Positions 1 to 64,000 of a stretch of DNA of 64,000 bases are shown here, piece after piece; within the stretch, counting starts at the first letter, position 1, and every line of letters starts with the position of its first letter. The DNA comes from a virus (lineage: Duplodnaviria; Caudoviricetes): positions 32,001 through 96,000 of IMG/VR virus record IMGVR_UViG_2773857766_000004; one strand, given 5' to 3'. The notes beneath the pieces were generated by a model. That model worked only from the letters and a program-made list of their open reading frames with translations. It had not been told where the DNA came from and ran no database searches. Both the position numbers and the translations under genes were made by a program.

Positions 1-616
1 CACCCAGCCGGCCCTGGCCCAGCGCGCGAACGTCTCCCAAGGGACGATCGGGAACATCGAATCGGGGCTGCGCAAGCGCCCCCGCGACTTACTTGCTATC
101 GCTGCCGCGCTGCATGTGTCCCCGTTGTGGCTTGAGACCGGACAAGGCCTTATGCACGGTGACCACGATCAGGCCAACGTTTCGACCGCCCCTGCGTCGA
201 TGAGGCCGCGCCGCTACCCGGTTATTTCTTCAGTGCAGGCGGGCGAATGGGAGGAGATCGTGGACCAGTTCTCACCCGGGGATGCGGAGGATTGGCAGGA
301 CAGTCCTGTGGATCTCGGGCCGAACGGGTTTGTGCTGAAGCTGGAGGGCAGTTCAATGACCAACCCCGCAGGTGGTAGAGACAATTTCCCCGAGGGTATG
401 TATGTGCACATCCACCCAGGAGTTGAAGCTCAACCTGGCGACTATGTGGTGGCGAAGCGCGAAGCGGACAACAAGGCGACCTTCAAAAAGCTGGTGCGCG
501 TTGATGGTGAGCAGTTTCTTCACGCCATTAATCCAGCGTGGCCGAAGCCCTATATAAAGCTTGAGCCGGGCGACAGAATTATAGGGAAATTAAAGTTTGC
601 TGGATGGAGTTTTTAA
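1..616 (+). CDS. cI: CI-type phage repressor (HTH plus S24 autopeptidase), 5' end outside the window
   Basis: Frame from nt 2 reads TQPALAQRANVSQGTIGNIESG (HTH); VQAG cleavage site, GSSM catalytic Ser, TFKKL catalytic Lys. Confidence 0.93.
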   Translation, partial: TQPALAQRANVSQGTIGNIESGLRKRPRDLLAIAAALHVSPLWLETGQGLMHGDHDQANVSTAPASMRPRRYPVISSVQAGEWEEIVDQFSPGDAEDWQDSPVDLGPNGFVLKLEGSSMTNPAGGRDNFPEGMYVHIHPGVEAQPGDYVVAKREADNKATFKKLVRVDGEQFLHAINPAWPKPYIKLEPGDRIIGKLKFAGWSF

Positions 617-627
617 AGGAGAGAGGG

Positions 628-963
628 ATGAGAAGATATTTAGCACTGGCTGCAATGTTTATTGGTTGCACAGCCAACGCAGCACCCCTGCCAAAAATAA
701 ATGAAGCAGAATTACGCAAGGAATTCACTTCCCTGAAAGACCCGGATAGCGCCAAGTTTCGGAATATAAAGCTTGCAAAAACGGACACGGCGGGTGCGTG
801 GGTTATGTGTGGTGAAGTAAACGCGAAAAATTCCTATGGCGGATATGCTGGTTTTGGAAGATTTATGGGAATGCTATTCACTGAAGGGCGGAAAACCACG
901 TACCTCGTGATGACGATCGACAACGATTCCGCAAACGTCATGTGCGAAAAGCACGGTCTGTAA
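628..963 (+). CDS. Secreted/periplasmic moron protein (LKDPxSA...CGEVNAKNSYGGY family)
   Basis: Signal peptide MRRYLALAAMFIGCTANA; AT-richer than flanks; directly downstream of cI. Confidence 0.8.
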   Translation: MRRYLALAAMFIGCTANAAPLPKINEAELRKEFTSLKDPDSAKFRNIKLAKTDTAGAWVMCGEVNAKNSYGGYAGFGRFMGMLFTEGRKTTYLVMTIDNDSANVMCEKHGL

Positions 964-989
964 ATAAATGCCGCATTGGAGGATGAAAA

Positions 990-1106
990 TTGGCTAACGC
1001 ACCCGCACCCGCACCCCAACCACCAGTTCCGCCGCCAACCCCTCAACCGCCAATATCACCACCACCGCCCATGAAAAACGAGTGGATCAGAAAGAGCCTG
1101 AGGTAA
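990..1106 (+). CDS. Pro-rich micropeptide 1 (38 aa, TTG start; not in ORF track)
   Basis: GGAGG SD upstream; reads (M)ANAPAPAPQPPVPPPTPQPPISPPPPMKNEWIRKSLR. Confidence 0.5.
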   Translation: MANAPAPAPQPPVPPPTPQPPISPPPPMKNEWIRKSLR

Positions 1107-1108
1107 AA

Positions 1109-1222
1109 ATGCTCAACCCGACGACAGCAGAAGCGACTCAGTCGCCTCCACCGCCACCGCCACCGTCGCCTCCGCCTCCCATGAAGGACTTTGGGTTTCG
1201 GGATGGCTGGCCAAAAAAGTAA
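1109..1222 (+). CDS. Pro-rich micropeptide 2 (37 aa; not in ORF track)
   Basis: GAGGT SD overlapping the previous stop; reads MLNPTTAEATQSPPPPPPSPPPPMKDFGFRDGWPKK. Confidence 0.55.
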   Translation: MLNPTTAEATQSPPPPPPPSPPPPMKDFGFRDGWPKK

Positions 1223-1732
1223 TCACCGTGCAAGGCAAAAAATGAGCACCACCGCAGGTACAAGGGGGGTACAAATGGTGGCAGCTCGATAGCTCATGTC
1301 CAGCGCCTCTGCTCGATCCACGCAACCCGTCGCGTACTCACGCGCACGGGTGTGCTCGAGTATTAACTCAGCTCTGCGAGTGACGGCAAGGGCGGAGTTC
1401 GAATCGTGCCCTTCCGCTATCCTATCGTCGTAATAATCAATTATGTTCCCCGCAGGGTTGCCGGGAGATAGGCGACGCGAAATTGCCCCGCTCCAGATCA
1501 GCTGGGCCGCAATTCCAAACCAGCTCATCGCGAGCGCAGCCACGGGAGCCCAAGCAACCGGCGTCACGCCGTCAACACCGATCTTTCCCAGGGCATAGGC
1601 ACCCAGCGCGCCGCCACCGCCCACAAGCACCGTCGCGAACTTGTAGGAGCGCTCATAGAAGTCGTCGTAGGTCTGACGCAGCACCGCCATCGTCGCGCCC
1701 GATCTTTTCTCAACGTACTCCAGCTCGTCCAT
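1223..1732 (-). CDS. Membrane protein with about 3 TM segments (immunity-region moron)
   Basis: GGAGGAG SD before ATG at 1732; three hydrophobic segments; convergent with the cI operon. Confidence 0.75.
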   Translation of the reverse strand: MDELEYVEKRSGATMAVLRQTYDDFYERSYKFATVLVGGGGALGAYALGKIGVDGVTPVAWAPVAALAMSWFGIAAQLIWSGAISRRLSPGNPAGNIIDYYDDRIAEGHDSNSALAVTRRAELILEHTRAREYATGCVDRAEALDMSYRAATICTPLVPAVVLIFCLAR

Positions 1733-1799
1733 CGACGCTCCTCCCGAGGTTGCCTGTGCATGGCGACATGATGCCGCGTGTTGACTCGCGTCGCGACCC

Positions 1800-1826
1800 A
1801 GCCCACCCACCGCGGTGGGCTTTTCT
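1800..1826 (+). terminator. Intrinsic terminator closing the cI operon
   Basis: AGCCCACC-6nt-GGTGGGCT followed by a T tract. Confidence 0.65.
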
Positions 1827-1890
1827 ACGTCCATCTCAACCATGTTCATTCCTTCGCCCGAGGGAGCGCAGAAGAAATTTTACCCAAATC

Positions 1891-1930
1891 TCACGATTGT
1901 GTTGACACGTCAATTCACGTTCGTGATAAT
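1891..1930 (+). promoter_or_regulatory. pL-type early promoter with two repressor operators
   Basis: TTGACA (1902-1907), 17-nt spacer, GATAAT (1925-1930); palindrome TCACGTTCGTGA (1915-1926) and variant TCACGATTGTGT (1891-1902). Confidence 0.85.
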
Positions 1931-1990
1931 TCACCCATCGCAGCCCCAGCTGGCAAGCGATGGGCCTCCGGATCGACGGGAGCCCCAGAG

Positions 1991-2002
1991 GCTCCTTAAA
2001 AC
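1991..2002 (+). promoter_or_regulatory. boxA-like antitermination element
   Basis: GCTCCTTAAAAC about 60 nt after the -10 box, resembling lambdoid boxA GCTCTTTAACA. Confidence 0.5.
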
Positions 2003-2439
2003 AGCGAGAGGATGAACAGGTGGCCGCCTGGCCGCCCTGCCCCTGATCCCGTGCGGCAGAAGCAAAAGCACACGCAGCGCACCCCTTTTGGAACGTGCGG
2101 CGACCCACCGGCCCCGAAGCCGGAGGTGGGGAGAACACGGCACCCGATAGTGATCGGGCACGCGGCGCCAGGCCGCCGCGGGAGCCCGTGACAGGGGAAG
2201 AAGTCCGCAACCCTCTTCGGAGGGCCATCACATCGGTCCATTGTCGCGACCCAGGTCGGTGCCAGTTGCAGTGGCCCGATGTGATGGCGACGACAACAAG
2301 CGAGTCAGGCGTCCCTGCCTGTTTCGTCATCAAGAGCGGGGCGGGGGTTCCTGGCCGTGTGCGCAGCAGGTGGAAGCCCTGCCCCCATTCCATGCGCCCT
2401 CCCGTCGAGGGCGTTTCTGTTTTTCAAGGAGCAACCACC

Positions 2440-2607
2440 ATGACAGCAACTCTCACCAAGCCCCTCACCTTCGCCCTCGCAGGCCGCCTCGTGACCAGCA
2501 GCAAGGAGGCCACGGCCATCCTGATCGACGCGATCAGGACCAGAAAGACCTGGCTCGAGCCCCAGGCGCGCAGCGTCCGCGCGAAGTTGCGCGCTGCAGG
2601 ACAGTGA
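2440..2607 (+). CDS. Small basic early protein (55 aa)
   Basis: AAGGAG SD, ATG 2440; first ORF after the pL leader. Confidence 0.7.
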   Translation: MTATLTKPLTFALAGRLVTSSKEATAILIDAIRTRKTWLEPQARSVRAKLRAAGQ

Positions 2608-2770
2608 TCACCGCGCAGCGCCTGCCCACAGCGGGTGCTGCCCAGTGCGATCCGTCGCATCCCGTTTCAGCCGCGCGCCCCGTCTCCTCCCCCTCCCTCT
2701 CATCTTGGGGCGCACCCAGGCGGCTTTTTCTTCCCCTCCCTCCCCGGCCGGAAGCCGGCACTCGATCATC

Positions 2771-3004
2771 ATGAGCCCCAAAGAAATCCAGGTCGGAAAA
2801 ACCTATGTGAACCGCGGCCAGGGCCGCACGCGCCGCACGGTTATCACCATTGGACCGAAACATGTGCCGCGCTGCTGGCACGGCTGGACGAAGCCTCCAG
2901 CGGGCACGCCGGGTGTGCTCTTCGAGCAGAACGGCCGGCGCGAAAACCTCTACCTCTCCAGCTTCGCTGCCTGGGCCGGCAAGGAAGCCCCCAACGAGGG
3001 CTGA
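2771..3004 (+). CDS. Small early protein (77 aa)
   Basis: ATG 2771, MSPKEIQVGKTYVNRG...; GC3-rich codons. Confidence 0.7.
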   Translation: MSPKEIQVGKTYVNRGQGRTRRTVITIGPKHVPRCWHGWTKPPAGTPGVLFEQNGRRENLYLSSFAAWAGKEAPNEG

Positions 3005-3155
3005 CACACCATTTCCGGCGTCCTGCTCAGGGCCGCCTTTCCACCGCGCCGGGGGAGTTCTCCTCCCCTCTCTCTCTTCCCCCGGCACGCCCCCTGGGGC
3101 AGCGGTCTTTCTACAACCCGGCCCCGCCCGGGGCCCCAGCCCCACGGAGCCTCGC

Positions 3156-3377
3156 ATGCCTGACGATTTCGTGCTGCCCTACCGCGACCCTGCCGGGAAG
3201 CGTTTCGTGCTCATCGGTCCCAGCTGCTACGGCCCCGTGCCCACCTTCCTGCGGTCGGTGGCCGATGTGCGCTGGCTGCTGCAGCAGTACCGGGCAGACG
3301 GATGCCACGCTGGCGTCACCGCCTGGCAGCGCCCGACGGCCGCGGCGCCGTGGCAGCTGATGCCTGCCGCGGCCTGA
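3156..3377 (+). CDS. Small early protein (73 aa)
   Basis: GGAG SD, ATG 3156, MPDDFVLPYRDPAG... Confidence 0.65.
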   Translation: MPDDFVLPYRDPAGKRFVLIGPSCYGPVPTFLRSVADVRWLLQQYRADGCHAGVTAWQRPTAAAPWQLMPAAA

Positions 3378-3509
3378 CGCGCCCACCACCTTCCCAGCCG
3401 GGCCGGGGGCTCTCCTCCCTCCCTCTCTCTTCCCCCTGCAGCCCTTCGATGGGCAACCGGCTTTTTCTCTACCAGCCCGCCTTCTGCGGGCTTTTTTTCA
3501 CCCTGAGCC

Positions 3510-6017
3510 ATGACCGACCCCTACCTCGATTTCCTGCGCAAGAAGATCAAGCTCGCCAACTTCGCCGGCTTCGACGTGGCACCAGAAGAGGTGAACCCGA
3601 AGCTGAAGCCCCACACCCGCGACATCGTGCGCTGGGCGGCCAAGGGCGGGTGCCGGGCGATCTTCGCGAGCTTCGGCTTGCACAAGACCGTGACGGCGCT
3701 GGAGCTGATGCGCTTGGTGGGCACGCACCGGCCCGGTATTCGCGGCATCGTCGCGCCGCTCGGCGTGCGCCATGAGTTCATCGGCCAGGCCGCGGAGCAT
3801 TTCCAGGGCGCCCACGCCATCGACGTGCGCTTCGTCCGCCGGGACAGCGAGATCGACGATGAGCGCACCATCTACCTCACCAACTACGAGGCCATCCGCG
3901 AGGGCAACATCAGCCCCGCGCGGTGGATCGCATCCAACCTGGACGAGGCGGATGTGCTGCGCAGCTACGGCAGCAAGACCTACCAGGAGTTCCTGCCAGC
4001 CTTCGCACCGGTGGAGTTCAAGTTCGTGCAGACGGCCACGCCCAGCCCGAACCGGTACAAGGAGCTGATCCACTACGCCGGATACCTGGGGGTGATGGAC
4101 ACGGGCCAGGCCCTGACCCGGTTCTTCCAGCGCGACAGCGAGCAGGCCGGCAACCTCACCCTGTACCCCCACAAGGAAAAGGAATTCTGGCTGTGGGTGG
4201 CGTCCTGGGCCGTATTCATCCAGCGGCCCAGCGATCTCGGCCACTCCGACGACGGCTACGACCTGCCGGCTCTGGACGTGCGGTATCACGAGGTGCAGAG
4301 CAACTATGAGACCGCTGGCGCCGAGAAGAGCGGTCAGGGGCTGCTGATCCCCGATGTGGCTTTGGGCCTGTCGGCCGCCGCGAGCGAGAAGCGCGCCAGC
4401 ATGCCCGCGCGGATCGACAAGGTGCGCGAGATCGTGAACGCTGATCCGCAGGACAGCTTCGTCATCTGGCACGACCTCGAAGACGAGCGCCACGCCCTGC
4501 AGGAAGCGATTCCGGAGGCCGTGAGCGTGTGGGGCACGCAGGATCTGGATGAGCGAGAGGACCGCATCGTGGGCTTCGGCGATGGCGCGTTCCGGCTGCT
4601 GTCCACCAAACCGGTCATCGCCGGCGCGGGCTGCAATTTCCAGCGGCACTGCCACCGCGAGGTGTTCGCTGGCATCGGCTTCAAGTTCAGGGATTTCATC
4701 CAGGCCATCCACCGCGTGCACCGCTTCGGGCAGACCAAGCCGGTGCGCATCGACATCATCCACACCGAGGCCGAACGGGAGGTGCTGCGCACGCTGCAGG
4801 AGAAGTGGCGGCAGCACGACGAAGTGCAGGCCCAGATGAGCAGCCTGATCCGCACCTACGGCCTGGACCAGCTGGCCATGCATGAGACGCTGGCCAGGAC
4901 GATCGGTGTGGAGCGGCGGGTTGTCAAGAGCGACCTCTTCGAGGTGGCCCACAACGACTGCGTGCTGGAGGCTCGCGAGCAGCCGGAGAACTCGGTGGAC
5001 CTGATCGTGACCAGCATCCCGTTCGCCAACCACTACGAGTACAGCCCCAGCTATAACGACTTCGGGCACACGGAGGGCAATGCGCACTTCTGGGAGCAGA
5101 TGGACTTCTTGACGCCGGAGCTGTACCGGATCCTGAAGCCCGGGCGGATCGCGGCGATCCATGTGAAAGACCGGGTGCTGTTCGGGAACGTGACCGGTCT
5201 GGGACGGCCCAGCATGGACTACTTCCACGAGGAGGCGTCCATGCACCTGCGCAAGCACGGCTTCCACAAGCTGGCCATCGTGACCATCACCACCGATGTG
5301 GTGCGAGAGAACAACCAGACCTACCGCCTGAGCTACTCGGAGATGTGCAAGGACGGCACCAAGATGGGCACGGGCTGCAGCGAGTACCTGCTGGTGTTCT
5401 TCAAGCCCCAGACCGACCTCTCGCGCGGGTATGCCGATGTGCCGGTGGCCCGGGCCAAGGCGGACTACAGCCTCGGCCGTTGGCAGATCGACGCGCATGC
5501 CTACTGGCGCTCGAGCGGCGACCGGCTGCTGTCTGCCGAGGAGATGGCGGCCATGGGCCCGGGCAAGCTGGCGAAGTTCTTCACGGACGACAGCATGCGG
5601 AGGATCTACGACTACCGGCGTCACGTCGCCATCGGCGAGCAGTTGGAGGAGCGCGGCGCCCTGCCCCGCGAATTCGCCTGCCTGCAGCCCGGGAGCCCCG
5701 ACCCGAACGTGTGGACCGACATCGCGCGCATGCGAACCCTGAACGGGGAACAAGCCAACCGGTCCGTCGAGAAGCACATCTGCCCGCTGCAGTTCGACAT
5801 CGTGGACCGCGCGATCGAACGCTGGAGCATGCGTGGCGAGAAGGTATATGACCCGTTCCACGGGCTCGGCACGGTCGGCGTGCGCGCCATCAAGCTCGGC
5901 CGGCGCGCCGGCGGGAGTGAACTGAACCCGGGCTACTTCGCCGACCAGGTGCACTACCTACAGGCGGCCGAGCGTGAGGCCAGCATGCCGTCGCTCTTTG
6001 ACACCCTGGAGGCCTGA
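3510..6017 (+). CDS. SNF2-like helicase domain fused to an N4/N6 DNA methyltransferase
   Basis: FASFGLHKT, LDEAD, TATPSPN, QAIHRVHRFGQ helicase motifs; DLIVTSIPF (motif IV) and YDPFHGLGT (motif I). Confidence 0.88.
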   Translation: MTDPYLDFLRKKIKLANFAGFDVAPEEVNPKLKPHTRDIVRWAAKGGCRAIFASFGLHKTVTALELMRLVGTHRPGIRGIVAPLGVRHEFIGQAAEHFQGAHAIDVRFVRRDSEIDDERTIYLTNYEAIREGNISPARWIASNLDEADVLRSYGSKTYQEFLPAFAPVEFKFVQTATPSPNRYKELIHYAGYLGVMDTGQALTRFFQRDSEQAGNLTLYPHKEKEFWLWVASWAVFIQRPSDLGHSDDGYDLPALDVRYHEVQSNYETAGAEKSGQGLLIPDVALGLSAAASEKRASMPARIDKVREIVNADPQDSFVIWHDLEDERHALQEAIPEAVSVWGTQDLDEREDRIVGFGDGAFRLLSTKPVIAGAGCNFQRHCHREVFAGIGFKFRDFIQAIHRVHRFGQTKPVRIDIIHTEAEREVLRTLQEKWRQHDEVQAQMSSLIRTYGLDQLAMHETLARTIGVERRVVKSDLFEVAHNDCVLEAREQPENSVDLIVTSIPFANHYEYSPSYNDFGHTEGNAHFWEQMDFLTPELYRILKPGRIAAIHVKDRVLFGNVTGLGRPSMDYFHEEASMHLRKHGFHKLAIVTITTDVVRENNQTYRLSYSEMCKDGTKMGTGCSEYLLVFFKPQTDLSRGYADVPVARAKADYSLGRWQIDAHAYWRSSGDRLLSAEEMAAMGPGKLAKFFTDDSMRRIYDYRRHVAIGEQLEERGALPREFACLQPGSPDPNVWTDIARMRTLNGEQANRSVEKHICPLQFDIVDRAIERWSMRGEKVYDPFHGLGTVGVRAIKLGRRAGGSELNPGYFADQVHYLQAAEREASMPSLFDTLEA

Positions 6018-6075
6018 TCCGCCTCGCCCCTCCGAGCCCGCCGCGTGCGGGCTCTTTTCGTTTCTGGAGAACCCC

Positions 6076-6363
6076 ATGGACTTACACCACCCCGCCATGC
6101 GCGACACCACGCAAGCCCCGCCCGCGGAGGCCCCCGGCACGTTCCTAGGCACCGCCGCTCTGGCGGTCCTGGCCTTCGGGCTGCTGATCTGGGCCCAGCA
6201 CGACGACAGCCAGGCCGACACCCGCCACCGGGCAGCCGCCGAGCAGGCCCACGTCGAAGCCGCCGAAGAGCGCCGCGCCGCCGCTGCGGCCCGCGCATGC
6301 GAGCCCGGCACCACCCCCGCCTGGATCGACGCCACCACCGTGCAGTGCCTGCGCGCCCGCTGA
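6076..6363 (+). CDS. Small membrane-anchored phage protein
   Basis: GGAGA SD; one TM segment; C-terminal Cys pair. Confidence 0.7.
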   Translation: MDLHHPAMRDTTQAPPAEAPGTFLGTAALAVLAFGLLIWAQHDDSQADTRHRAAAEQAHVEAAEERRAAAAARACEPGTTPAWIDATTVQCLRAR

Positions 6364-6418
6364 TCGCCCCTTCCCTCAACCGGCCCGCCGCGCGCGGGCC
6401 TTTTTCATGGAGAACCCC

Positions 6419-6835
6419 GTGGCAAAGCTCATCAACCCCACCCTGCAGGCCAAGCGCCAGTCGGTGGTCGATTTCCTCGCCCACGCCGTGCCGAGCGTGG
6501 CCGAGGAGGCGACCGACGGCCTCAACGACCTCGTGCACGCCACCACCGAAACCGGCAAGGGCGGCGAAATGACCATCAAGATCAAGATGCGCCCTATTGG
6601 CGGCAAGGCCGGCCAGATGGAGATCGAGGCCGAGGTGAAGACGAAGCTGCCGCAGCCCACGCGCGGCAAGACCATCCTCTTCGCGACCGCCGACAACAAC
6701 CTGCAGCGCACCGACCCCCGCCAGCAGACCCTGGACGGCGTCCGCGACGTGAACCAGGAATCCGTCGCCCAGCAGGGTGGGGTGCGCACCGTCGCGCCCG
6801 AGGCGAAGCAGGCCTTGCGCGCCGTCACCCACTGA
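6419..6835 (+). CDS. Conserved phage protein that usually precedes DUF2303
   Basis: GTG after GGAGA SD; motifs TGKGG.MTIKI and FATADNNLQRTDPRQ. Confidence 0.8.
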   Translation: MAKLINPTLQAKRQSVVDFLAHAVPSVAEEATDGLNDLVHATTETGKGGEMTIKIKMRPIGGKAGQMEIEAEVKTKLPQPTRGKTILFATADNNLQRTDPRQQTLDGVRDVNQESVAQQGGVRTVAPEAKQALRAVTH

Positions 6836-6871
6836 CCCCCTTCCCCAACCTGTCCACTTCAAGGAGCACCC

Positions 6872-7708
6872 ATGGACATGAACCAGTCCCAGACTGAAAC
6901 CGCGGCGCAGGAAATCATCGCCGCCAGCAACCAGCACATCCGCGACGTGTACGGCACGCCGCTGGTGATCTTGCCGGCAGGCTTCAACGTGCACCTGCTG
7001 CCCCAGCTGCTGGAGGCCCCCACCCGCAAGAAGGGTACGACGGTCCTGAACGATGCAGCGTCGTTCGTGGCCGTGGTGAACGACCAGAAGGGCGAGGACA
7101 CCCGGCTGTTCAGCACCATCGACCCGCCCACCTTCACGGCGGTGTTCAACCACATCGCGGAGGCCGCCGGCTGGGGCGACCACCGCGCGAAGTACAACGC
7201 CCCGCTGGCCCCCGAGTGGGCGGCCTGGACCGGCATGGACGGCAAGAAGCAGAACCAGGTGGACCTCGCCCAGTTCATCGAGAACAACTTGGTGGACGTG
7301 GCATTCCTGGAACCCAAGGATGGGCACCCCGGCAGCCCGGACGGTTCCACGCTGCTGGAGGTGTGCCGCACGCTCGAGGCCAAGAAGAAGGTGGACTTCA
7401 AGTCCGCGATCCGCCTGGCAGATGGCAGCACGCAATTCACGTACGACGAGGACGTGCAGGGCAGCGCGCGCCAGGGCCAGTTGCAGGTGCCCGAGCAGTT
7501 CAGCCTCGCCATCCCCGTGTTCGAGAACGGCGCCAAGTGGCGCGTGGACGTGCGGCTGCGCTACCGCATTCAGGACGGCGGCAACCTGGTGATGTGGCTA
7601 GAGCTGATCCGCCCGCAGAAGGTGATCGAGGGCGCGGTGCTGGAGCTGCGCGAGCAGATCGCCAAGGACACCGGCCTGCAGATCCTGAACGGCACGCCCA
7701 GCTCCTGA
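6872..7708 (+). CDS. DUF2303 (YfdQ-like) family protein
   Basis: GWGDHRAKY, Q.DLAQFIE.N, IPVFE, RLRYR motifs. Confidence 0.85.
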   Translation: MDMNQSQTETAAQEIIAASNQHIRDVYGTPLVILPAGFNVHLLPQLLEAPTRKKGTTVLNDAASFVAVVNDQKGEDTRLFSTIDPPTFTAVFNHIAEAAGWGDHRAKYNAPLAPEWAAWTGMDGKKQNQVDLAQFIENNLVDVAFLEPKDGHPGSPDGSTLLEVCRTLEAKKKVDFKSAIRLADGSTQFTYDEDVQGSARQGQLQVPEQFSLAIPVFENGAKWRVDVRLRYRIQDGGNLVMWLELIRPQKVIEGAVLELREQIAKDTGLQILNGTPSS

Positions 7709-7746
7709 GAGAGCGGCCGCCACCAGCGGCCCATGACGGGCTGGAT

Positions 7747-8007
7747 TTATCCGCCCGTCACCTCTCGGACTACATGCTGCCCGTAATGCACGGCGGCGAT
7801 CCGCGCGAGGTCATCTGTCGGATAACTCTGATCCTTGAGCGGGCGCCGATCTACGACCGTCTCGATCCGATGGCCCCCTGCTGGGTGCCGGTCAATGCGG
7901 TAGTAGGCGGCCCAGCTGCCATCGGGCAGTTGCACTGCGTCGCCGTAGACCAGGAAATCCCCCTCTTGCCAAGGATTCAGGGTCGGCAGGTGCTCAACGT
8001 TTTCCAT
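7747..8007 (-). CDS. Small antisense moron protein (86 aa)
   Basis: GAAGGAGGT SD; beta-rich N-terminus and C-terminal YPT..A..AA helix. Confidence 0.75.
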   Translation of the reverse strand: MENVEHLPTLNPWQEGDFLVYGDAVQLPDGSWAAYYRIDRHPAGGHRIETVVDRRPLKDQSYPTDDLARIAAVHYGQHVVREVTGG

Positions 8008-8017
8008 GGCACCTCCT

Positions 8018-8305
8018 TCATCCGCGATGGCTGCTGCCGGCGTCAATTTGACGGGCCGCCGCTTCAAATGCCGCGTCCCTTGCCGCACGCGCGGTCGGGT
8101 AACCCGAGCTGGGGAGAGGGACCTTCACATCTTTGCCGTTTTCCCCCACTACGTACGCGTGAGCGATGAAGTCATCCGAGAGGACGTTCCACCCGAGATG
8201 CACTCGGATCCGGCTTCCTTTGTAAGGCGACTCCCATCTTTGGGGCGATTCTTCGGTGCCAATCTTGACTGGTCGGATCCGGTCGTCAGAACTTACGATT
8301 TTCAT
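8018..8305 (-). CDS. Small antisense moron protein (95 aa), similar architecture to its neighbour
   Basis: AAGGAGGT SD; ends YPTARAARDAAFEAAARQID. Confidence 0.75.
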   Translation of the reverse strand: MKIVSSDDRIRPVKIGTEESPQRWESPYKGSRIRVHLGWNVLSDDFIAHAYVVGENGKDVKVPLPSSGYPTARAARDAAFEAAARQIDAGSSHRG

Positions 8306-8484
8306 CTCCACCTCCTTGGTTGAGCATCGAGTATGACCGAATACACCACCGGCGGGCGAGCGCCTCATACTTTTGGGCGAGGGCCGCGAGCCCGCCTGAT
8401 CGCCCCACCCCACCAGCCCGCCATGCGCGGGCTTTTTTCATTCTCCCGAGGACACCATGCCCGCACCGAAGAAGGAAACGTGAC

Positions 8485-8880
8485 ATGAACCTCCGCCAGC
8501 TGAAGAAGCAGGACAGGCGCGCCGCCGCGCTGATGATCGGCGCGGGCGATTTCTCCCCTGACGCCTTTGGCCCCGGCCGCGATGGCCGCTGGCATGTCGA
8601 ATGGCGGTGCAGCTACGAATACGACGAGTGGGACAGTTGCCCAGCCTGGGAAAAGTGGATGGGCATGCGAGCGTGGGAGCACCCCAGCGCCTGCGCGTGG
8701 TACGGATTCGATGACCGCACGGGCGAGCCGATCCCAGAGGACCAGCGCCCGCGCGGCATGCGACCCCACGAGGCCCGCGAGTTCTACGCGCTGCGCGCCC
8801 CCGCCGGCTTCCGCTGGCGCGGCCGCCGCGTGGTGCCCGTGGACAAGCACGGCGCCATGGTGCGACGCGCAAGGCGCTGA
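8485..8880 (+). CDS. Hypothetical phage protein
   Basis: GAAGGA SD, ATG 8485; contains the W.CSYEYDEWD motif. Confidence 0.7.
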   Translation: MNLRQLKKQDRRAAALMIGAGDFSPDAFGPGRDGRWHVEWRCSYEYDEWDSCPAWEKWMGMRAWEHPSACAWYGFDDRTGEPIPEDQRPRGMRPHEAREFYALRAPAGFRWRGRRVVPVDKHGAMVRRARR

Positions 8881-9117
8881 ATCCCCGCCGCCGCGGCGGA
8901 CACCAGGATGATGAGGTGGAGGGGGTCGATCGCTATGAAGAGCTGCATACCGGTTCCTTTCAGAGCCCGCCGCCAGGTGAACAGCACCCAGTCCGGCGCG
9001 ACTTGTTCCCACTGTTCCACCAAATCTGAAAAACAGGCTGCGGCACGATTTCAGACTTGACAACCCACTGATACCACCTGGCCCGCCGCGAGCGGGCTTT
9101 TCCTTTTCGGAGCCCGC

Positions 9118-11127
9118 ATGAAGCGTGACGCCTTCACCCTCCCGCTCGCATTCCCCGGCGAGCTGATCATCGACAACTTCGCGGGCGGCGGCGGCACGTC
9201 AACCGGGCTGGAGGCCGCATTCGGCAGGCCCGTGGACATCGCCATCAACCACGACCCCGAGGCGCTGGCCATGCACGCCATCAACCACCCGCACACCCAG
9301 CACCTGTGCGAGAGCGTGTGGGATGTGGACCCGATCGCCGTGACCGGGAACCAGCCGGTGGGCCTCGTGTGGCTGTCGCCGGACTGCAAGCACTTCAGCA
9401 AGGCCAAGGGCGGCACGCCGGTGGCGAAGCACATCCGCGGCCTGGCCTGGGTGGGCATGCGCTGGGTGGCGCTCTGCAAGCCCCGCGTGCTCATGCTCGA
9501 GAACGTCGAGGAGTTCCAGACCTGGGGCCCGCTGCTGGTGGGAGCCGACGGCACCGCCCGCCCGGACCCCGCGCGCAAGGGTAAGACGTTCCAGAGCTTC
9601 GTGCGGCAGCTGCGCGCGCACGGGTACGCAGTGGACTGGCGCGAGCTGCGCGCCTGCGACAACGGCGCGCCGACGATCCGCAAGCGCCTGTTCTTGATCG
9701 CGCGCCGCGACGGCCTGCCGATCCAGTGGCCCGAGCAGACGCACGCCGCGCCCACCGATCGCCGCGTGCTCGCCGGAAAGCTGGCGCCCTACCGCACGGC
9801 GGCCGAGTGCATCGACTTCAGCCTGGAGGCGGCCAGCATCTTCGACCGCCCGCGGCCGCTGGCCATCAACACCCAGCGCCGCGTCGCTAAGGGCCTGTTC
9901 CGGCACGTCCTGACCAGCGCGGCCCCCTTCATCGTGGGCGTGGGCGGCAGGATGGGCCAGAGCCCCGCGCGCAGCGTGCACACGCCCGCGCAGACCATCA
10001 CGGCCAAGGCGGACAGCTGCATCGCGCAGCCGGTGCTGACGCCCTACATGGTCAATACCCGCAACGGCGAGCGCGCCGGCCAGCAGCCCCGCGTGCGCAG
10101 CGCCCAGGCGCCGTACTGGACGGTGACGGGCCTAGGATCACAGGGCGCGCTGGCGGCGCCGGTGATCGCCCCGCTACGCGGCACCAGCGAGCAGCACCTG
10201 CAGTGCGACGATGCCCGGGAGCCGCTTTCCACCGTGTCGGCCGGCGGCACGCACCACGCCCTGGCCGGCGCCGTGCTGGCGGCCGCGATCGTCACCAACA
10301 CGACCGGGCACCCGGGCGCGACGGCGGACACGCCGCTGGCGACCATCACCACCGGTGGCCACCATGCCATGGCGGCGATGCACATTACGAAGTTCAACAC
10401 GGGCTCCGTGGGTTCCGGCCTGGACGAGCCCCTGCGCACCGTCACGGCCGGAGGAACGCCCAGCCGCCCCAGCACCGGTATCCAGATGGGCATGGTGTCC
10501 GCGTTCCTGGAGCAGGCCAACGGCGGGTTCTACGACGGCGACGGCCGGCCCGTGGGAGCCCCGGCCAGCACCATCACCAGCAGCGGCGCGCAGCAGCGGC
10601 TGGTGACGGCCTACCTGGTCAAGTACTACAGCGAAGGCGGCCAGGACAGCGCCTGCGGCGCGCCGATGCACACCGTGCCGACCAAGGCCCGAATGGGCCT
10701 CGTGCAGACCGTGCAGGTGCCGGCCGACTGCCTGGCGCCGGAGCACCAGGCCCGCGCGCGGCAGTGCGCCGAGCTGCTGCACACGCACCTGCCCGAGCAG
10801 TTTCCCGACCCGGCCGGCCTGGTGCTGATGCAACACGCTGGCCAGTGGTGGGTGCTGGTGGACATCACGCTGCGCATGCTCAAGCCGGTGGAGCTGTTCC
10901 GCGCCCAGGGCTTCCCCGAGGACTACGTGATCCACGAGATCCCAGACCCTGCCCTGCTCTTCGCGGGCGGGAAGCAGGCGGCACATCCGCTCGAGGTGCC
11001 GCGCATCCCGCTCACCGCCACGGCGCAGGTCCGCATGTGCGGCAACAGCGTCAGCCCGCCGCAGGCCGAGGCCCTGGTCCGCGCCAACTTCGGACACGAG
11101 ACGGCCTGGATGGCCGTCGCCGCATGA
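9118..11127 (+). CDS. Phage C5 cytosine DNA methyltransferase
   Basis: DNFAGGGG (I), SPDC (IV variant), ENVEEF (VI), RKRLF (VIII), CGNSV (X). Confidence 0.93.
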   Translation: MKRDAFTLPLAFPGELIIDNFAGGGGTSTGLEAAFGRPVDIAINHDPEALAMHAINHPHTQHLCESVWDVDPIAVTGNQPVGLVWLSPDCKHFSKAKGGTPVAKHIRGLAWVGMRWVALCKPRVLMLENVEEFQTWGPLLVGADGTARPDPARKGKTFQSFVRQLRAHGYAVDWRELRACDNGAPTIRKRLFLIARRDGLPIQWPEQTHAAPTDRRVLAGKLAPYRTAAECIDFSLEAASIFDRPRPLAINTQRRVAKGLFRHVLTSAAPFIVGVGGRMGQSPARSVHTPAQTITAKADSCIAQPVLTPYMVNTRNGERAGQQPRVRSAQAPYWTVTGLGSQGALAAPVIAPLRGTSEQHLQCDDAREPLSTVSAGGTHHALAGAVLAAAIVTNTTGHPGATADTPLATITTGGHHAMAAMHITKFNTGSVGSGLDEPLRTVTAGGTPSRPSTGIQMGMVSAFLEQANGGFYDGDGRPVGAPASTITSSGAQQRLVTAYLVKYYSEGGQDSACGAPMHTVPTKARMGLVQTVQVPADCLAPEHQARARQCAELLHTHLPEQFPDPAGLVLMQHAGQWWVLVDITLRMLKPVELFRAQGFPEDYVIHEIPDPALLFAGGKQAAHPLEVPRIPLTATAQVRMCGNSVSPPQAEALVRANFGHETAWMAVAA

Positions 11128-11164
11128 CCCCGCCCCACAGGGCACCACAACACAGGAGGCCGCA

Positions 11165-11557
11165 ATGGCTGAATACCTCATCGCCCACGTCGGGCACACC
11201 GGAAAGTGGGACGAGCATATTTGCTGGTGGAAGCCTGAGAGCAAGGGCTACACGATCTGCACCGCGAAGGCTGGCCGGTACACCGCCGAGAAGGCGCGGG
11301 AAATCTGCACCAGCTCCGAGTGCATCGCCGTGCCAGCAGAAGCGGCCGAAGGCCTGGCACGCACGACACCCTACTTCTGGCAGTCCAACGGCTCGCTCGC
11401 GAAGCTCTACGACGGAGGACCGCATACCCCCGTCGAGAACAGCAGCAGGGCCTGGACCAAGCTCAAGGCTGATGCCCTGGTCATCGGGAAGTACGCCAAG
11501 CCCACGCCCATGGCGCCGTCCCGCGCGCGGGCAATCTACCTGGAGCCCCAGCCGTGA
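11165..11557 (+). CDS. Hypothetical phage protein
   Basis: GGAGG SD; WW.P...GYT.C...AGRY motif common in phage early proteins. Confidence 0.75.
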   Translation: MAEYLIAHVGHTGKWDEHICWWKPESKGYTICTAKAGRYTAEKAREICTSSECIAVPAEAAEGLARTTPYFWQSNGSLAKLYDGGPHTPVENSSRAWTKLKADALVIGKYAKPTPMAPSRARAIYLEPQP

Positions 11558-12201
11558 AGGAGCGCCCCATCCTCTTCAGCGCGCCCATGGTGCGCGCCCT
11601 GCTCGCGGGGTCGAAGACCCAGACGCGACGGCCCCTCAAGCCCCAGCCAGCACCGAACCATCCTCATGACGGCGGCACGAAATGGGTGCTGAAAGACGGG
11701 CTGCATGTGCCCGTCGGCAGCGTCGGGCACCTCTCCGTGCGCGAGAAGCAGGGGCTGCGCTGCCCCTACGGCCAGCCGGGCGACCGGCTCTGGGTGCGCG
11801 AGGCCTGGCGCACTGTTGCCGAGGCCGATGCACTTCCGCCTCGCGACCTGAACGAAGCGCACCGCATCTGGAATGAGGCCGATGCGCCGCATCAGCCGGG
11901 CGCGGGCAAGCTACGCCCGGGCATGTTCATGCCCCGCTGGGCCAGCCGCATCACGCTGGAGATCACGGCCGTGCGCGTCGAGCGCCTGCAGGACATCAGC
12001 CGCGAGGACGCCATGGCCGAGGGCATCGTCATCCAGCCCGATGGCGGCTACGGCCTCGCCGACACCACCCACTACCACGCCACCGACCCGCGGCAGAGCT
12101 ATTTCTCGCTGTGGGAAGCCATCAACGGCCCGGGCAGCGTCGAGGCCAACCCCTGGGTGTGGGCCGTGACGTTCCCCGCGGTGGGCCCAGGCCATGGGTA
12201 G
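11554..12201 (+). CDS. ASCH-like phage protein (ERPILF...KTQTRR family)
   Basis: MKERPILFSAPMVRALLAGSKTQTRR, CPYGQPGDRLWVRE, MPRWASRI, NPWVW. Confidence 0.88.
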   Translation: MKERPILFSAPMVRALLAGSKTQTRRPLKPQPAPNHPHDGGTKWVLKDGLHVPVGSVGHLSVREKQGLRCPYGQPGDRLWVREAWRTVAEADALPPRDLNEAHRIWNEADAPHQPGAGKLRPGMFMPRWASRITLEITAVRVERLQDISREDAMAEGIVIQPDGGYGLADTTHYHATDPRQSYFSLWEAINGPGSVEANPWVWAVTFPAVGPGHG

Positions 12202-12412
12202 GCGCCGCCGCTTCCGCTGGACCCGGAAGACCTACCGGGAGGCCCACCGCGCCGCCCGGGTCTTCGACGGCTACGGCTTCATGTACCACGACGAGCCGCC
12301 GATGGTGGCCCGATTCCGTGAGCTGTGGGAAGCACACCCCCAGCACGAAGACCCTCTCACCCGACCACTTTGGGCGCGCCGGCCGCCCGGCGATGACGAC
12401 GTCCCTTTCTGA
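12194..12412 (+). CDS. Hypothetical protein
   Basis: Overlaps the upstream stop in operon fashion; ends DDDVPF. Confidence 0.6.
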   Translation: MGRRRRFRWTRKTYREAHRAARVFDGYGFMYHDEPPMVARFRELWEAHPQHEDPLTRPLWARRPPGDDDVPF

Positions 12413-12421
12413 AGGATCAAC

Positions 12422-12646
12422 ATGACCACCAATACCGACACCACCGACCACACCGCCGCCCGCACCACCTGGGTGGAGCAATGCGCAGCCCGATTCATTT
12501 TCCGAGGCGGCCTCGATGCCGCCGGGGCGACGGATTTCGCGGAAGCCTGCGCCGAGCAAGAGGCCGACATCAACGGCCCGGACCCAGCCGAATGGGAGAA
12601 GCCGGAAGACGTCGCCGACGAAGACATGAGCTGCTGGGGAGAATGA
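12422..12646 (+). CDS. Small acidic hypothetical protein
   Basis: AAGGA SD; ends PEDVADEDMSCW. Confidence 0.7.
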   Translation: MTTNTDTTDHTAARTTWVEQCAARFIFRGGLDAAGATDFAEACAEQEADINGPDPAEWEKPEDVADEDMSCWGE

Positions 12647-13899
12647 GCATGGACACCAACAACACGGCCGCCCGCGGGGCGGCATCCCAGCCCGATGCGC
12701 TGCGTCTGGCAGACGCCTTGGCCGAGCAAGCAGAGGTCCACCAAGCGAATGCACGGGACTGGGATATGCGCCCAGAGGACACCGCAAACTGGCGGTACTA
12801 CGAGACGTGCAGAGACGCCGCCGCCCAGTTGCGAAGCCTGCACGCCCTCACCACCGCAGCCCCGGCCGCCCAGGAGGCCGAGCCCGCCTTGGACGACTCC
12901 GAGGTGGACGACCTCGCCCGTGGCGCGTTCGAGACCGCCATGTCCTACGGCGTGGATTTCGACGCCTTCCGGCGCCTCGCAATGGAGGTCCGCCGCCGCT
13001 GTGCCGCTGCGCTCCCCCAGGCGGATGCGGGAGCCACAGCGATTGCGTCCGACATCTCGGCTGATCTGGAGCGGAGCGACTGGACCGCAGAAGAGGCCCT
13101 GCGCTGGTACGCCGCCGGCAAGCACTACGACACCGTGCCCAACGGGGACGGCACCAGTAGCGCACGCATCCTCGACAACGGCGCCGTGGCGAGCAATGCG
13201 CTCAAGTCTCTCTCCCGCGAGTATGCCGAGCACAAGGGCGACGTGGCGCTGCAAGAGGTTGCAGCAGCGCCCCAGGCACCCGCCGCAGCCACCGCCGCGG
13301 CCCTGGAAAAGGCATGGCGTGCCGGCTGGGCCGCGTGCCGCGACGCGGAGTACGTCGGCGAAGCCGCCGAGGACGAGGCATGGGGCGCCAGCGCTACCAA
13401 TGGGCTCGCCGTCGACATCGAGCAGCAGGCGCCCGCCGCAGGGGCAGCGCCGAGCGATGCGGACACCGTGGACCTGGTGGGCGTTCGCGCAAGCGGCGAG
13501 CACGTCAACCTCGGCAAGATGCCAATGCCGCCCAGCATGAAAGCCCGGGACATCGCAACGTCGCAGTTCGGGGGCTTCCAGGACGGAGACGGCTCGGACG
13601 CTGAGCTGTGTTTCGGCGCGATGGAAGAACTGCTGTCGTGGCTCACCAAACAGGGCTGGGGTGCCGCTGCCCCTGCTCAGGAGGCAGCACCGCTGAGCTA
13701 TTCCGAGCTGCTGGAGATCCGGCGCGCAATGGATGACTTCGAGGACTGCGGCGAAACGGACGTGGACTACAGACTGCTGCTGCGAGCCGCACTGGCCGGC
13801 TATCTGGAGTGCATGCGGTTCCGGCCGCTGAACCAGTCGCTCTTGGACCTGGAAACCGCGATCGAAGCCGCCCGCGCGCGGAAGGAAGGCGGATCGTGA
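12643..13899 (+). CDS. Mosaic multi-domain early protein with Ala/Pro linkers
   Basis: ATGA overlap; short domains separated by AAPAAQ-type linkers; begins QPDALRLADAL. Confidence 0.75.
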   Translation: MSMDTNNTAARGAASQPDALRLADALAEQAEVHQANARDWDMRPEDTANWRYYETCRDAAAQLRSLHALTTAAPAAQEAEPALDDSEVDDLARGAFETAMSYGVDFDAFRRLAMEVRRRCAAALPQADAGATAIASDISADLERSDWTAEEALRWYAAGKHYDTVPNGDGTSSARILDNGAVASNALKSLSREYAEHKGDVALQEVAAAPQAPAAATAAALEKAWRAGWAACRDAEYVGEAAEDEAWGASATNGLAVDIEQQAPAAGAAPSDADTVDLVGVRASGEHVNLGKMPMPPSMKARDIATSQFGGFQDGDGSDAELCFGAMEELLSWLTKQGWGAAAPAQEAAPLSYSELLEIRRAMDDFEDCGETDVDYRLLLRAALAGYLECMRFRPLNQSLLDLETAIEAARARKEGGS

Positions 13900-14099
13900 A
13901 GAGCCCCACCAAGGGCCGCCCTCGCCTCACCTTCGCCGACCTCGCCGACCTCGCCGTCGTGCGGTGCATGGTCTGCTACAAGGACAAGCCAGAGGAGGGC
14001 GCCCGCCCCTTCCGGGCCCACAGCGTCTGCGCGGACTGCGTGCGCCAGGTTCACCAGCGCGCCGCGGCCCGGGCCAACGCGCCCGCGCCGCCGGGATAG
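13896..14099 (+). CDS. Small Zn-ribbon protein
   Basis: GTGA overlap; CMVC...CADC. Confidence 0.65.
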   Translation: MKSPTKGRPRLTFADLADLAVVRCMVCYKDKPEEGARPFRAHSVCADCVRQVHQRAAARANAPAPPG

Positions 14100-14203
14100 C
14101 CCCGGCGCACCCCACAACCCAGCCCGCCACCCGGCGGGCTTTCTTCTTTCCGTGGCTCTACCGCCACAATTGCCCGCCTTCCGGGGCGCGCCTGGAGACC
14201 CGC

Positions 14204-14446
14204 ATGGAACCCGACCTTTCCGACGATGAGATCGACCGCATCTGCGCCGGCCTGACCCAGAGCGCGGCGAAGGTGCGCTACCTGCGCACCCTGGGTCTGC
14301 GCGTGGACCGCCGGCCGAATGGCCGACCGCTGGTGGCGCGCGCCGAGTGGGAGCGCCACTACGCCAATCGCCAGGCGCCGCAGTCCGTAGCCAACCCGGC
14401 GCCGCCCAGCAACGGGCCGCGCTGGAAAACCGCAGGGGTGGGGTAA
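14204..14446 (+). CDS. DUF4224 family protein, probable excisionase/RDF
   Basis: LSDDEIDRIC...Q.AAKVRYL..LG...RPNGRPLV, immediately upstream of the integrase. Confidence 0.8.
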   Translation: MEPDLSDDEIDRICAGLTQSAAKVRYLRTLGLRVDRRPNGRPLVARAEWERHYANRQAPQSVANPAPPSNGPRWKTAGVG

Positions 14447-14452
14447 CGCAGG

Positions 14453-15523
14453 ATGGGAAGAACACGCGACCGAGCCAGCGCCGCTGGCCTCTTGCCCCGC
14501 ATGGAAGCGCGCCCGTGGTCGGACGGAAAGACCGTCACCTATCGCTACCACCCGGTGGGCAAGCGGCCGATCAACCTGGGCACGGACATGGCTGCCGCGC
14601 TGCGCAAGGTCTTGGACATGAACGGGCAGCCGGGCGGTGGCCCCGATCCCACCGGCACGCTGCGCTGGGTATGGGAGAGCTTCAAGGCCAACAGCCCGCG
14701 GTGGAAAAAGTACGCGCAGACCACGCGGGACGACTACGAGATGGCATGGAAGCAGCTGGACGATCGGCTGGGCCACATGCATGTCGGCGAGATCACCACG
14801 GCCATCGTCGCCCGCTACATCCACGTGGAGCGGGCGGACGCTCCGCGGCGGGCTGATATCGAGAAGAGCCTGCTGTCTCGCCTCTTCGGCCACGCCATCA
14901 TCCTCGGCCTGTGCGCGGTGAATCCCACCACAGGCGTCGAGCCTCACGGTAGCGAGTCGCGCACGGTGGCGGTCAATCCCGCCGTGCTGGGCCGCTTCCT
15001 GGCTTGGCTGGAAGAGCAGACGCCTCAGCGCCGGATCATCGGCATGGCCGCCGAGTATGCGAGCTTGGCAGGTAATCGGAAGGTGGAGTTTCTGCCGCTG
15101 CGCTGGACGCAGATCGACGAGGTGGCAGGGGAAGTTCGGAGCCCGCGCGCCAAGCAGCGCGGAAAGATGCGGGGCGAGGTGATCGAGGTCATCAGGATCA
15201 CCCCGAACCTGCAGAGGCTGATCGACCGCCTCAAGGCGCTGCGCGCTCAACGCGGCGTGGACTGCCTCTACGTCTTCCCGACCCGAGACAACAACGCCTA
15301 CACCGCCCGGGGTTTCAAGACCCTCTGGCAGCGCTGCGTGCTGCTGGCGATCGAGCAGGGAGTGATCTTGAAGGAAGACCGGTTCACCTTCCACGACCTT
15401 CGCGCCTACTACGCCACGATGCACAAGAAGGACCGCGGACACCTGCCTGACATGCACAAAAATGCAGCAGTCACGGCCCAGGTTTACGACCGCTCAAGGG
15501 AGGTCCCGCGCGAGGCCCTTTGA
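14453..15523 (+). CDS. int: Tyrosine integrase
   Basis: GNR, FTFHDLRA, MH...T..VYDR catalytic residues; N-terminal arm-binding region. Confidence 0.93.
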   Translation: MGRTRDRASAAGLLPRMEARPWSDGKTVTYRYHPVGKRPINLGTDMAAALRKVLDMNGQPGGGPDPTGTLRWVWESFKANSPRWKKYAQTTRDDYEMAWKQLDDRLGHMHVGEITTAIVARYIHVERADAPRRADIEKSLLSRLFGHAIILGLCAVNPTTGVEPHGSESRTVAVNPAVLGRFLAWLEEQTPQRRIIGMAAEYASLAGNRKVEFLPLRWTQIDEVAGEVRSPRAKQRGKMRGEVIEVIRITPNLQRLIDRLKALRAQRGVDCLYVFPTRDNNAYTARGFKTLWQRCVLLAIEQGVILKEDRFTFHDLRAYYATMHKKDRGHLPDMHKNAAVTAQVYDRSREVPREAL

Positions 15524-15528
15524 GACAA

Positions 15529-15589
15529 TATTCCCACCGTGGGAATAAAACGAGAAAGCCGCTACAACTTTAATAGCTGCAGCGGCTTT
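15529..15589. promoter_or_regulatory. att-arm inverted repeat and tRNA-His terminator hairpin
   Basis: TATTCCCAC-C-GTGGGAATA (15529-15547); AAAGCCGCT...AGCGGCTTT (15555-15589). Confidence 0.6.
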
Positions 15590-15596
15590 GCTTATC

Positions 15597-15673
15597 TGGG
15601 GTGGCTGATGGGACTCGAACCCACGACGACAGGAATCACAATCCTGGACTCTACCAACTGAGCTACAGCCACC
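15597..15673 (-). tRNA. tRNA-His (GTG), intact; att site of prophage A
   Basis: GGTGGCTGTAGCTCAGTTGGTAGAG...GATTGTGATTC...GGTTCGAGTCCC...CCA; TATAAT upstream at 15684-15689. Confidence 0.97.
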
Positions 15674-15724
15674 GTAGCCTTGAATTATAGCCGGATAAAA
15701 ACCCCTCCGGCCATGTTCACAGCA

Positions 15725-17653
15725 TCAATTTTCCGCGGCGGGGGTGCCGTCGCCCGTCGGGCGGGCCACCTTGAACTGGACCTTGAAGCGATCCTTGAGC
15801 AGTTCGTAGTAGGCCATGGCCTCGGCCTGGGCCTCGGCTTCGGCGTACTGCTGATGCTGCTGGCGGGCCACGGCCGGGTCCGACGGGTCGCGCGGCACGA
15901 TGCGGGTCACCTTGACGACGGCGTAGCCCTGGGCGCCCAGGGGGGTGCCGGCGAAAGCGGGCAGCGTGTCGGCATTCACCTGCAGGGCGGCGTCCACCAC
16001 GGGGCGCGGCTGGCCTTCGGGCTTGTCGCGCGAGATGGTGACGAGGTTGCCCAGGCCGGTGGCGCTGGCCGGCGCGGCCTTCCAGGCGGCCAGCCTGGCC
16101 TCGCCTTCCTTGCGTGCCAGTTCGGCGGAGCGATCGGCCACGAACAGCTCGCGCACGCGGGCCTTCACCTGGTCGAAGGCCGGGGTGGAAGCCGGCGTGT
16201 AGGCAGCGACGCGGCCGGCCACCAGGGTGCTGGGCGCCGTTTCGATGGCTTCGGTGTTGCGCTTGTTCTGCACGGAGTCGGCGGCGAACAGCGCCTCCAG
16301 GAAGCGGCCGTTGGCCAGCGGGCCCTGGGCGCCGGGCAGCGGCGTGCGCGCGACGCCGCTGGCTGTCTGCACCTTCAGCTTGAGCTTGTCGGCCACGGGC
16401 TGCAGGCTGTCCGCCTGCTCGTACACGGTGTTGGAGAACACCTCGGCCAGTTCGGCGAACTTGCGTTGCGCCTGCTGCTGCTTGGCTTCCGTCTCCAGCT
16501 TGGCACGCACTTCCTCGAAGGTCGGCTGCCTGGGCGTCTTGACGTCGTTGAGCTGGATGATGTGGTAGCCGTACTCGCTTTCCACCAGGTCGCTGATGTC
16601 GCCCTTCTTCATCGAGAAGGCGGCGTCCTCGAACGGCTTGACCATGTCGCCGCGCTTGAAGAAGCCGAGGTCGCCGCCGGAGGGCGCGGAGCCGGTGTCC
16701 TGCGAATTCTTGCGGGCCACCTCTGCGAAGGTGCCGGGCGCCTTGCGCACCTGCTCCAGCAGCGCCTGCGCGCGGGCCCTGGCCTTCTCGCGGTCGGCGG
16801 CGGGGGCGTCCTTGGGGGCATTGATCAGGATGTGGCTGGCGCGGCGCTCTTCCTTGCCGGCGAGGCGCTCCAGGTTTTCCTTGTAGTAGCTGCGCAGGTC
16901 GTCCTCGCTCAGCGTGATGCTGGCGCGCACGGCGTCCAGGTCGAGCACCACGTACTGCACGTCCGCATGCTCGGGCTGGCGGAACTGCGCTTCGTGGGCC
17001 TTGTAGTAGGACTGCAGTTCGTCGTCGGTGGGCGCGACCTTGGCGGCGAAGTCCTTGGCGTCGAAACGGGCGACCTGGATCTCGCGGCGCTGGTAGAGCG
17101 CGTCCAGCGCGAGGCGCGCCGGCTCCTGGCCAGCGAACGCGGAGCCCAGCACGCCGCCCATCACCTGGCTGAGGGAGAGTTCGCGGCGTACGTTGGATTC
17201 GAAGCCCTCGGGCGTGAGGCCCTGCGAGCCCACCAGTGCGCGATAGGCCTCTGCGTCCAGCGAGCCATCGGGGCGCTTGAGCGCGGCGATGGCGGGAATG
17301 CCCTGCAGCGTGCGGGCCAGCTGGGCGTCGCTCGTGACCAGGTGCATCTTGACGGCGGCGGCCTGCATCACGCGGTCGCGCACCAGGCGCTCCAGCGTGG
17401 CGTAGCGGGCGCGGGGCGAATCCAGCAGCCTGGCATCGACCGAGGGCGACTGCGCGCGGATGCGGTCGGTTTCCATCCGGTGCGCGTTGTCCCAGTCATC
17501 CTGGGTGATGTCATGGCCATCCACGCGCGCCACCACGGCGCTCTTGCTGGTGAAGTAGTTCCGGTCGATGCCCACGAGCACAAACGACGGAATGATCAGC
17601 AAGAACAGCACGATCATGACGACCTTGGAGTGCTTGCGGATGGATTCGAACAT
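15725..17653 (-). CDS. ppiD: Periplasmic folding chaperone/parvulin PPIase PpiD (host gene)
   Basis: N-terminal TM, SurA-N domain, rotamase motifs RASHILI, SQDTGSA..GGDLG, ESEYGYHII; 642 aa. Confidence 0.93.
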   Translation of the reverse strand: MFESIRKHSKVVMIVLFLLIIPSFVLVGIDRNYFTSKSAVVARVDGHDITQDDWDNAHRMETDRIRAQSPSVDARLLDSPRARYATLERLVRDRVMQAAAVKMHLVTSDAQLARTLQGIPAIAALKRPDGSLDAEAYRALVGSQGLTPEGFESNVRRELSLSQVMGGVLGSAFAGQEPARLALDALYQRREIQVARFDAKDFAAKVAPTDDELQSYYKAHEAQFRQPEHADVQYVVLDLDAVRASITLSEDDLRSYYKENLERLAGKEERRASHILINAPKDAPAADREKARARAQALLEQVRKAPGTFAEVARKNSQDTGSAPSGGDLGFFKRGDMVKPFEDAAFSMKKGDISDLVESEYGYHIIQLNDVKTPRQPTFEEVRAKLETEAKQQQAQRKFAELAEVFSNTVYEQADSLQPVADKLKLKVQTASGVARTPLPGAQGPLANGRFLEALFAADSVQNKRNTEAIETAPSTLVAGRVAAYTPASTPAFDQVKARVRELFVADRSAELARKEGEARLAAWKAAPASATGLGNLVTISRDKPEGQPRPVVDAALQVNADTLPAFAGTPLGAQGYAVVKVTRIVPRDPSDPAVARQQHQQYAEAEAQAEAMAYYELLKDRFKVQFKVARPTGDGTPAAEN

Positions 17654-17681
17654 GGTTTCGATCTTTCAGTGGCGACAAAAG

Positions 17682-17707
17682 AAAAGGCGAACTCTCGTTC
17701 GCCTTTT
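17682..17707 (-). terminator. Hairpin terminator downstream of the tRNA-Val 3' end
   Basis: AAAAGGCGAAC-TCTC-GTTCGCCTTTT perfect stem. Confidence 0.8.
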
Positions 17708-17713
17708 GATCGG

Positions 17714-17760
17714 TGGTGGGTGCTGACGGGGTCGAACCGCCGACCTACGCCTTGTAAGGG
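17714..17760 (-). pseudogene. 3' half of tRNA-Val(TAC): att duplication marking the end of prophage B
   Basis: CCCTTACAAGGCGTAGGTCGGCGGTTCGACCCCGTCAGCACCCACCA; no D arm or 5' half present. Confidence 0.92.
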
Positions 17761-17777
17761 ATTAGACTACCCTTGCA

Positions 17778-17790
17778 AATCAATAGGTTA
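17778..17790 (+). promoter_or_regulatory. IHF binding site in the att arm
   Basis: AATCAATAGGTTA matches WATCAANNNNTTR, 17 nt from the att core. Confidence 0.8.
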
Positions 17791-17844
17791 GAAGCCTTGC
17801 CAACTAGCCAGTGCCACCCACGGCGGGCAACTTAGAATTTTACT

Positions 17845-19008
17845 TCACCGCCCCGGATCGCCCTTTGGTTCTGCGGGGCTACCGAAGCCCCCCATGGCGC
17901 ACATGTTCTGGGCCACCAACGACACGTCCGGCACCGACGAGACCGGCGCGCCCTCTTCCTTCTGCTGCGTGCCCGGCCCCACCAGCTCGTCCAGCAGCGC
18001 CCTGACGCTTCGGCCCAGTGTCAAGGCCTGAGCGGGATCGCCGGTCAGCATAGGACCGACCGCGCCCACCAAGATGGTGGTGAGTTCCTGGCGCTGTGCG
18101 GCGCGAGTGTCCAGCTTGATGATCTCAGGGCCGGCGACAGGCTTGGCGTCCAGCAACGTGTAGCTTCCCTCGAATGCCTGCGCCGGCGAGTACGACAGGT
18201 AGCCGTCCGCGTACTGCACGTAGTAGCCGCCGGGCTGTGGCCGGTGCTTGTTCACGTACTCGGCTGACACCTCGAACGGGGGGTATTCCTGCTCCTCGGG
18301 GTAGATCATGGCCCCATAGGAGGAGGAGCACGAAAGCCCCGTGCGGTCCGGGTTCGGGTTGTGCGCGACATCCTTGATCTTGAGGGCCCACACGTGCTTG
18401 TGGCTCTGGTACCGGGGCAATTCTTTGGAAATCTCCATGGTCTTCAAGCCCCCGGTGGTGAGGGGTGCGCTCGGCCCGGCTGCCGCCAACTCCTCGGCGG
18501 TCGGCGTCCACCCCTGGTTGCGGCCGGCTTCGGCGATGCACTCGCGCGAATGGCCGAAGCCGTCCGTGGACATGCAGCGCTCACCCTTGCAGCGCACCTG
18601 GGCGTGGAGCTTGTCGCGCAGCCGGAAGCCCAGCAGCGGCCAGATCTTCGCCACGGCATTCTCCTTGGCGATCCGGCGGCCGATCTCGGCGTTGAAGTTC
18701 TCGGGGCTGGCGCAGGCCGACTCGCCCGTCACCGTGAAGCCGTTGCGCAGTCGCAGAACGCAGAAGGTCAGCAGACCGAGCGAACCGGGCGCCTCGAAGG
18801 TGAACGGTCGAAGCACACCGTCCGGCGATGCCGCGTTGTAGCCAGCGCCCGCCACGCCATCGAAGGCCGTGAAGTAGTGCTCGCCGACGATCTCGGCCTC
18901 GATGTCGGCCGGCGTGACGCGCGGCGCCACGCTGGCGCGGGCCTGGATGTCGCGCTCGAGGGCGTCGGGGCCGGGGTGGCGGACGGAAAGGGTGATGGGG
19001 TCGTTCAT
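17845..19008 (-). CDS. N4 Gp49/Sf6 Gp66 family domain fused to a GYYVxYxDGYxSxSP domain
   Basis: PRVTP.DIE, LTFCVL.LRNGFTVTGESACASPENFNAEIGR; then PRYQSHKHVWALKI...GGYYVQYADGYLSYSPAQAFE.SY. Confidence 0.85.
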   Translation of the reverse strand: MNDPITLSVRHPGPDALERDIQARASVAPRVTPADIEAEIVGEHYFTAFDGVAGAGYNAASPDGVLRPFTFEAPGSLGLLTFCVLRLRNGFTVTGESACASPENFNAEIGRRIAKENAVAKIWPLLGFRLRDKLHAQVRCKGERCMSTDGFGHSRECIAEAGRNQGWTPTAEELAAAGPSAPLTTGGLKTMEISKELPRYQSHKHVWALKIKDVAHNPNPDRTGLSCSSSYGAMIYPEEQEYPPFEVSAEYVNKHRPQPGGYYVQYADGYLSYSPAQAFEGSYTLLDAKPVAGPEIIKLDTRAAQRQELTTILVGAVGPMLTGDPAQALTLGRSVRALLDELVGPGTQQKEEGAPVSSVPDVSLVAQNMCAMGGFGSPAEPKGDPGR

Positions 19009-19310
19009 GGTGTGCTTCCTTGGGTGCCGGCATCCGGCCGGCTCGGGTTGATGGGGGCGCGGCACGCTTCCAGGGCCGTGAGCAGCTCGCCCTCGTAGCC
19101 CTCACGCCGTTCGATTTCGGCCTGGGCGGCCTTGGTGAAGTCGTCGACGGTCGCGCCGGCTCGAAGCGCATCGGTGGGCATCACCGGCCGGGCGGGCACA
19201 GGCTCCTGGCACTCCACCGGCACCGACACGTTGACCCGCTGGATCTCCACGCGTGGCGCGCCCGCACAGCCGGCCAGCAGCGCCGCCAGGATCAGGACGG
19301 CCGCCCTCAT
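19005..19310 (-). CDS. o-spanin (Rz1-like lipoprotein)
   Basis: Lipobox LAGC; Pro-rich; follows the i-spanin. Confidence 0.85.
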   Translation of the reverse strand: MRAAVLILAALLAGCAGAPRVEIQRVNVSVPVECQEPVPARPVMPTDALRAGATVDDFTKAAQAEIERREGYEGELLTALEACRAPINPSRPDAGTQGSTP

Positions 19311-19672
19311 GGCCGCGCCCTACCCAGCAGCCAGGCGTCTACCCGATGCTGCGCGCTGGCGCATGCATCGCCGGGCACGGCCGGGGGCACTGCAAGGATG
19401 GTGTCGGCCTTGCGGTTGTGGTCTGCGGCACGGTCCGCGGCCGCGCGCCGGGCTGGCGCCGCAGTCTCCGCTCGCTTGTTCGCGAGCGTGCGCATCTCGT
19501 CCACGGAGGCGCTGCAGGCCTCGGCCGCGCCGCGCACGCCCGCCAGCTCCTGGCCCTTTGCCGACACCGCGGCGCGCGCCTCGGTCGCAGCGTCGCGCTC
19601 ACCCAGATACGCCCACCCGAGCAGCCCATTGGCCGCCAGGCTGACCAGCAGGATGATCTGCAGAGGCGTCAT
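19307..19672 (-). CDS. i-spanin (Rz-like)
   Basis: N-terminal TM MTPLQIILLVSLAANGLLGW followed by an Ala-rich coiled coil. Confidence 0.8.
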   Translation of the reverse strand: MTPLQIILLVSLAANGLLGWAYLGERDAATEARAAVSAKGQELAGVRGAAEACSASVDEMRTLANKRAETAAPARRAAADRAADHNRKADTILAVPPAVPGDACASAQHRVDAWLLGRARP

Positions 19673-19935
19673 CGCAGCGCCTCGCAGTCCTTCCTGTCGC
19701 GATAGCCAGACTGCGCCGAGGCGTAGCACGCCCGGCGCTCTCCGTCGGCCCGGGCGTCCTTCTGCCCGCACTGCTCCAGCACGGCGCCTGCATCGATGTA
19801 CCAGGCCGGCGCCAGATCCGCCTCGCTGGTGGCGATCTGCAGCAGGGTGCATGCCTGATGGGCCGTGCTGGTGGGCACCACCGTACAGGCAGAGAGCGCC
19901 AGGGCAGCGCATACAGCGATCGCAAAGTTCTTCAT
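19669..19935 (-). CDS. Extra Cys-rich lipoprotein in the lysis cassette
   Basis: MKNFAIAVCAALALSAC lipobox; four further Cys; ATGA overlaps on both sides. Confidence 0.75.
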   Translation of the reverse strand: MKNFAIAVCAALALSACTVVPTSTAHQACTLLQIATSEADLAPAWYIDAGAVLEQCGQKDARADGERRACYASAQSGYRDRKDCEALR

Positions 19936-20564
19936 GGTGTCAACCTCCATTCACGGCAGATTTCGTCGTTGCTGTCGCCGCGGAGCTGCAGCCCGGGCAG
20001 TACCGTGGACACGCCGCGCACGGTGCCGCGGTTCCAGCGGGGGTTCTCCCGGCACGCGCCCTCGAGGTCGCCACGGTTGGCCTTCGCGCGCATGGTGCTG
20101 CCCTCCAGCGCCTGCGGCCCCTTGTTCCACACGAAGTCGATGAACGTGGCCTGAGCGAAAGCGTCGTAGGTGGGCCAGTGCCGCAGCAGCCGCGCCGCGT
20201 CGCGCTCGGCCTGGATGTACCGGGCCCGCTCCAGTTGGTAGCAGTCGGCCGGGCTGTAGTAGCGCCGGGCGTCCACCTCCGGGCCGGTGACGCCGTTGCA
20301 CACGGTCAGCGGCTGCCCGCGGCCTGCGCGGTCGATGTAGGGCGTGCCGATGTGCCGCCCGCTGGACTCGTATTCCGATCCCATGACCATGGCGATCTTC
20401 ACGGCCGGCGACGTGCCGGGGTCGGCAGCCACGGCCTGCACGTATTCATTGCGCTGCGCGGCGTCGGTGGCGTGCTGCGCAATGTAGGTGCCGCCGCCCA
20501 GGCCGGCCAGCAGCACCAGGGCTGCCAGCTTCTGCGCCAGCTGGCGCGGGACGCGGCTGGTCAC
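19932..20564 (-). CDS. GH24 lysozyme, probable SAR endolysin
   Basis: N-terminal Ala/Gly-rich hydrophobic anchor; YES...PYID...TVCNGVT; LPGL..R. Confidence 0.88.
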   Translation of the reverse strand: MTSRVPRQLAQKLAALVLLAGLGGGTYIAQHATDAAQRNEYVQAVAADPGTSPAVKIAMVMGSEYESSGRHIGTPYIDRAGRGQPLTVCNGVTGPEVDARRYYSPADCYQLERARYIQAERDAARLLRHWPTYDAFAQATFIDFVWNKGPQALEGSTMRAKANRGDLEGACRENPRWNRGTVRGVSTVLPGLQLRGDSNDEICREWRLTP

Positions 20565-20863
20565 TCGTCCACCTCGAGGCGGCCCAGGTCCGTGTCCTCA
20601 TGGAACACCGGCACGCCCGTGGCGCGCATCACGTCCATGCGCATCTGCCGCTCGCTCTCCCAGCGTTCGTACTCCTTGGCCTGTCGCCTGTTGGCCTCGC
20701 GCTTGTAGTACCAGGTGATGAGCAGGCCGATCACGGCGACGGCCGCGCCGACATAGGCCGCCAGGTCCGCCGCCGACATTTTCCCGGCGACAGCCACGGA
20801 TCCACCGATGATGGTGGCCTTGTTGCCGGCGGCGCCGATGGCTTCGAGGGTTTCGGTTTTCAT
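20561..20863 (-). CDS. Holin
   Basis: Hydrophobic segments then TWYYKRE and a charged tail; directly upstream of the endolysin. Confidence 0.85.
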   Translation of the reverse strand: MKTETLEAIGAAGNKATIIGGSVAVAGKMSAADLAAYVGAAVAVIGLLITWYYKREANRRQAKEYERWESERQMRMDVMRATGVPVFHEDTDLGRLEVDE

Positions 20864-20871
20864 AGGCCCGG

Positions 20872-20909
20872 ATCATTCCGGGCCGGCGCGGTTCTGACGA
20901 ACCCTATAC
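20872..20909 (-). promoter_or_regulatory. Late promoter motif copy 1 (holin)
   Basis: GTATAGGG-N24-AATGAT, ATG 8 nt downstream. Confidence 0.75.
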
Positions 20910-21425
20910 GGGGGCGAACCGCGCCGCCGCGGCCCGGAGGACGCACGGATCGAAGCGCTCGGGGTCCGGGAAGCCGGCCGCCGCGGCCACCGCTTCCGAG
21001 CATGTCCAGCGCGAGGCCTTCTGAGGGATCGCCCACGCGACGAAGCCGAGGACCAGCTGCCAGTCGTAGAGCGCACCCTGGTGCTCGAGGAACCACCGCG
21101 CCGCCCGCTGCGCGTCGCCGGGCAGCGGAAGCAGCTCCCACCGGGCCGGCTCCAACACCACCCTCTTCAACCGGACACCGCCTGTCCGCCCGGCCCGGCG
21201 CGCCGAGTGCACGGGCACCGGCTCGGCCGCCACGCTCGACCCGCACCACAGAGCCCCGTCCGGGCCGGCTGCGCACGTGCCGTCGGGCATGAGCGCGTCC
21301 ACGCCGTCGCCTGGCTCGAATACCAGCTCGGTGTGGCTGTACGGGCCGCCCAGGCGAAAACGGATGGCGCGGTTGGCCAGGCCCTGGAGCCCCGGGCGGG
21401 TGCCGGTGTAGGAAGCAAGCAGCAT
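20904..21425 (-). CDS. Permuted papain-like (NlpC/P60, YiiX-like) protein
   Basis: YSHTEL His precedes YDW and WTCSE Cys. Confidence 0.8.
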   Translation of the reverse strand: MLLASYTGTRPGLQGLANRAIRFRLGGPYSHTELVFEPGDGVDALMPDGTCAAGPDGALWCGSSVAAEPVPVHSARRAGRTGGVRLKRVVLEPARWELLPLPGDAQRAARWFLEHQGALYDWQLVLGFVAWAIPQKASRWTCSEAVAAAAGFPDPERFDPCVLRAAAARFAPV

Positions 21426-21427
21426 GG

Positions 21428-21982
21428 TCAGTCCCTGTGCACGGTGTGCAGCTCGTCTTCCACGGACACCGGCCAGCCGCCGGTGAAATCGTAGGCGCCA
21501 GGATCGGCAGAAGCTTCCATGGCGACGCGGTGTGCTTCGGCAGCCGCGAACACCGCCATGTCGCTCGCTGCGGTGGCGTTGAAGATCGACAGGGCCAGGG
21601 CCGGCGTCATGGTGACGAACACAGGCGGCGGCGCCGAGGTGAGCGTCTTCCATTGGATTCCGGCCGGCATGGCCTGCCCCATGAGCATCAGGGACATCTG
21701 CTGGATGCGGCTGGCGTCATCGGAGTGGAACCAGTTCTCCCCGATCTTCACGCCCAGGTACTTGCGCCGGTCGCGCTCGGCCTTGATCCGCTCCCACACC
21801 TCCGTGGCTGGCACCGGATCTGCAGGCTCGGGCACGCCGCCAGCCGCAATCCATGCCATGTAGGCGATGTAGTCCGGATTGGTATTGGGCGCCATCGGTG
21901 AATCAGACGTTGGTATGGTGGACCGAACACCGTCGTCCCAGCGATACACGATATTTTCACGGGTTAATTGGTATATGCTCAT
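21428..21982 (-). CDS. Tail fibre assembly protein (DUF4376-like)
   Basis: NPDY..Y..W...GG.P; IKAERDRR..GV; WFHSD..SRIQ; WKT. Confidence 0.8.
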   Translation of the reverse strand: MSIYQLTRENIVYRWDDGVRSTIPTSDSPMAPNTNPDYIAYMAWIAAGGVPEPADPVPATEVWERIKAERDRRKYLGVKIGENWFHSDDASRIQQMSLMLMGQAMPAGIQWKTLTSAPPPVFVTMTPALALSIFNATAASDMAVFAAAEAHRVAMEASADPGAYDFTGGWPVSVEDELHTVHRD

Positions 21983-22812
21983 GCGTACTGCCCGCCTGTA
22001 AATTTCGAGCCCACAGAATTACCGGGCAAATAGCTTTCCCCCGCACCGTTCACGAAAATCGCAGAATTCGCGAAGACGTTGTATTGGACTCCCGTAGCTG
22101 TTCCGCTGTAGGTATTTTCATTAACTCGCAGAAGCGACAGGCAATCGGCATAAGCAAAAGATGTGGAAAAGTTCGGCGTTCCGGCTAGCGTGATGGTCCA
22201 ACCTGCGCAAATAATTTTCGCACCGTTGGAGGCATACCAATGCACCCGTGCGGATCCGCTGATTTTGTATCCCCGCAGTATAATTGTCCCTGAGCAATTA
22301 ACATGAAAATTGCCGCAAGCGCCGAAATCAATATCCCCGGCTGACAGCTGACTTCCAATATCCACAGATATTGCATTTCCGCCGAACGTGCTATCGGAAC
22401 TGCTCAGCTTGATTCCTGATATGGTGTACTTCCTGGACCCGGCTGGAACATTGATACATGACCCGCTTGCGGTACTAATGCTCGTCGCGGCGGCGCCCGC
22501 GCCCACGATGGCGACCGCGCCTGATCCGATCGGATCTCGTGTTTCAAAAGGCGCGAAAGCCCCGCTGCCGATTGAAATCGTGACGTCGTTGTTTCCGCAA
22601 TCAAGACTGGAAACTACGTTAATGGCCTTTTGAATGGTCAGGAAAGCGCCAGCACTGGTGTTCACCAACCCGGTGTTGCTGTCGCTTCCATCGGTGCGGA
22701 CGTAGTAGGTCCGCGCGGCCGACAGCCTCTCGCGCACGTCTTGGAGCGTGTCACCGGCAGGCAACTGCCGGACGCGCCCGCCCACCCTGACCAGAGGCCG
22801 CCGTACTGCCAT
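21979..22812 (-). CDS. Tail fibre/tailspike-like protein with a beta-helix-like body
   Basis: RTYYVRTDGSDSNTGL...AFLTIQKAIN; distal part AT-richer. Confidence 0.7.
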   Translation of the reverse strand: MAVRRPLVRVGGRVRQLPAGDTLQDVRERLSAARTYYVRTDGSDSNTGLVNTSAGAFLTIQKAINVVSSLDCGNNDVTISIGSGAFAPFETRDPIGSGAVAIVGAGAAATSISTASGSCINVPAGSRKYTISGIKLSSSDSTFGGNAISVDIGSQLSAGDIDFGACGNFHVNCSGTIILRGYKISGSARVHWYASNGAKIICAGWTITLAGTPNFSTSFAYADCLSLLRVNENTYSGTATGVQYNVFANSAIFVNGAGESYLPGNSVGSKFTGGQYA

Positions 22813-22813
22813 T

Positions 22814-23344
22814 TCAGAGGATCACGTAGCCCAGATCGTCCGTCACCAGCTCGGTCGCGCTCTTCGCCGTGCCGAGCTCCTGGCAGACCTTGCCCGCGTT
22901 GGCGGTGTCGGTGCCGTCGAGGGGCGCGGAGATCACGCCGCCCGCGGTGCCCAGCCAGTACGTGGCGCCCGGCGTCAGCCCGGTCAGCGCGGCATTGGTG
23001 GTGTCGAGGGGGTATGCCGTGCCGCTCGCTCCGAAGGACACGGCGTCCTTCACGTAGCCGTTCGCCTGACGGCCGTTGCTGTTGTCCGCAAGGCGCATGT
23101 TCAGCGCGCCGGCATTGGCGTGGAAGTTCACGAACTTGCCGGCGCCAATGGCCTCGCTGGCCGGGGCGATCGTCGTGTTGGCTCCGATACCGGACGGCAG
23201 GAGGGTGGTGTCGATCCGGCCGTCGGGCCCGGTCGCCACCAGCTTGCCCGCGTCCGCCGCACCGGCGGAGACGGCGAGCCCGAAGAGCTGGCGGGTCTTC
23301 CCGGCGATTCGGGAAAGGTAGCCCTGGGTGGGTTGAGTTGCCAT
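22814..23344 (-). CDS. Virion structural protein
   Basis: GLTPGATYWL..AG motif; position in tail module. Confidence 0.7.
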   Translation of the reverse strand: MATQPTQGYLSRIAGKTRQLFGLAVSAGAADAGKLVATGPDGRIDTTLLPSGIGANTTIAPASEAIGAGKFVNFHANAGALNMRLADNSNGRQANGYVKDAVSFGASGTAYPLDTTNAALTGLTPGATYWLGTAGGVISAPLDGTDTANAGKVCQELGTAKSATELVTDDLGYVIL

Positions 23345-23348
23345 GGTT

Positions 23349-23849
23349 CTACTCCAGTGCGATGGGGTCTTGAAGGTTGAGAAGAAGGCGGGTCGGCGAC
23401 AGCGCCGTGCCGATCAGCACATCGAAGCCAACCGCGGGCGCGGCGGTGGTGAGAGCTCCACCGAGCCCCAGATAGATGCGTTGTCCTGGCGTCCAGGACC
23501 AGGCGGAATCCGTGATGACACCCGAGCGCTGCACGTTGATGGGCTGGCCAGGGTCGGCAGCCGTGAGCGTGATACCCAGCAGCAGGTACACGTGGTCCTC
23601 GTCGTCCTTGTCCAGCGCGTACACGCGGCCGGCCGCGTCTTCCCACGCGGCGATGAGGGCGGAAAGCGTGGAGCCGGCGACGCGCGACACGGTGGCGCCA
23701 CCGGCTGGGCCGACTTCCCCGCGCGGGCCGGGTGGACCCTGCTCGGCGTCGGCCACCACCTGGATGACCTCCACCTCTTCGCGCAGCACGGAACTGTCGG
23801 CCTCCTGCGCCAGGATGGTGGTGACCTCTTCCACCAGCACATCAGCCAC
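23349..23849 (-). CDS. Virion structural protein with a short collagen-like stretch
   Basis: GPPGPRGEVGPAG; WSWTPG..IYLG..GALT. Confidence 0.75.
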   Translation of the reverse strand: MADVLVEEVTTILAQEADSSVLREEVEVIQVVADAEQGPPGPRGEVGPAGGATVSRVAGSTLSALIAAWEDAAGRVYALDKDDEDHVYLLLGITLTAADPGQPINVQRSGVITDSAWSWTPGQRIYLGLGGALTTAAPAVGFDVLIGTALSPTRLLLNLQDPIALE

Positions 23850-24201
23850 GCGTCACCTCCTTGGAGACGCCGATGGAGCCCTCGGCCAGGCGGGTGACAT
23901 CGCCGCTGGGGTGCACGATCTCCAGATCCCACACGCCAGATTCCCAGCCCATGGCCGCGGTGGCCGCGTCGCTCAGGTACAGGTCCACCGTGCCCGATGC
24001 GCCGCCCAGCGTGATGCCACCGTTCTCGGTGGTCAGGTCTGCCAGCGTGGTCGGGGTCTCCTTTTCCAGGCGGACCTGCATGCGCGCCGTCGCGCCCGTC
24101 AGGTCGATGGGCGCGCCGGTAGGGGACTCCCACCGCAGGCGTTTGCGGAAGGTCGCGCCCTGGTAGATAGTGAGCTTCTTGAGCTTGGCCGGGGTGGACA
24201 T
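23842..24201 (-). CDS. Tail-associated Ig-like adaptor protein
   Basis: IYQGATF...PIDLTG.TARMQVR...GVWDLEI...RL.EG. Confidence 0.8.
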   Translation of the reverse strand: MSTPAKLKKLTIYQGATFRKRLRWESPTGAPIDLTGATARMQVRLEKETPTTLADLTTENGGITLGGASGTVDLYLSDAATAAMGWESGVWDLEIVHPSGDVTRLAEGSIGVSKEVTRG

Positions 24202-24208
24202 GCCGGGC

Positions 24209-24246
24209 AGTTTCCCGCCCGGCAGCCACCTCGCCTAACCCTATGC
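24209..24246 (-). promoter_or_regulatory. Late promoter motif copy 2
   Basis: GCATAGGG-N24-GAAACT, ATG 7 nt downstream; TAG of the giant gene lies inside the motif. Confidence 0.75.
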
Positions 24247-27200
24247 TGGGGCCTGCCCTGCCTCGCGCGCTGCTTCGCGCATCTGCTGGCGCAGGGCCTT
24301 CGGCGCGGTGTCGGCGATCCGCTGCGTGCGGTCCTTGCCCATCTCGCGCACGCGCTTCCACACGTCCGGCATCTTCACCACGATCGGCTGCTCCGGATTG
24401 TTTCGGTTCCAGTCAGCCAGACGTTCGCGCGCCTCTGCAAGCGCCGCATCGTCCTTGCGGAAGAGCGCATCCGCCCACTGCGCCTTGATCTCGCTGCTGG
24501 TCTGCGTGTAGAAGGTCTTCGTGCGCTGCATGAAGCTGTTGGCCTCCTGCACCTCGGCCACGCTCTTGGGCTGGAAGCCCAGGAACTTCGCCCCCGCCTC
24601 GGCCAGCGTGGTGTCGATGACCTTGTAGCCCTTCTTGTCCTTATAGATTCCGGTCGCTGCCATGTCCACGCCCTTGACCGCGTTGCGCACCGCGGTCGGC
24701 GCCACCTCCAGCGCTGCGCCCCCCGCATCCCCTGTGAGTAGCTTGCGCCCCGCGGTGAAGCCCCGCGCAATCAAGTCCCCCGCCGGGCCGGCGACTTCCA
24801 GAAGATCGCGCTCGCGGTTCTGCTTCGACAAGAGCAGCCCGGTACCGGGGAGCAGGTTGCCCAGGCCCATACGGCCCGACACGTCCACTGGCGCACCAGG
24901 CAGACCGGAGACACCCTGCTCAACGAAATCGGCGATCTCCTTGCCCATCACGTCCGCCAGCAGTTGCTTGCGCCACTGCTTGCTGCTCAGGTTGTAGCCC
25001 ATCATCTGGGCCGCCCCGTCGATCAGATCCTCGGCGTCTTCCATGAAAGGCAGGCCGCCTGCGCCCGACATGAGCAGCAGCATGGCGATGGCCCAGCCCA
25101 CGGCCCGCTTTCCTTCCGGTCCGCCCTGAGTCCACATGCGGTGCATCAGCTCCAGGTAGGACACGCTGTAGGTCTTGAAAGTGTTGTGGGTGATGAACGG
25201 CATGCCGTTGCGTCGCGCCACCCATGTGCTGGTCCCTGGAACGATCGGGCACCAGACGCGGCCTGTGTAACGGACGCGCTCCGATTCCTTCACCGAGTAG
25301 CGTCCGTTTTCGGTTCTTTGCGATTCGCGGATCAGCACCTTCCGGCAGCTCGGACCATGCTTGCTCACTCGGAAACTCTTGCCCAGGATGGTCAGCGCCA
25401 TCTGGAAAGTCTCCAGCGTCTGCCCCGGGTTCTGGATGAGGCACCGCTGCCCGGCGGCCGACTCAGAGCCGTCCCCCTCGATCATGCGATCGACCAGCAA
25501 TTCAATCTGGGCCTTCGTCATCCGCATCAGCAATGCCGGGGTGAGCTGCTTACCGGGCAGCATCTTGCGCAACACTGCAGCGCTGCTTTTTTTGATGTTG
25601 AACCGGATGTGCGCGGCATTGCCGCCGACGTAGTTCCAGGTCGTTTCGGTGTATTCGAGCCCGGCTGCGTCGAGGTCAGCACGGATCAGGTCTGCTGTGC
25701 GCCCTTCGTTCTGATACAGCTTCAGCGCGCCGCCCCATTCCTCTCGCCCGCGGTTCTTCTTCGTGAACCACCCTTCCGTGACCACCCAACCCAGCACCCG
25801 CGCCTGGGCGTCGGTGATGGGCTCGCCGGTTGGCAGGTGATCGAACGGCGCGGCAGTGGGAATCTGAACCCGGTGAGACGCCGGGATGTCCTGCGCTTCG
25901 GCCACCCCCAACTCCCAATGCGTGGTCCCCCGCTGCGCCCCTTTGGTCCGCTTCCTTTTGTAATGCACCACTCGATGGTCTGGGGTCATGAGCATGTCCA
26001 GCGTCTTGGACTTCGCATGCACCATTTCACCATCGTGATCGAAGATGTGCACCGACGCCATCGGAGCCCAGATGAGCCGCTCTGTGGTCATATCGAACGA
26101 TGCGAGCATGTCGCCCGGCACCAGGTGGTCGGGGCCGACCCATCCGCGCTGCGTCAGCGCTTCCGTGGTGTCGTCCACACAGAAAAGCGCTCCCCCCACA
26201 GCCCCCCGCGCGAAGCGGGGTTTATTCGCTTTCGAGTACACGAACTGCGTCTCCAGCACCGCCTTGCGGGCGAAGTTGGAAGGCTCGGCCATGCCCTGCT
26301 CCTTCGCCATCCGATACGCGGCGATGAAGGTGCTGCGGCGGTTGAACTGTTCGGCCAGGGCGAAGGGCTGACCCCACGCCACCTTCACGCGCTCCCAGTT
26401 GTTGGCCACCGCGGCGCGTGCGTCGCCCACCTTCGTTCCGTCGCCCGTGCGGAGCGACCCAGTGCCGCGTGCCTGCGACATCAGCTGATGGATCTCCTGC
26501 GGGGACACCACACCATCCTCCTCCGCGGACTGCATCGCGGCAGCGAGGTCGGGCTCGTACTGAAAGCCCTTGCGGCTCATGTCCTTGAGGGCGCGCGCCA
26601 TCTGGGCGCCGGCCTTGCGCATGCCGCCAAACTGAGACAGCCACGGCATGGTGATCTGGAACGGTTGCATCATGTTCACGGCGGCGGACGCTACCGAGCC
26701 TCCCAGGTACTGGGCGAACAGCATGCCGCGCACGGCCTGGCCCTCCTCCTGGGGATTGGCGATGTAGTCGCGCAGCCCCATGGCCAGGTCTTTCAGCTCT
26801 CCCTGCTCCTTCGGGATGGCGTTGATTGCGCTCTCCATGGTGCCGGCGTTCAGTCCGCCAGCGCCCAGGCGGGCATTAGAGTACACGAAGCTCGCCAGCA
26901 CGCGGCCCACGTCCTCGCTGTACCCCGCGACCCCCTTGCGGTGGATCAGGCGCTTGAGCGCGCTGTGGTTGTTCTTGGCCAGTTGCAGGTAGGCCTGAAA
27001 TGCCTTGTCCTTCGGGTCGTCGCCCTTGCCGTCCAGCCCCAGCATGCTCCCGAACATTTCCAGGCTCTCGGGGGTGACGCCCGCGAACAGCTTGAATGCG
27101 TCCTGGCTCATGGTGCCCTGGGTGACGGTGGCGCCGGGGAACTGCTTTTCCATCTCGGCCTTCATCCGGTTGGAATCGGCCTTGGTCTCGAACATGCCGA

Positions 27201-30200
27201 AATATTGGCGATCGCCCGCGGCGTCCACCACATCCACCGTGTAGCGGCCGAAGCGCGACAGCGGGGCATAGCCCTCGTCCATCAGCTGCTGCGCCCTCTC
27301 CTGGGCTTTCACCACCGCGTTGTTCAGCTTCATCAGCCGTTCGGACCATTCGGGCCGATCCCGGGCGTCGTCCATCAGCGTGCGGGTCAGCAGCTCCACG
27401 GCATCGTCAAGGGTTTCCTGCGCCAGCACCGCGTCGCGCATGCCCGCGTACTCATCGCCCAGGCTGCGCAGCATGTCGGCGCGCGCCGTCATGTCGATGG
27501 AGCGGTCGATGGCGGCCCGGCCCTCTTGGTAGAGGCTCACCTGGTTCGCGTCGAGCCCGAACATGGTTTCCAGCTCCTTCTGGCTCCACACCACGCCGGC
27601 CTTGAGCACCCGGCTGTTGAAGCTGGTGTTCACGTTGGCCTCGTACATGCCCACGGGCAGGCCCTGCCAGGCGGTCAGGATCTTCGGGTCCAAGCGGCCG
27701 CCGCGCAGCAGCAGTTGGGCCTTCTGGTCGGCCGGCAGATTCTGGTACTTGGCCGTGAGGTCATCCAGCAGCACCGGGGTGCCGTCGATGTCCCGCGCCC
27801 ACATCAGCGTGCCCTCGAACAGCGGGCGCGCCACGGCCTTGTTGTCGGCCGCGGTGATCGGCTTCTTGGTCAGGTCGCGCCAGCTGTCCACGCGCGGCAG
27901 GAGGCGCGGGGCCATGTCGGCCGCGTCGTTGCCCAGCATGGACACGTCATCGATGAAGCGCTGGGCCGACTCGAACACCGGCTTGAACGCGGGCGCGCGC
28001 TCGGCCAGGTGGCGCATCGTGCCGATCGTCTTGTCCCAGAGCGACACCTTGCCGGGGTGGCTCATCGTCTGCGTGATCTGGTCCAGGGCCGAGTCCTTCA
28101 GCGCGGCGATGCGCTCGCGGCTGAACATCACATCCGGACCGGCCCCAGTTTGCGGCAGATCGGCCTCAGTTTTATAATTGGCGCGGAAGCCGGAAACTCG
28201 CTGTACCACCCCAGGCAATTGGAGCCTGGCCGTCGTGGCGAGTTGCCGGCTTTCTTTTTTGTTCGCAAACTGCAGCAGGCCGTCCCGGATCCAGCGCGTG
28301 AACGTGCGGTCCGCGTTGTCCTTCGGGTAGGCGCTGGGCACATAGACCACCTCGGCCCGGTTGCTGGCGCCGTTCGGATCGACGGCCACCACCACCGGGT
28401 TGCCGCGCACCACCAAGCTCGTCACCACCACCATCCGCCCGGGCTGGGTGTCCGACTTGAACACCATCACGGGATTCGACAGCAGCTCGCCCAGCCGCTC
28501 CAGATCCGCGCGCGGCACGCCGTGCTCGAAATGCATCTTGGCGAGGAGGTTGCGGTTCGTGACCACCGGCTTGCGTACCACGCCCAGCGCCTCGAGGGCC
28601 GCCGGCGTCTCGATGCCGAGCGGCACCTGGGCGCGCAGCGCGCGTTCGTCGTTGTTCAGGCCGGCGGTGATGGCCGCACGCACCTCGGCCGCGAACCCGG
28701 ACCGGGCTTCGTCCTGCGCCAGGCTGTACTGCATGGCTGCCGAGCCCATGCCGCGCTCGCGCGCCGCGGCGGCCCGTTCCACCCAGTTGCGCGCCGGCAG
28801 GATGTAGGCCTGGATGATGTCCGCGTCGCGCAGGCGCAGGCTCCCGAACCCGGGCACGTGCTCGCGCAGGAAGTTGCGGATGGCAGCGACGGCCCGCTGC
28901 ACGAAGGACAGCTGCGGATTCTTCTCGGCCATCTCCGCCAGCACCTCCTCCGCCGCCCGGGCCCGGCTGATGCGGTCCACGCCGCGCATGCCGTACTCGG
29001 CCATCTTGGCATCCACGTCAGCGCGGCGCATGGTGGCCACCTGGTTCAGGATCTTGTCCAACTCCGGACCGAAGAGCCCCCGCAGGCCGTGGTGGCCGGC
29101 CACCTCGTGGTACAGCACGCGCGCGGCATCCTCCGGCGTGGTCAGGCGCGATGCCATCAGGTACGCCTTGCCGCCGAAGTAGAACCCCTCGGGTGCACCA
29201 TGGGCGCCACCTGAGCGCTGGCGCGTGTCCGCGTCGCGCACGCGCTGGGGAATGATGGGGTCGTTCAGGTCGTAGGCGACCACCACCTCGGGGGCGTTCT
29301 GCCAAGCCGCCACGATCGGGCTGACCGTTGCGCGGATGGACTCTACGGCCTGCAGGCGGGCCTCGGGGGAGAACCCATCACCCTTCCCCATGATGCGCAG
29401 CAGTTCCGCCGCCATGCCCGCGCCCAGGTCGTCTTGGGCGTATCGACGAAACAACGGCTCGCTCTCAGCGGGGCCTCTCTTCCGCGCGTTGTCGCGGTTC
29501 CGCGCGGGCGCAGAGGGCTCATGGGAAGCAGCGGCCGGGGCCGGCGCGGGGTCCACCTCCATCCGGCCAGCCGGGCCCGTCGCATAGTTCACCTTGGAGG
29601 GTTCGGTCCCGTGGGTGCGTTCAACCGCGCCAGCCTTGTCCGCCCACGCGCCACTCCCGTCCTTCTGCACCTCGCGCACGGTGACGCTCCAGCGCCCATC
29701 CGCGTCCGCCGGCTGGTAGCTGACCACGCGATCGAACCCGCCGCCGTATCCCCGCACAACGTTGCCGGGGGCGAAGTAGGCGGCGCGGCGCTCCTCGGCC
29801 TCCCGCGCTTCGCGCACGGCCTTGCTCTCGCGCTTGGCCTTCGCGTCCTTCATCTTCTCGGGCACGGTCTTCGGCTTGGCTGCCGGGCTCGCTTCACCCG
29901 CCGCGGCGGGTGTTGCAGGCGCGGCGGCCTTTTCCGCCTTCGCGCGTTTCATGCGTTGCGGCACCGTCTCTGCCGCCGCTGGCGGCGCCGGGGGCGCAGC
30001 AGATGCGCTCTCCGAGGCCGGCAGCGCTGGCGCAGGTGCCGGCGCTGTTTCCGCATCCTTGTCGGGGGCTGGGCCGGCCTCCTCCGCCGCCGCCGTGGGC
30101 AACGCGTCGCCGGCAGCCGGGGCCGCGGCCGGCTTCACTGTCTTGGCAGGGTCGCGCACCCAGTCCTTGAATTCGTCCTGCGTCATCTGGGTGATCCCGC

Positions 30201-32814
30201 CCAGCCCCGTCCAGCCCTTCTCGTAGTTTCCGAGGTAGGTGCTGCGGGCCTCGGCCTCATCGGCCGCGCCCATCACCACCTTGTGCTCGTCGAATGAACC
30301 ATCCTTGTTCACCTGGTCCACCACGAACACCGGCAGGGCCGAGTCTTCGGCGCGATCGGTCATGAACACGTCCACGTGGTCCTTGTCCGCACCCTTGGTC
30401 CCCTTGATGTAGCCGTAATGGTTCTGCAGGGGAGGCCATTCAGGCCGGCGGCGCGTGCCGGCCGGATTCTCGATGCTGATGTCGTGACCGTTGATGCGAG
30501 CGTGGCCCTTCCGATAGTTGCCGGCCAGCTTCTGGGCCTCGGTCGGCTCGGGCAGGTCGTTGCTCAGGCTGGTGGCCGCCTCTTGCGCCGCGGCTTGCGC
30601 CACAGTGGGCGCAGATACCGGAGCAGCAGCTGCGCGCGCGGCACGGGCGCTGGTGCCAGCAGCCTTCGGCGGCACCCTCGCCTCGGCGGCAGCCGGCACC
30701 GGCTGGGCGTCCAGCGGAGGGAACGTGGTGCCGCGCGCCATGGCGACGGGTGCTGCAGGTGCTGGCGCCGGCGCGGCGGCGGCCTCCTGCACAGGCGCGA
30801 TCAGGTCGGCAATTTTGCGCTTCAGATCGCTGTTCAGGTTCTCCCACTTGGCGCCCGCCAGGTTCTTCTGCAGGACGGGCTTGAGGCCCTTCAGTTGCTC
30901 GGCAACCACCTGGCGCTGGACGGTAGGCAATCGGGTCCAGGTCTGGCCGGCGGCATCGATGCGCTGGGCGCGCTGGTCCTTGCTTTCCGGCGCTGCTTGC
31001 GCGCCTGCCGCTGTCTTTGCTTGCGCTCCAGCGTCCGCAGTCGTGGTGCCGCCATTGATCAGTGTCCCTTGCGCTGGTGCGCCAGCAGCGGCGACGGCCG
31101 GAGCCTGCGCTGCTGCTGGTGGTTGGGTGCTCGCTGGTTGGGCTTGGGGGCCATCGGTGGTTCCTTTCACGGGGGTGGATTGCTCGGCGGCGCGGGCAGC
31201 CTTGCGGCGCGACAGCTCCTGCGCCAGCTTGATGCGCACGTCGCGGCCCTGGGCGCCGCGGAAGACTTCCGACAGCTGCGCGTCGCTCCAGTTGGCCACG
31301 TCATCGGAACCGGGGATCTCGCCCGTTTCCGGATCCGCGCCAAGAGGTGACCGCGCCGGCTGCTCCTGTTTCTGGGCCTTGCCGCTCTTCTCGCCGGCCT
31401 CGGCCGCCTGTGCCAACGCGGCGGCCTGCTGCATCTGGTCGGAGACGCCGGTATCCACCGCCATGGCGGCGCCGGTCGAAAGCGGGCCGTCGGCGGGGTT
31501 GATCCCCATGCGCACGGAGCGCGGCACCTGGGCGCCCGTGGACTGGTAGATCTCGTCGTCCGGGCTCTCCACCGCGCGCGAGGCCTCCATGTCGGCCTGG
31601 CGCTGCGCCGCGGCGGCGGCGCGCTGCTCGGCCAGGGCGGCGGCCCCGTCCGGCGGTGCAGACTGGGGCCCGAGCACCTCGCCCTGTTCCTGCTCCTGCA
31701 GCATGCGTAGCTGCTCGGCGAAGGCCTCGCTCACCCGCTCAAGCCCGGGATTGCGCGCCGGGGCCTCTGCCGCCGGCTCGTCGCCAGCGGGCCGGGCCGC
31801 GGCGGGATCGCCCTCGCCGACCGCGGCCGCGCGCGGCCGCGCCGCGGCATGGTAGCCAGCAGCACCAGCCCCCATCGCCCCACCGGACAGGGCGCCCAGC
31901 ACGATGGCCGAGTCCACCTGGTCGTACCAGGGCTTGTCGAGCGCGACGTTCTGGAAGATCTGTTCGGCCACGGACTGCGGCAGTTCCTCCAGCAGGCCCT
32001 CGGCGATCGCGCCCTCGATCACGTGCCGCGGGATGCTCTTCACGGCCTGCTGCTGCAGCGGGTTCACGGCGGCGCCGGCCGCCTCGTCGGCGAACTGGCG
32101 AGCCATGCCGCTCCGCCCCTGCGCCAGCATCGTCTCGGCGTCGCCGATGCCCAGGCGCTGCGCGATCCGGCCGCCCACCGCACCGACGGCGCCCCCCACA
32201 GCCCCGGTCGCGGCGGCCAGCCCGGCCTGGCTCGGGGTCAGCAGCCCATCCGGGGTTTCCTGGCGGATCTGCTCGGCCTGCGAGCCGGCCATGGTCAGCC
32301 CTTCACCGGCAGCCCCGGCGAGCGCGGCGCCCTTGGCCCCCATCTGCCCCAGGCGCGTTGCAGCCAGGAGCCCCCGGCCAATCGCCCCGCCACCGATCAT
32401 GGTGGGGATCGACTCGCCAACGCTGGCGACCACCAGACTGGGGTTCTGCACGGCCGTGACCGCCTTGTCCACGATACCGTCGGCTTCTTGGAACTTCCGC
32501 TGGGCTTCCTTGGTGGCGTCGGAGTGCCAGTCGTTGACGATCTCACGCGTCTGCTTGGGACGGAACCCGACAGCGCCGCCTTCGTTCTCGAGGAACTTGC
32601 CCACGCGGCCACCGGTGAGGATGTCCGCGAGGCCCACCGCGGCCTCGGGAATCGCGATGGCGCCCTTCACTGCGGTAGCGGCGATGTCCTGGCCCCAGCC
32701 TTTGAGCCCGCGCTTCGGCTCTTCGCCATCCAATGCTCCAGAGAACGGCTGTAGCGTGCCGGACGATGGTGCATCAAGAACTCCATCGAAGGGCTTCAGA
32801 TTTTGGTCTTCCAT
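24241..32814 (-). CDS. Giant PLxRFG-domain polyvalent virion/ejection protein (2857 aa) containing an intein
   Basis: GYAPLSRFG; InPase-like domain (AGNYRKGH...HYGYIKGTKGADKDHVDVF); HEVAGH metallopeptidase-like motif; MuF-C/BECR-like segment. Confidence 0.9.
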   Translation of the reverse strand: MEDQNLKPFDGVLDAPSSGTLQPFSGALDGEEPKRGLKGWGQDIAATAVKGAIAIPEAAVGLADILTGGRVGKFLENEGGAVGFRPKQTREIVNDWHSDATKEAQRKFQEADGIVDKAVTAVQNPSLVVASVGESIPTMIGGGAIGRGLLAATRLGQMGAKGAALAGAAGEGLTMAGSQAEQIRQETPDGLLTPSQAGLAAATGAVGGAVGAVGGRIAQRLGIGDAETMLAQGRSGMARQFADEAAGAAVNPLQQQAVKSIPRHVIEGAIAEGLLEELPQSVAEQIFQNVALDKPWYDQVDSAIVLGALSGGAMGAGAAGYHAAARPRAAAVGEGDPAAARPAGDEPAAEAPARNPGLERVSEAFAEQLRMLQEQEQGEVLGPQSAPPDGAAALAEQRAAAAAQRQADMEASRAVESPDDEIYQSTGAQVPRSVRMGINPADGPLSTGAAMAVDTGVSDQMQQAAALAQAAEAGEKSGKAQKQEQPARSPLGADPETGEIPGSDDVANWSDAQLSEVFRGAQGRDVRIKLAQELSRRKAARAAEQSTPVKGTTDGPQAQPASTQPPAAAQAPAVAAAGAPAQGTLINGGTTTADAGAQAKTAAGAQAAPESKDQRAQRIDAAGQTWTRLPTVQRQVVAEQLKGLKPVLQKNLAGAKWENLNSDLKRKIADLIAPVQEAAAAPAPAPAAPVAMARGTTFPPLDAQPVPAAAEARVPPKAAGTSARAARAAAAPVSAPTVAQAAAQEAATSLSNDLPEPTEAQKLAGNYRKGHARINGHDISIENPAGTRRRPEWPPLQNHYGYIKGTKGADKDHVDVFMTDRAEDSALPVFVVDQVNKDGSFDEHKVVMGAADEAEARSTYLGNYEKGWTGLGGITQMTQDEFKDWVRDPAKTVKPAAAPAAGDALPTAAAEEAGPAPDKDAETAPAPAPALPASESASAAPPAPPAAAETVPQRMKRAKAEKAAAPATPAAAGEASPAAKPKTVPEKMKDAKAKRESKAVREAREAEERRAAYFAPGNVVRGYGGGFDRVVSYQPADADGRWSVTVREVQKDGSGAWADKAGAVERTHGTEPSKVNYATGPAGRMEVDPAPAPAAASHEPSAPARNRDNARKRGPAESEPLFRRYAQDDLGAGMAAELLRIMGKGDGFSPEARLQAVESIRATVSPIVAAWQNAPEVVVAYDLNDPIIPQRVRDADTRQRSGGAHGAPEGFYFGGKAYLMASRLTTPEDAARVLYHEVAGHHGLRGLFGPELDKILNQVATMRRADVDAKMAEYGMRGVDRISRARAAEEVLAEMAEKNPQLSFVQRAVAAIRNFLREHVPGFGSLRLRDADIIQAYILPARNWVERAAAARERGMGSAAMQYSLAQDEARSGFAAEVRAAITAGLNNDERALRAQVPLGIETPAALEALGVVRKPVVTNRNLLAKMHFEHGVPRADLERLGELLSNPVMVFKSDTQPGRMVVVTSLVVRGNPVVVAVDPNGASNRAEVVYVPSAYPKDNADRTFTRWIRDGLLQFANKKESRQLATTARLQLPGVVQRVSGFRANYKTEADLPQTGAGPDVMFSRERIAALKDSALDQITQTMSHPGKVSLWDKTIGTMRHLAERAPAFKPVFESAQRFIDDVSMLGNDAADMAPRLLPRVDSWRDLTKKPITAADNKAVARPLFEGTLMWARDIDGTPVLLDDLTAKYQNLPADQKAQLLLRGGRLDPKILTAWQGLPVGMYEANVNTSFNSRVLKAGVVWSQKELETMFGLDANQVSLYQEGRAAIDRSIDMTARADMLRSLGDEYAGMRDAVLAQETLDDAVELLTRTLMDDARDRPEWSERLMKLNNAVVKAQERAQQLMDEGYAPLSRFGRYTVDVVDAAGDRQYFGMFETKADSNRMKAEMEKQFPGATVTQGTMSQDAFKLFAGVTPESLEMFGSMLGLDGKGDDPKDKAFQAYLQLAKNNHSALKRLIHRKGVAGYSEDVGRVLASFVYSNARLGAGGLNAGTMESAINAIPKEQGELKDLAMGLRDYIANPQEEGQAVRGMLFAQYLGGSVASAAVNMMQPFQITMPWLSQFGGMRKAGAQMARALKDMSRKGFQYEPDLAAAMQSAEEDGVVSPQEIHQLMSQARGTGSLRTGDGTKVGDARAAVANNWERVKVAWGQPFALAEQFNRRSTFIAAYRMAKEQGMAEPSNFARKAVLETQFVYSKANKPRFARGAVGGALFCVDDTTEALTQRGWVGPDHLVPGDMLASFDMTTERLIWAPMASVHIFDHDGEMVHAKSKTLDMLMTPDHRVVHYKRKRTKGAQRGTTHWELGVAEAQDIPASHRVQIPTAAPFDHLPTGEPITDAQARVLGWVVTEGWFTKKNRGREEWGGALKLYQNEGRTADLIRADLDAAGLEYTETTWNYVGGNAAHIRFNIKKSSAAVLRKMLPGKQLTPALLMRMTKAQIELLVDRMIEGDGSESAAGQRCLIQNPGQTLETFQMALTILGKSFRVSKHGPSCRKVLIRESQRTENGRYSVKESERVRYTGRVWCPIVPGTSTWVARRNGMPFITHNTFKTYSVSYLELMHRMWTQGGPEGKRAVGWAIAMLLLMSGAGGLPFMEDAEDLIDGAAQMMGYNLSSKQWRKQLLADVMGKEIADFVEQGVSGLPGAPVDVSGRMGLGNLLPGTGLLLSKQNRERDLLEVAGPAGDLIARGFTAGRKLLTGDAGGAALEVAPTAVRNAVKGVDMAATGIYKDKKGYKVIDTTLAEAGAKFLGFQPKSVAEVQEANSFMQRTKTFYTQTSSEIKAQWADALFRKDDAALAEARERLADWNRNNPEQPIVVKMPDVWKRVREMGKDRTQRIADTAPKALRQQMREAAREAGQAPA
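25183..26181 (-). mobile_element. Intein with LAGLIDADG homing endonuclease (333 aa)
   Basis: Block A CVDDTTEALT, block B TPDH, LGWVVTEG and MIEGDG, block F VWC, terminal HN followed by +1 Thr. Confidence 0.93.
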
Positions 32815-32820
32815 CCCTCC

Positions 32821-32858
32821 ACTGTCCGCGCTACGGGGCGGAGTGGCGAGCCCTATAC
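32821..32858 (-). promoter_or_regulatory. Late promoter motif copy 3 (giant gene)
   Basis: GTATAGGG-N24-GACAGT, ATG 6 nt downstream. Confidence 0.75.
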
Positions 32859-32953
32859 GGTGCGAAGGAGCCGATACCGCTCATGTCGTGCTCCTGTAAC
32901 GGGAGCAGGTCGGCAGGCTTGGCACGGGGCCCAGGCGCAACATGTCGCACTTC

Positions 32954-32984
32954 TTGCAATGTCTTCGCGGACGTGTATATACAC
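32954..32984 (+). promoter_or_regulatory. TA promoter with palindromic operator
   Basis: TTGCAA (32954-32959) and perfect palindrome GTGTATATACAC (32973-32984) over the -10 region. Confidence 0.6.
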
Positions 32985-33015
32985 CGCGCGAAAATTAGCG
33001 GTACTATTGCATCCC

Positions 33016-33315
33016 ATGAAGAACTTAGAAATCTCTGGAGGCGTACTTGACAAATTGGCAAACAAGCATCAAGTAGAGAGGAAAGAGGTAGAGCAGTGCT
33101 TCAGGAACATCAATGGCCCGCTGCTCATCGATAACAGGGAAGACCACAGGACCAATCCTCCGACGCTGTGGTTTCTGAGCTATACCAACAAGGGCCGTTT
33201 ACTCAAGATCGCGTATATACAAAGAGGCTCAACGATCCATCTGAGGACGTGCTATGAGCCCAACCAAAACGAGATCAGCATTTACACGAGTCACACCAAA
33301 CGGAGAGTCAAATGA
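33016..33315 (+). CDS. BrnT-like ribonuclease toxin
   Basis: KL..KH.V...EVEQCF.N, REDH.T.P.T.WF, T..GRLLK, RTCYEP; AT-richer. Confidence 0.75.
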   Translation: MKNLEISGGVLDKLANKHQVERKEVEQCFRNINGPLLIDNREDHRTNPPTLWFLSYTNKGRLLKIAYIQRGSTIHLRTCYEPNQNEISIYTSHTKRRVK

Positions 33316-33635
33316 ACAAGTTCGCAGGCACTGATGAAGCATGGGAGGAGCGCCAACTGGGCGCTGACGCCGACCACGCAGAGGTGGCCGGTGCGGAGCA
33401 TATGGCAGCGCTGGACGAGGCGATGGGCATGCAGTCCATCTCGATCCGACTGCCCAAAGGAATGATCGACGCATACAAGCTGATCGGCGCTCACCATGGC
33501 GTCGGGTACCAGCCTCTGATGCGAGACATCCTGCAACGCTTCATCCCTGAAGGGTTGAAGGAAGTGCTGGACCACCACCAGCAAAAGGCCACACAAGCAG
33601 AAGGCCGCATTGAGGAGCTGCGGAAGGCGGCCTGA
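33312..33635 (+). CDS. BrnA/CopG-like RHH antitoxin
   Basis: ATGA overlap; WE...LG; ISIRLP...K..G...GVGYQPLMR.IL. Confidence 0.8.
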   Translation: MNKFAGTDEAWEERQLGADADHAEVAGAEHMAALDEAMGMQSISIRLPKGMIDAYKLIGAHHGVGYQPLMRDILQRFIPEGLKEVLDHHQQKATQAEGRIEELRKAA

Positions 33636-33653
33636 TGCCGTACCTTGCCCCAG

Positions 33654-33679
33654 AAGGCCCGCTTCGCGCGGGCCTTTTT
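33654..33679 (+). terminator. Intrinsic terminator after the TA pair
   Basis: AAGGCCCGC-TTCGC-GCGGGCCTT plus T tract. Confidence 0.8.
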
Positions 33680-33782
33680 CATGGTCGAATAACCGAACGG
33701 TAATTGCTCCACGATAACGGGGGCTGTGCCCGCACCTGCCTCAGTGCGCCGGCCTCTTACCCTCCCAGCATAGGAGGGCCCC

Positions 33783-33932
33783 ATGAACGAGAAGACCATC
33801 GCCACCCTCTTGCTTCCGGCCGCCTCCGTCGCCTGCATCCTGGACAAGGCCCCAGACGTGGCGAACGACACGGCAGCGCGGGCGGTCTACCATCTGAGCC
33901 AGCCGTCACGGCCCTGGCCTGCCAATTCCTAA
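33783..33932 (+). pseudogene. Truncated paralogue of the 36102-36452 moron
   Basis: ACILDKAPDVANDTAARAVYHL vs TCILDKAPGVANDTAALAVYQL, then premature stop. Confidence 0.8.
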
Positions 33933-33997
33933 AGTGCCCTCTGCACCTGCGCCCGCGAAGGGGAACGCCCTGCTACATTCCTGCGGGGAGGTACACC

Positions 33998-34082
33998 ATG
34001 GACGGCTTCATCAACAACATCTGGACCGGCCGCGCCGGGCTTGCGAAGACCTACTGGGGCTATGGGTTCCTGGGCGGGCTGG
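33998..34082 (+). pseudogene. 5' fragment of a membrane-protein moron
   Basis: TGCTACATT -10, GGGGAGGT SD, MDGFINNIWTGRAGLAKTYWGYGFLGG, then runs into the convergent ant gene. Confidence 0.55.
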
Positions 34083-34104
34083 AGAGCCCCGTACCGACCC
34101 TTGA

Positions 34105-35055
34105 TCAAGCCCGCCGAGGCGCCGGCAGAATCTCCATAAAGCCTGGTTCCTGCATCCCAGCCACAGGGCAGCGGCCACGCAGGGCTCGCAGAATGCCAAC
34201 CAGATCCGCGGCTTGGTCGCTCATGGGGTGAAACAGCATACCAAGTCGGTCGAGGCGGGTCGTGATGGCTTCCTGCTGCGCCCTTGACACAGGAGATCGC
34301 AAGCCGCACTTCGACAGCACGGCGTTGACCAGCGGCATGAAGACTTCCACCGGCGTGCCGTTTGGCCCTTCCACCTGCCTCACCATTCGGGCAACCTGCT
34401 CGTTCAGCGCACCAGAGGACGGCGCTTCGTCCACCAGATCCCATTCGGCCGTGTGCCGCGCTACGATAGACAGCGCCTCAGTGAACTCGCTGCGCGGAAT
34501 CTGCCTGTACGACACATGGAAGTGTGCCTTGAGCTTGCTCCACCCCTTCACCATGGCCGCAGCCCGCTTGTGCTTCGGAAGCCGGTCAACCGCCGTGGTC
34601 AGCATCAGCCGCAGGGCTTCCGCCTCCTCGCCCGTCAGCACGTCGCCCGGGCTGACCGAGTACAGCGCCCGCGGGTTGACAGCGATGCCCTCGTTCCAGT
34701 AGTGCCAGAGAGCGTCATCGCACTCGTTCTGGTACTGAATGACGCGGGCGCGGACTTGGGGGCTCTTGACCTTGCCCGGCTCGATGGTGGTCAGCCATGC
34801 CGCCGTCTTCCGCACAGGCAAGCAAGTCATGGCCTGCTCGCCACCGGCCGAAGGTATTGTCAAGTTGACAATACCCCAGCGCGACTCGTTGGCCGCCACC
34901 TTGCGGAACTGGCTCCCCCAGTCCAGCCCCATGGCCGCGACGATCGGCTTCATGGGTGTGTACGGCTGCCCGTTGTTCTCCACGACATACAGGTCAGCGC
35001 CATGGAAGGGGACGGTGATTGCGCGGCCGGCCGCGACTTGCGTAGAATTCGACAT
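34105..35055 (-). CDS. ant: Phage antirepressor (P22 Ant N-terminal domain)
   Basis: ITVPFHG..L...PYTPMKPIV..MGLDW..Q; YQNECDDALW.YW. Confidence 0.9.
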   Translation of the reverse strand: MSNSTQVAAGRAITVPFHGADLYVVENNGQPYTPMKPIVAAMGLDWGSQFRKVAANESRWGIVNLTIPSAGGEQAMTCLPVRKTAAWLTTIEPGKVKSPQVRARVIQYQNECDDALWHYWNEGIAVNPRALYSVSPGDVLTGEEAEALRLMLTTAVDRLPKHKRAAAMVKGWSKLKAHFHVSYRQIPRSEFTEALSIVARHTAEWDLVDEAPSSGALNEQVARMVRQVEGPNGTPVEVFMPLVNAVLSKCGLRSPVSRAQQEAITTRLDRLGMLFHPMSDQAADLVGILRALRGRCPVAGMQEPGFMEILPAPRRA

Positions 35056-35131
35056 GTTGAATCCTTCTGTCAGAGGTTGGGTTTGGACACTCGACGCCCC
35101 GGTTGCTGCAACTTCCGGGGCGTTTCCTTTT

Positions 35132-35311
35132 TCAGGCCGTCTTGGCATGCTGGGCCTCCTGGGCCTCCTGGGCCTCTTTGGCCTGTGCCAAAAACTTGTT
35201 GACCAGCCAGTTCATTGAGCGGTCCTGCTCCTTCGCCTGGGCCTTGATCCATTCATGGACCTGGGTTTGCAGCCGGACCTTCAGTTGCTCACCCGCTTGA
35301 GTTGATTTCAT
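35132..35311 (-). CDS. arc: Arc-like RHH repressor (59 aa; not in ORF track)
   Basis: AAGGGAG SD; MKSTQAGEQLKVRLQTQVHEWIKAQAKEQDRSMNWLVNKFL... Confidence 0.85.
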   Translation of the reverse strand: MKSTQAGEQLKVRLQTQVHEWIKAQAKEQDRSMNWLVNKFLAQAKEAQEAQEAQHAKTA

Positions 35312-35326
35312 GGCTCCCTTTCATGA

Positions 35327-35391
35327 ACCTATTAGGTCCACGCAGCCAATGTACCTTTTAGGTCCATTGTCGTCAACACCTATTTGGCCCA
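35327..35391. promoter_or_regulatory. Divergent Pant/Pmnt control region with three operators
   Basis: Minus strand TTGACG-17-TACATT (35376-35348); repeats ACCTATTAGGTCCA, ACCTTTTAGGTCCA, ACCTATTTGGCCCA at 35327, 35353, 35378. Confidence 0.8.
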
Positions 35392-35404
35392 TCATCCGCA
35401 CCCG

Positions 35405-35941
35405 ATGAAGCAGACCGACCCGCAGTACAAACTCCGAATCCCTCCGGACCTGAAGGAGCAAATCGAGACCGCCGCAAAGGAGTCAGGCCGCTCCATGAAC
35501 GCCGAAATCGTGGCGCGTCTGGAGGATTCATTTGCTGCGCGAAACGACGGAACCGTGTTGGCAGCCATGGACGTGGTGCGCAGGGAGTGGGAGCTAAGTG
35601 CGACCGTCAACCGGCTTGAATTCACGCTCCGTGGCTACCAGGATCAGTTGAGCTTTTTGCGTCAACGGATGGCGCGGGAACGGAGGCTGCTGAAGAACCT
35701 TCAGGAGGTTCGCGACCAAGCCCGGCAACGAGGTGACCTCGCCCAGGTTGAGCACATCCAGGCCGAAATCGATGAGAACGAGGAGTGGATGAAGGCTTCA
35801 GAGGTCGAGTTGAAGCAACTCGAGGACGTCATCACTGCAATGAAACGGCAGCTGGTGGACGTCATGCATGCAGCGGTGAAAGCTGGAGATGAACAGCTGA
35901 AAGCCGTGACGCCGGTAGATCCTGCGCCGCCACGCAAGTAG
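35405..35941 (+). CDS. Arc/Mnt-family repressor with a coiled-coil tail
   Basis: DPQYKLRIPPDLKEQIETAAKESGRSMNAEIVARLEDSF. Confidence 0.9.
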   Translation: MKQTDPQYKLRIPPDLKEQIETAAKESGRSMNAEIVARLEDSFAARNDGTVLAAMDVVRREWELSATVNRLEFTLRGYQDQLSFLRQRMARERRLLKNLQEVRDQARQRGDLAQVEHIQAEIDENEEWMKASEVELKQLEDVITAMKRQLVDVMHAAVKAGDEQLKAVTPVDPAPPRK

Positions 35942-36101
35942 CGTCGCGCGGCGCTGAGCTGCGTGGTCATGGCGACCATGAAGCCGCCCGCCAGCCACCC
36001 AGGGTCTGGCTCGGGCACGCCCATCGAACTGTTCTGACCGCTCCAGACATTCCAGGTGCGCACTGGTAAGAACGGAGCGCCGCTCTGCTACATTGCCCTC
36101 C

Positions 36102-36452
36102 ATGCGCCGAGTCATCGTCCTAACCGCCCTACTCTGCACCCAGTCGGCGTGGGCGTCCAACATGGCCACCTGCATCTTGGACAAGGCCCCAGGCGTCGCA
36201 AACGACACGGCCGCCCTGGCGGTCTACCAACTCTGCCAGTCGGAGAACCCTGGGGGCTTCGATGCTGTGCCCCAAGGCTCGGCCCGCGGCCTATTTGGGT
36301 TCAAGTCTGGCGCCGAGTGCACGTCCAAGAAGGCCGCGGCCACCCGAAGCAACAGAGCCGCCGTCTTCGTTGGTGTTGCTTGCCGGAAGCTGTATGACGA
36401 TGCACCTGAAGGCTTCAGGCCATTCAGCGGCAAGCTCGACCACGAACGCTAG
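36102..36452 (+). CDS. Secreted four-cysteine moron protein (VF_A0006-like)
   Basis: Signal peptide; CILDK.PG..ND..A.AVYQLC, EC..KK, ACRKLYD; TGCTACATT 7 nt before ATG. Confidence 0.82.
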   Translation: MRRVIVLTALLCTQSAWASNMATCILDKAPGVANDTAALAVYQLCQSENPGGFDAVPQGSARGLFGFKSGAECTSKKAAATRSNRAAVFVGVACRKLYDDAPEGFRPFSGKLDHER

Positions 36453-36455
36453 ACC

Positions 36456-38681
36456 TTAAGAAGCAACGAAACGCTTACCACTTGCGTCTTCGTAAACGGG
36501 CTTTCCTCCAGAGGTTCCGACCAGTTTCTTCATACCCGCAGGCAGCGCAGATCCCTGCCCCACATCCACCCGCTGCACGTCCCCTGTCGCTTGGTTGTAC
36601 CGGAGCACACTCCCCTCGCTGGTAGAGCCATCGGCGTTCTTGACCGCGGGCGTGACCTGTACGCGCCAGTCGTTCTGGCCCTGGCCAGCCAGCGCCCGCA
36701 GTGCCCGCTGTGCCTGCGCCTTGGCGGCCTCTGATGCGGTGGGATCGACAAGCACGCCGCGCAGTTGCTCCTGCTGGGCCGCGATGCGGTTGGCGTAGCC
36801 CTGGGCCTCCACCTGGCTGTCCACCGACCGCCGTTGCGTGGCGGCCTGCTGCGCCGCAATGCCAGTCCGCTGCGCTTCGACAGCGGCTCGGGCGCCGGCA
36901 CGTTGGGTCTCACCGGCCTGCTGCATTTCTTCGCGCGCCAGTGCCGCGTTCTGGCGCATGGCTTCGGTGTCCATGCCCGGCTGTGCCGCGCGGGCCGCGA
37001 GATCGGCATTGGTCATGGCCGCCGCGGTGGCTGCCTCTGGCGACATGCCCTTGTGCTGGTCCCACCGGCCGCCGTTGTTCATGATGCTGGAGGCCGATAC
37101 CTGGGCGTTGCGAAGGTCGTTGCGGGCCTGCCAGTCGTTGCCCGAGTGACGGGCTACCGGCGCCGAGAATGCACCAGGCTGGAAGCCCCGAACCGGTGAG
37201 TCCTCCGGCTGGGGTCGCATGCCGGGCGCGAAGCCGCGCACCATGCTTTCTGCAGCAGCATCTGCCGCGGCGGTGGGCCGGCCGGAGAACCCGCGGGGGA
37301 AGTTCATGCCCGTCGCTTGGTCGCTGAACTGCCCACGGCCGTGCTCGAAAACGCCTGGGCGCACCTCGGCGGCCGAGCCCGTTGCGGCTTGCGCAGTGGC
37401 CGGCTGAGCGCCAGCCTGCTGCATTACGCTGCGGCGGCTCTCCTCCGCCATGCCCGGCGCGAAGCCGCGTGCTGCAGGAGATGCTGTCGGCGCTGCTGCG
37501 GGAGCATCTGCAGCGGCGGGGGCAGCCGCGGGAGCGGGCGCGGCGTCGACCGTCCCGAACAGCCCCGAGCCGAAGCCTCGTGCCGCGCCGATGATCGGCT
37601 CGGAAACCTTGTCCGCCAGCTCCAGCCCGTACATGCCCAGCCCCTGCACCGCGGTGCGCGCAGCAGTGCCGGCGGCCTGGGCGTAGTTGCCGGAGCTCAC
37701 CTGGTCTTTCAGCTCCTGCGCCCGGTCCTGCATGTACAGCTCGGACGGCCCGGCCGCACGCTGGTCGGACTGCCCGCTCGGGCGCGGCGAGAAGCCCCGA
37801 GTCTGGGGTTCGGCCTCCGGCGCGGCGCCGACGTAGGGGCTGCGGCCCGCGCTCGGGCTGCCCTGCGGGTAGATGTTGGAGGGGGAGATTTGCTTGCGCC
37901 GCTCTTCGTCCTTGACCACGCCGCCATCGGCGAAGCTCGGACGCGTCGCGTACGTGGTCGCAGGCGGCAGGCCGGGCGGACGCTGGAGTGCAGGCGCGGG
38001 GAAGCCCACGGCCGCCGGCGCGGCGCTCACAGGCGTGGTGCTGCCCAGCGGGGTTGGCGCGGTGCCGGGGGGCGCCGTGTTGGCGGGCTGGCTCATGCTG
38101 GCCAGCTTGCTTTGCGCAGCATCGCGGTCGGCGCTGGGCATGATGGAGCTGGCCGTCACCTCCAGGCTGCGCTGGGCGTTGCGCTCCGCCCACCCCATCG
38201 GTGCCCCGGGCGCCGCTGCGGCGGCTGCAGGCGCTGGGGCAGCCGGCTGGGCTGCCGTCGCGGCGGCGCTCTGCGGCGGGTCGCTGACCAGCCCCCCGTT
38301 GGCGAAGAAGAAGCGCGGCTCCGGCGGCGCCGGCGGCCGTGCTCCCGGGGAAAAGCCGCGCACCGGCGCGTGGGTCGCATCCTTCATCTGGTCCAGCGCC
38401 TGCACGCCGATGGCATGCACCTGCTCCGGCGGCAGCTTGAACTCGCCGTTGCTCAGGTTCACGGCCACCTTCCGACCGGGCTGGAAGCCGCGCGCGCCCA
38501 TGGTCTCGAGGTTCTGAGCCCCCACCTGTTGGGTGCTGTCGGCCGGCATGATGTAGGTGCCCGGCGCAACGGCGTCCTGCACGTCATCGGAGGTGCCGGT
38601 GCCAGGCCCGCGCACCACGCCGCCGCCGGCATATCCACTGGTCTTGGCGGCACGGTGCGCCGCCGGTTGAAAGCCTCGCAT
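36456..38681 (-). CDS. Low-complexity internal virion/ejection protein
   Basis: GGAG SD, ATG 38681; GPGTGTSD domain; repeated RGFxP and (F/Y)AxGG motifs. Confidence 0.78.
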   Translation of the reverse strand: MRGFQPAAHRAAKTSGYAGGGVVRGPGTGTSDDVQDAVAPGTYIMPADSTQQVGAQNLETMGARGFQPGRKVAVNLSNGEFKLPPEQVHAIGVQALDQMKDATHAPVRGFSPGARPPAPPEPRFFFANGGLVSDPPQSAAATAAQPAAPAPAAAAAAPGAPMGWAERNAQRSLEVTASSIMPSADRDAAQSKLASMSQPANTAPPGTAPTPLGSTTPVSAAPAAVGFPAPALQRPPGLPPATTYATRPSFADGGVVKDEERRKQISPSNIYPQGSPSAGRSPYVGAAPEAEPQTRGFSPRPSGQSDQRAAGPSELYMQDRAQELKDQVSSGNYAQAAGTAARTAVQGLGMYGLELADKVSEPIIGAARGFGSGLFGTVDAAPAPAAAPAAADAPAAAPTASPAARGFAPGMAEESRRSVMQQAGAQPATAQAATGSAAEVRPGVFEHGRGQFSDQATGMNFPRGFSGRPTAAADAAAESMVRGFAPGMRPQPEDSPVRGFQPGAFSAPVARHSGNDWQARNDLRNAQVSASSIMNNGGRWDQHKGMSPEAATAAAMTNADLAARAAQPGMDTEAMRQNAALAREEMQQAGETQRAGARAAVEAQRTGIAAQQAATQRRSVDSQVEAQGYANRIAAQQEQLRGVLVDPTASEAAKAQAQRALRALAGQGQNDWRVQVTPAVKNADGSTSEGSVLRYNQATGDVQRVDVGQGSALPAGMKKLVGTSGGKPVYEDASGKRFVAS

Positions 38682-38708
38682 GGAGCCTCCTGTGATGCAG
38701 ATGTGCCG

Positions 38709-38746
38709 ATTCTTCGGCCCAGCCGCACGCCTGCAAAGCCCTATAC
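38709..38746 (-). promoter_or_regulatory. Late promoter motif copy 4
   Basis: GTATAGGG-N24-AAGAAT, then GGAGG SD and ATG 38681. Confidence 0.75.
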
Positions 38747-38799
38747 GCGGGCGTTGAGCCGGCTGCCTGAGCTCAGCAGGGTGGTCCAACACCTTTCCG

Positions 38800-38944
38800 T
38801 CAACCGCCGGCACCGCAGTTGTAGTTGTGGCCGGTCGTTTTGGTGGTGTTCCAGGTTTCTCCCTGGCTACCTTGCCCAGGAATTCCGGCCGACACGTGGA
38901 TAGCCGGCATTGCGTCGGCCGCGAGCTGGGCGGCGCACTGCGCG
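38800..38944 (-). pseudogene. Orphan duplicate of the C-terminus of the 38945-40858 gene
   Basis: AQCAAQLAADAMPAIHVSAGIPGQGS vs SQAASTLAAGAMAGISLGSSVSGGSG. Confidence 0.65.
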
Positions 38945-40858
38945 TCACCCATTGGTCGTTGAACCGGGTGTTGGAATCTGCATCGACTCCGAGTAGTTTG
39001 CGGACGCACTGACACCCGATCCGCCGCTCACGCTGGAGCCGAGAGAGATACCAGCCATCGCGCCGGCCGCCAACGTGGAAGCGGCCTGGCTTGCGGACTT
39101 CAGGGCTTCGAGTTGGATCGACGCCACACGGATCATCTGTTCCATGTCCGCGACGTACTTCCGGATTTCCACCTCGTAGGCTGCGATCGAGGTCCGCATG
39201 TTGGCCTCCTGGGCCTGCAACTGCAGGCCGATCGCGGCGCTCTCGGCGCCTACCTTGGCCGTGTACCGTGCCGTGTTGGCCCGGTGCGCCTCGGCATTGG
39301 CCTGGATGGCGGCGCTCTGCTGCTGGATGAGCGTTTTGTCCTTGTCGAGGTTCGCCACGAAGGCCTGCACGCGCAGCTGCGCCTGCGAAATCTCGGCCGC
39401 CTGGTTCTTGATGCTGATGTCGGCCTTCGCGGCTTGGCCGGAGACATACGCGCTGTAGGCGCGCGCCTGGGCGTCGATGAGGGAGGCCTTGGCGGTCTCG
39501 CCCTTGACGCGACTTTCGTAGGCGTCGAAGCGCACCTTGTCGGCCTGCAGCAGCTCGGCGTGCGCCTGCACCTCGGCCTTGAAAATTTCCAAGCGCGTGC
39601 GCTGTTGCTCGGATTCGAGCTGCGCGCCCTGCATCTGCGACTTGTAGATTTCCAGGTCCAGCTGCAGCGCCTGCACCTGGGCCTGGTAGGTGCGCACTCG
39701 CTGTTCGTTGACCTGGCCCTTTGCCAGCTCCCCGTCCAGCTCGGCGCGGTACACCTGGATCCGTGCAAGCTGGGCGTCCAGGCGTGCGCGGAACACGGTG
39801 GCCTCTGTTGCATAGGCCGACTGCTTCGCGTTGAAGATGGCGATCTGTGCGTTCAGCAGCGCCAGCTCGCTGTCCAGTTGGATCTTGGCGGCCTCGAAGG
39901 CCCGGCCCGCCACGGCGGACCAGATCCCCACCAGCACCTGTTCTGCGGCAATGGCCTGGGTGCAGGCGAACCGCACATTCTCGATCTGGGCATCCGTGAC
40001 CTTGATGAGAACGTCCCGGCCCAGCGTCTGCTTGCGCAGCATGGCCTCGGACCGGATGGCGTCGATGCGGTTGACCATCATGCCCGGCGGCATGGTGAAC
40101 CCGCGCGAGGAGAACTCCGTTGCGGCGGCCGATATGTCCCGGCTCACGGCGATGTCTTCACGCGATGCGGCGCGCTCCCAGAGGGCTTTTTCCACCGCAG
40201 GCGGAAGCCCCGTGCCGCCAGCCCACATCCGGCGCAACTGGGCCAACTCCTCCTCCAGGATGGTGACCTTGTAGGGCACCTCCCGCCACTGGAGCACGGT
40301 CGATACGTGGCTGCCCTGGAACTCGGGCGACTGGGCTGTGAATTCCGGCAGCGTCGGGAAATCGAAATGCGGAATCACGATGTTGTCCAGCGAGGGGAGC
40401 AGCGGTTTCTCCAGCCGAGGCGCCTCTGGCGGCACCACCTCCCGTATCGCAGGCGCCGTCGGCGCGGCCCCGTAGTCGCGCCAGTCCGGTGCCTCCGGAA
40501 TCTGGATGGCCGCGAACCCAGGATTGAAGCCTTCGACCTCGATCTGCTGCACCGGGGCGATTGCGCCCACGCCCACGTCCGAACGGTTCACGGGCGTCAC
40601 GACGCCGAAGCTGTCGCGGCCCAGGTCCGGCAGCTCCAGATTGCCGGTGACGCTGGCCTGCAGATCCGGGACATCCGGAGCGCTGCCGGACATCAGCAGT
40701 GCAGGCGTGAACTTGCCCATCTCTTCGATCGTCTGCCGGGCCGCGTCCTGGGCCTTGACTGCCCGCTCGATCGCACTGCCCTGCCTCTCCAGCACGGTGT
40801 CGCGGATCTGCTTCGCCGCGTCGTAGGCCTCGGCAAATGCCCCTGTTGCTTCTCCCAT
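38945..40858 (-). CDS. Coiled-coil virion (probable ejection/tail) protein
   Basis: AGAAGGAG SD; GGTGLP..VE.ALW.R, RGF.MPPG, long Ala/Gln heptads. Confidence 0.8.
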   Translation of the reverse strand: MGEATGAFAEAYDAAKQIRDTVLERQGSAIERAVKAQDAARQTIEEMGKFTPALLMSGSAPDVPDLQASVTGNLELPDLGRDSFGVVTPVNRSDVGVGAIAPVQQIEVEGFNPGFAAIQIPEAPDWRDYGAAPTAPAIREVVPPEAPRLEKPLLPSLDNIVIPHFDFPTLPEFTAQSPEFQGSHVSTVLQWREVPYKVTILEEELAQLRRMWAGGTGLPPAVEKALWERAASREDIAVSRDISAAATEFSSRGFTMPPGMMVNRIDAIRSEAMLRKQTLGRDVLIKVTDAQIENVRFACTQAIAAEQVLVGIWSAVAGRAFEAAKIQLDSELALLNAQIAIFNAKQSAYATEATVFRARLDAQLARIQVYRAELDGELAKGQVNEQRVRTYQAQVQALQLDLEIYKSQMQGAQLESEQQRTRLEIFKAEVQAHAELLQADKVRFDAYESRVKGETAKASLIDAQARAYSAYVSGQAAKADISIKNQAAEISQAQLRVQAFVANLDKDKTLIQQQSAAIQANAEAHRANTARYTAKVGAESAAIGLQLQAQEANMRTSIAAYEVEIRKYVADMEQMIRVASIQLEALKSASQAASTLAAGAMAGISLGSSVSGGSGVSASANYSESMQIPTPGSTTNG

Positions 40859-42837
40859 CACAATCTCCTTCTGCTTTCGGCCACCTCGGCCTCGATGCTC
40901 GATATCCGGAAGCCAGCCCCGCCCACATTCGCGATGCCGATCCGCCAGTAGCGGGAATTCAGCCCCCTGCCAGGGACCACCCTGTTGTTGCGTGGCTGGG
41001 CCGCGGAGCGCGGCTGCATTGCGTAGGTGAACGGGCCGTAGCCCTGGCCGTAGGTTTCGACGGTCGCATTGAGCAACCCGTCCGCCGCGTAGCCGTACCA
41101 GAGGCCGACAACTCGCTTTTTGCCTGTGCCGCTGTTCTTGGGCGCCCCGCTGTCGGTAAACCCGCTGAAGTCGGTGAAGCCGTACCGCACCCGCGCAGGT
41201 ATGGTTTCCTTGCTGTCCAGGCTGCCACCGACAACCGCGAGCCCTTCCGGTCCCACGGCGAACACCTTGCCATCCACAACGGCCATGTCGGTGAATGCCC
41301 AGCCGTCGTACCAGCTCACCCCGCCCGTCTCGGTGTTCATCACCCACGCAATCAGTCCTCGGTCGATCATCAGCAGCTCGTCCGCTCCCTCGCCGCCTTC
41401 GGAAACCTGCACCAGCGAGGTGGCGTGAACCTGCACTTCGTCCGAGCATGCTGCAGCGTCCTCGGCATCTGCGGTTGTCGTCTGCGCGGTGACGTCAACG
41501 GCATCCTCGCCCAGCCCCACATCCTCCAAAGCCATGGTTGGCTCTGCCGCATACGCCTCTTCGTCCCCGGCGCCGACCCCTTCGGCAACCTCCGAGAGGG
41601 ACAGCAGCGTGGAATCCGCTCCCTGCGCCGGCTCCTCCAGCACCATGGTGGAGCGCACCGCCAGCGCGGCGGCGTCGAAGCCGACCGCCCCGTCCTCCAG
41701 GAGCAGCCATGGATCACGGGTGGTAGCCTCGTCGGCGCCTGCGCCAGTCTCCTCCATCAGAACTTGCAGCCCGTGGGCCAGAAAGTCCGCTCCGAAACCA
41801 GCATCCGAGACAATCACCTCGTCGGACACCGATGGTGCCGCCGCGTCCGCCGCGGCAATCCGCTCTTCCACGAGGATGTAGCTGGCATCCGAGATCGCGT
41901 CGGAGCCAAGGCCGATGGCTTCGATGTCGGCGTAGTAGGACGCCCCACCGAACGCCGGCAACGTGACGCGAAACGCCGGGAGTTCCAACGTTTCGCCTTC
42001 TGAGGCCACAAGCAGCGCAGGAAAAGCGATCACGGCTTCGTTGTGCTCATCCTGCGATGCATTGACCGCCATGGGTAGCATCGAGACGTCCACGGATGCG
42101 GGCACCTCAACACCGCCTGCGGCATAGACCACCATCGCTGGGAAGCTGACCTCGGTGCCTTCAACGGAAGTTCCCTGGGCAGCAAAGACCGCCATCGGCT
42201 CCAGCGACACCAGCGCAGAGGCGTAATCGCCCTGGCTCGCCGAGATGGACATGGGCTGGAACTGCAGCAGCACCGGCTCTGCGTCTGGCGGGCCCAGCCG
42301 CACCGTCATCGGCTCGAAGGAAACACGCGCCTCGGCATGCTGCTCCTGGGATGCCCTGATCAGCATGGGAGGCATCGCGAAGTATGCGGCGCCGCCACTC
42401 TCGATCCGATGCAGGTCCGCGTCGTCGATGCTGTCCGTCCCGCCCAGCAGTGAGGCATCCAGGAACACGCCGTACAGGCTGGGCGCCGAGCTGGCATAGA
42501 TGAGGGTGCCAGGCAGTGCGAACGGCAGGCCATCCACACGGGTTTCGCCGTTCCCCCTGCAATAGAACACCTTGCCACCGGCCCTCACGATGTAGAAGGT
42601 CTCATCGGAGCTGTAGCCGGTCCATGCCGTGCGAGCGATGCCGGATTCGAGCACCCTCACCCGACCTGCGCTGAACGACAGAGCGTGCAGGATCTCGTCG
42701 GGATCGGCGGACCTGTCGGTATTGTTGAGGCCAGCGACAACCCCTGCAACACCACCGGGCACACGGAAGCTGAACCAGCCGTCTCCGGAAAGGCCCAGGA
42801 TGCTGCGCGCCCCCGAAATCCACGTGAGAGATGCCAT
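40858..42837 (-). CDS. Acidic tail protein
   Basis: TGATG coupling; C-terminal WVMNTETG...GRGLNSRYW...SRRRL domain. Confidence 0.8.
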   Translation of the reverse strand: MASLTWISGARSILGLSGDGWFSFRVPGGVAGVVAGLNNTDRSADPDEILHALSFSAGRVRVLESGIARTAWTGYSSDETFYIVRAGGKVFYCRGNGETRVDGLPFALPGTLIYASSAPSLYGVFLDASLLGGTDSIDDADLHRIESGGAAYFAMPPMLIRASQEQHAEARVSFEPMTVRLGPPDAEPVLLQFQPMSISASQGDYASALVSLEPMAVFAAQGTSVEGTEVSFPAMVVYAAGGVEVPASVDVSMLPMAVNASQDEHNEAVIAFPALLVASEGETLELPAFRVTLPAFGGASYYADIEAIGLGSDAISDASYILVEERIAAADAAAPSVSDEVIVSDAGFGADFLAHGLQVLMEETGAGADEATTRDPWLLLEDGAVGFDAAALAVRSTMVLEEPAQGADSTLLSLSEVAEGVGAGDEEAYAAEPTMALEDVGLGEDAVDVTAQTTTADAEDAAACSDEVQVHATSLVQVSEGGEGADELLMIDRGLIAWVMNTETGGVSWYDGWAFTDMAVVDGKVFAVGPEGLAVVGGSLDSKETIPARVRYGFTDFSGFTDSGAPKNSGTGKKRVVGLWYGYAADGLLNATVETYGQGYGPFTYAMQPRSAAQPRNNRVVPGRGLNSRYWRIGIANVGGAGFRISSIEAEVAESRRRL

Positions 42838-42841
42838 ACCG

Positions 42842-43147
42842 CTACTTCAGAGTTCGGAAGTTGATGAAGGTGGTTGCCAGAGGATTGAGCTGCCACTGCC
42901 CGCGCATGTCGCAAGACAGCCCGTGCACCACGCCCAAGTCCCCCGAGAGCCGCTGAATCGACATGCGCGTCTGCCCCGGCCTGCACACCGCCCCCGGCGG
43001 TAGCGTCGTCACCGGGGCGGTGGGCTTCGGCGACGGGGGCGCAGGTATCGGCGACGGCGGGTAAACCGTCGGCGTGGGCGGCTTCGGAGGTTGAGCCGGA
43101 GGCGGTGGCGCAGGCGGTGGAGGCGCTGCGCGGATGAGCTTGCTCAT
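42842..43147 (-). CDS. Pro-rich tail-module protein
   Basis: ATGA overlap; polyproline N-terminal half. Confidence 0.6.
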   Translation of the reverse strand: MSKLIRAAPPPPAPPPPAQPPKPPTPTVYPPSPIPAPPSPKPTAPVTTLPPGAVCRPGQTRMSIQRLSGDLGVVHGLSCDMRGQWQLNPLATTFINFRTLK

Positions 43148-43584
43148 TGCAGCGTCGGCAGAGCCACCGCGAAATAGTTAAGGGTCCACGGCTGCCCGGC
43201 GGTGAACAGCGTGTTCGACACGTTCATGTCGGCGTTGATGGCCGCAATCGTTCCCTGCAGCCGAGGCACGGTGGTGCTTGCAGAGCCGTCGTCCGAGGCG
43301 GGCGAGAGCCGGAAATAGGTTGCGGAGCCGGTGGTAGGAATGGAGTTGGTCTTCCACACCTGCGCGGTGTCCTTCGAGAGGATGCCGCCCGCGGCCGCGC
43401 CGAAGTTCAGGCCGCCCGAGCCGCCGTTGTCGGTGAGCGTCGCGAGCAACGTTCCGCTCACGGCTGCATCAGCGTCATCGGGCACAGCGCCGCCGTAGAT
43501 CTTGAGCACGCTGCCTTGCAGCGCTTCCTTGAAACCAGTGGATTCCAGCATGCCATTGCGCAAACCGGTCGAGAACTTTGCCAT
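43144..43584 (-). CDS. Tail structural protein (paralogue of the next gene)
   Basis: FSTGLRN, LKIYGG.VP..ADAA, PRLQGTI. Confidence 0.82.
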   Translation of the reverse strand: MAKFSTGLRNGMLESTGFKEALQGSVLKIYGGAVPDDADAAVSGTLLATLTDNGGSGGLNFGAAAGGILSKDTAQVWKTNSIPTTGSATYFRLSPASDDGSASTTVPRLQGTIAAINADMNVSNTLFTAGQPWTLNYFAVALPTLQ

Positions 43585-43594
43585 GTGAGGCTCC

Positions 43595-44047
43595 TTATTC
43601 AGCGGGAAGAACGAGGTTGAAAAGCGCCACGGCCCGATTGGTGTCCGTGGTGATGGAGTCCATGCCGAGCAGCAGGCTTTCGCCTACTGCACCGTCCATG
43701 CGCGGGAAATAGTCGGAGAAGGTGTCGGGATCGCGTTCCGCGCCACCGACGAAGCGCCACCAGCCCGGGATGCCATTGGCAACGCCACGGATGACCCAAT
43801 TGCCGGCCTTGACCAAAGCGCCAGGGTCATCGCCTCCGGCTACGCCCAAGCCACCAGTGGGAGTGCCTGGCACCGGCGTGACGCCGTCGGCGCTGACGAT
43901 CGCCAGAAGCACACCGGGCGGGGCCTCGTCGGCCGTGCGGGGCTGAGAGCCGCTGTAGATGCGGATGTGCCCGTACTGCAGCATCGACCCCAACCCGTAG
44001 TTGGTGACGATGGCGCGGCGCAGGCCCGAGCTGAGTCGAATGGTCAT
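43595..44047 (-). CDS. Tail structural protein (paralogue of the previous gene)
   Basis: LSSGLRR, IRIYSG.QP..ADEA, PRMDGAV. Confidence 0.82.
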   Translation of the reverse strand: MTIRLSSGLRRAIVTNYGLGSMLQYGHIRIYSGSQPRTADEAPPGVLLAIVSADGVTPVPGTPTGGLGVAGGDDPGALVKAGNWVIRGVANGIPGWWRFVGGAERDPDTFSDYFPRMDGAVGESLLLGMDSITTDTNRAVALFNLVLPAE

Positions 44048-46785
44048 AGCACTCCGATGGGCAAGATGTTCTGGGCGAGATCCGGAATGCCCGTGATCTG
44101 CTCCAGGGGAAGCGAAGAGTGGCGGATGAACTCGTCATCGCCGTACCAGGCGGTGCCATAGTCCGGCCCCACCCGAATGGTGTTGCTCACCTTGCCGGCA
44201 TAGACGAACTCGTCCCGATGGAACGCTGCCAGGAAATCGACGGAGGCCTGGCTGCCGAGCGACATGGGCACGCCATGCGATACGCTCGTGCCGACTTGGC
44301 TGTGGCGCTGGCTGAACGTGGCCCCGTGCATCTGAACGTCTGCGCTATAGGCGCACATCCCGACGAGGCTCGCTTTATGCGTCACGGCCGCCACGGCGGT
44401 CTCCCCTGCGGGGTTCACCCGGATGCGGCGGGTGCCGTCAGCGGAGCGGAGAACCGCCATTGGCAGGAAGCTGGTGAAGCCCACGCCTATGTTCGTGTTC
44501 GTCCAACCCTGTGAGGCTCGGCCGGCCGCCTCCTCGTCCCCCGTGGGGAAGAGCACGTTTTCCTTGGACTTCACAGTCTGCCCCTGGATGACGATGGACA
44601 TGCTGCAGGTGCGGGGATTGAGTCCTCCTACGTCGTAGCCGGTGCCCTGCATTTCGTATCGCATCAGGGCGGTCCGCACGGGGCGCAAGATGTCCAAATA
44701 CAGAAGGTGGCAGAAGTAGCCCGACACCGTGAAGCTCTCATCCGTGTCGGTGTTGGTGACGGGCAGTCGCGTCCCGTCCGGGAACACGAGGGTGCTGCGC
44801 AGGCGGGTGCGTTCGTAATAGGTCGCCGGCCCGGTCGTGGTGCCGGCTCCGGGTTCATCCTGGAACAGCTCGGAATCCACCTCCACCGATGCGTACACAA
44901 TAGACTCGCCCTGATAGTCGGCGAAGAGGCGGTACGAACCGCGGCAGGCCCTGCGCATCCAGGTGCTGCCCCACCCTACCGTCACATCCAGGCTCTGCTG
45001 CAGCACCTCGGCAAATGTGCCGCCGTGCCACTCCACGAAGTGCAGCACCTCTCCCCATACCCGCTCCGCATCCGTCGTTGCCGTCGTCACCGGGTCGCCG
45101 ACGCCTCCATCGGCTGCGTAGGTGCCGAAATGCGACTCGGTGATGATCTGGTCTTCCGAAACCGCCTCGGTGTACGAGATCACCATTCGCGCGCCCGATT
45201 CGGAGAACTTCGGGTAGGACACTTGGCCCAGGTTGTCGGGCAGGCGGAAGCGTCCAAGCTCCTGCCGCGTGGCGTAGAAGTCGTGGGCCAGCCCCTGAAA
45301 GAGCACGATGAACTGCGGCCCCTCTGCAGCTTTCTGCCGGGCGAGGCCGGCGACCCTGAGCATGCGCCGGCCGCTCGCGGTTTGGAACCGGGCCGCGAGT
45401 GGGGTGAACAGCTCGGACAGGTTGTCATGGACCTCGATCGCGCGTCCCTTGAACCGCACGCGCGCCATTCCGCTGCCAAGATGCAGATCGATGGTCGGTA
45501 TGAAGTAGCCGTGGCCCTGGGTGTAGAAAACCGATTCGATCCCGACTCTCTCATCTTCCGGCCCCTCCTGACCCGGCACGGAAGGCAAAACGAAGTTCTC
45601 CATGCCCATGAAGATTTGCGAGGCCTCGGAGCCCACCACGGGCGGGACGAGATCCTGAAATTCACTGTCGAGCGAGTACGGAGGCACCTGGCGTTTCTCA
45701 ATGCCCACGCCTGCGTTGTTGCGCGTTGCGCTGTCGAGCGTGGGCCACATCTCATCCGCCGCCCAGTCCCGAACCATGTTGGCATAGTGGGCAGGAGAGC
45801 CGCGCCACCACTCCACGGCTTCCGCACCGAAGCGGGCGGATTGCACGTCGGTAGCAGTCGTCAGAAAGATGTTCTCGCCAGCAGGCGATGTGGGCGTGAG
45901 GATTCCAACCGATCCGCGCAGCCCGGCCCGGGTTGCATATCGGTCTTGCTCAAAGCTCAAATGCCCATCCCTGAAGCTCCGGCTGTCGTGCCCCAGCACC
46001 TTGGCTGTCTTGTTCAGGTACAGCACCAGCTCGGACAGCATGCCCTCGTAGCCGCGCAATGGCGGGTGCACCTCACCGCGTCCAGCAGCCGCGCGGATGA
46101 GGTTGGTTTCTTCGCGGATCGACTTGTGGACGTCCAGCTCGGCGCGTGCCGCGCTGGTGGGTCGGTGGCAATACCACGTGGCGGTTTCGGCCTCACTGTA
46201 ATTGCGCTGCCAGCGGGCACGGAACTGCGGCTTCACGCGGCCATCCACGCGCGCGCCGATCACGAACTCGCCGCGCGCCTCCCAGTCCATGTAGAAGAGC
46301 GGCGCCGCGCAGTAGTTGCGGTGCGTTGCGCTCACCTTGCCGCCAGCGGCGCGAAGCACGGCATCCGGGTACTGGTTGTCCTTGAACCGGTTGATGATGA
46401 CCTGCCGCAGAGGGCCCAAGGGCGTGCCCAAACCATCCGACGTGTTCGGCATCCCATAGCCCAACGGCGCGGCGGGTGAGCGCGGGGTGATGACGAAGCC
46501 CTCCGGGAACCACACGAGACGCGAGATGGCGCCGATTGGCTCCTCCTGCGGCACCTCCTGCCGGTCCGCGCGCATGGTCACCCGCTCCACGGGGCCCGCA
46601 AGCTGTGCCGTGACCACTGAGCCGTCTCCCATCTCACGCCGCATGCCCAGCACAGGCACGCCCGACGCACCTGCGAGCAGCTTCGCCTGGAACATCAGGC
46701 GGCGCGCCTCGGCATCGAGCGACTGGGAATCGCCGTTGCCAGAGGTGGCGCGCCCTGGCGCCGTGAACGGAAGCCGGTCGGTCAT
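44044..46785 (-). CDS. Large tail protein with an embedded CAP/SCP-like domain
   Basis: ATG 46785; ETNLIRAAAG, GHDS, AGENI, WWRGSPAHYANM. Confidence 0.78.
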   Translation of the reverse strand: MTDRLPFTAPGRATSGNGDSQSLDAEARRLMFQAKLLAGASGVPVLGMRREMGDGSVVTAQLAGPVERVTMRADRQEVPQEEPIGAISRLVWFPEGFVITPRSPAAPLGYGMPNTSDGLGTPLGPLRQVIINRFKDNQYPDAVLRAAGGKVSATHRNYCAAPLFYMDWEARGEFVIGARVDGRVKPQFRARWQRNYSEAETATWYCHRPTSAARAELDVHKSIREETNLIRAAAGRGEVHPPLRGYEGMLSELVLYLNKTAKVLGHDSRSFRDGHLSFEQDRYATRAGLRGSVGILTPTSPAGENIFLTTATDVQSARFGAEAVEWWRGSPAHYANMVRDWAADEMWPTLDSATRNNAGVGIEKRQVPPYSLDSEFQDLVPPVVGSEASQIFMGMENFVLPSVPGQEGPEDERVGIESVFYTQGHGYFIPTIDLHLGSGMARVRFKGRAIEVHDNLSELFTPLAARFQTASGRRMLRVAGLARQKAAEGPQFIVLFQGLAHDFYATRQELGRFRLPDNLGQVSYPKFSESGARMVISYTEAVSEDQIITESHFGTYAADGGVGDPVTTATTDAERVWGEVLHFVEWHGGTFAEVLQQSLDVTVGWGSTWMRRACRGSYRLFADYQGESIVYASVEVDSELFQDEPGAGTTTGPATYYERTRLRSTLVFPDGTRLPVTNTDTDESFTVSGYFCHLLYLDILRPVRTALMRYEMQGTGYDVGGLNPRTCSMSIVIQGQTVKSKENVLFPTGDEEAAGRASQGWTNTNIGVGFTSFLPMAVLRSADGTRRIRVNPAGETAVAAVTHKASLVGMCAYSADVQMHGATFSQRHSQVGTSVSHGVPMSLGSQASVDFLAAFHRDEFVYAGKVSNTIRVGPDYGTAWYGDDEFIRHSSLPLEQITGIPDLAQNILPIGVL

Positions 46786-46786
46786 G

Positions 46787-47374
46787 TCAGGCGGCCAGGG
46801 GCTGCAGCCGGATGCGGTAGCCGATTTCGACCTTGTCGCCGTCGAAATACACACGGTCCTTGGAGAACCGCGCGACCGACACCAGCGTCCCCGACGTGCT
46901 GCCCTTGATGGATTCGGACAGGAGAGCCGCGCCGCGCACCGTCAGCGAGGTGGCGGTGGCCACCGTGAAGACCGCCTTGTTTGCGACGGCGTCGATCACG
47001 CCATTTGCTGCAGCGCCGGGCACCCACAGTTGGCGCAGGCCCTCGGAGTAGCCTTCCGTGTTGCTGGTGATCTCGGTAGCCGCTGCCGAGAACGTGGCCG
47101 CCGTCACCGCGTCGGTCGGCGTGTACGCGCCGGAGAAAAGCGCGATGTAGAACTGCGGGTGGACCGTGCCGCCAGCCAGCGCGGCCGACAGCAAGTAGTT
47201 GAACCCCTGGGTGGGAATGCGGTTGCGCTCGACCTCGGCCGGCCCGCCGTTCACGGCAATGGTGTACTCGCCGCAGGCCTTGATGCCCAGGTCGTGGGCT
47301 AGCAACAGCCCGTCTTCCGTCTCATCGAAGCGCTGGCGGTCCAGCGCGCGTGCGATTGCGTGTGTTTTCAACAT
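46787..47374 (-). CDS. Tail structural protein
   Basis: N.IPTQG.NYLL...YIALFSGAYTP...EIT...YSE..R..W...V.GAAL. Confidence 0.82.
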   Translation of the reverse strand: MLKTHAIARALDRQRFDETEDGLLLAHDLGIKACGEYTIAVNGGPAEVERNRIPTQGFNYLLSAALAGGTVHPQFYIALFSGAYTPTDAVTAATFSAAATEITSNTEGYSEGLRQLWVPGAAANGVIDAVANKAVFTVATATSLTVRGAALLSESIKGSTSGTLVSVARFSKDRVYFDGDKVEIGYRIRLQPLAA

Positions 47375-48597
47375 GGGTATCCCTCGTTGGTTGAGTCAAG
47401 AGCCACGCCGACGATCGGCGAAGGCGAGGAAGCCGTGAGCGTGACAACCTGACGGATGCCGCCGCGCAGCAGCAGAACGGACCGCCCGGCGATGTCGGGC
47501 GAGAGCCTGATGCGGCCAGGCTGCAGCGGTCGGGCGACCCCGCCCGGGGCCCCGGCGAAGTACCCTTCCTCACTCAGCCATACGGCTTGAGCGCCCTGCC
47601 CATCGCCGGCAAGCTGATCGGCTGGTACGAGAAGAGAGGAACAATGGACGGCCTTGGCCGACGAGGCGAGCGACTGCGTCCAGGCGGAAGGATCCGAACC
47701 GCCCAGCCACCACACCCCGCGGCTGTCTCCGACGTAGGCGCCGCCTTCCACCAGCTCAACAAAGCGGATGCGGCCAACGAAGCGGACGAAGCCCCGGCGC
47801 GGAGCGATGAGGTGCGGGCGAAGCGGTTCCGAGAACCATAGGGTGTCTCCGGAGGCCACGTAGATCCGCCCCGCGTAGGCCCGAACCAAGTGCCCGCTCG
47901 GGAAGGGCGCCAAGTCCAGGGTTTCGCAAAGGGCGCCGCCCGGATAGACGGTGAGCGCATAGTCAGCGGACAGGGCCTCGAACTCCTCGGCCAGGTAGAG
48001 CACGTCACCATCTGGAGGCGTCACATACGCCCTGTAGCGATACCCTGGGGCCACCGTCAGGCCGGTGAGCCTGAGCCCTGCCGAGGTATCGGCCTGGCCG
48101 ACGATGCACGCCGCGGATTCCTCGCCATTGCCGTCAACCAGCGAGATGGCCACCGTGTAGCGGCCCGGCGTCAACGTTCCGGAATCCCGCGCCTGTACTT
48201 CCGGAAGCGCGTCGGGCAGTTGGACGCCGGCGGGCGTCGCCAAGTCTCGACCGGGATCCATGGCCAGCAGCCCTTTGGCGCACACGACATAGAGGCGCCC
48301 GTTGTACTCAGTGAAGGCCACGGGCCCCAGGCCGATCTGCGCGACCATGAGGCTGGCGTACGTACGGGTGTCCACCTGCAGGAGCGCGTCCCCGCGAACC
48401 ACCAGAAGTTTCCCGCCGAAGGCATGTGCGTGGGTGAAGCCCGTGCCCACGGCCACCGGCGTGTAACCGTCGCGCCGTCGGAACTGTCCGCTGCGATCGA
48501 TGTCCACGTTGATTGCTTCGCGGACGGTTCCCGCCGGCATCTCCACCTCGTCGGAGAGCAGGTCCATACCCAGCACCGGCAGTGGTATGCGCGCCAT
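47368..48597 (-). CDS. Tail nozzle/stabilisation-like protein
   Basis: VREAINVDIDRSG...RRDG; GRIYVA.GD.LWFSEP; beta-propeller-like repeats. Confidence 0.75.
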   Translation of the reverse strand: MARIPLPVLGMDLLSDEVEMPAGTVREAINVDIDRSGQFRRRDGYTPVAVGTGFTHAHAFGGKLLVVRGDALLQVDTRTYASLMVAQIGLGPVAFTEYNGRLYVVCAKGLLAMDPGRDLATPAGVQLPDALPEVQARDSGTLTPGRYTVAISLVDGNGEESAACIVGQADTSAGLRLTGLTVAPGYRYRAYVTPPDGDVLYLAEEFEALSADYALTVYPGGALCETLDLAPFPSGHLVRAYAGRIYVASGDTLWFSEPLRPHLIAPRRGFVRFVGRIRFVELVEGGAYVGDSRGVWWLGGSDPSAWTQSLASSAKAVHCSSLLVPADQLAGDGQGAQAVWLSEEGYFAGAPGGVARPLQPGRIRLSPDIAGRSVLLLRGGIRQVVTLTASSPSPIVGVALDSTNEGYPC

Positions 48598-49424
48598 CAG
48601 GCCACCTCCCTCGCATTCCGCAGGTCGCGCCACCAAGCCGGACTCACGCCCTCCGAATGCCATGCGATCGCCCCATATGCGCCGCTTGAAGCCGTCACGG
48701 TGAGGAACAACTCGTTTCCAAGCGGAATGCCGCCGGCGGTTCCCCTGACCACCGTCACGCCCGGAGAAAACACGTTCGCCCGCACAGATCCTTCGGCGTT
48801 TGCTCCGGTGCCGGTCTGCGTGGAGTGCTCGATCTCCCCGCCATCGGCCGGCGTGAAGGTGATGGCGTACTGAACCAGCGTGCCGCCGGCTCCTCCCTCG
48901 ACGCCGAAATACACGTAGTCGTCGCCGAAGAAGCTTTCGTTCTGCCCCGCGTTCGTCGCCAGGAACGGCGCCTGTGCGGGATGCCCTTGGGGCCCTACGG
49001 AGCCCCAGCCCATCTTCGTCGGCGGAACCGGTTGCGGCCCGCTCGCCCCCTCGGCGTACCAAGACCCGGAGCCATAGGCACCGTCAACGCCCGTGATCAC
49101 ATAGAAGAGCTTGTTGCCGGAGACCTGGGGCGCGATGACTTCGATTTCCACGACGCCGGCATTCAGCGGCCCACCGCCGAAGTCTGGCACATAGAAGCTC
49201 ATCGGATCCGAGGATCCGGAGATGGTCGAAACAACAGGCTCGCTGCCGTCTTCCGGCGTGAACGTCAGCCGTACGGTGTATCCCTCCGGGTCGCCGTCGG
49301 CGACGACGAAGCCGAAGTACCCGACCACGTATCGACCCATGGAGCCGTTGCCAAAGTTGTCGGTGCTCGCCGGCGGCTCCATGCGGTTTGCGCCACCCAG
49401 CCAGCCCAGAAGAGGAGCGCTCAT
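48597..49424 (-). CDS. Virion-associated protein with two tandem beta domains
   Basis: YFG...TFTP.DG...GN.LF...T...GAYG...W..EG.S occurs twice. Confidence 0.72.
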   Translation of the reverse strand: MSAPLLGWLGGANRMEPPASTDNFGNGSMGRYVVGYFGFVVADGDPEGYTVRLTFTPEDGSEPVVSTISGSSDPMSFYVPDFGGGPLNAGVVEIEVIAPQVSGNKLFYVITGVDGAYGSGSWYAEGASGPQPVPPTKMGWGSVGPQGHPAQAPFLATNAGQNESFFGDDYVYFGVEGGAGGTLVQYAITFTPADGGEIEHSTQTGTGANAEGSVRANVFSPGVTVVRGTAGGIPLGNELFLTVTASSGAYGAIAWHSEGVSPAWWRDLRNAREVA

Positions 49425-50020
49425 GCCCGGCCCTCCCTGTGCTCGATCTCTATCCAACGGCGTGCCATCACCTGGGCGGTGAGCATGCGCGGGTCGCGGC
49501 TCCAGCCATTCGCGCGCCTGTTCCAGATGTAGCCGACCCTGGGCACGTAGGCCGCGCCGGCCGCGCCCATGGCCCAGTACAGCATGTGCTCCGTCCAGTA
49601 GGTTCCCCGCGGCAGCCTGGCTGCAGCAGCCTTCGCGCTGATGGTGCGCATCAGCACCAGGTGGTGCAACCCCATGGGACCGCAACGGTGCCGATCACGG
49701 TCGTAGTCGTACCAGGAGCGCCGCACATCGGCGCGCCCGGGCTCGCGCAGAATCTCATCCGTGTACGCCAGGGGAACCGCCATCGCGTCCGCCCGAGTTG
49801 CGCACACCTGCAGCACGTCCAGATAGTCCGCGGGCAGTTCGTCATCGTCATCCAGGAAGAAGCACCAGGGGGTACGGACTGCGCCGAGCGCATCGAGCCT
49901 CGCAGCATGCAGATCCGCCGGGTTCCTGAGCGTCTGCACGCGACCAAGCACCTCCAGCCCCGGCAACTCAATGCACACCGGGGAAGCGGAGAGGACGATG
50001 GCGGTGATGAGGGAAGACAT
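49421..50020 (-). CDS. GT-A (GT2-like) glycosyltransferase
   Basis: AAR..AL.AV.TPWCFFLDDDDEL DxD motif; HHLVLMR. Confidence 0.75.
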   Translation of the reverse strand: MSSLITAIVLSASPVCIELPGLEVLGRVQTLRNPADLHAARLDALGAVRTPWCFFLDDDDELPADYLDVLQVCATRADAMAVPLAYTDEILREPGRADVRRSWYDYDRDRHRCGPMGLHHLVLMRTISAKAAAARLPRGTYWTEHMLYWAMGAAGAAYVPRVGYIWNRRANGWSRDPRMLTAQVMARRWIEIEHREGRA

Positions 50021-50021
50021 G

Positions 50022-50120
50022 TCAGCAGAGCACCGCATTCATGTGCGGGGGTTCTTGTCGCGTTGTGCGACGCAGATCGGAGTCCCACAGCGGGCCGAAA
50101 TAGGCCGTGAAAGCACGCTC
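50022..50120 (-). pseudogene. Orphan duplicate of the adaptor gene 3' end
   Basis: ERAFTAYFGPLWDSDLRRTTR vs ERAFTAYFGPMPDADLRRDTR; nucleotide similarity 50091-50120 vs 50224-50253. Confidence 0.85.
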
Positions 50121-50151
50121 ATCAGGTCGATGTGCATGGTTGCGGTATCGG

Positions 50152-50826
50152 TCATGGCAGGACCCCCCGGTTGAAGTGCTGCACGTCGGCGCGCGTGTCG
50201 CGGCGCAGGTCCGCGTCGGGCATCGGGCCGAAGTAGGCCGTGAAGGCGCGTTCGGCCAGCACGGCACGGTCAGGGTCGAAGCTCTCGCTGTCGGGCAAGC
50301 TGAACGCCCGGTGCAGGGCCCATTGGATCAGGTGCTCGTGGTGCGCCTCGTGGATCTCGGGCTTGGCGGTGTCGTTGTCCACGTCGAATGGCTTCAGCGG
50401 GAGGCGGTAGCACTCCAGCTCCAGCACCTCGCCGTTCTCCACCCGGCCCACCACGCGCAAAGTGGTGTCGTCCTGGATGACCCAGTCGCTCGCGTCGTCA
50501 CGGTCGCGCCAGCCCGGCACCTCCGCATCCAGCCATTCCCGCGTCACGATGCTCATTGGCCGCGGCTTGCTGTCGCTCGCGCGCAGGACCTGCAGATGGA
50601 TGATCTCGAAGACGGACGCGTGCAGGGGGTAAGTGTGCCTGCCTGCGGCCAGCTCAATGCGGGTCACCTCGGGCCGCGCGTCCTCCCGGATGAGCCGACG
50701 ACGGATGCAGGCCTGAGCCTGCGCATCGTTGAGCCAGTCGACCACATCCTCGCTCTCGAACAGGTAGGGCTCCACCTTGTCCTTGGCGAGGGTGCGGAAA
50801 CGGCGAATCAGGTCTTCCAGCTTCAT
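50152..50826 (-). CDS. Head-tail adaptor (DUF6682-like)
   Basis: LIRRFR....D...PYLF...WLNDAQ..ACIR; PEIH..HH..LI.WAL.RAF..PD. Confidence 0.8.
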   Translation of the reverse strand: MKLEDLIRRFRTLAKDKVEPYLFESEDVVDWLNDAQAQACIRRRLIREDARPEVTRIELAAGRHTYPLHASVFEIIHLQVLRASDSKPRPMSIVTREWLDAEVPGWRDRDDASDWVIQDDTTLRVVGRVENGEVLELECYRLPLKPFDVDNDTAKPEIHEAHHEHLIQWALHRAFSLPDSESFDPDRAVLAERAFTAYFGPMPDADLRRDTRADVQHFNRGVLP

Positions 50827-51266
50827 GGCATCCCGTACTGGTCCACGAAGCCCTTCACCATGTCGCGCAGCTTGGCCTCGCCGGTGTTCGGGTGCAGCTT
50901 CTGGCCGAACTTGTCGGCCGCGAACGCGAGGAGCGCCTGCTTGTCCATGGATTCGATGGAGTCCAGCAGTGCGAAACGGGCATCGTCCTGCTCGCGCTGC
51001 TCGTCTTCCTTCTTTTTGGCCTCGGCCAGCTGCTGCTGGGTGTCGTCTGCCTGCTTGGCCAGGGCGCCCTGCTGGGTCGCGTCCTCGGCGGCCCCGGCAT
51101 CCGCGCCCTTGAACACGTCGGTGTGCTGGAGGAAGCGGGCGGCCAGCGGAGCGGGCACGAGGCGCGTTTGCCCGCGCGCGAACGTGAGCCCGGAACGGTA
51201 GAGGCGGTCTTTGAATGGCTCGTCGTTGCCGATGTAGGTCACGGCAACGTCCTGGGTCTGGCTCAT
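50823..51266 (-). CDS. Head-associated hypothetical protein
   Basis: GGAG SD; V.YIG...F.DRLY.SGL.F..GQ. Confidence 0.8.
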   Translation of the reverse strand: MSQTQDVAVTYIGNDEPFKDRLYRSGLTFARGQTRLVPAPLAARFLQHTDVFKGADAGAAEDATQQGALAKQADDTQQQLAEAKKKEDEQREQDDARFALLDSIESMDKQALLAFAADKFGQKLHPNTGEAKLRDMVKGFVDQYGMP

Positions 51267-51290
51267 GTCAGGCTCCTGGGTGGTATGGGG

Positions 51291-51318
51291 AAAAGCCGGG
51301 ACGCAGGGCCCCGGCCTT
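51291..51318 (-). terminator. Terminator after the capsid genes
   Basis: Minus strand GGCCGGG...CCCGGCT followed by TTT. Confidence 0.55.
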
Positions 51319-51335
51319 CGGTCTGCGCGGGCCAG

Positions 51336-51815
51336 TTACTTCGGACCGATCCGCTCGCCCGTCACGATGAAATCGGCGCGGCCGGCTTCCGCCACGGCGG
51401 CGCCCGTGATCGTGAGCACCAGGTAGGCCTCCTTGGCGAGCTTCACCGGGGCCTTGGCGCTGCCCGTGCGCAGGCGGGCCGCGGCACTGAGCGCCAAGTC
51501 GGCGCCGAAGTAGGCCGCGTCCTGGGGCACCACGGCATCGTCCACGCCATCGATGTAGAGGAAGCCGACGGAGCCGGTCACGCCCGCGCCGAGGTGGTCG
51601 GAAACGATGATCTGCAGGTCGTGCAGATCGAAGCCCTGGGGCAGGGTCTGCAGCGCCACGACATCGTTCACGGCCAGGGGCGCGGTGGAGTTGGCGTTGA
51701 GGACGGAGCCGTTCGCGAGGGTCTGCAGCGTGGCGCGCAGCACCGTGACGTTGCCGTACGGCGTGAAGCCACCGAACTGGTGGTCGCCGATGAATTTCTT
51801 GAGGATGGTTGCCAT
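51336..51815 (-). CDS. Capsid decoration/cement-like protein
   Basis: GGAGG SD, ATG 51815; directly follows the major capsid gene. Confidence 0.75.
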   Translation of the reverse strand: MATILKKFIGDHQFGGFTPYGNVTVLRATLQTLANGSVLNANSTAPLAVNDVVALQTLPQGFDLHDLQIIVSDHLGAGVTGSVGFLYIDGVDDAVVPQDAAYFGADLALSAAARLRTGSAKAPVKLAKEAYLVLTITGAAVAEAGRADFIVTGERIGPK

Positions 51816-51882
51816 CTTGGCCTCCAAGGTGATGGGAATGGAGCCGGGGCCGGGCACCTCGCGGCGCCGGCCCCGCGGGTCA

Positions 51883-53175
51883 TCAGAAGCGCGGCTTCAT
51901 GATCTTCACGGCGGTGTCGAGGACGGTCACGCCGTGGTCGGTGTATTCCTTGTGGTCGCCGTGATCCACCGCGAAGCGGATCTTGGACATCCCCAGGATG
52001 GCGCCGATCAGGATTTCCATCTTGTCGCCGTGATCGCCCTTCTCCTCGCTCCAGAAGAACGGGATGCCCGAGTGCTCCGATGCACCGAAGGCCTGGGCCA
52101 GCGCTTGGCCCCCCAGCAGCAGCGCACGCTCCACGGCGAATCCGGTACCGAACGCGGCAGGCACCACGCACGACGATTCCTGCTCGCTCGCATAGTCGGC
52201 GCAGTACTTGACCGTGTCGCCCGCGTAGAAGCGGATCGGCTTCGGGTTCTTCAGGATCAGGATGCCGTTCCACAGCCCGGCATCGCCGAGGAACAGCGGG
52301 TGGTCCTTGGCGAGACGGGCACGTGCGTGGGCGTTGGCCTGGAACGCGCGGAACGCGGGGTCCGTGGCGAACTGGCTGTACTGGCCCGGGCCGGCCAGCA
52401 GCACGCGGATGGGGCTGTCCGTCGCGGCCTGGTCGTTGTCGAACTCCACCGGGGGCGGCGGCAGCGCGATGGAGTCGCCCCACTGCCGCAGGGAGTCCAC
52501 CACGTCCATGGAGAGGCCGTCCGTCGTGGCGATCACCATCTCGCCAGAATTCGCCCGCAGCTCGCCCACCGAACCGCTCCCCGCCACCAGGTGGCGGTTG
52601 CGCGTGGGAGCCTTCACCCGGTTCACCATGATGTCGGCGAACTTCGGATGCGTGTCCACGGGCACGGTCCATTCGATCTTGTGATCGTGGTAGCCCCGGG
52701 CGCCGGCCAGGTGCACCAGGATCGACTGGTCGATGTAGGCGTCCATCAGGCGCTGAGCTTTCGGGCGGCCGAAGCGACGCATGTCGAACGGGCTGCGGAT
52801 CTGCGTCATGGTGTTGCCCATGTCGATCGGGAACCGCGCCTGGTTCACCCGCAGCTTGTCCTCGGAATAGGACATGCCGGTGCCGCGGCCCTCGGCATGC
52901 TCGCTGCCCATGATCGGGTACGCGCCGATGGGGTTGTCCAGGTGGAAGGTCACCTCGTCGCCCTTGTTCTTCGTGAGGTTGTCCGCACGAACGATAGGCA
53001 TGGAGGTCTTCGACTGGTTGCCCTTGGTCGCCGCGATGGCCGCGTCGATCTTGGGCATGGAGCCAGTCAGGTGGCGCATCTGGGTGTTGCGCTGGGTGCA
53101 GGTGTGGAAAACGCCCACAGCCTGCTGGATCATCGCGCCCGGAGCGCCGGCCGGGGTGTTGGTCTTGGTGTTCAC
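51883..53175 (-). CDS. Major capsid protein (N4-gp56 family)
   Basis: AAGGAGGT SD, GTG; PIVR..L.K.KGDEVTF; HLAGARG; DHGV.V.DTAV. Confidence 0.92.
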   Translation of the reverse strand: MNTKTNTPAGAPGAMIQQAVGVFHTCTQRNTQMRHLTGSMPKIDAAIAATKGNQSKTSMPIVRADNLTKNKGDEVTFHLDNPIGAYPIMGSEHAEGRGTGMSYSEDKLRVNQARFPIDMGNTMTQIRSPFDMRRFGRPKAQRLMDAYIDQSILVHLAGARGYHDHKIEWTVPVDTHPKFADIMVNRVKAPTRNRHLVAGSGSVGELRANSGEMVIATTDGLSMDVVDSLRQWGDSIALPPPPVEFDNDQAATDSPIRVLLAGPGQYSQFATDPAFRAFQANAHARARLAKDHPLFLGDAGLWNGILILKNPKPIRFYAGDTVKYCADYASEQESSCVVPAAFGTGFAVERALLLGGQALAQAFGASEHSGIPFFWSEEKGDHGDKMEILIGAILGMSKIRFAVDHGDHKEYTDHGVTVLDTAVKIMKPRF

Positions 53176-53185
53176 ATGAACCTCC

Positions 53186-54259
53186 TTAGATCTGCTTGTT
53201 CAGCCAGGCCTCGATCTGCGCGGGCGACATGTTGGCCGTCGCCTGCAGCATCTCGAGGCCGCTCATGTCCGCCGTGGCATCCAAGGCCGACGCTCCCGCC
53301 GCGTGCCCGCCAGGGATGCTGGAAAGGCTGGACGGGGGATCGGCCTTGGCTTTCGCCAGGGCGGCTTGCGCTGCGGCCTTGGGGTCGGCCGCAGCTGGTT
53401 GAGACGAGGGTTTCGCGGTCGCCGCCTTGTATGCGTCGAACACCTCCACGATCTGGGCCGCGCTGCCGCCCGTTTTCGCGTCGAACAGTCCCCGGTACGC
53501 GTCGCGGACCACGCTGGGGTGCGAGTCCACCCACGCCTGGAACTCCGAGCTCTGCACGATGGAGTCCGCGTTGGGGTGCGCCTTGTAGATGGCGTCGAAG
53601 TGCGAGCTGGCCGCGTCCTGCTGGTGCTTGGCCTGCAGCGGCTCCACGGCTTTGGCCACATGCGCCTGCACCTGGGTCGCTACCTGCTGGGCCACCAGCT
53701 TTTCGATGCCGGCTTTCAGCGCCTCCTCGGAGAAGTCGCCGAACAGGTCCGCGTCCGCACCCGCTTCGATGGCCGCCGCTGCGGTGGCTGCCATGTTGTC
53801 GGTCTTGGTCGGGGCCTGTCCGGCGTCTGCCCGGGCCTGCGCCTGCGCCTGCAGATCGGCCAGTTGTTGCTGAGCGGCTTCTGCGGCGGCCTGCCATTGC
53901 TGAGCGCCCTTGCGGGCCTCCTCCAGCTTCGCGTAGGGGATGGTGTGTTTGCCATCCTTCGCCAGCACCACGGCCTTCGACGGGTCGATCTGCGACTCAT
54001 CCACCTCCGTTGCGCTGACATCCACGGTCTTGCCGTCGTCGGCCTTGCCCTGGGCGGGCTGCTCCTGTTCGTTGTCGGTGTCGGCCTTGGCCGCGCCTTT
54101 GTCGTCCGTCGCAGTGGTGGTCGTGGGCGCGCCACCTGCATCCGGCACCGTTGCGGTGCTGGTATCGCCCGTGCCTTCCAAGGCCAGTGCCTGAAGGGCC
54201 TGCTCCGGCGTCAATGCGCTGTCGATGCCGCTGTAGAAACTCTCGTGTGATGTCGTCAT
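53186..54259 (-). CDS. Scaffolding protein
   Basis: Ala/acidic-rich; AKDGKHTIPY.KL; HPNADSIVQS.EF..W; between portal and capsid. Confidence 0.85.
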   Translation of the reverse strand: MTTSHESFYSGIDSALTPEQALQALALEGTGDTSTATVPDAGGAPTTTTATDDKGAAKADTDNEQEQPAQGKADDGKTVDVSATEVDESQIDPSKAVVLAKDGKHTIPYAKLEEARKGAQQWQAAAEAAQQQLADLQAQAQARADAGQAPTKTDNMAATAAAAIEAGADADLFGDFSEEALKAGIEKLVAQQVATQVQAHVAKAVEPLQAKHQQDAASSHFDAIYKAHPNADSIVQSSEFQAWVDSHPSVVRDAYRGLFDAKTGGSAAQIVEVFDAYKAATAKPSSQPAAADPKAAAQAALAKAKADPPSSLSSIPGGHAAGASALDATADMSGLEMLQATANMSPAQIEAWLNKQI

Positions 54260-54400
54260 GCCTGTCCCGCCACATGTCGCCGTGGCCGCAAGGGGCCAGC
54301 AATCCGGAGCGGCCATGGAGGCCGCGCCATCTGCTCGTGGATCCGGTGCGCTCGCACGCTCCGGGCATCGCTTCCCGCTCGCGCGTTCTGCTTGGGGATC

Positions 54401-54438
54401 AGTGTCGAAAGAGGCCGCGTTTTCGCTATGCCCTATAC
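54401..54438 (-). promoter_or_regulatory. Late promoter motif copy 5 (scaffold-capsid operon)
   Basis: GTATAGGG-N24-GACACT, about 140 nt before the scaffold ATG. Confidence 0.75.
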
Positions 54439-54475
54439 CGGGCGGGCTACGATGACGGCAGGAGGAGCATTGGTT

Positions 54476-55132
54476 ATGCGTTATGCGCTCGTGAACGGAG
54501 AGAGAGCCGAGCCGCAGCCGAAACTACGCGGCGCCTGCCGCGCCTGCAGCGAGGAGGTCACGGCGAAGTGCGGGAAGCACGTTGTCTGGCACTGGTCGCA
54601 TTTGGCGACCACCCACTGTGACCCATGGTGGGAGCCGGAAACACAGTGGCACCGCGACTGGAAGGACTGTTTCCCCAGGGACTGGCAGGAGGTGCCAGCC
54701 CGCGAACCGGGTACCGAAGAACTTCACATTGCGGACGTCAAAACACCGCATGGCCTTGTGGTCGAGTTTCAGCATTCCACGATCCACCCAGACGAGGTGC
54801 GAGCCAGGGAGCGCTTCTACGGCAACATGATCTGGGTTGTTGACGGGTGCCGGTTGCCGAGCGACGTGGTTGTCTTTCCCAGTTGCGTCAAGGACAGTGC
54901 TGAAGATGTGCACGATTTTCACTGGATCGGCAGAAGCAAACTATTCCAGCGCTGGCATACCGAAAAGCCCGTGTTCATGGACTTCGGAAGGAATGGGCTT
55001 TGGCAGGTGCACCGTTTCAATCTCTCGACCCGCAAAGGCAAGCTGATATGGACTCCGCGCTCAGAGTTTGTGGAGGCCGTAGCAGGCAACACCTTCGACT
55101 TTTCATTTGAAGGTGGGCCTGCTGCCAAGTAG
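54476..55132 (+). CDS. CoiA-like nuclease moron
   Basis: CRAC..V.AKCG...HWSH..CD; ETQWH; HIADV..VVEFQHS; WVVDG; opposite strand to the head genes. Confidence 0.82.
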   Translation: MRYALVNGERAEPQPKLRGACRACSEEVTAKCGKHVVWHWSHLATTHCDPWWEPETQWHRDWKDCFPRDWQEVPAREPGTEELHIADVKTPHGLVVEFQHSTIHPDEVRARERFYGNMIWVVDGCRLPSDVVVFPSCVKDSAEDVHDFHWIGRSKLFQRWHTEKPVFMDFGRNGLWQVHRFNLSTRKGKLIWTPRSEFVEAVAGNTFDFSFEGGPAAK

Positions 55133-55143
55133 CGCTGCCCGCG

Positions 55144-57441
55144 CTACCCGATGTTGTCGGCGGTGGTCGGCGTCTCGATGCCGCGCTCCCCTCTGCTCGC
55201 TTGCTGCGGTACGGGCGGGAATGCTGGGCTCGTGTTCTCCCGCACACCCGTGGCGTCTTCCATAGCAGCCGGCCCCTGGCCCTGGATGTACGGGCTCTTG
55301 ATGTTCATCGCCGCGGTCTGCGCGGGCACGGGGAAGTTCGGATCGTCTCCGCCCGGGTTGGGTGCTTGGTAGCCCGCGCCCTGCATGATCTTGTCCGCGA
55401 TCGGCGCGATCATGGGCATCTGCGCGACTTGCGCCCCGCCCTGCATGGCCGAGAAAGCCGCCTGCACGCCTGTCTGCACCGCCTGGGCCATGATCTGTTT
55501 GATCTGGGCCTCCGTCAGCCGCTCCTTCATGTCCAGCTCGCGTGCCTTGAGGTCGTTGCCGGCCTGCTTGAGAGCGTCGGCGACCGCCTGCTTGATGCGC
55601 TGCTCGACCTGCTCCGGCGTCTCCTGTGCGCCAGCCGCGCGCAATGACTCCACCAGTTCGCGCTTGAACGGCACGTCCATGAGGCTGGCCATGAAAGGCA
55701 TGGCAGCGGCCTGGTACTGCGCCGGGAGCGACTTGATCGTCTCGGACATGGCTTGCAGCTGCTGGCCCCGGAAGCTGGCCGTGCTCGGGACATCCTCCAG
55801 CGAGACCTTGAGGCGGGTCCGCTGCAGATCGTTGGACAGGTAGGGTAGCCCCGTCTCCGGGTCCGTCTCGGGCTTGTTGATTGTGATGACCCGCTTCGCC
55901 CGCACCGCGTCGCCTTCGATCACGATGGTCTGCTCCTCGGTGCCCATATCCTGGACCAGCATGGACAGCAGCAGTTCGCCCACCTGGGTGCGACCGCGCT
56001 TGAAGTTGCCCATCATGTGTGCGAGGGACTGGTTGGCCTGCTCCACCTGGGTGGCCTCCTGCACGCCGCTGGTGGCCGTGCCGCGGCGGCCCGAGAACGC
56101 GCCGGCCGCGGCTGGGTTCACGCGCTCGATAGCCTGCCGCGCATTGTTCAGCATGTCCAGCTGTTGGGCGTTCATCTGGTAGTCGCGCTCCACCTCGAAC
56201 CTTGCGCCCGGCTGCGCCATGGCGGCTGGGTCCAGCACCACGTCGGCGTCGAGGCGGCCGATGGTTCGCCGGAACTGGTCATCCGTCATCGCCACCGCAC
56301 CCTTGGTGCGCACGGTGCGGAACGCCGACATGCCCCAGCGAAGCCGCGAGTTACCCGAGTTCAGCGTGTCCTGCTGGTAGAGCATGTTGCGGATGTACCC
56401 GAAGGGCACGTTCGTCTGGTCCTCCCGGAAGCCCCAGAAGGGGACGTAGGGGAAGAAGCGATGCGCATAGGGCGTGGGCCCATCGAACAGCACGTGCGGG
56501 CCGAGCCAGTATGAGCGGCGCACCTTTGCCACGGTCGCGCGGCGGAACTGCACCAGGTTGTTCGCGATGGCATGCTCGTGCGCGGGGTTGGCGCGATCGA
56601 ACTCCACCACTCGGCCGTCCGGGCTCTTGAGCACGATCACGTCGGACCAGCGCCGGTACCACAGCTCCGATGCGCAGATCTCCTTGTTGAACGGGTTGTA
56701 CCAGCGGTCTTCTGCGATGGTCCATTCGCGCGCCACGTCGGCCGCGCGGCTCAGGCCGGTGCTCTGCCCACCCTCGTCGTACCCATCGTATTCGTTCCAC
56801 CACGCCGTGCCCGACTTGCCGAACCGGCGGATCAGCTCCTTGTGCTCGGGGAACACCCGCACCAGCCGCGACGGGTGCATCCAGCGCTGCCGGCGAAGCC
56901 AGCGCGCGCGCAGCAGCTGGTCGTCGCTCGGGTCGCTCATGTCCCAGTGGATCTCATTGCGGTTGATGGGCAGGCACTGGAAGGGGTAGCCGAACGGGTC
57001 GTCCGATTTGCTGACCTCTACCCAGCCCACGCCCACGCCGATCTGCGGATAGAAGGCCCGCGAGCATGCGTCATCGGCCCGCGCGTTCCGCTCCGCCTCG
57101 TTCAGCTTGAAGTTGATCGCGTCCGCCACATCCTGCCCGCCAGGCTGCCCGTTGGGCGTCACGCGCCAGTCCGTGCGCGTGGCCTCCTCGTAGCCCCGGA
57201 TGCCCTCGAGCGCGGCGCCGATCAGGTTTTCCATCGACGGCGGGATGCCCAGGGCTTGCTGGGCCTGCAGCAGCTCGGTCTTGAGCTGATTGCCGTCCGC
57301 GTAGTCCATCTCCTTGTCGGCCTGCCGACGCCAAGCCTTGGGCTGGTTGTCGATCTCCTCGAGGATCTGGGTGTACTCGCTCAACGACAGCGGCACATCG
57401 CCATCGGGGGTGTCCACGGGGTCGATTTCGTTGGTGGTCAT
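55144..57441 (-). CDS. Portal protein
   Basis: WR..ADKE.DYADGNQL; FPYVPFWG.RED; ATSG; follows terL. Confidence 0.9.
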   Translation of the reverse strand: MTTNEIDPVDTPDGDVPLSLSEYTQILEEIDNQPKAWRRQADKEMDYADGNQLKTELLQAQQALGIPPSMENLIGAALEGIRGYEEATRTDWRVTPNGQPGGQDVADAINFKLNEAERNARADDACSRAFYPQIGVGVGWVEVSKSDDPFGYPFQCLPINRNEIHWDMSDPSDDQLLRARWLRRQRWMHPSRLVRVFPEHKELIRRFGKSGTAWWNEYDGYDEGGQSTGLSRAADVAREWTIAEDRWYNPFNKEICASELWYRRWSDVIVLKSPDGRVVEFDRANPAHEHAIANNLVQFRRATVAKVRRSYWLGPHVLFDGPTPYAHRFFPYVPFWGFREDQTNVPFGYIRNMLYQQDTLNSGNSRLRWGMSAFRTVRTKGAVAMTDDQFRRTIGRLDADVVLDPAAMAQPGARFEVERDYQMNAQQLDMLNNARQAIERVNPAAAGAFSGRRGTATSGVQEATQVEQANQSLAHMMGNFKRGRTQVGELLLSMLVQDMGTEEQTIVIEGDAVRAKRVITINKPETDPETGLPYLSNDLQRTRLKVSLEDVPSTASFRGQQLQAMSETIKSLPAQYQAAAMPFMASLMDVPFKRELVESLRAAGAQETPEQVEQRIKQAVADALKQAGNDLKARELDMKERLTEAQIKQIMAQAVQTGVQAAFSAMQGGAQVAQMPMIAPIADKIMQGAGYQAPNPGGDDPNFPVPAQTAAMNIKSPYIQGQGPAAMEDATGVRENTSPAFPPVPQQASRGERGIETPTTADNIG

Positions 57442-57451
57442 GGTGTCGTGC

Positions 57452-59179
57452 TCAGTAATAGGATGGGACCGGCGCCTCGACGTAGCCGCCCTGGTCGCTC
57501 ATGAGTTCGAGCAGGCCCAGCTCCTTGGCCTGTGCCCATTGCCGGAAAGCGTCAGCGCCCTCGCTGCACCCGTTGCTCTTGTCGGGTGTGCTGTCCAGGT
57601 ATCGGGCATCAGCCTGACTCCACTTCTTCTTATAGTGGGCCAGCCGCTCGACGCCCTTCTTCGTCCCCTCCAGGTCGAACCAAGCGGACTTGAAGTGCTT
57701 GCGCGTGGTCAGGATGCCAGTCATCAGCTCGGTGACCCGCGGCACGATGAAGAACTTGTGGCCGGGCAGCAGGCCCTGCAGCTGCTCCTTGACCGACTTG
57801 TTGTAGTCGCCCAGGCGCTTGTGGTCCGCGTCGTGTGGGAGGAAGTGACCGCCGTAGACGAAGCCCCGGCGCTGCAGCTCCGTGGCGTAGTGGCGCAGGT
57901 CCTCGTCGTGCTCTTCGTAGTACCCGATGAAGCGGTCCTGCATCCGCGAGCACTGCATGAACCAGATGGCAGTCCCATCGCTGCTGCCGATGTCCCAGAA
58001 GGTGAACACAGGCAGGTCCAGCATCGGCACGGTCGTGATTCCGCCGCGCTTGCGCACCAGCATCAGTTCCTTGGCGTAGTAGTTGCCCTTCGTGGACTGC
58101 TGGAAGGCCTCCTGCGGGGTGGACGGGTATTCCCGCCACATCTGGTCCTCGGCGCCTGCGAAGTCGTTGTTCAGCTTCTCGACGTACCAGGCGCGCTGCC
58201 CGGTGTCGATCGTGCAGCCCATCAGGCTCTCGATCTCGTCGAAATAGTCCTGCAGCTCCTGGCTGACCACCACGCCCGCCGGGTCCATGCGATAGGCAGG
58301 ATCCTGCCACCACGCATAGAAGTGGAAGCGGTATTGCGAGGCCGTCAGCCGGCCCGCGCCGGTGACCAGCGCCATGGCGCGCTGGCACATCCGGTAGAAC
58401 TCGCCATCCTGCCCTTCCGCGGTGCTCTCCACCACGATGATCCCGGACAGCGGGACAGCCTGGAAGGAGCCCGTGACCACTTCGACGGCCTTGTGCGGGA
58501 ACTTGGCGCAGATCTTCCCGAACTCGCTGACGTGCAGACGGTGGATGGTGCCACCGCGAACGGAGGTGGCCACGCGCAGGCTGGAGTTGTTGTGGGCGAA
58601 CAGCAGCTCCTTGGTGCTGGCCCGCGCGAGGGGGAAGCGCTGGCGGATCTCCTCGGGCAGGTGGTCGTAGGCGAACACCACCTTGTCGCGGAAGATGGCT
58701 TCGGCCGTCTCGCGATCCTGGGCGATCATGCCGCAGCGCTGGTTGCCGTTGAACAGCGCGTGATCCAGCCACATGAGCGCGATCAGCGTGGTGAAACCCA
58801 GCTGCCGCGCCTTGAGGATGAGGTTGCGGTTCCAGAGCCGCATGATGAACCGGCGCTGCGCGCGGTTCGGCTTGAACGGCATCACGAACGAGTCGTCGTC
58901 GTCGCTCTCACCCTTGACGATGATCTGGTACAGGCACCCCGAGAAAAGTCTCCACTCCGGGTCCATGAGGCACCGGGCCAGCTCGGCCTCGTCGGTGGGG
59001 ACCATGGTGGGGTGGGCCGCGATGTGCGGACCGCGCTTGGGTCGGCGCCGGTTGTCCCAGCGGTGGCCCACCTGCGCGTCTACCTCCTGCCCGGGCTTGA
59101 TGGCCACGGCGTCTTCATCCTCTTCCAGCGTGCCGGGCTCGGCCGGCGCCGCGGCGCGCTTAGACCGGGGCGCCGCCAT
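57452..59179 (-). CDS. terL: Terminase large subunit
   Basis: ILKARQLGFTT Walker A, LHVSE Walker B, ESTAEG, WDIG..D, ADAFR. Confidence 0.93.
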   Translation of the reverse strand: MAAPRSKRAAAPAEPGTLEEDEDAVAIKPGQEVDAQVGHRWDNRRRPKRGPHIAAHPTMVPTDEAELARCLMDPEWRLFSGCLYQIIVKGESDDDDSFVMPFKPNRAQRRFIMRLWNRNLILKARQLGFTTLIALMWLDHALFNGNQRCGMIAQDRETAEAIFRDKVVFAYDHLPEEIRQRFPLARASTKELLFAHNNSSLRVATSVRGGTIHRLHVSEFGKICAKFPHKAVEVVTGSFQAVPLSGIIVVESTAEGQDGEFYRMCQRAMALVTGAGRLTASQYRFHFYAWWQDPAYRMDPAGVVVSQELQDYFDEIESLMGCTIDTGQRAWYVEKLNNDFAGAEDQMWREYPSTPQEAFQQSTKGNYYAKELMLVRKRGGITTVPMLDLPVFTFWDIGSSDGTAIWFMQCSRMQDRFIGYYEEHDEDLRHYATELQRRGFVYGGHFLPHDADHKRLGDYNKSVKEQLQGLLPGHKFFIVPRVTELMTGILTTRKHFKSAWFDLEGTKKGVERLAHYKKKWSQADARYLDSTPDKSNGCSEGADAFRQWAQAKELGLLELMSDQGGYVEAPVPSYY

Positions 59180-60170
59180 CGTCATCCTCGCGGGGCTCGA
59201 ACCCGTTCGTGCCGGATGGCGGGGGCGCCTCTGGGTCATCCGCCACGGGCTTGAACCCATTGCTGTTGCCGTTCGCGATCCGGGCCAGCAGCGCGGCCAG
59301 CGGGTCGGCCTTCTGCTGGTTGTCCTTCTCGTAGACGCCCAGGTGCCGCGCCAGCTTCTCGATGGCGTCCATCTTGGAGTGCATCTTGATCTCGATGCCG
59401 TCCTTGGTCTGCTTCGCGCCGGCATAGAGGGCCGCAGCTGCGCCGCTGATCTTGCGGGTGTCCTTCAGTACCACGCGCGGGGCACCATCGCCGCCGCAGT
59501 GCGGGCACTCGGGGTTGGGCTGCAGGAGAGGGTTGAACCCGATCCCGCCTGCTTCGTCGAACTCGGCAGGGTTCTTGCCCTTCTCCACCCAGTCCTCGCG
59601 GTCCCGGTTCATCTCGCCCACGGTGCGCTGGTACTTGTGCCCTTCGCCGTGGCAGCAGCGGCAGCAGCCGGTACGCACCTCCACCAGCTCGCGCGCATCG
59701 GCCAGAGCCACGCTGACGATCTCCTGCAACACGCGGTCCGCGGTGATCTCGGTGCGTGCCTGCTGGCGCTTCCTGGCTTCGGACACCGCCAGTTGGATGT
59801 CCGGTTTTGACAGGTTCTCCGCGCCCATCTGGCGAGCCGTGCCGGGGCTGTAGCCGGCTCGGATGGCGGCCTGGGTGGCGTTCAGGTCCACCAGGTACTC
59901 GTCGACGAACTTCTCTTGCTTGGGCGTGAGCCCGAGCTGGGCGCGCTCGGCCTGCGGCGGTGGGGCGTTCTTCGGAAGCTGGGCGGCCTTGCGTGCCTGC
60001 TTCTTGGCTGGGGCCTTCTCCAGCCGTGGCGTGGGTGTCTTCTTCACAGCGGGCTTGGCCGATGCCGGCGCTGCAGGCGCGGCCTTGCCTGCGGCCCGTT
60101 GAGGGGCTGCAGGCTTGGGGGCTATGGTCTTGCGGGGTGCAGGCTTCTTCCCTGCCGGTTCTCTGGCCAT
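59160..60170 (-). CDS. terS: Terminase small subunit with a Zn-finger insertion
   Basis: LTPKQEKFVDEYLVDLNATQAAIRAGYS; CCRCCHG...CPHCGGDG. Confidence 0.92.
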   Translation of the reverse strand: MAREPAGKKPAPRKTIAPKPAAPQRAAGKAAPAAPASAKPAVKKTPTPRLEKAPAKKQARKAAQLPKNAPPPQAERAQLGLTPKQEKFVDEYLVDLNATQAAIRAGYSPGTARQMGAENLSKPDIQLAVSEARKRQQARTEITADRVLQEIVSVALADARELVEVRTGCCRCCHGEGHKYQRTVGEMNRDREDWVEKGKNPAEFDEAGGIGFNPLLQPNPECPHCGGDGAPRVVLKDTRKISGAAAALYAGAKQTKDGIEIKMHSKMDAIEKLARHLGVYEKDNQQKADPLAALLARIANGNSNGFKPVADDPEAPPPSGTNGFEPREDDDGGAPV

Positions 60171-60178
60171 GGTCAGGA

Positions 60179-60216
60179 AGTGTCCCGGGCCATGGCGGGG
60201 GAGTCGAACCCTATGC
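60179..60216 (-). promoter_or_regulatory. Late promoter motif copy 6 (terS)
   Basis: GCATAGGG-N24-GACACT, ATG 8 nt downstream. Confidence 0.75.
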
Positions 60217-60261
60217 CGGGTTGCCGTGCGGCGCCCGGTCTTGGCACGGCGCGATCGGGGG

Positions 60262-60771
60262 TCAGATCGGCAGCAGGTGCTGCTGTAGCTCCGGCTTGCT
60301 CGCGAGCGCCGCCTTCAGTGCCCGTTCCAGCTTTCCCACGCGCGCAGCCAGCTCGGTGGCCAGGAAAAGATGCTGCCGGCCGTTCTCGATGACGCGGGCG
60401 TCTTCCGCGAAGCCTCCCAGCGCGCGCGCCGCCGTGCGGGCCTCGGTGGGCGACAGGTCCAGCACCTGCTCGCCGATCTCCAGCTTCACCATGCCGTCGG
60501 GCAAGATGCCGCAGAAGATGGCGCGCGGCGGCGGGAACGTCTCGACCAGCTCGTAGTAGCCCCGGGTGAGGCGTTTCAGCTTGCCGTCGTCCACCAGCGC
60601 GCGCAGCCGGTCGTCCACGATGCCGAGCTTCAGGCCGGTCAGCGAGGCCACCGTGTCGCGCGAGGCCTGCTGGTCCAGCCCCCGAAGATCGCGCACGGCA
60701 TCGAACACCCGCTGGGTGCTGGTCAGGGGCTTGCCCTGGGGTGCTTCGGTCTTAGGCTTGTCCATTTCCAT
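60262..60771 (-). CDS. Winged-helix DNA-binding protein, candidate late regulator
   Basis: VFDAV.DL...ASRDTVASLTGLKLGIVDDRLRALVDDGKLKR..RG.Y. Confidence 0.72.
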   Translation of the reverse strand: MEMDKPKTEAPQGKPLTSTQRVFDAVRDLRGLDQQASRDTVASLTGLKLGIVDDRLRALVDDGKLKRLTRGYYELVETFPPPRAIFCGILPDGMVKLEIGEQVLDLSPTEARTAARALGGFAEDARVIENGRQHLFLATELAARVGKLERALKAALASKPELQQHLLPI

Positions 60772-61354
60772 ATTCGTCCCCCTTCCACGGTTTCAGCTTG
60801 ACAGGCCACAGGCCCGCTTGTTCGATCTCTCGGCGCGTCTCGGCGGCCCACCGCTCGCCCAGCAGCCGATGCGCTTCCCTGCCGCCCTCCACCAGCTGGT
60901 ACTGGTCGAACAGCTCGTGGCAGCCCACGCGGCCGGGCGCCACCGTGCAGAGCGGAAAGCCCCGGCGGTCGTCCACCTTGAGCCCCATCCCCTTCCCCTG
61001 GTTCTCGTGGGCATGCTGGCTGTGGCCGTGGCGGCCGCAGGCCTTGCAGGGCATCGCAGCGACGAGGCGCCGGTAGGGCTCGCTGCGCAGCAGCTCCTCC
61101 TTCGGAATGGTGGTGGGCACCGCCTGCGGGTCCACCAGCGCATGGACCACAGCCGGGGCGAACGCGGGCCGGCGCGCTTGGAGCGCTTTCAGCTGGAGCG
61201 TGAACGCTGCAGATTCCATCGCCGCACGTGCGCGCGCGGCCAGGCGCTCCGCGCGATCTGGCTCCGCCGCGGGCAGCCCCCGGGAGGCCGAGGCGAACCG
61301 CGAGCGCTTGAGCCCCACGGTGCCGCGGCTCATGGGCTTGGTGCGGGTCAGCAT
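60752..61354 (-). CDS. DUF968-like Zn-binding (HNH-type) protein
   Basis: RSE.YRR.VA.MPCKACG..QHAH.N.GKGMG.K.DD..PLC...CH. Confidence 0.78.
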   Translation of the reverse strand: MLTRTKPMSRGTVGLKRSRFASASRGLPAAEPDRAERLAARARAAMESAAFTLQLKALQARRPAFAPAVVHALVDPQAVPTTIPKEELLRSEPYRRLVAAMPCKACGRHGHSQHAHENQGKGMGLKVDDRRGFPLCTVAPGRVGCHELFDQYQLVEGGREAHRLLGERWAAETRREIEQAGLWPVKLKPWKGDEYGNGQA

Positions 61355-61602
61355 GCCGGTGCCTCCTCGCGCGGGGCGAACTCGATGCGCGCGCGCCAGC
61401 AGTCGGCCGGGCGCGCCCGTTTCAGCTTCACGACGCGGTAGCGGGTTGTGGCGCGCGGACCGTTCGCCAGGATCAGGTAGTCGCCCACCTTCACGCCCAG
61501 GCCATGGCCGACCACGGACGCCGTCTTTCCGTCCTCGCTCACCGTGATGAAGGTGATGTTGTGGCCCCAGGTTGGGGAGGTGTAGTCGTGCGTCGTGCTC
61601 AT
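61348..61602 (-). CDS. Hypothetical protein (84 aa)
   Basis: ATGA overlap; MSTTHDYTSPTWGHN. Confidence 0.7.
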   Translation of the reverse strand: MSTTHDYTSPTWGHNITFITVSEDGKTASVVGHGLGVKVGDYLILANGPRATTRYRVVKLKRARPADCWRARIEFAPREEAPAC

Positions 61603-62051
61603 GCCGCCCTCGCCTTCTTCTCTGGGGCTGCCTGGCGGAACGTCCATCCCACCATCGCAGCATCGCGCTCGTGCTGATTGCACCGGCCCTGCCAGCCGGT
61701 GTAGGCCTTGAAGTTCTCGGCGGCGCGCTTCGGGCCCTTGGCCGCCGGGCTGATGCCTTGGGCGGCTATGCCCAGCTCCTTGCAGATCATGTCGATCAGG
61801 CCGCACCACGCATCCACCGTCCCCAGGTCGCGCGCCGTGGCCAGGGCGGCGCCCTTCGCGGCCTTGCTGTGCGCGTTCCAGGCGCGACTCTGCAGACGTG
61901 AGTCCTCGTAGATCACCCAGTCCGGCCGGGCAGCGCGGATGGTGCGCTCCAGCTCAAGCGGCGTGATCGTGTCCAGCGCCACCAGCTTCCCGCCCTCGAA
62001 AGTGGCGAGGCCGGTGTCCATGCCCGGGTCGATGCCCAAAATCTTGCTCAT
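61599..62051 (-). CDS. RuvC-like Holliday junction resolvase
   Basis: ILGIDPG..TG.A, IYED, NQHERDAA. Confidence 0.82.
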   Translation of the reverse strand: MSKILGIDPGMDTGLATFEGGKLVALDTITPLELERTIRAARPDWVIYEDSRLQSRAWNAHSKAAKGAALATARDLGTVDAWCGLIDMICKELGIAAQGISPAAKGPKRAAENFKAYTGWQGRCNQHERDAAMVGWTFRQAAPEKKARAA

Positions 62052-62758
62052 GCCGTCCTCCGGGCGATCAGCGCGGTGAACATGCCGCCTTCCTCGCGCC
62101 ATGACCGGTGCTTGCGCACGTCGGCGATCGTCGGCTTTGCCACGCCGTACTCCCGCGCCAGTTCACCATCTGTGGCGCCAGCATCGATGCGGGCGCGGAT
62201 GGCACGGACCTTCTCCCAGTCCAGCTTTCCCGTGCGTTGCTTCGCGCGTGCGATCCGCGCCCGCTGCAGTTGAGTAACGGACTTCCCGATCGCCTTGTCT
62301 TCGCGGCGTCCGAGGTACATGTGCTGGTACTCGACGCATCGATCGTTCTCGCAATCCACGCGCACTGTCTGCTGGTAGCCCAGCGGGCCGCGCTTGATTT
62401 GCCAGATGGTCCGCCGCACCGACGTGGGCGCACTGTCTTTCCCGATGCAGGCCATGGGGCCACGCCTGGGGTCCAGATACCCCGGCCACTCCAGACAGCC
62501 ATCCATCATCCTGCGGCTACGGTTGGTGAGGATCTCGAGCTTCAGCTCGTCGGTGAAGTCCCAGTCCTTGAGCACCAGATGGGGGATGCCTTCGATGTAG
62601 ACGCTGCGGATCAGGTCTTCCGCCTTCAACGCTTCCAGGATGGCGCGCAGGCGCTGGCGCACTTCATGGTTGCGGGAGCCGGCCAGGTCGAGCGTGCGCA
62701 CCGGCCCCTCGGTGATCCTGGCGAGCACAGCATCGCGTGTGAATTCCATCTTCATCAT
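62048..62758 (-). CDS. Degenerate HNH-like protein with a C-terminal HTH
   Basis: GCLEWPG, CENDRCV...H, KL..EKVRAIR...LAREYGV. Confidence 0.7.
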   Translation of the reverse strand: MMKMEFTRDAVLARITEGPVRTLDLAGSRNHEVRQRLRAILEALKAEDLIRSVYIEGIPHLVLKDWDFTDELKLEILTNRSRRMMDGCLEWPGYLDPRRGPMACIGKDSAPTSVRRTIWQIKRGPLGYQQTVRVDCENDRCVEYQHMYLGRREDKAIGKSVTQLQRARIARAKQRTGKLDWEKVRAIRARIDAGATDGELAREYGVAKPTIADVRKHRSWREEGGMFTALIARRTA

Positions 62759-63540
62759 GGCTTGGTGCCCTGGAATGCGTCCACGCGCTGCTGAGCGACG
62801 GCCTTGAGCGCACGGGTCCGCCGGCGGTCCTGCCACGCTCGCACCTTGAGGAGGCGCTGGGCCCGGGGCATGCCGCGGGTCAGCAGCGCGCGCAGCGTCT
62901 GCAGCTTCGCCAGCGCCTCCGCCTTCGCCGGGCTGTCGGCCTGCACGTCGGGCGCTGGCAATGCGAGCGCGGCGCGTGGCGCCGGCAGGGCCAGCTGCTC
63001 GCGCACATCGTCGGGCAGTGTCTCCAGCCCCCCGGGCAGGCGGCCGGCGGCGATGGCTTCCTGCACGGCCCGGGTGCGCCCCTCGGCGTCGTAGCCCAGG
63101 CTGACCTGCAACTGCGGCCGCCTGCGCGTGGCCCGGGCCTCGCCGGTGATGCGTGCGTACGCCTCCATGAAAGCCTGCCGCGCGCCGAACTTGTCGCCCG
63201 CGGCGAGCAGCGGCGCGGCCAGCCCCCAGGCCTCCGCGATTTCGTTGTTCCATACCACCGTGGCGCGTTCGTCCTGGCTATTCATGGCCAGGGCGTAGGC
63301 CTCGGCGGGCAGTAGGCGGCCCAGGGCGTGGTCCGCGTACTGCAGCACCGTGCCTGTCAGGATCGCGCCCTTGTGCTCGGCCCGGATGCGGGCCAGGGCC
63401 ATCTGCAGCACCGGCTTGGGCAGGTGCGCCAGATCGTCCATCAGCAGGCTCAGCGCGGCGGGGCGAATGGCTTGGCCGGCCAGCTCCATGGTGGCGCCCA
63501 GCTCTTCGGCGAGCCAGTCGCGTGCGTCTTCGTCAAGCAT
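62755..63540 (-). CDS. Replication protein (helicase loader-like, downstream of the initiator)
   Basis: ATVVW..EIA.AW...GARQAF..AY.R...VSLG.D. Confidence 0.7.
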   Translation of the reverse strand: MLDEDARDWLAEELGATMELAGQAIRPAALSLLMDDLAHLPKPVLQMALARIRAEHKGAILTGTVLQYADHALGRLLPAEAYALAMNSQDERATVVWNNEIAEAWGLAAPLLAAGDKFGARQAFMEAYARITGEARATRRRPQLQVSLGYDAEGRTRAVQEAIAAGRLPGGLETLPDDVREQLALPAPRAALALPAPDVQADSPAKAEALAKLQTLRALLTRGMPRAQRLLKVRAWQDRRRTRALKAVAQQRVDAFQGTKP

Positions 63541-64000
63541 TGCAGCCCTCCCCGCTCTGAGCTGCGCGACGGGCGGCCCGCTCACGCGACAGGCGTTTCG
63601 CCTCCTCGATGGCGTCAGCGTTGGCGCTGGTCTTGTCGGCGGCCTGCGCAGCCGTGCCCGTCACCGCTTGGCCTCGAGCCCACTGCGTCCGATAGCCCTC
63701 GGCCTGGTTCACCAGCACCCCCACGCTGTGCGAGTTCTTCACCACGAACGCCTCGTTCACGCTGGCGACGTACCACGCGGCCACCAGCGGCGCTTCGTCG
63801 TGGCCGAGCCTCTTCACCAGCGTCTTGACGTTCGCGTTGACCGGGGCATTGCGCACCGGCTTCACGCCGTAGCGGTGCTCGTAGGCCTCGGTGTATGCCG
63901 CCCACGTGGTCCGGCATGCCGCCTGCAGCGCCGTTTCCTCCTCGCCGCCAGCCCCGGCCGAGCCCGCCTGCCGGGCAGGCGGGGATGGTTCATTGGTGGT
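63533..64000 (-). CDS. Replication initiator C-terminal part (5' end outside the window)
   Basis: Open from 64000: TW.AY..AY..RYGVKPVRNA.VN...LG..EAP.VA.WYV. Confidence 0.75.
   Translation of the reverse strand, partial: TTNEPSPPARQAGSAGAGGEEETALQAACRTTWAAYTEAYEHRYGVKPVRNAPVNANVKTLVKRLGHDEAPLVAAWYVASVNEAFVVKNSHSVGVLVNQAEGYRTQWARGQAVTGTAAQAADKTSANADAIEEAKRLSRERAARRAAQSGEGCNA

What the first reader, a model, noticed from the sequence alone, without database searches (positions are those of the whole stretch)
2669..3468. Array of three structured RNA-like units with CUCCUCCC loops alternating with small ORFs
Seen: downstream of each of three small early ORFs is a unit with a closing stem (AGCCGC/GCGGCT; AGGGCCGC/GCGGTCTT; AGCCGG/CCGGCT), an inner GC stem (unit 2 has a perfect 9 bp GCCGGGGGA/TCCCCCGGC) whose loop of about 20 nt always contains TCTCCTCCC followed by CT repeats, in units 2 and 3 a third GCCC...GGGC hairpin, and a T tract. 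Stems differ in sequence but keep pairing while the loop is conserved, the signature of a structured RNA. Known: CCUCC is the anti-Shine-Dalgarno, and alphaproteobacterial cuckoo sRNAs present CCUCCUCCC loops. Inference: phage-encoded 3'-UTR-derived anti-SD sRNAs that block host or rival-phage translation, or sponge a host sRNA or protein.
Basis: partly seen in the sequence, partly recalled or inferred. Interest (0 to 1): 0.75.

Follow-up and report, generated by a model that had tools for sequence, protein, structure and literature searches.

The report
Phage RNA modules copying host sRNA loop
Three folded RNA modules between small genes of a Paracidovorax prophage belong to an uncatalogued phage RNA family whose exposed pyrimidine-rich loop repeats the loop of a small RNA conserved in the host's bacterial family, so the phage probably makes its own copies of a host regulator.

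Summary
Three units on the + strand (2663-2734, 3036-3116, 3390-3471) each fold into a closing stem, an inner hairpin with an unpaired 21-23 nt CU loop (core CUCCUCCC), a small third hairpin in units 2 and 3, and a U-rich tail. No Rfam family matches them. They belong to a wider family. A covariance model built from 21 units of other viral contigs scores them at 64.0, 57.3 and 40.5 bits. In that alignment 9 of 16 pairs show compensatory changes. Named genome matches are all Comamonas, Delftia, Acidovorax or Comamonadaceae. Most relatives (28 of 35) are followed by a canonical terminator, as unit 3 is, which gives a typical sRNA layout. The same loop sits in a separate host RNA, also absent from Rfam. 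It matches once per genome in nearly all of 106 of 151 genomes of the host's family, and lies behind a sigma-E-type promoter motif. RNA-seq assemblies from three studies contain the region, and contig depth drops about tenfold across unit 1. Best reading (about 0.45): phage-made, terminator-ended small RNAs that imitate the host sRNA's seed and also attenuate the operon. Trans action, RNA ends and targets are not shown. The units are not members of the alphaproteobacterial cuckoo family.

The parts
1902..1930 (+). Sigma-70-like promoter (TTGACA-17-GATAAT). It is the likely start of the rightward transcript that carries the array.
   Evidence: 11 of 12 consensus matches; 2 promoter-like sites in 1500-4500 against 0.2 expected. 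This is a consensus match only.
2394..2422 (+). Terminator-like hairpin plus T tract, ahead of ORF1. In the second prophage copy and in L158 an equivalent terminator abuts unit 1 directly.
2440..2607 (+). Small ORF1 (55 aa), preceded by AAGGAG; no known family.
2663..2734 (+). Unit 1. P1 2669-2674/2720-2725, P2 2675-2682/2706-2713, CU loop 2683-2705, no P3, tail UUUUUCUU.
   Evidence: R2 40.5 bits, E 4.8e-10. Fold z -3.28. A relative (L088) carries a compensatory C-G to G-C change in P2. RNA contig depth drops about tenfold across it in 3 studies.
2771..3004 (+). Small ORF2 (77 aa), no SD, no known family. It is absent between units 1 and 2 in relatives L008 and L088.
3036..3116 (+). Unit 2. 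P1 3043-3047/3102-3106 by homology (alternative 3029-3036/3102-3109), P2 3048-3056/3078-3086, CU loop 3057-3077, P3 3089-3092/3097-3100, tail CUUUCU.
   Evidence: R2 64.0 bits, E 2.5e-17. Fold.
3156..3377 (+). Small ORF3 (73 aa), SD GGAG, no known family.
3390..3471 (+). Unit 3. P1 3396-3401/3457-3462, P2 3405-3409/3432-3436, CU loop 3410-3431, P3 3441-3444/3451-3454, U-rich linker. The loop holds an 18-nt run identical to part of the loop of the host sRNA of P. citrulli DSM 17060.
   Evidence: R2 57.3 bits, E 2.9e-15. Fold z -3.09, measured together with the terminator. Loop compared with L157.
3474..3499 (+). Canonical intrinsic terminator (7 bp stem, 5 nt loop, T7) directly after unit 3. 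It completes the family's usual 'unit + terminator' form.
   Evidence: 28 of 35 non-window units have such a terminator.
3510..6017 (+). Helicase / N6-N4 DNA methyltransferase fusion gene, the first large gene after the array.
   Evidence: PF01555; phrog_16, 6.7e-110.

Best explanation
The three units are members of an uncatalogued structured RNA family carried by (pro)phages of Comamonadaceae.

Each unit is a small junction. A closing stem P1 encloses a hairpin P2, which holds a 21-23 nt CU-rich loop (core CUCCUCCC) unpaired. Usually there is also a short hairpin P3. A conserved U-rich flank (cUUUUca) precedes P1 and a U-rich stretch follows it.

I think the units are made as small RNAs from the prophage's rightward operon. 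The 3' ends would come from termination at the unit's own stem plus U tract, or at the canonical terminator after unit 3. The 5' ends would come from cleavage in the U-rich flank.

The exposed loop would pair with G-rich ribosome-binding regions of mRNAs. That would imitate, under phage control, a host small RNA of the same bacterial family that carries the same loop behind a sigma-E-type promoter.

The same structures would also attenuate read-through into the downstream genes.

Shown:
- family membership
- covariation
- loop exposure in predicted folds
- the shared loop and restricted taxonomic range
- presence in RNA assemblies

Inferred:
- discrete small RNAs
- processing
- base-pairing in trans
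- identity of targets
For: 1. Real RNA family.
- Model R2 was built from 21 units of other viral contigs, excluding the window and the two contigs that visibly carry unit-2- and unit-3-type copies (L238, L261).
- It scores the window's units at 64.0, 57.3 and 40.5 bits, and nothing else in 64 kb below E 0.68.
- On that alignment 90.2% of cells pair, against 31-50% with slid partners; 9 of 16 pairs change on both sides; 0 of 500 shuffles reach the observed covariation.

2. Strand and place.
- All matches are co-oriented with their flanking ORFs and lie between them (37 units).

3. sRNA-like layout.
- 28 of 35 non-window units are followed within a few bases by a canonical hairpin plus T tract, as unit 3 is (3474-3499).
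- The loops are unpaired with probability 0.98-1.00.

4. The loop is what is kept.
- Stems differ between units, prophages and genera while CUCCUCC(C) persists. This holds even in low-scoring variants with otherwise different loops.

5. Host counterpart.
- Model R1 (15 sequences; 11 of 23 pairs compensatory) matches 106 of 151 genomes of the host's family, nearly always once per genome.
- In a sample of the order it matches only 3 of 151 genomes, all three from that family.
- A sigma-E-type motif precedes it in 17 of 30 loci, against 0 of 30 in each of two controls. The consensus is taken from PMC1804206.
- R2 scores host copies at 21-26 bits, and R1 scores phage units at 14-32 bits.

6. Phage units are accessory and confined to the same family.
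- R2 matches 5 of 151 family genomes.
- 14 of 49 pattern hits across about 185,000 species genomes match R2, all titled Comamonas, Delftia, Acidovorax or Comamonadaceae.

7. RNA.
- The stretch is held in RNA runs of at least 3 studies.
- Contig mean depth is 347, 447 and 167 up to unit 1, against 33, 27 and 17.6 just after it, in X1, X5 and X7.

8. Analogy.
- CcsR RNAs with CCUCCUCCC loops are cut out of a small-ORF transcript by RNase E at GUUUCC, CUCUUC and ACUUC (PMC8034643, passages read). This resembles the conserved cUUUUca flank here.
Against: - No reads were available, only contigs, so no RNA end, size or strand is shown. The tool warns that contig depth is a poor measure of expression. 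Part of the downstream contigs in X5 and X7 are the variant of the second prophage copy.
- Units 1 and 2 lack the canonical downstream terminator.
- The exact complement RGGGAGGAGR is not enriched in the host genome: 35 matches against 45 for the reversed control. Only 5 of 30 fetched sites lie before a possible start codon.
- The similarity between the phage and host RNAs rests mostly on the loop. The order of the hairpins differs, and both families were first collected with loop-motif patterns, which inflates apparent loop identity.
- A relative keeps the unit-2 scaffold with the CU loop replaced by a 5-6 nt loop (L158). The scaffold can therefore persist without the loop.
- No sigma-70 consensus promoter was found directly upstream of units in two relatives.
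Confidence: 0.45

Rival explanations
1. The units act only in cis. They would be attenuators or terminators that meter read-through into successive early genes and protect upstream mRNA 3' ends. Being conserved linkers, they would also serve as recombination joints between gene modules. The CU loop would be kept for a cis reason, such as binding an antitermination or host factor on the nascent RNA.
For: - Each unit ends in a stem plus U-rich tract.
- RNA contig depth drops about tenfold across unit 1 in 3 studies.
- Homology between the two prophage copies begins exactly at unit 1. ORF1 and ORF2 are present or absent between otherwise conserved units.
- Terminators stand before ORF1 and before the helicase gene, which suggests an operon governed by antitermination.
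- L158 keeps the scaffold without the CU loop.
Against: - A terminator needs no 14-nt loop sequence conserved across genera, nor a loop held unpaired.
- Most family members already have a separate canonical terminator right behind the unit (28 of 35), so the unit is not needed for termination.
- The same loop occurs in a free-standing host RNA with its own promoter motif.
Confidence: 0.25
2. The units are decoys or sponges. The repeated CU loops would titrate whatever binds the host sRNA's loop: a protein that recognises pyrimidine-rich or anti-SD-like RNA, or G-rich RNAs. Phage transcription would then blunt or redirect the host's stress response rather than mimic it.
For: - Three loops lie in one operon and up to three unit-bearing prophage regions in one genome.
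- Loop identity with the host RNA.
- Prophage-encoded anti-sRNAs are known in E. coli (PMC4104026, search listing and abstract only).
Against: - No candidate binding protein or complementary host RNA was identified.
- The exact complement is not enriched.
- The loops are the same sense as the host sRNA, not complementary to it, so they cannot sponge that sRNA directly.
Confidence: 0.15
3. The element works at the DNA level. The polypyrimidine tract flanked by inverted repeats would act as a recombination, replication or protein-binding site, for example as triplex-prone DNA, and the RNA fold would be incidental.
For: - Long polypyrimidine runs with mirror symmetry.
- Mosaic joints at the units.
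Against: - Strict co-orientation with transcription in all 37 units examined.
- Compensatory changes that include G-U pairs.
- Flanking U tracts and downstream terminators.
- R2 matches in the window on the + strand only.
Confidence: 0.05
4. The units are true members, by descent, of the alphaproteobacterial cuckoo / CcsR family, transferred to betaproteobacterial phages.
For: - CUCCUCCC core in hairpin loops, with exact CCUCCUCCC in some relatives.
- Several modules per transcript, next to small ORFs, as for ccaF1-ccsR1-4.
Against: - No cuckoo-type Rfam family among the matches up to E 10.
- Each unit is a junction with a closing stem and its own U tract, whereas cuckoo RNAs are rows of simple hairpins without multiloops.
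- A different bacterial class.
Confidence: 0.03

Closest known systems
Cuckoo / CcsR RNAs of Alphaproteobacteria (RSs0680a-d, ar14, SmelA075 and others)
   Same: - Hairpin loops of 9-27 nt carry a CCUCCUCCC-type anti-SD-like motif while the stems vary.
- Several modules are made from one transcript.
- In Rhodobacter they are co-transcribed with a small ORF and released by RNase E at U-rich sites.
- They sit behind a stress sigma factor promoter, as the host RNA here appears to.
Sources: PMC4615179 and PMC8034643, passages read.
   Different: - Cuckoo RNAs are rows of 2-4 simple adjacent hairpins without multiloops, chromosomal or plasmid-borne, in Alphaproteobacteria.
- The units here are three-way junctions with a closing stem and their own U tract.
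- They are interleaved with ORFs, borne by phages, and found in Comamonadaceae.
- No Rfam model matches them.
- The window's loops read UCUCCUCCC, which is 8 of the 9 motif bases.
StxS, the terminated PR' transcript of Shiga-toxin phages
   Same: A prophage transcript that ends at a terminator inside an antitermination-controlled operon doubles as a regulatory small RNA in lysogens (PMC7547250, search listing and abstract only).
   Different: - StxS is a single promoter-proximal RNA of enterobacterial lambdoid phages.
- It has no CU loop, no array, and no host sRNA with the same seed.
Prophage-encoded anti-sRNAs AgvB and AsxR of EHEC
   Same: Prophage RNAs that interfere with the network of core host sRNAs (PMC4104026, abstract only).
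   Different: They are complementary to host sRNA seeds and act as sponges. The units here carry the same sense as the host RNA's loop, so they would be mimics.
Sigma-E-dependent sRNAs RybB and MicA of enterobacteria (comparison for the host RNA)
   Same: A conserved chromosomal small RNA behind a GGAACTT / GTCNAA-type promoter that ends in a terminator (PMC1804206, passages read; motif count).
   Different: - No sequence or Rfam similarity.
- The host RNA here has a roughly 30-nt CU loop inside a junction rather than a 5' seed.
- Regulation by sigma E and omp targets are untested.

Membership tests
Phage CU-loop unit family (model R2, defined here) | Match to a covariance model built from independent viral-contig units | tested here: met
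   64.0, 57.3 and 40.5 bits; E 2.5e-17 to 4.8e-10 in a 122 kb search.
Phage CU-loop unit family (model R2, defined here) | P1 closing stem, P2 with CU loop, P3 hairpin, U-rich flanks on both sides | tested here: met
   Units 2 and 3 have all of these. Unit 1 lacks P3. Covariation of the three helices is shown.
Phage CU-loop unit family (model R2, defined here) | Canonical terminator directly downstream | tested here: inconclusive
   Present after unit 3 only. 28 of 35 relatives have it.
Cuckoo / CcsR RNA family | Loop motif CCUCCUCCC | tested here: inconclusive
   The window's loops have UCUCCUCCC (8 of 9). The exact 9-mer occurs in relatives B2, L007 unit 2, L008 unit 2 and L092. I could not see the motif variants the paper allows, which are in its figure and supplements.
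Cuckoo / CcsR RNA family | 2-4 adjacent simple hairpins, no multiloop | tested here: not met
   Each unit is a junction closed by P1. Units are 300-360 nt apart with ORFs between them.
Cuckoo / CcsR RNA family | Match to the Rfam models of the family | tested here: not met
   10 matches up to E 10 in 2400-3700, none of them a cuckoo-type family.
Cuckoo / CcsR RNA family | Release from a small-ORF transcript by RNase E | not testable with these tools
   Only assembled contigs of the RNA runs were available.
Host CU-loop sRNA of Comamonadaceae (model R1, defined here) | Match to R1, and architecture P1 / small hairpin / CU-loop hairpin | tested here: not met
   The window's units score 16.3, 15.4 and 14.1 bits (E 0.097-0.33), driven by the loop. 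The hairpin order is reversed.
Host CU-loop sRNA of Comamonadaceae (model R1, defined here) | Sigma-E-type promoter motif upstream | tested here: not met
   No match to the motif on the + strand of window 1500-3600.
Intrinsic (Rho-independent) terminators | GC-rich stem directly followed by a U tract, with transcripts ending there | tested here: inconclusive
   Stem plus U tract is present. The scan tool lists only sub-hairpins of the units, plus the separate terminator at 3474-3492. Contig depth drops across unit 1. No 3' ends could be mapped.
Hfq-type base-pairing sRNAs | Accessible seed, U-rich linker, terminator hairpin with U tail; Hfq binding | tested here: inconclusive
   The sequence layout is met by unit 3 plus its terminator and by 28 of 35 relatives. 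Hfq binding is not testable here. The layout rule is recalled, not taken from a call.

The most novel reading that the evidence does not exclude
Prophages of Comamonadaceae have captured, or converged on, the seed loop of their hosts' sigma-E-type envelope-stress small RNA. They express it in one to three copies from their own operons. A resident or infecting phage could then switch on part of the host's envelope-stress regulon at will. For example, it could lower outer-membrane proteins that serve as phage receptors (superinfection exclusion), or pre-empt the stress caused by phage assembly. Two RNA families that no catalogue holds would then form a host and phage-mimic pair.
Probability: 0.25. 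Interest if true: 0.8.

Novelty: new variant of a known kind. Interest (0 to 1): 0.66.

Why it matters
Phage-encoded small RNAs are known mostly from a few enterobacterial and Vibrio phages. In this case a whole phage RNA family is supported by covariation and tied to one bacterial family.

Its functional loop repeats that of a conserved host RNA which itself appears undescribed. It has no Rfam match, and my literature searches found no report of it.

If the mimicry is real, it gives a testable example of phages borrowing a host regulator's specificity rather than its protein machinery. It would also give an entry point to the unknown regulon of a core stress sRNA in Comamonadaceae, a group that includes plant pathogens and environmental degraders.

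Even if the units act only in cis, both RNA families deserve Rfam entries. They would also improve the annotation of prophage early regions.

Tried and rejected
- **Rfam.** No family other than one tRNA reaches its gathering score in the window. Nothing relevant appears up to E 10 in 2400-3700. There are 0 matches at E 0.1 or less in 7 host-sRNA loci.
- **blastn of 2400-3600 against 50,697 phage records.** No match.
- **Relatives of ORF2.** Two scans used the wrong reading frame by my slip. The repeat in the right frame found 0 genome loci and 1 viral locus. ORF2 is therefore too rare to trace the array.
- **MAFFT alignments of all units, or of the P2 hairpins alone** (A1, A2, A3). They did not respect the stems, so I did not use them for models.
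- **Helicase-methylase relatives.** Among the 148 relatives fetched (80 of 423 viral, 68 genome), only the three closest (L008, L088 and the L006/L007 contig) hold arrays, and L092 and L023 hold single units. The units do not travel with that gene.
- **Target hint.** The exact complement RGGGAGGAGR in the P. citrulli DSM 17060 genome gives 35 matches against 45 for the reversed control. About 6 of the 35 are the antisense of the RNAs themselves. Only 5 of 30 fetched sites precede a possible ORF. There is no signal.
- **A possible target next to the array.** The GGGAGGAG-N5-ATG Shine-Dalgarno of the minus-strand gene (1745-1730) is complementary to the loops. Relatives L007, L008 and L088 have no such site upstream, so I dropped it.
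- **Own promoters for the units.** The consensus scan found none upstream of units in L347 and L383. A recurrent GCATACTG about 20 nt upstream in some relatives is unexplained.
- **RNA runs.** They were available as contigs only. Parts without cover, and run X12, whose contig is the variant copy, tell nothing about expression.
- **Literature.** I searched CCUCCUCCC (47 papers, 30 listed), Acidovorax citrulli sRNA (7), anti-SD/sRNA/prophage/betaproteobacteria (27, 15 listed), Comamonas sRNA and phage-encoded sRNA mimic. None describes these RNAs. The main text of the cuckoo paper has 0 occurrences of 'phage' or 'betaproteobacteria'.
Full report
**What is there**

The window is part of a 116 kb provirus record. 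Its closest named relative is a contig of Paracidovorax citrulli DSM 17060, with 98% identity over the first 300 residues of the helicase-methylase gene.

At the left end lie, in order:
- a CI/LexA-like repressor gene (2-616; PF00717, phrog_4)
- a sigma-70-like promoter (1902-1930, 11 of 12 matches)
- a roughly 480-nt stretch with no convincing ORF, ending in a terminator (2394-2422)
- three small ORFs of no known family (2440-2607, 2771-3004, 3156-3377)
- a helicase/N6-N4 methylase gene (3510-6017)

Predicted folds show a closing stem, an inner GC stem with a 21-23 nt loop beginning UCUCCUCCC, a third small hairpin in units 2 and 3, and a U-rich tail. Z-scores are -3.28, -2.41 and -3.09. The CU cores stay unpaired in a 180-200 nt context (0.98-1.00).

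**Not in Rfam**

- The only match in the window at gathering score is a tRNA. ARAGORN calls it tRNA-His at 15597-15672 on the minus strand.
- Up to E 10, the stretch 2400-3700 gives ten weak, unrelated matches.

**Close relatives and modularity**

The same record holds a second, related prophage about 66 kb downstream, outside the window. It has a copy of the array at 89.6% identity. Several points show that the units behave as modules:
- Homology between the two copies starts exactly at the 5' edge of unit 1. In the second copy a terminator abuts unit 1 where the window has ORF1, and unit 3 has lost its 3' half.
- In L008 and L088, units 1 and 2 are adjacent without ORF2.
- L088's unit 1 carries a compensatory C-G to G-C change in P2.
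- In another prophage of DSM 17060 (L158), a unit-2 scaffold has its CU loop replaced by a short loop.
- Single units with quite different stems and the same loop occur next to helicase-methylase genes of a Hydrogenophaga MAG (L092) and of a viral contig (L023).

**A wide phage family**

In 51 of the 80 the motif sits in the loop of a hairpin of 5 bp or more.

I aligned 21 of these units (A5), leaving out the window and the two contigs that visibly carry unit-2- and unit-3-type copies (L238, L261). On a three-helix structure read from the alignment:
- 90.2% of cells pair, against 31-50% when partners are slid
- 9 of 16 pairs change on both sides
- 0 of 500 shuffles reach the observed covariation score

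The resulting model R2 gave these results:
- It finds the window's units at 64.0 bits (3036-3116), 57.3 bits (3390-3471) and 40.5 bits (2663-2734). Nothing else in the window scores below E 0.68.
- It finds 40 matches in the 80 viral loci.
- It matches 5 of 151 genomes sampled from the host's family. One of these, G039, is the host sRNA locus cross-matching.
- Of 49 pattern hits across the species-level genome collection, 14 match R2. All 14 are titled Comamonas, Delftia, Acidovorax or Comamonadaceae. None of the other 35 match; they are mostly Streptomyces, Gemmatimonadota, Planctomycetota and other unrelated taxa, plus one Comamonadaceae MAG.

The units lie between co-oriented, mostly small ORFs. 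Of ten flanking proteins tested, five hit PHROG families: four of unknown function, and one D5-like regulator/HNH.

The model consensus reads: cUUUUca, P1 GCCGg, P2 gcCuGGg, loop ..CUCCUCCCUCCCUCUCU.., P2', P3, P1' cCGGC, then uuUUUuu.

In 28 of 35 non-window units a canonical hairpin plus T tract follows within a few bases. In the window only unit 3 has it (3474-3499). The usual form is therefore: loop domain, U-rich linker, terminator. From recalled knowledge, this is the layout of Hfq-type sRNAs.

**The host counterpart**

A pattern search in the DSM 17060 genome found six CU tracts, against one for the control. One of them (G001:C33:77109-77209) lies downstream of a glutathione peroxidase gene in lower-GC DNA.

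The same 15-mer recurs across the family. 287 of 401 genomes have a pattern match, and most of the listed matches read CTCCTCCCTCCCTC[CT].

Fifteen such loci align into a roughly 100-nt RNA. It has a 10-bp closing stem, a small hairpin, a 10-bp hairpin with a roughly 30-nt CU loop, and a U tract. 11 of 23 predicted pairs show compensatory changes.

Model R1 gave these results:
- It matches 106 of 151 genomes of the family, nearly always once per genome. This count includes the unpublished genome G146.
- In a sample of the order it matches 3 of 151 genomes. All three carry handles from the family sample.
- Rfam has no match for these loci.

Upstream, 17 of 30 loci match GAAC-N17-20-TCNNW, against 0 of 30 in each of two controls. 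By eye most of the rest carry GGAAC as well. This fits the sigma-E promoter boxes GGAACTTTT / GTCAAA quoted in PMC1804206. The window has no such motif near the units.

R1 scores the phage units at 14-32 bits, and R2 scores host copies at 21-26 bits. The two families therefore share the loop, a closing stem and the U tail, but not the order of the hairpins. Unit 3's loop and the DSM 17060 host loop share an identical 18-nt run.

One caveat applies. Both families were first collected with loop-motif patterns, which overstates loop identity. Low-scoring R2 members with otherwise different loops still keep CUCCUCC.

**RNA evidence**

The stretch is held in RNA-seq assemblies of at least three studies. 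Only contigs could be laid. Mean contig depth was:

| Run | Up to unit 1 (contigs end at 2697 or 2653) | Next contig (2668-2958) |
|---|---|---|
| X1 | 347 | 33 |
| X5 | 447 | 27 |
| X7 | 167 | 17.6 |

- The contig breaks fall on sequence shared by the two copies.
- Some of the downstream contigs are the variant copy.
- Contig depth is a poor measure of expression.

I therefore read this only as a weak hint that most transcripts end, or are less stable, beyond unit 1. Uneven depth does argue against plain DNA carry-over.

A further copy of unit 3's 5' half and loop, in a different context, is present in these runs (loose ends at 3394 and 3436).

**How it most likely works**

The conserved, exposed loop cannot be explained by termination alone. 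This is especially so because most members have a separate terminator.

The layout, the U-rich flanks and the host counterpart point to small RNAs that use the loop for recognition. By analogy with CcsR RNAs, which RNase E cuts out of a small-ORF transcript at GUUUCC, CUCUUC and ACUUC (PMC8034643), the cUUUUca flank may be a processing site.

I put this reading at 0.45: phage-made mimics of the host sRNA seed that also attenuate the operon. The rivals are:

| Rival reading | Odds |
|---|---|
| Cis-only attenuators or linkers | 0.25 |
| Decoys for a loop-binding factor | 0.15 |
| DNA-level element | 0.05 |
| True cuckoo membership | 0.03 |

A crude target test found nothing. The exact complement gives 35 matches against 45 for the control, and 5 of 30 fetched sites lie near a possible start.

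**Comparison with known systems**

The units work like cuckoo/CcsR RNAs but fail three defining features of that family: simple adjacent hairpins, an Rfam match, and taxon.

StxS and the EHEC anti-sRNAs are the nearest phage precedents. I saw only their search listing and abstracts.

I found no report of either RNA family.

**Verdict**

- Novelty: a new variant of a known kind (a phage-encoded sRNA-like family), paired with an apparently undescribed host sRNA.
- Interest: 0.66.

Noticed in passing
L157/L196 (G001:C33:77109-77209, +) and loci L162-L221: A conserved host RNA of about 100 nt, matched once per genome in nearly all of 106 of 151 genomes of the host's family. It has a 10-bp closing stem, a small hairpin, a hairpin with a roughly 30-nt CU loop, and a U tract. 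11 of 23 pairs are compensatory. It lies behind a GGAACTT/GTCNAA (sigma-E-type) motif. In both loci examined it is downstream of a glutathione peroxidase gene. It has no Rfam match.
   Followed up: yes
G000:C1:100828-111000 (outside the window, about 66 kb downstream): A second related prophage in the same record. It shares blocks at 78-96% identity, including a diverged copy of the array. Homology starts exactly at unit 1, and its unit 3 has lost its 3' half and the terminator.
   Followed up: partly
window 1931-2422 (+): About 480 nt between a strong sigma-70-like promoter and a terminator, with no convincing ORF. This stretch and ORF1 have the highest RNA contig depth in three studies of presumably uninduced cultures. 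It may be a long leader or a non-coding RNA expressed in lysogens.
   Followed up: no
window 1730-1745 (- strand): The minus-strand gene listed as 1223-1849 has an internal ATG at 1732-1730 preceded by GGGAGGAG-N5. This is an extended Shine-Dalgarno exactly complementary to the units' CUCCUCCC. It is not found upstream of the arrays in L007, L008 or L088.
   Followed up: partly
L158 1568-1624 (G001:C36): A unit-2-type scaffold (P1, P2, P3, U tract; R2 27.9 bits) whose CU loop is replaced by a 5-6 nt loop. It is a natural 'loopless' variant beside an intact unit 1.
   Followed up: partly
L156 (G001:C30:165003), L233, L277: A more distant variant. A 27-33 nt CU loop is closed by CCCTGG/CCGGGG-type stems and followed by a GAGGCCGC..GCGGCTTC hairpin and a U tract. 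It is seen in a third region of the DSM 17060 genome and in two viral contigs. R2 gives L156 only 13 bits.
   Followed up: no
window 3394-3436, RNA runs X1, X5, X7: RNA contigs carry this 43-nt piece of unit 3 (with 2 differences) flanked on both sides by unrelated sequence. The sequenced strains therefore hold at least one more unit in another context.
   Followed up: no
L229, L347, L389, L377: about 20-45 nt upstream of their units: A palindrome CTTTCCTTCAGGAAAG followed by GCATACTG recurs just upstream of units in Delftia- and Comamonas-type relatives. It may be an operator and -10 region, although the consensus scan called no promoter.
   Followed up: partly
window 15597-15672 (-): A tRNA-His (GTG) gene inside the provirus record (63.1 bits in Rfam; also called by ARAGORN).
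   Followed up: partly
L354 5175-5409; L229/L250 and L347/L377 second units: Other phages also carry two units. In L354 they lie 60 nt apart with no ORF between them. In L229/L250 and L347/L377 they are about 520-620 nt apart, and the second unit has a different loop (UUGACUCAUGGUUCUCCUCCUGGAAU) on the same scaffold.
   Followed up: partly

Follow-up and report, generated by a model that had tools for sequence, protein, structure and literature searches.

Ltp of TP-J34 and gp15 of HK97 are prophage-encoded envelope exclusion proteins directed at tape-measure or entry proteins. Positioned at the outer face of the cytoplasmic membrane, they interfere with an injected phage protein and so prevent DNA entry. 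As lipoproteins or membrane proteins they bind their target by a folded domain, and we know of no peptide mimicry or swappable motif cassettes for either. Short linear motifs occur in the disordered N-termini of colicins and pyocins, where TolB or TonB boxes, sometimes in more than one copy, engage periplasmic host proteins; colicins and pyocins are toxins, and their immunity proteins bind the toxic domain without mimicry of the box. In P22, SieA, a polytopic inner-membrane protein, is expressed from the prophage by a gene lying among or beside the ejection-protein genes and the immI region. It keeps related phages from entering, acting at the ejection-protein step, and escape maps to ejection proteins, with the changes located towards the C-termini of gp16 and gp20; three SieA sequence types showed no difference in specificity (PMC10883804). 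The effector HxsA is small, carries short repeats, acts in the periplasm and stops phage DNA entry; HXS is a broad-spectrum host system that needs rSAM maturation and is proposed to act by electrostatic DNA binding (PMC13128918). Polyvalent proteins with InPase and MuF domains are predicted, in the passages covered, to be packaged and injected (PMC5512222).

Here we analyzed a 64,000-nucleotide stretch of phage DNA (the window) in which a small, predicted secreted protein, the moron, carries a copy of a motif that occurs twice at the start of a giant protein. The original prediction drew a parallel with SieA, which stood for the position of the gene and the proposed step and went no further: the moron is not polytopic, and is a predicted soluble secreted four-Cys protein whose tail copies its target's N-terminus in discrete classes. 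It has no lipobox as read from its sequence. HxsA and the moron are both small proteins with short motifs and periplasmic action (proposed for the moron), but HxsA, in the sections covered, mimics no phage protein. The giant protein resembles colicins and pyocins in having short linear motifs in multiple copies within a probably disordered N-terminus, but it is a phage protein and not a toxin. InPase, MuF_C and a virion-gene context are common to it and the polyvalent proteins, for which the passages covered mention neither a twin motif at the N-terminus nor a secreted protein to match it (PMC5512222).

The giant protein and its twin leader

The giant protein (24241..32814, minus strand; 2857 aa) starts MEDQNLKPFDGVLDAPSSGTLQPFSGALDGEE, and its translation places one leader motif, LKPFDGVLD, at residues 6-14 (32773..32799, minus strand) and a second, LQPFSGALD, at residues 21-29 (32728..32754, minus strand). 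Across loci the first copy lay a median of 4 aa past the Met, with a median copy-to-copy spacing of 17 aa. The first 37 residues were modelled as coil, at low confidence (pLDDT 47.7). Several unrelated effector domains are joined in this one polypeptide, with Pfam matches to InPase (aa 759-886, E 7.7e-44) and MuF_C (aa 1428-1524, E 2.5e-21) and PHROG matches to giant-protein families and a DarB-like protein. Its gene is clustered with virion and ejection-type genes, and homologues in phages 8P, Epa33 and H66 were labelled 'structural protein' by their depositors. Judged by its domains and context, the giant protein is probably packaged in the virion and injected. A reading of residues 2212-2544 as an intein was rejected, with neither a Pfam nor a PDB sequence match.

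Six-frame translation of all 64,000 bases gave exactly three PF.G.LD sites, the same three that had been noted at the outset: two at the N-terminus of the giant protein (32773-32793 and 32728-32748, minus strand) and one in the C-terminal tail of the small secreted protein (36420-36440, plus strand). No further good copy was found in the whole 116-kb record. Different codons are used in the window copies (Ser TCT vs AGC, Leu TTG vs CTC, Pro CCG vs CCA), which therefore form a peptide repeat and not a DNA repeat, and a DNA repeat, an inversion site or gene conversion was ruled out as the source of the likeness. A megablast of 30000-42000 against the phage collection returned no match.

The predicted secreted four-Cys protein and its neighbourhood

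The moron was listed as an ORF at 36093..36452 (plus strand) with a TTG start at 36093, giving 119 aa and ending in LYDDAPEGFRPFSGKLDHER; the ATG at 36102 is the more likely start, as in the 91%-identical homologue P0003, and would give 116 aa (36102..36452, plus strand). On our reading its N-terminus, MRRVIVLTALLCTQSAWA followed by SN, is organised like a Sec signal peptide (36102..36155, plus strand), with n- and h-regions, an AxA site and predicted cleavage after AWA. A signal-peptide-like N-terminus is present throughout the homologues, with the AxA site conserved ahead of (A/G)N(Y/F)ATC, and four cysteines (C27, C48, C76 and C97) are invariant across 78 of them. The description of the moron as a signal-peptide-bearing, four-Cys protein on the opposite strand was thus borne out, for the signal peptide by sequence reading. 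The core of the homologues is strongly conserved and the tail hypervariable; here the tail is DAPEGFRPFSGKLDHER (36399..36449, plus strand), with the mimic motif FRPFSGKLD at 36414-36440. The AlphaFold2 model has a helical core and a disordered tail (pLDDT 85.4). Foldseek gave 0 matches against the PDB, a wide VIA-align search a best Z of 3.3 and BFVD no match at E < 4, so no known fold could be named.

Homologue annotation would place the moron in Pfam PF28034 (VF_A0006), a family without an assigned function: PF28034.1 was precomputed on nearly all of the 86 listed homologues and is found on 64-94% of the members of the closest Atlas clusters. The Pfam scan of the moron itself gave no match, the set used apparently lacking PF28034, and NCBIfam NF041602 scored 32 bits against a cut-off of 65 bits. 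The family comprises 499 clusters at 50% identity (E <= 0.001) and shows many architectures with additional domains; in its long members the motif lies in a linker ahead of further domains and not at the C-terminus. Other identities were considered and rejected. TrbM, the NCBI name for homologue P0043, had no Pfam match in the moron at E <= 0.01. An Ltp/Llp-type lipoprotein was discarded by eye on the sequence ...LLCTQSAWA/SN, in which the Cys lies inside the h-region without [ASG] at -1, and the homologues read AWA/AN with no Cys at +1. A polytopic inner-membrane protein was likewise discarded, given a single N-terminal hydrophobic stretch, the AxA site and a remainder modelled as soluble and helical.

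The moron gene lies between ejection genes, as first described, flanked by the giant gene and by the gene of a virion/ejection-cluster protein with nine RGFxPG-type repeats (36456..38681, minus strand; phrog_11341), and is opposite in strand to the virion genes. The moron and giant genes were also on opposite strands in 59 of 61 surveyed loci, a median of 2.6 kb apart (range 0.4-9 kb). The stretch between its two neighbours holds a toxin-antitoxin-like pair as well. An immI-like module (34105..35941) consists of Ant (34105-35148, minus strand), an Arc-like protein (35132-35311, minus strand) and an Arc/Mnt-like protein (35384-35941, plus strand), with matches to Pfam P22_AR_N (E 3.3e-38) and Arc (E 1e-13) and to the PHROG anti-repressor Ant (E 6.4e-72). 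A truncated second PF28034 copy, an ORF at 33783..33932 (plus strand), retains only the signal peptide and first helix and has no tail; 74 bp of it are 85% identical to 36169-36242. The extended -10 proposed for the moron is readable as TGcTACATT (36086-36094), whereas a promoter consensus scan gave none on that strand, its single site (35376-35348, minus strand) being as many as shuffled sequence gives. At least half of the words of 32600-38000 are contained in each of 15 RNA-labelled runs. Some of the contigs from these runs (four examined) span 6-20 kb evenly, with DNA possibly present, and neither transcription nor silence can be read from them; run X14 gave a single contig over 36187-36645, the uncovered parts being uninformative.

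Co-variation of tail and leader

The survey set comprised 122 loci (39 from genomes, 80 from viral contigs, plus LKA5, Atpa001 and the window), with a readable tail in 116 and both a tail and a twin leader in 78, which were reduced to 61 non-redundant loci. Tail and cognate twin motif were of the same class in 59 of 63 non-redundant loci holding both genes (57 by class regex and L110 by eye, with L094 then counted as matched and L017 as mismatched), while L036, L066, L091 and L017 were mismatched. Fifteen unrelated motif classes matched between tail and leader, e.g. KPWEEF, NFFDQFD, DLFDEFGI, TFSYEDAFG, DWERG and WWKK, and the co-variation spanned several unrelated giant-protein N-domains. The first independent case was Pseudomonas phage LKA5, in which an unannotated moron homologue ends KKPWEEYQNLQKDNQP and the giant protein begins MADTSKPWEEFASQQPVTGGEKPWEEFGG. 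Over 36 unique pairs the best 7-mer BLOSUM score averaged 32.2 for cognate and 15.6 for non-cognate combinations, and 0 of 20,000 shuffles attained the observed score sum. Six-frame searches seeded with tails reached the start of the giant ORF, even with an N-domain of another family, and those seeded with leaders reached only the moron tail. Codons at identical residues were the same in 149 of 289 cases, against 133 expected from pooled codon use; identity this close to random points to selection at the peptide level and not at the DNA level. Comparing moron tails with the repeats at the start of the cognate giant protein, the check proposed in the original prediction, thus revealed strong co-variation, which indicates that the mimicry is real and under selection. 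The tail mimics the giant leader, and this mimicry is maintained at the peptide level.

Tails carrying two or three motifs, including classes foreign to their own giant protein, were observed at L035, L038, L108, L114 and L117 and in P0093, P0098, P0139, P0157 and P0171; that of L038 combines DWERG with NPFADPNYG and includes a class absent from its own giant protein. The leaders of L013 and L077 stack two classes. Over 11 kb, L035 and L036 differ only in giant residues 1 to ~105 and by an indel of PAA repeats. Both tail and leader are swapped modularly. Phage 8P has a twin KPWESF leader and no PF28034 gene at the usual place, while in Hollowayvirus BR228a the leader is of another class and the moron position is taken by a different small ORF, so the leader can function without the moron, which the phage itself does not require. 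A possible likeness between a loop of this 63-aa BR228a ORF and the BR228a leader was rejected by eye, its score being too low. Co-resident prophages differed in class in five pairs (L004/L038, L027/L030, L065/L108, L064/L110 and L046/L112); with ~15 classes random pairs would mostly differ, and these differences are therefore not evidence. In L059/L085, also co-resident, WWKK is the class of both tails, and the L059 locus has no giant-protein start and hence no leader.

The 36456-38681 protein, originally named as the docking partner, did not track motif class. L072 and L062 have this protein in common and differ in class, L072 and L070 have the class in common and differ in this protein, and in L035 and L036 the protein is identical and the leaders are different. 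All-against-all clustering of 4866 ORFs from the 61 loci gave no class-tracking family within ±10 kb (AUC 0.33-0.74) and no class-specific cluster. Nor did a partner candidate emerge from the identity profiles of near-isogenic loci, and a comparison of five whole proviruses gave no convincing one; the only stretch exclusive to two same-class proviruses among the five held lysis genes at 77% identity and was set aside. As no phage-encoded candidate was found, the leader more likely docks on a component of the host envelope.

Possible roles of the mimicry

We put at roughly 55% the probability that the moron is a periplasmic peptide decoy giving class-specific superinfection exclusion of phages of the matching class; of the decoy as first proposed, this keeps the mimicry and drops the phage-encoded docking partner. 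The moron would be a Sec-exported, disulfide-stabilised helical protein whose flexible C-terminal tail displays the leader motif, a motif that the giant, probably injected protein carries twice in the ~40 residues at its start. In a lysogen the moron would be located in the periplasm, and when a same-class phage injects, the tail would compete with the incoming twin leader for the envelope docking site, so that delivery of the giant protein, and productive DNA entry with it, would fail. Tails stacking two or three motifs may widen the excluded range, and replacement of the leader would constitute phage escape. We favour a decoy over participation in assembly of the phage itself because tails stack classes that their own giant protein lacks (e.g. 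L038), because the isogenic pair L035/L036 swapped only the leader, and because the moron is antisense to late genes beside the immI-like module. Against it we counted the four mismatched loci of 63, the promoter scan without a site for the moron, the lack of a class-tracking partner, the 8P leader without a moron, and the motif in the linker of long PF28034 members. The strongly conserved core suggests that the moron does more than carry a peptide.

Direct capture of the incoming leader by homotypic pairing with the tail, with a third partner unneeded, appears unlikely. Here the twin motifs would normally pair mutually or between subunits into an oligomer, which the tail would cap as a dominant-negative peptide, and this would explain the absence of a class-specific partner in phage genomes, the constant two copies per leader and the existence of many arbitrary classes. 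However, most classes are strongly acidic (DLFDEFGI, NFFDQFD, KPWEEF), and acidic stretches of 6-9 residues would be unlikely to self-associate without cofactors. The similar classes DLFDEF, GLFDDL and LAxEFGL, moreover, each still fit their own cognate best, which suits a defined pocket better than loose hydrophobic pairing. Slightly less likely again, the motif may be a shared address tag by which both proteins dock on the same envelope machine, for example placing the secreted protein at an entry or assembly site; the moron core would then have another function, with exclusion at most a side effect. Consistent with this are the highly conserved core with its invariant residues, the large family (499 clusters at 50% identity) with its many extra-domain architectures and the linker motif of the long forms, but tail motifs foreign to the phage's own giant protein have no obvious self-address use, and the moron is missing from related phages that retain the leader. 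We consider it improbable that the tail serves self-protection, neutralising a harmful or triggering effect of the phage's own giant leader on the lysogen (e.g. attack by particles of induced siblings); the same mimicry logic would give the same co-variation and is hard to separate from exclusion by sequence, but the foreign-class tail motifs point to other phages. A functionless likeness arising from chance, low complexity or co-inheritance is highly improbable, for although the motifs are short and genes 0.4-9 kb apart would inherit their labels together, linkage cannot make non-homologous proteins alike, yet they are alike in 15 separate classes, with no permutation in 20,000 reaching the observed sum, codon identity close to random and the motif nowhere else in the window or loci.

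Extending the decoy interpretation, we tentatively suggest that entry in these temperate phages of Pseudomonas and Betaproteobacteria, a large group, may run on an exchangeable peptide 'key' code that PF28034 decoys answer. Each of 15 or more twin motifs would address a distinct envelope docking site, and the secreted PF28034 scaffold would bear one to three decoy peptides, swapped like cassettes, as a protein-level array of specificities acquired by prophages. Escape would proceed by replacing only the ~40-residue leader (L035, L036) or by stacking two classes (L013, L077).

In searches of open-access papers and bioRxiv, neither the motifs nor VF_A0006 nor a decoy exclusion protein was found described, and we know of no earlier case of superinfection exclusion by mimicry of the invader's own peptide. 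If the moron is a decoy, it would be the first known example, and a function would be assigned to a function-unknown Pfam family of about 500 clusters at 50% identity. Tail class would equal leader class, making the rule of which prophage excludes which phage readable from sequence alone, which would help in choosing or engineering Pseudomonas phages that are not excluded by resident F116-like prophages. The twin leaders mark a functional element, hitherto overlooked, with which giant, probably injected phage proteins begin and, through peptide pull-down, may offer a handle on how giant proteins and DNA cross the envelope in short-tailed phages. Should the key code hold, it would constitute a new programmable virus-against-virus immunity through short-linear-motif mimicry, and the leaders would be ready probes for host entry factors.

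The giant protein, the small protein and their shared peptide

The giant protein is encoded on the minus strand by an ORF of 2857 aa (24241..32814) and begins MEDQNLKPFDGVLDAPSSGTLQPFSGALDGEE, a leader carrying two copies of one motif. It contains InPase (E 7.7e-44) and MuF_C (E 2.5e-21) domains in Pfam and matched PHROG families of giant phage proteins, one of them DarB-like. It is a polyvalent protein, a type for which packaging in the head and subsequent injection are predicted (PMC5512222). We also observed a 333-aa insertion within it (aa 2212-2544; 25183-26181, minus strand) that is missing from 14 homologous giant proteins. The insertion starts with a Cys after ...GGALF, ends ...ITHN followed by T and contains strings resembling LAGLIDADG, features that suggest an intein carrying a homing endonuclease; its comparison with Pfam and PDB sequences gave zero matches.

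The small protein lies on the opposite, plus strand about 3.3 kb away (ORF 36093..36452), with its likely start at the ATG at 36102, as in a 91%-identical homologue. It has a signal-peptide-type N-terminus (MRRVIVLTALLCTQSAWA, followed by SN), four Cys and the end ...ACRKLYDDAPEGFRPFSGKLDHER, and belongs to Pfam family PF28034 ('VF_A0006 four-cysteine protein', function unassigned in Pfam). A profile search with this family found 499 clusters at 50% identity (E <= 0.001), among which longer forms were frequent, with the motif placed within a linker ahead of further domains. The protein search returned 86 homologues sharing a core that ends AC(R/K)(K/R)LYDE and is followed by a variable tail, and these tails sort into discrete, mutually unrelated motif classes. 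An AlphaFold2 model (pLDDT 85.4) shows a compact domain of helices and a tail that is unstructured and modelled with low confidence, and no match was found for it among solved folds and viral predicted folds. The strong conservation of the core suggests some binding function. No promoter was found for the gene by a consensus scan; TGcTACATT can be read 7 bases ahead of its ATG. The RNA-labelled runs contain the region as contigs only, which are no gauge of expression.

In several Pseudomonas-type tails (L030, L031 and L118 among the surveyed loci; P0145, P0157, P0171, P0182 and P0184 among the homologues) two additional Cys flank the PWxxY motif, e.g. C..NPGPWCNY, so these putative decoys may present it in a loop constrained by a disulfide.

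Six-frame translation of the whole window gave exactly three PF.G.LD sites, the two in the giant protein and the one in the small protein that the original prediction had described, and no further good copy was found in the 116-kb record. The codons of the three copies differ, which rules out an origin by DNA repeat, inversion site or recent gene conversion.

Between the giant and small genes we observed a P22 immI-like module of Ant, Arc-like and Arc/Mnt-like genes (34105-35941), matching immI of P22 in relative position; a BrnT-like/CopG(BrnA)-like pair (33022-33635, plus strand) with clear matches to PHROG 18652 and 17810 and both Pfam matches under cut-off; and a second, shortened PF28034 copy (33783-33932, plus strand). 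This copy retains the signal peptide and first helix only, and a 74-bp stretch of it is 85% identical to 36169-36242; a remnant downstream resembles the N-terminus of the homologue P0013. One RNA library (run X14) yielded a 321-base contig (33031-33351) far deeper than its neighbours, a contig depth that cannot rank genes. Virion genes of ejection-protein type lie on the far side of the small gene, including a minus-strand gene (36456-38681) for a virion protein with nine RGFxPG-type short repeats across low-complexity sequence. These repeats are a second example of short linear motifs arrayed in a protein of the ejection cluster; the homologue in phage LKA5 (058) has GF(S/T)P repeats. Relatives found in the phage collection belong to the F116-like Pseudomonas phages (genus Hollowayvirus).

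Co-variation of tail and leader

LKA5 has an unannotated homologue of the small gene with the ending ...LYDEEKKPWEEYQNLQKDNQP, and its giant protein starts MADTSKPWEEFASQQPVTGGEKPWEEFGG, a different motif from that of the window in the same tail-leader relation. We retrieved loci with 10 kb of flanking sequence on both sides: 39 came from genomes, 80 from viral contigs. Giant proteins with the window-type N-domain carried two copies of the motif class of the tail within their first ~40 residues. Across the surveyed loci the first copy starts at a median of 4 residues past the Met, and the two copies are spaced by a median of 17 residues (range 11-31). For 36 unique pairs the best 7-mer score averaged 32.2 for cognate and 15.6 for non-cognate combinations, and the observed sum was reached in 0 of 20000 permutations. 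When each tail was searched against the six frames of its own locus, using no prior knowledge of the giant protein, it led to the start of the giant opposite-strand ORF, even where the N-domain was of a different family. In the reverse search from each leader, the moron tail was the sole match.

A readable tail was present in 116 of 122 loci and both tail and twin leader in 78, giving 61 non-redundant pairs. The small gene is opposite in strand to the giant gene in 59 of 61 loci. Fifty-seven matches were made by class regex and one more (L110) by eye, while reading of the loci missed by the regex added a match (L094) and a mismatch (L017). Overall, tail class equalled leader class in 59 of 63 loci, the mismatches being L036, L066, L091 and L017, and the co-variation of moron tails with giant-protein N-terminal repeats that the original prediction called for was borne out across 15 classes: PWxx(Y/F), NFFDQFD, PFxGxLD, (T/I)(F/S)YE(D/E)A(F/Y), NPFxDPxYG, DWE(R/K)G, DLFDEF, (Q/E)IDxFL, WWK(K/Q), FDPSTA, D(R/Q)FGG, WLDxxST, WxQFELV, GLFDDL and LAxEFGL. 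These class patterns were drawn up after inspection of the data and the leaders were located with the same patterns; the score test, the six-frame tail search and the reverse leader search are independent of them.

The two genes are linked (median 2.6 kb between tail-coding and leader-coding DNA), so their class labels are passed on jointly. Linkage cannot explain the match, however, as it does not make two non-homologous proteins alike, and the resemblance would need a separate origin for each class. Identical residues of tail and leader used the same codon in 149 of 289 cases, compared with 133 expected from pooled codon use, so the match is maintained by selection on the peptide.

Candidate targets of the leader

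Among 4866 ORFs of 61 loci we found no ORF family that tracks class: AUC values ran from 0.33 to 0.74, with 0.57 for the moron core and 0.56 for the giant protein. A class-specific cluster was not found either. The original prediction, in which the moron tail mimics the giant-protein motif and blocks related phages, had named the 36456-38681 protein as candidate docking partner. The decoy idea gains partial support from the co-variation, but this partner is not supported: the RGFxPG-repeat protein is common to L072 (PWxxY) and L062 (DWERG), is not common to L072 and L070 (both PWxxY), and is identical in L035 and L036, which differ in leader class. In a comparison of five whole proviruses, a PWxxY genome (G001) was at least 90% identical along most of its length to a DWERG genome (G003), and the sole stretch it shared with the other PWxxY genome alone encodes lysis genes (77% identity). 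Since we found no phage factor that co-varied with class, a component of the host envelope, or pairing of leader and tail themselves, is more likely than a phage-encoded lock.

A putative decoy against phages of matching class

Three patterns make it more likely that the small protein acts against other phages than that it serves assembly of its own phage. First, many tails combine motifs of two or three classes, of which their own giant protein accounts for one only, such as L038 (DWERG and NPFADPNYG) and L035 (DRFGG, FDPSTA and GPWRKY), with further examples in L108 and L114. Second, the loci L035 and L036 come from two separate assemblies and differ, over 11 kb, in nothing but giant-protein residues 1 to ~105 and a trivial PAA-repeat indel; one leader is PWxxY and the other ISYEDAF, with the same moron in both. 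This is a clean natural leader swap and looks like escape by leader replacement; likewise, G001 and G002 have a near-identical leader on different N-domains. Third, two-class stacked leaders were observed in L013, L077 and L089.

Phage 8P (L139, 11887 onward) encodes a giant protein with a twin KPWESF leader and has no PF28034 gene at the usual place. Hollowayvirus BR228a (L140, 9439-9630 and 11920 onward) has a leader with a twin motif of another class (TWGENDKIV / DFGANDEVV) and, at the position of the LKA5 moron, an ORF for a 63-aa two-helix membrane protein. These two cases argue that the leader serves a function independently of the moron, which is an optional add-on. Such optional status is consistent with a moron and is no proof of exclusion.

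Together with the antisense orientation of the gene, the nearby immI-like module and the export signal of the product, the three patterns lead us to a best reading in which the small protein would be a periplasmic peptide decoy. Its tail would compete with the twin leader of an incoming phage, and this competition would exclude phages of the matching class; all of this beyond the peptide match is what we infer. In the main texts of open-access papers and preprints we found neither these motifs nor VF_A0006, nor an exclusion protein described as a decoy. The proposed decoy resembles P22 SieA in genomic position and in the step that would be blocked. SieA itself is an inner-membrane protein, with escape mutations in the C-terminal portions of gp16 and gp20 and with no difference in specificity among its sequence types (PMC10883804). 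The HXS effector likewise acts in the periplasm, where its proposed mode of action is DNA binding (PMC13128918). We class the small protein and its cognate leader as a putative exclusion system of the prophage that would act at phage entry and have an unusual specificity code, one that may be readable from sequence.
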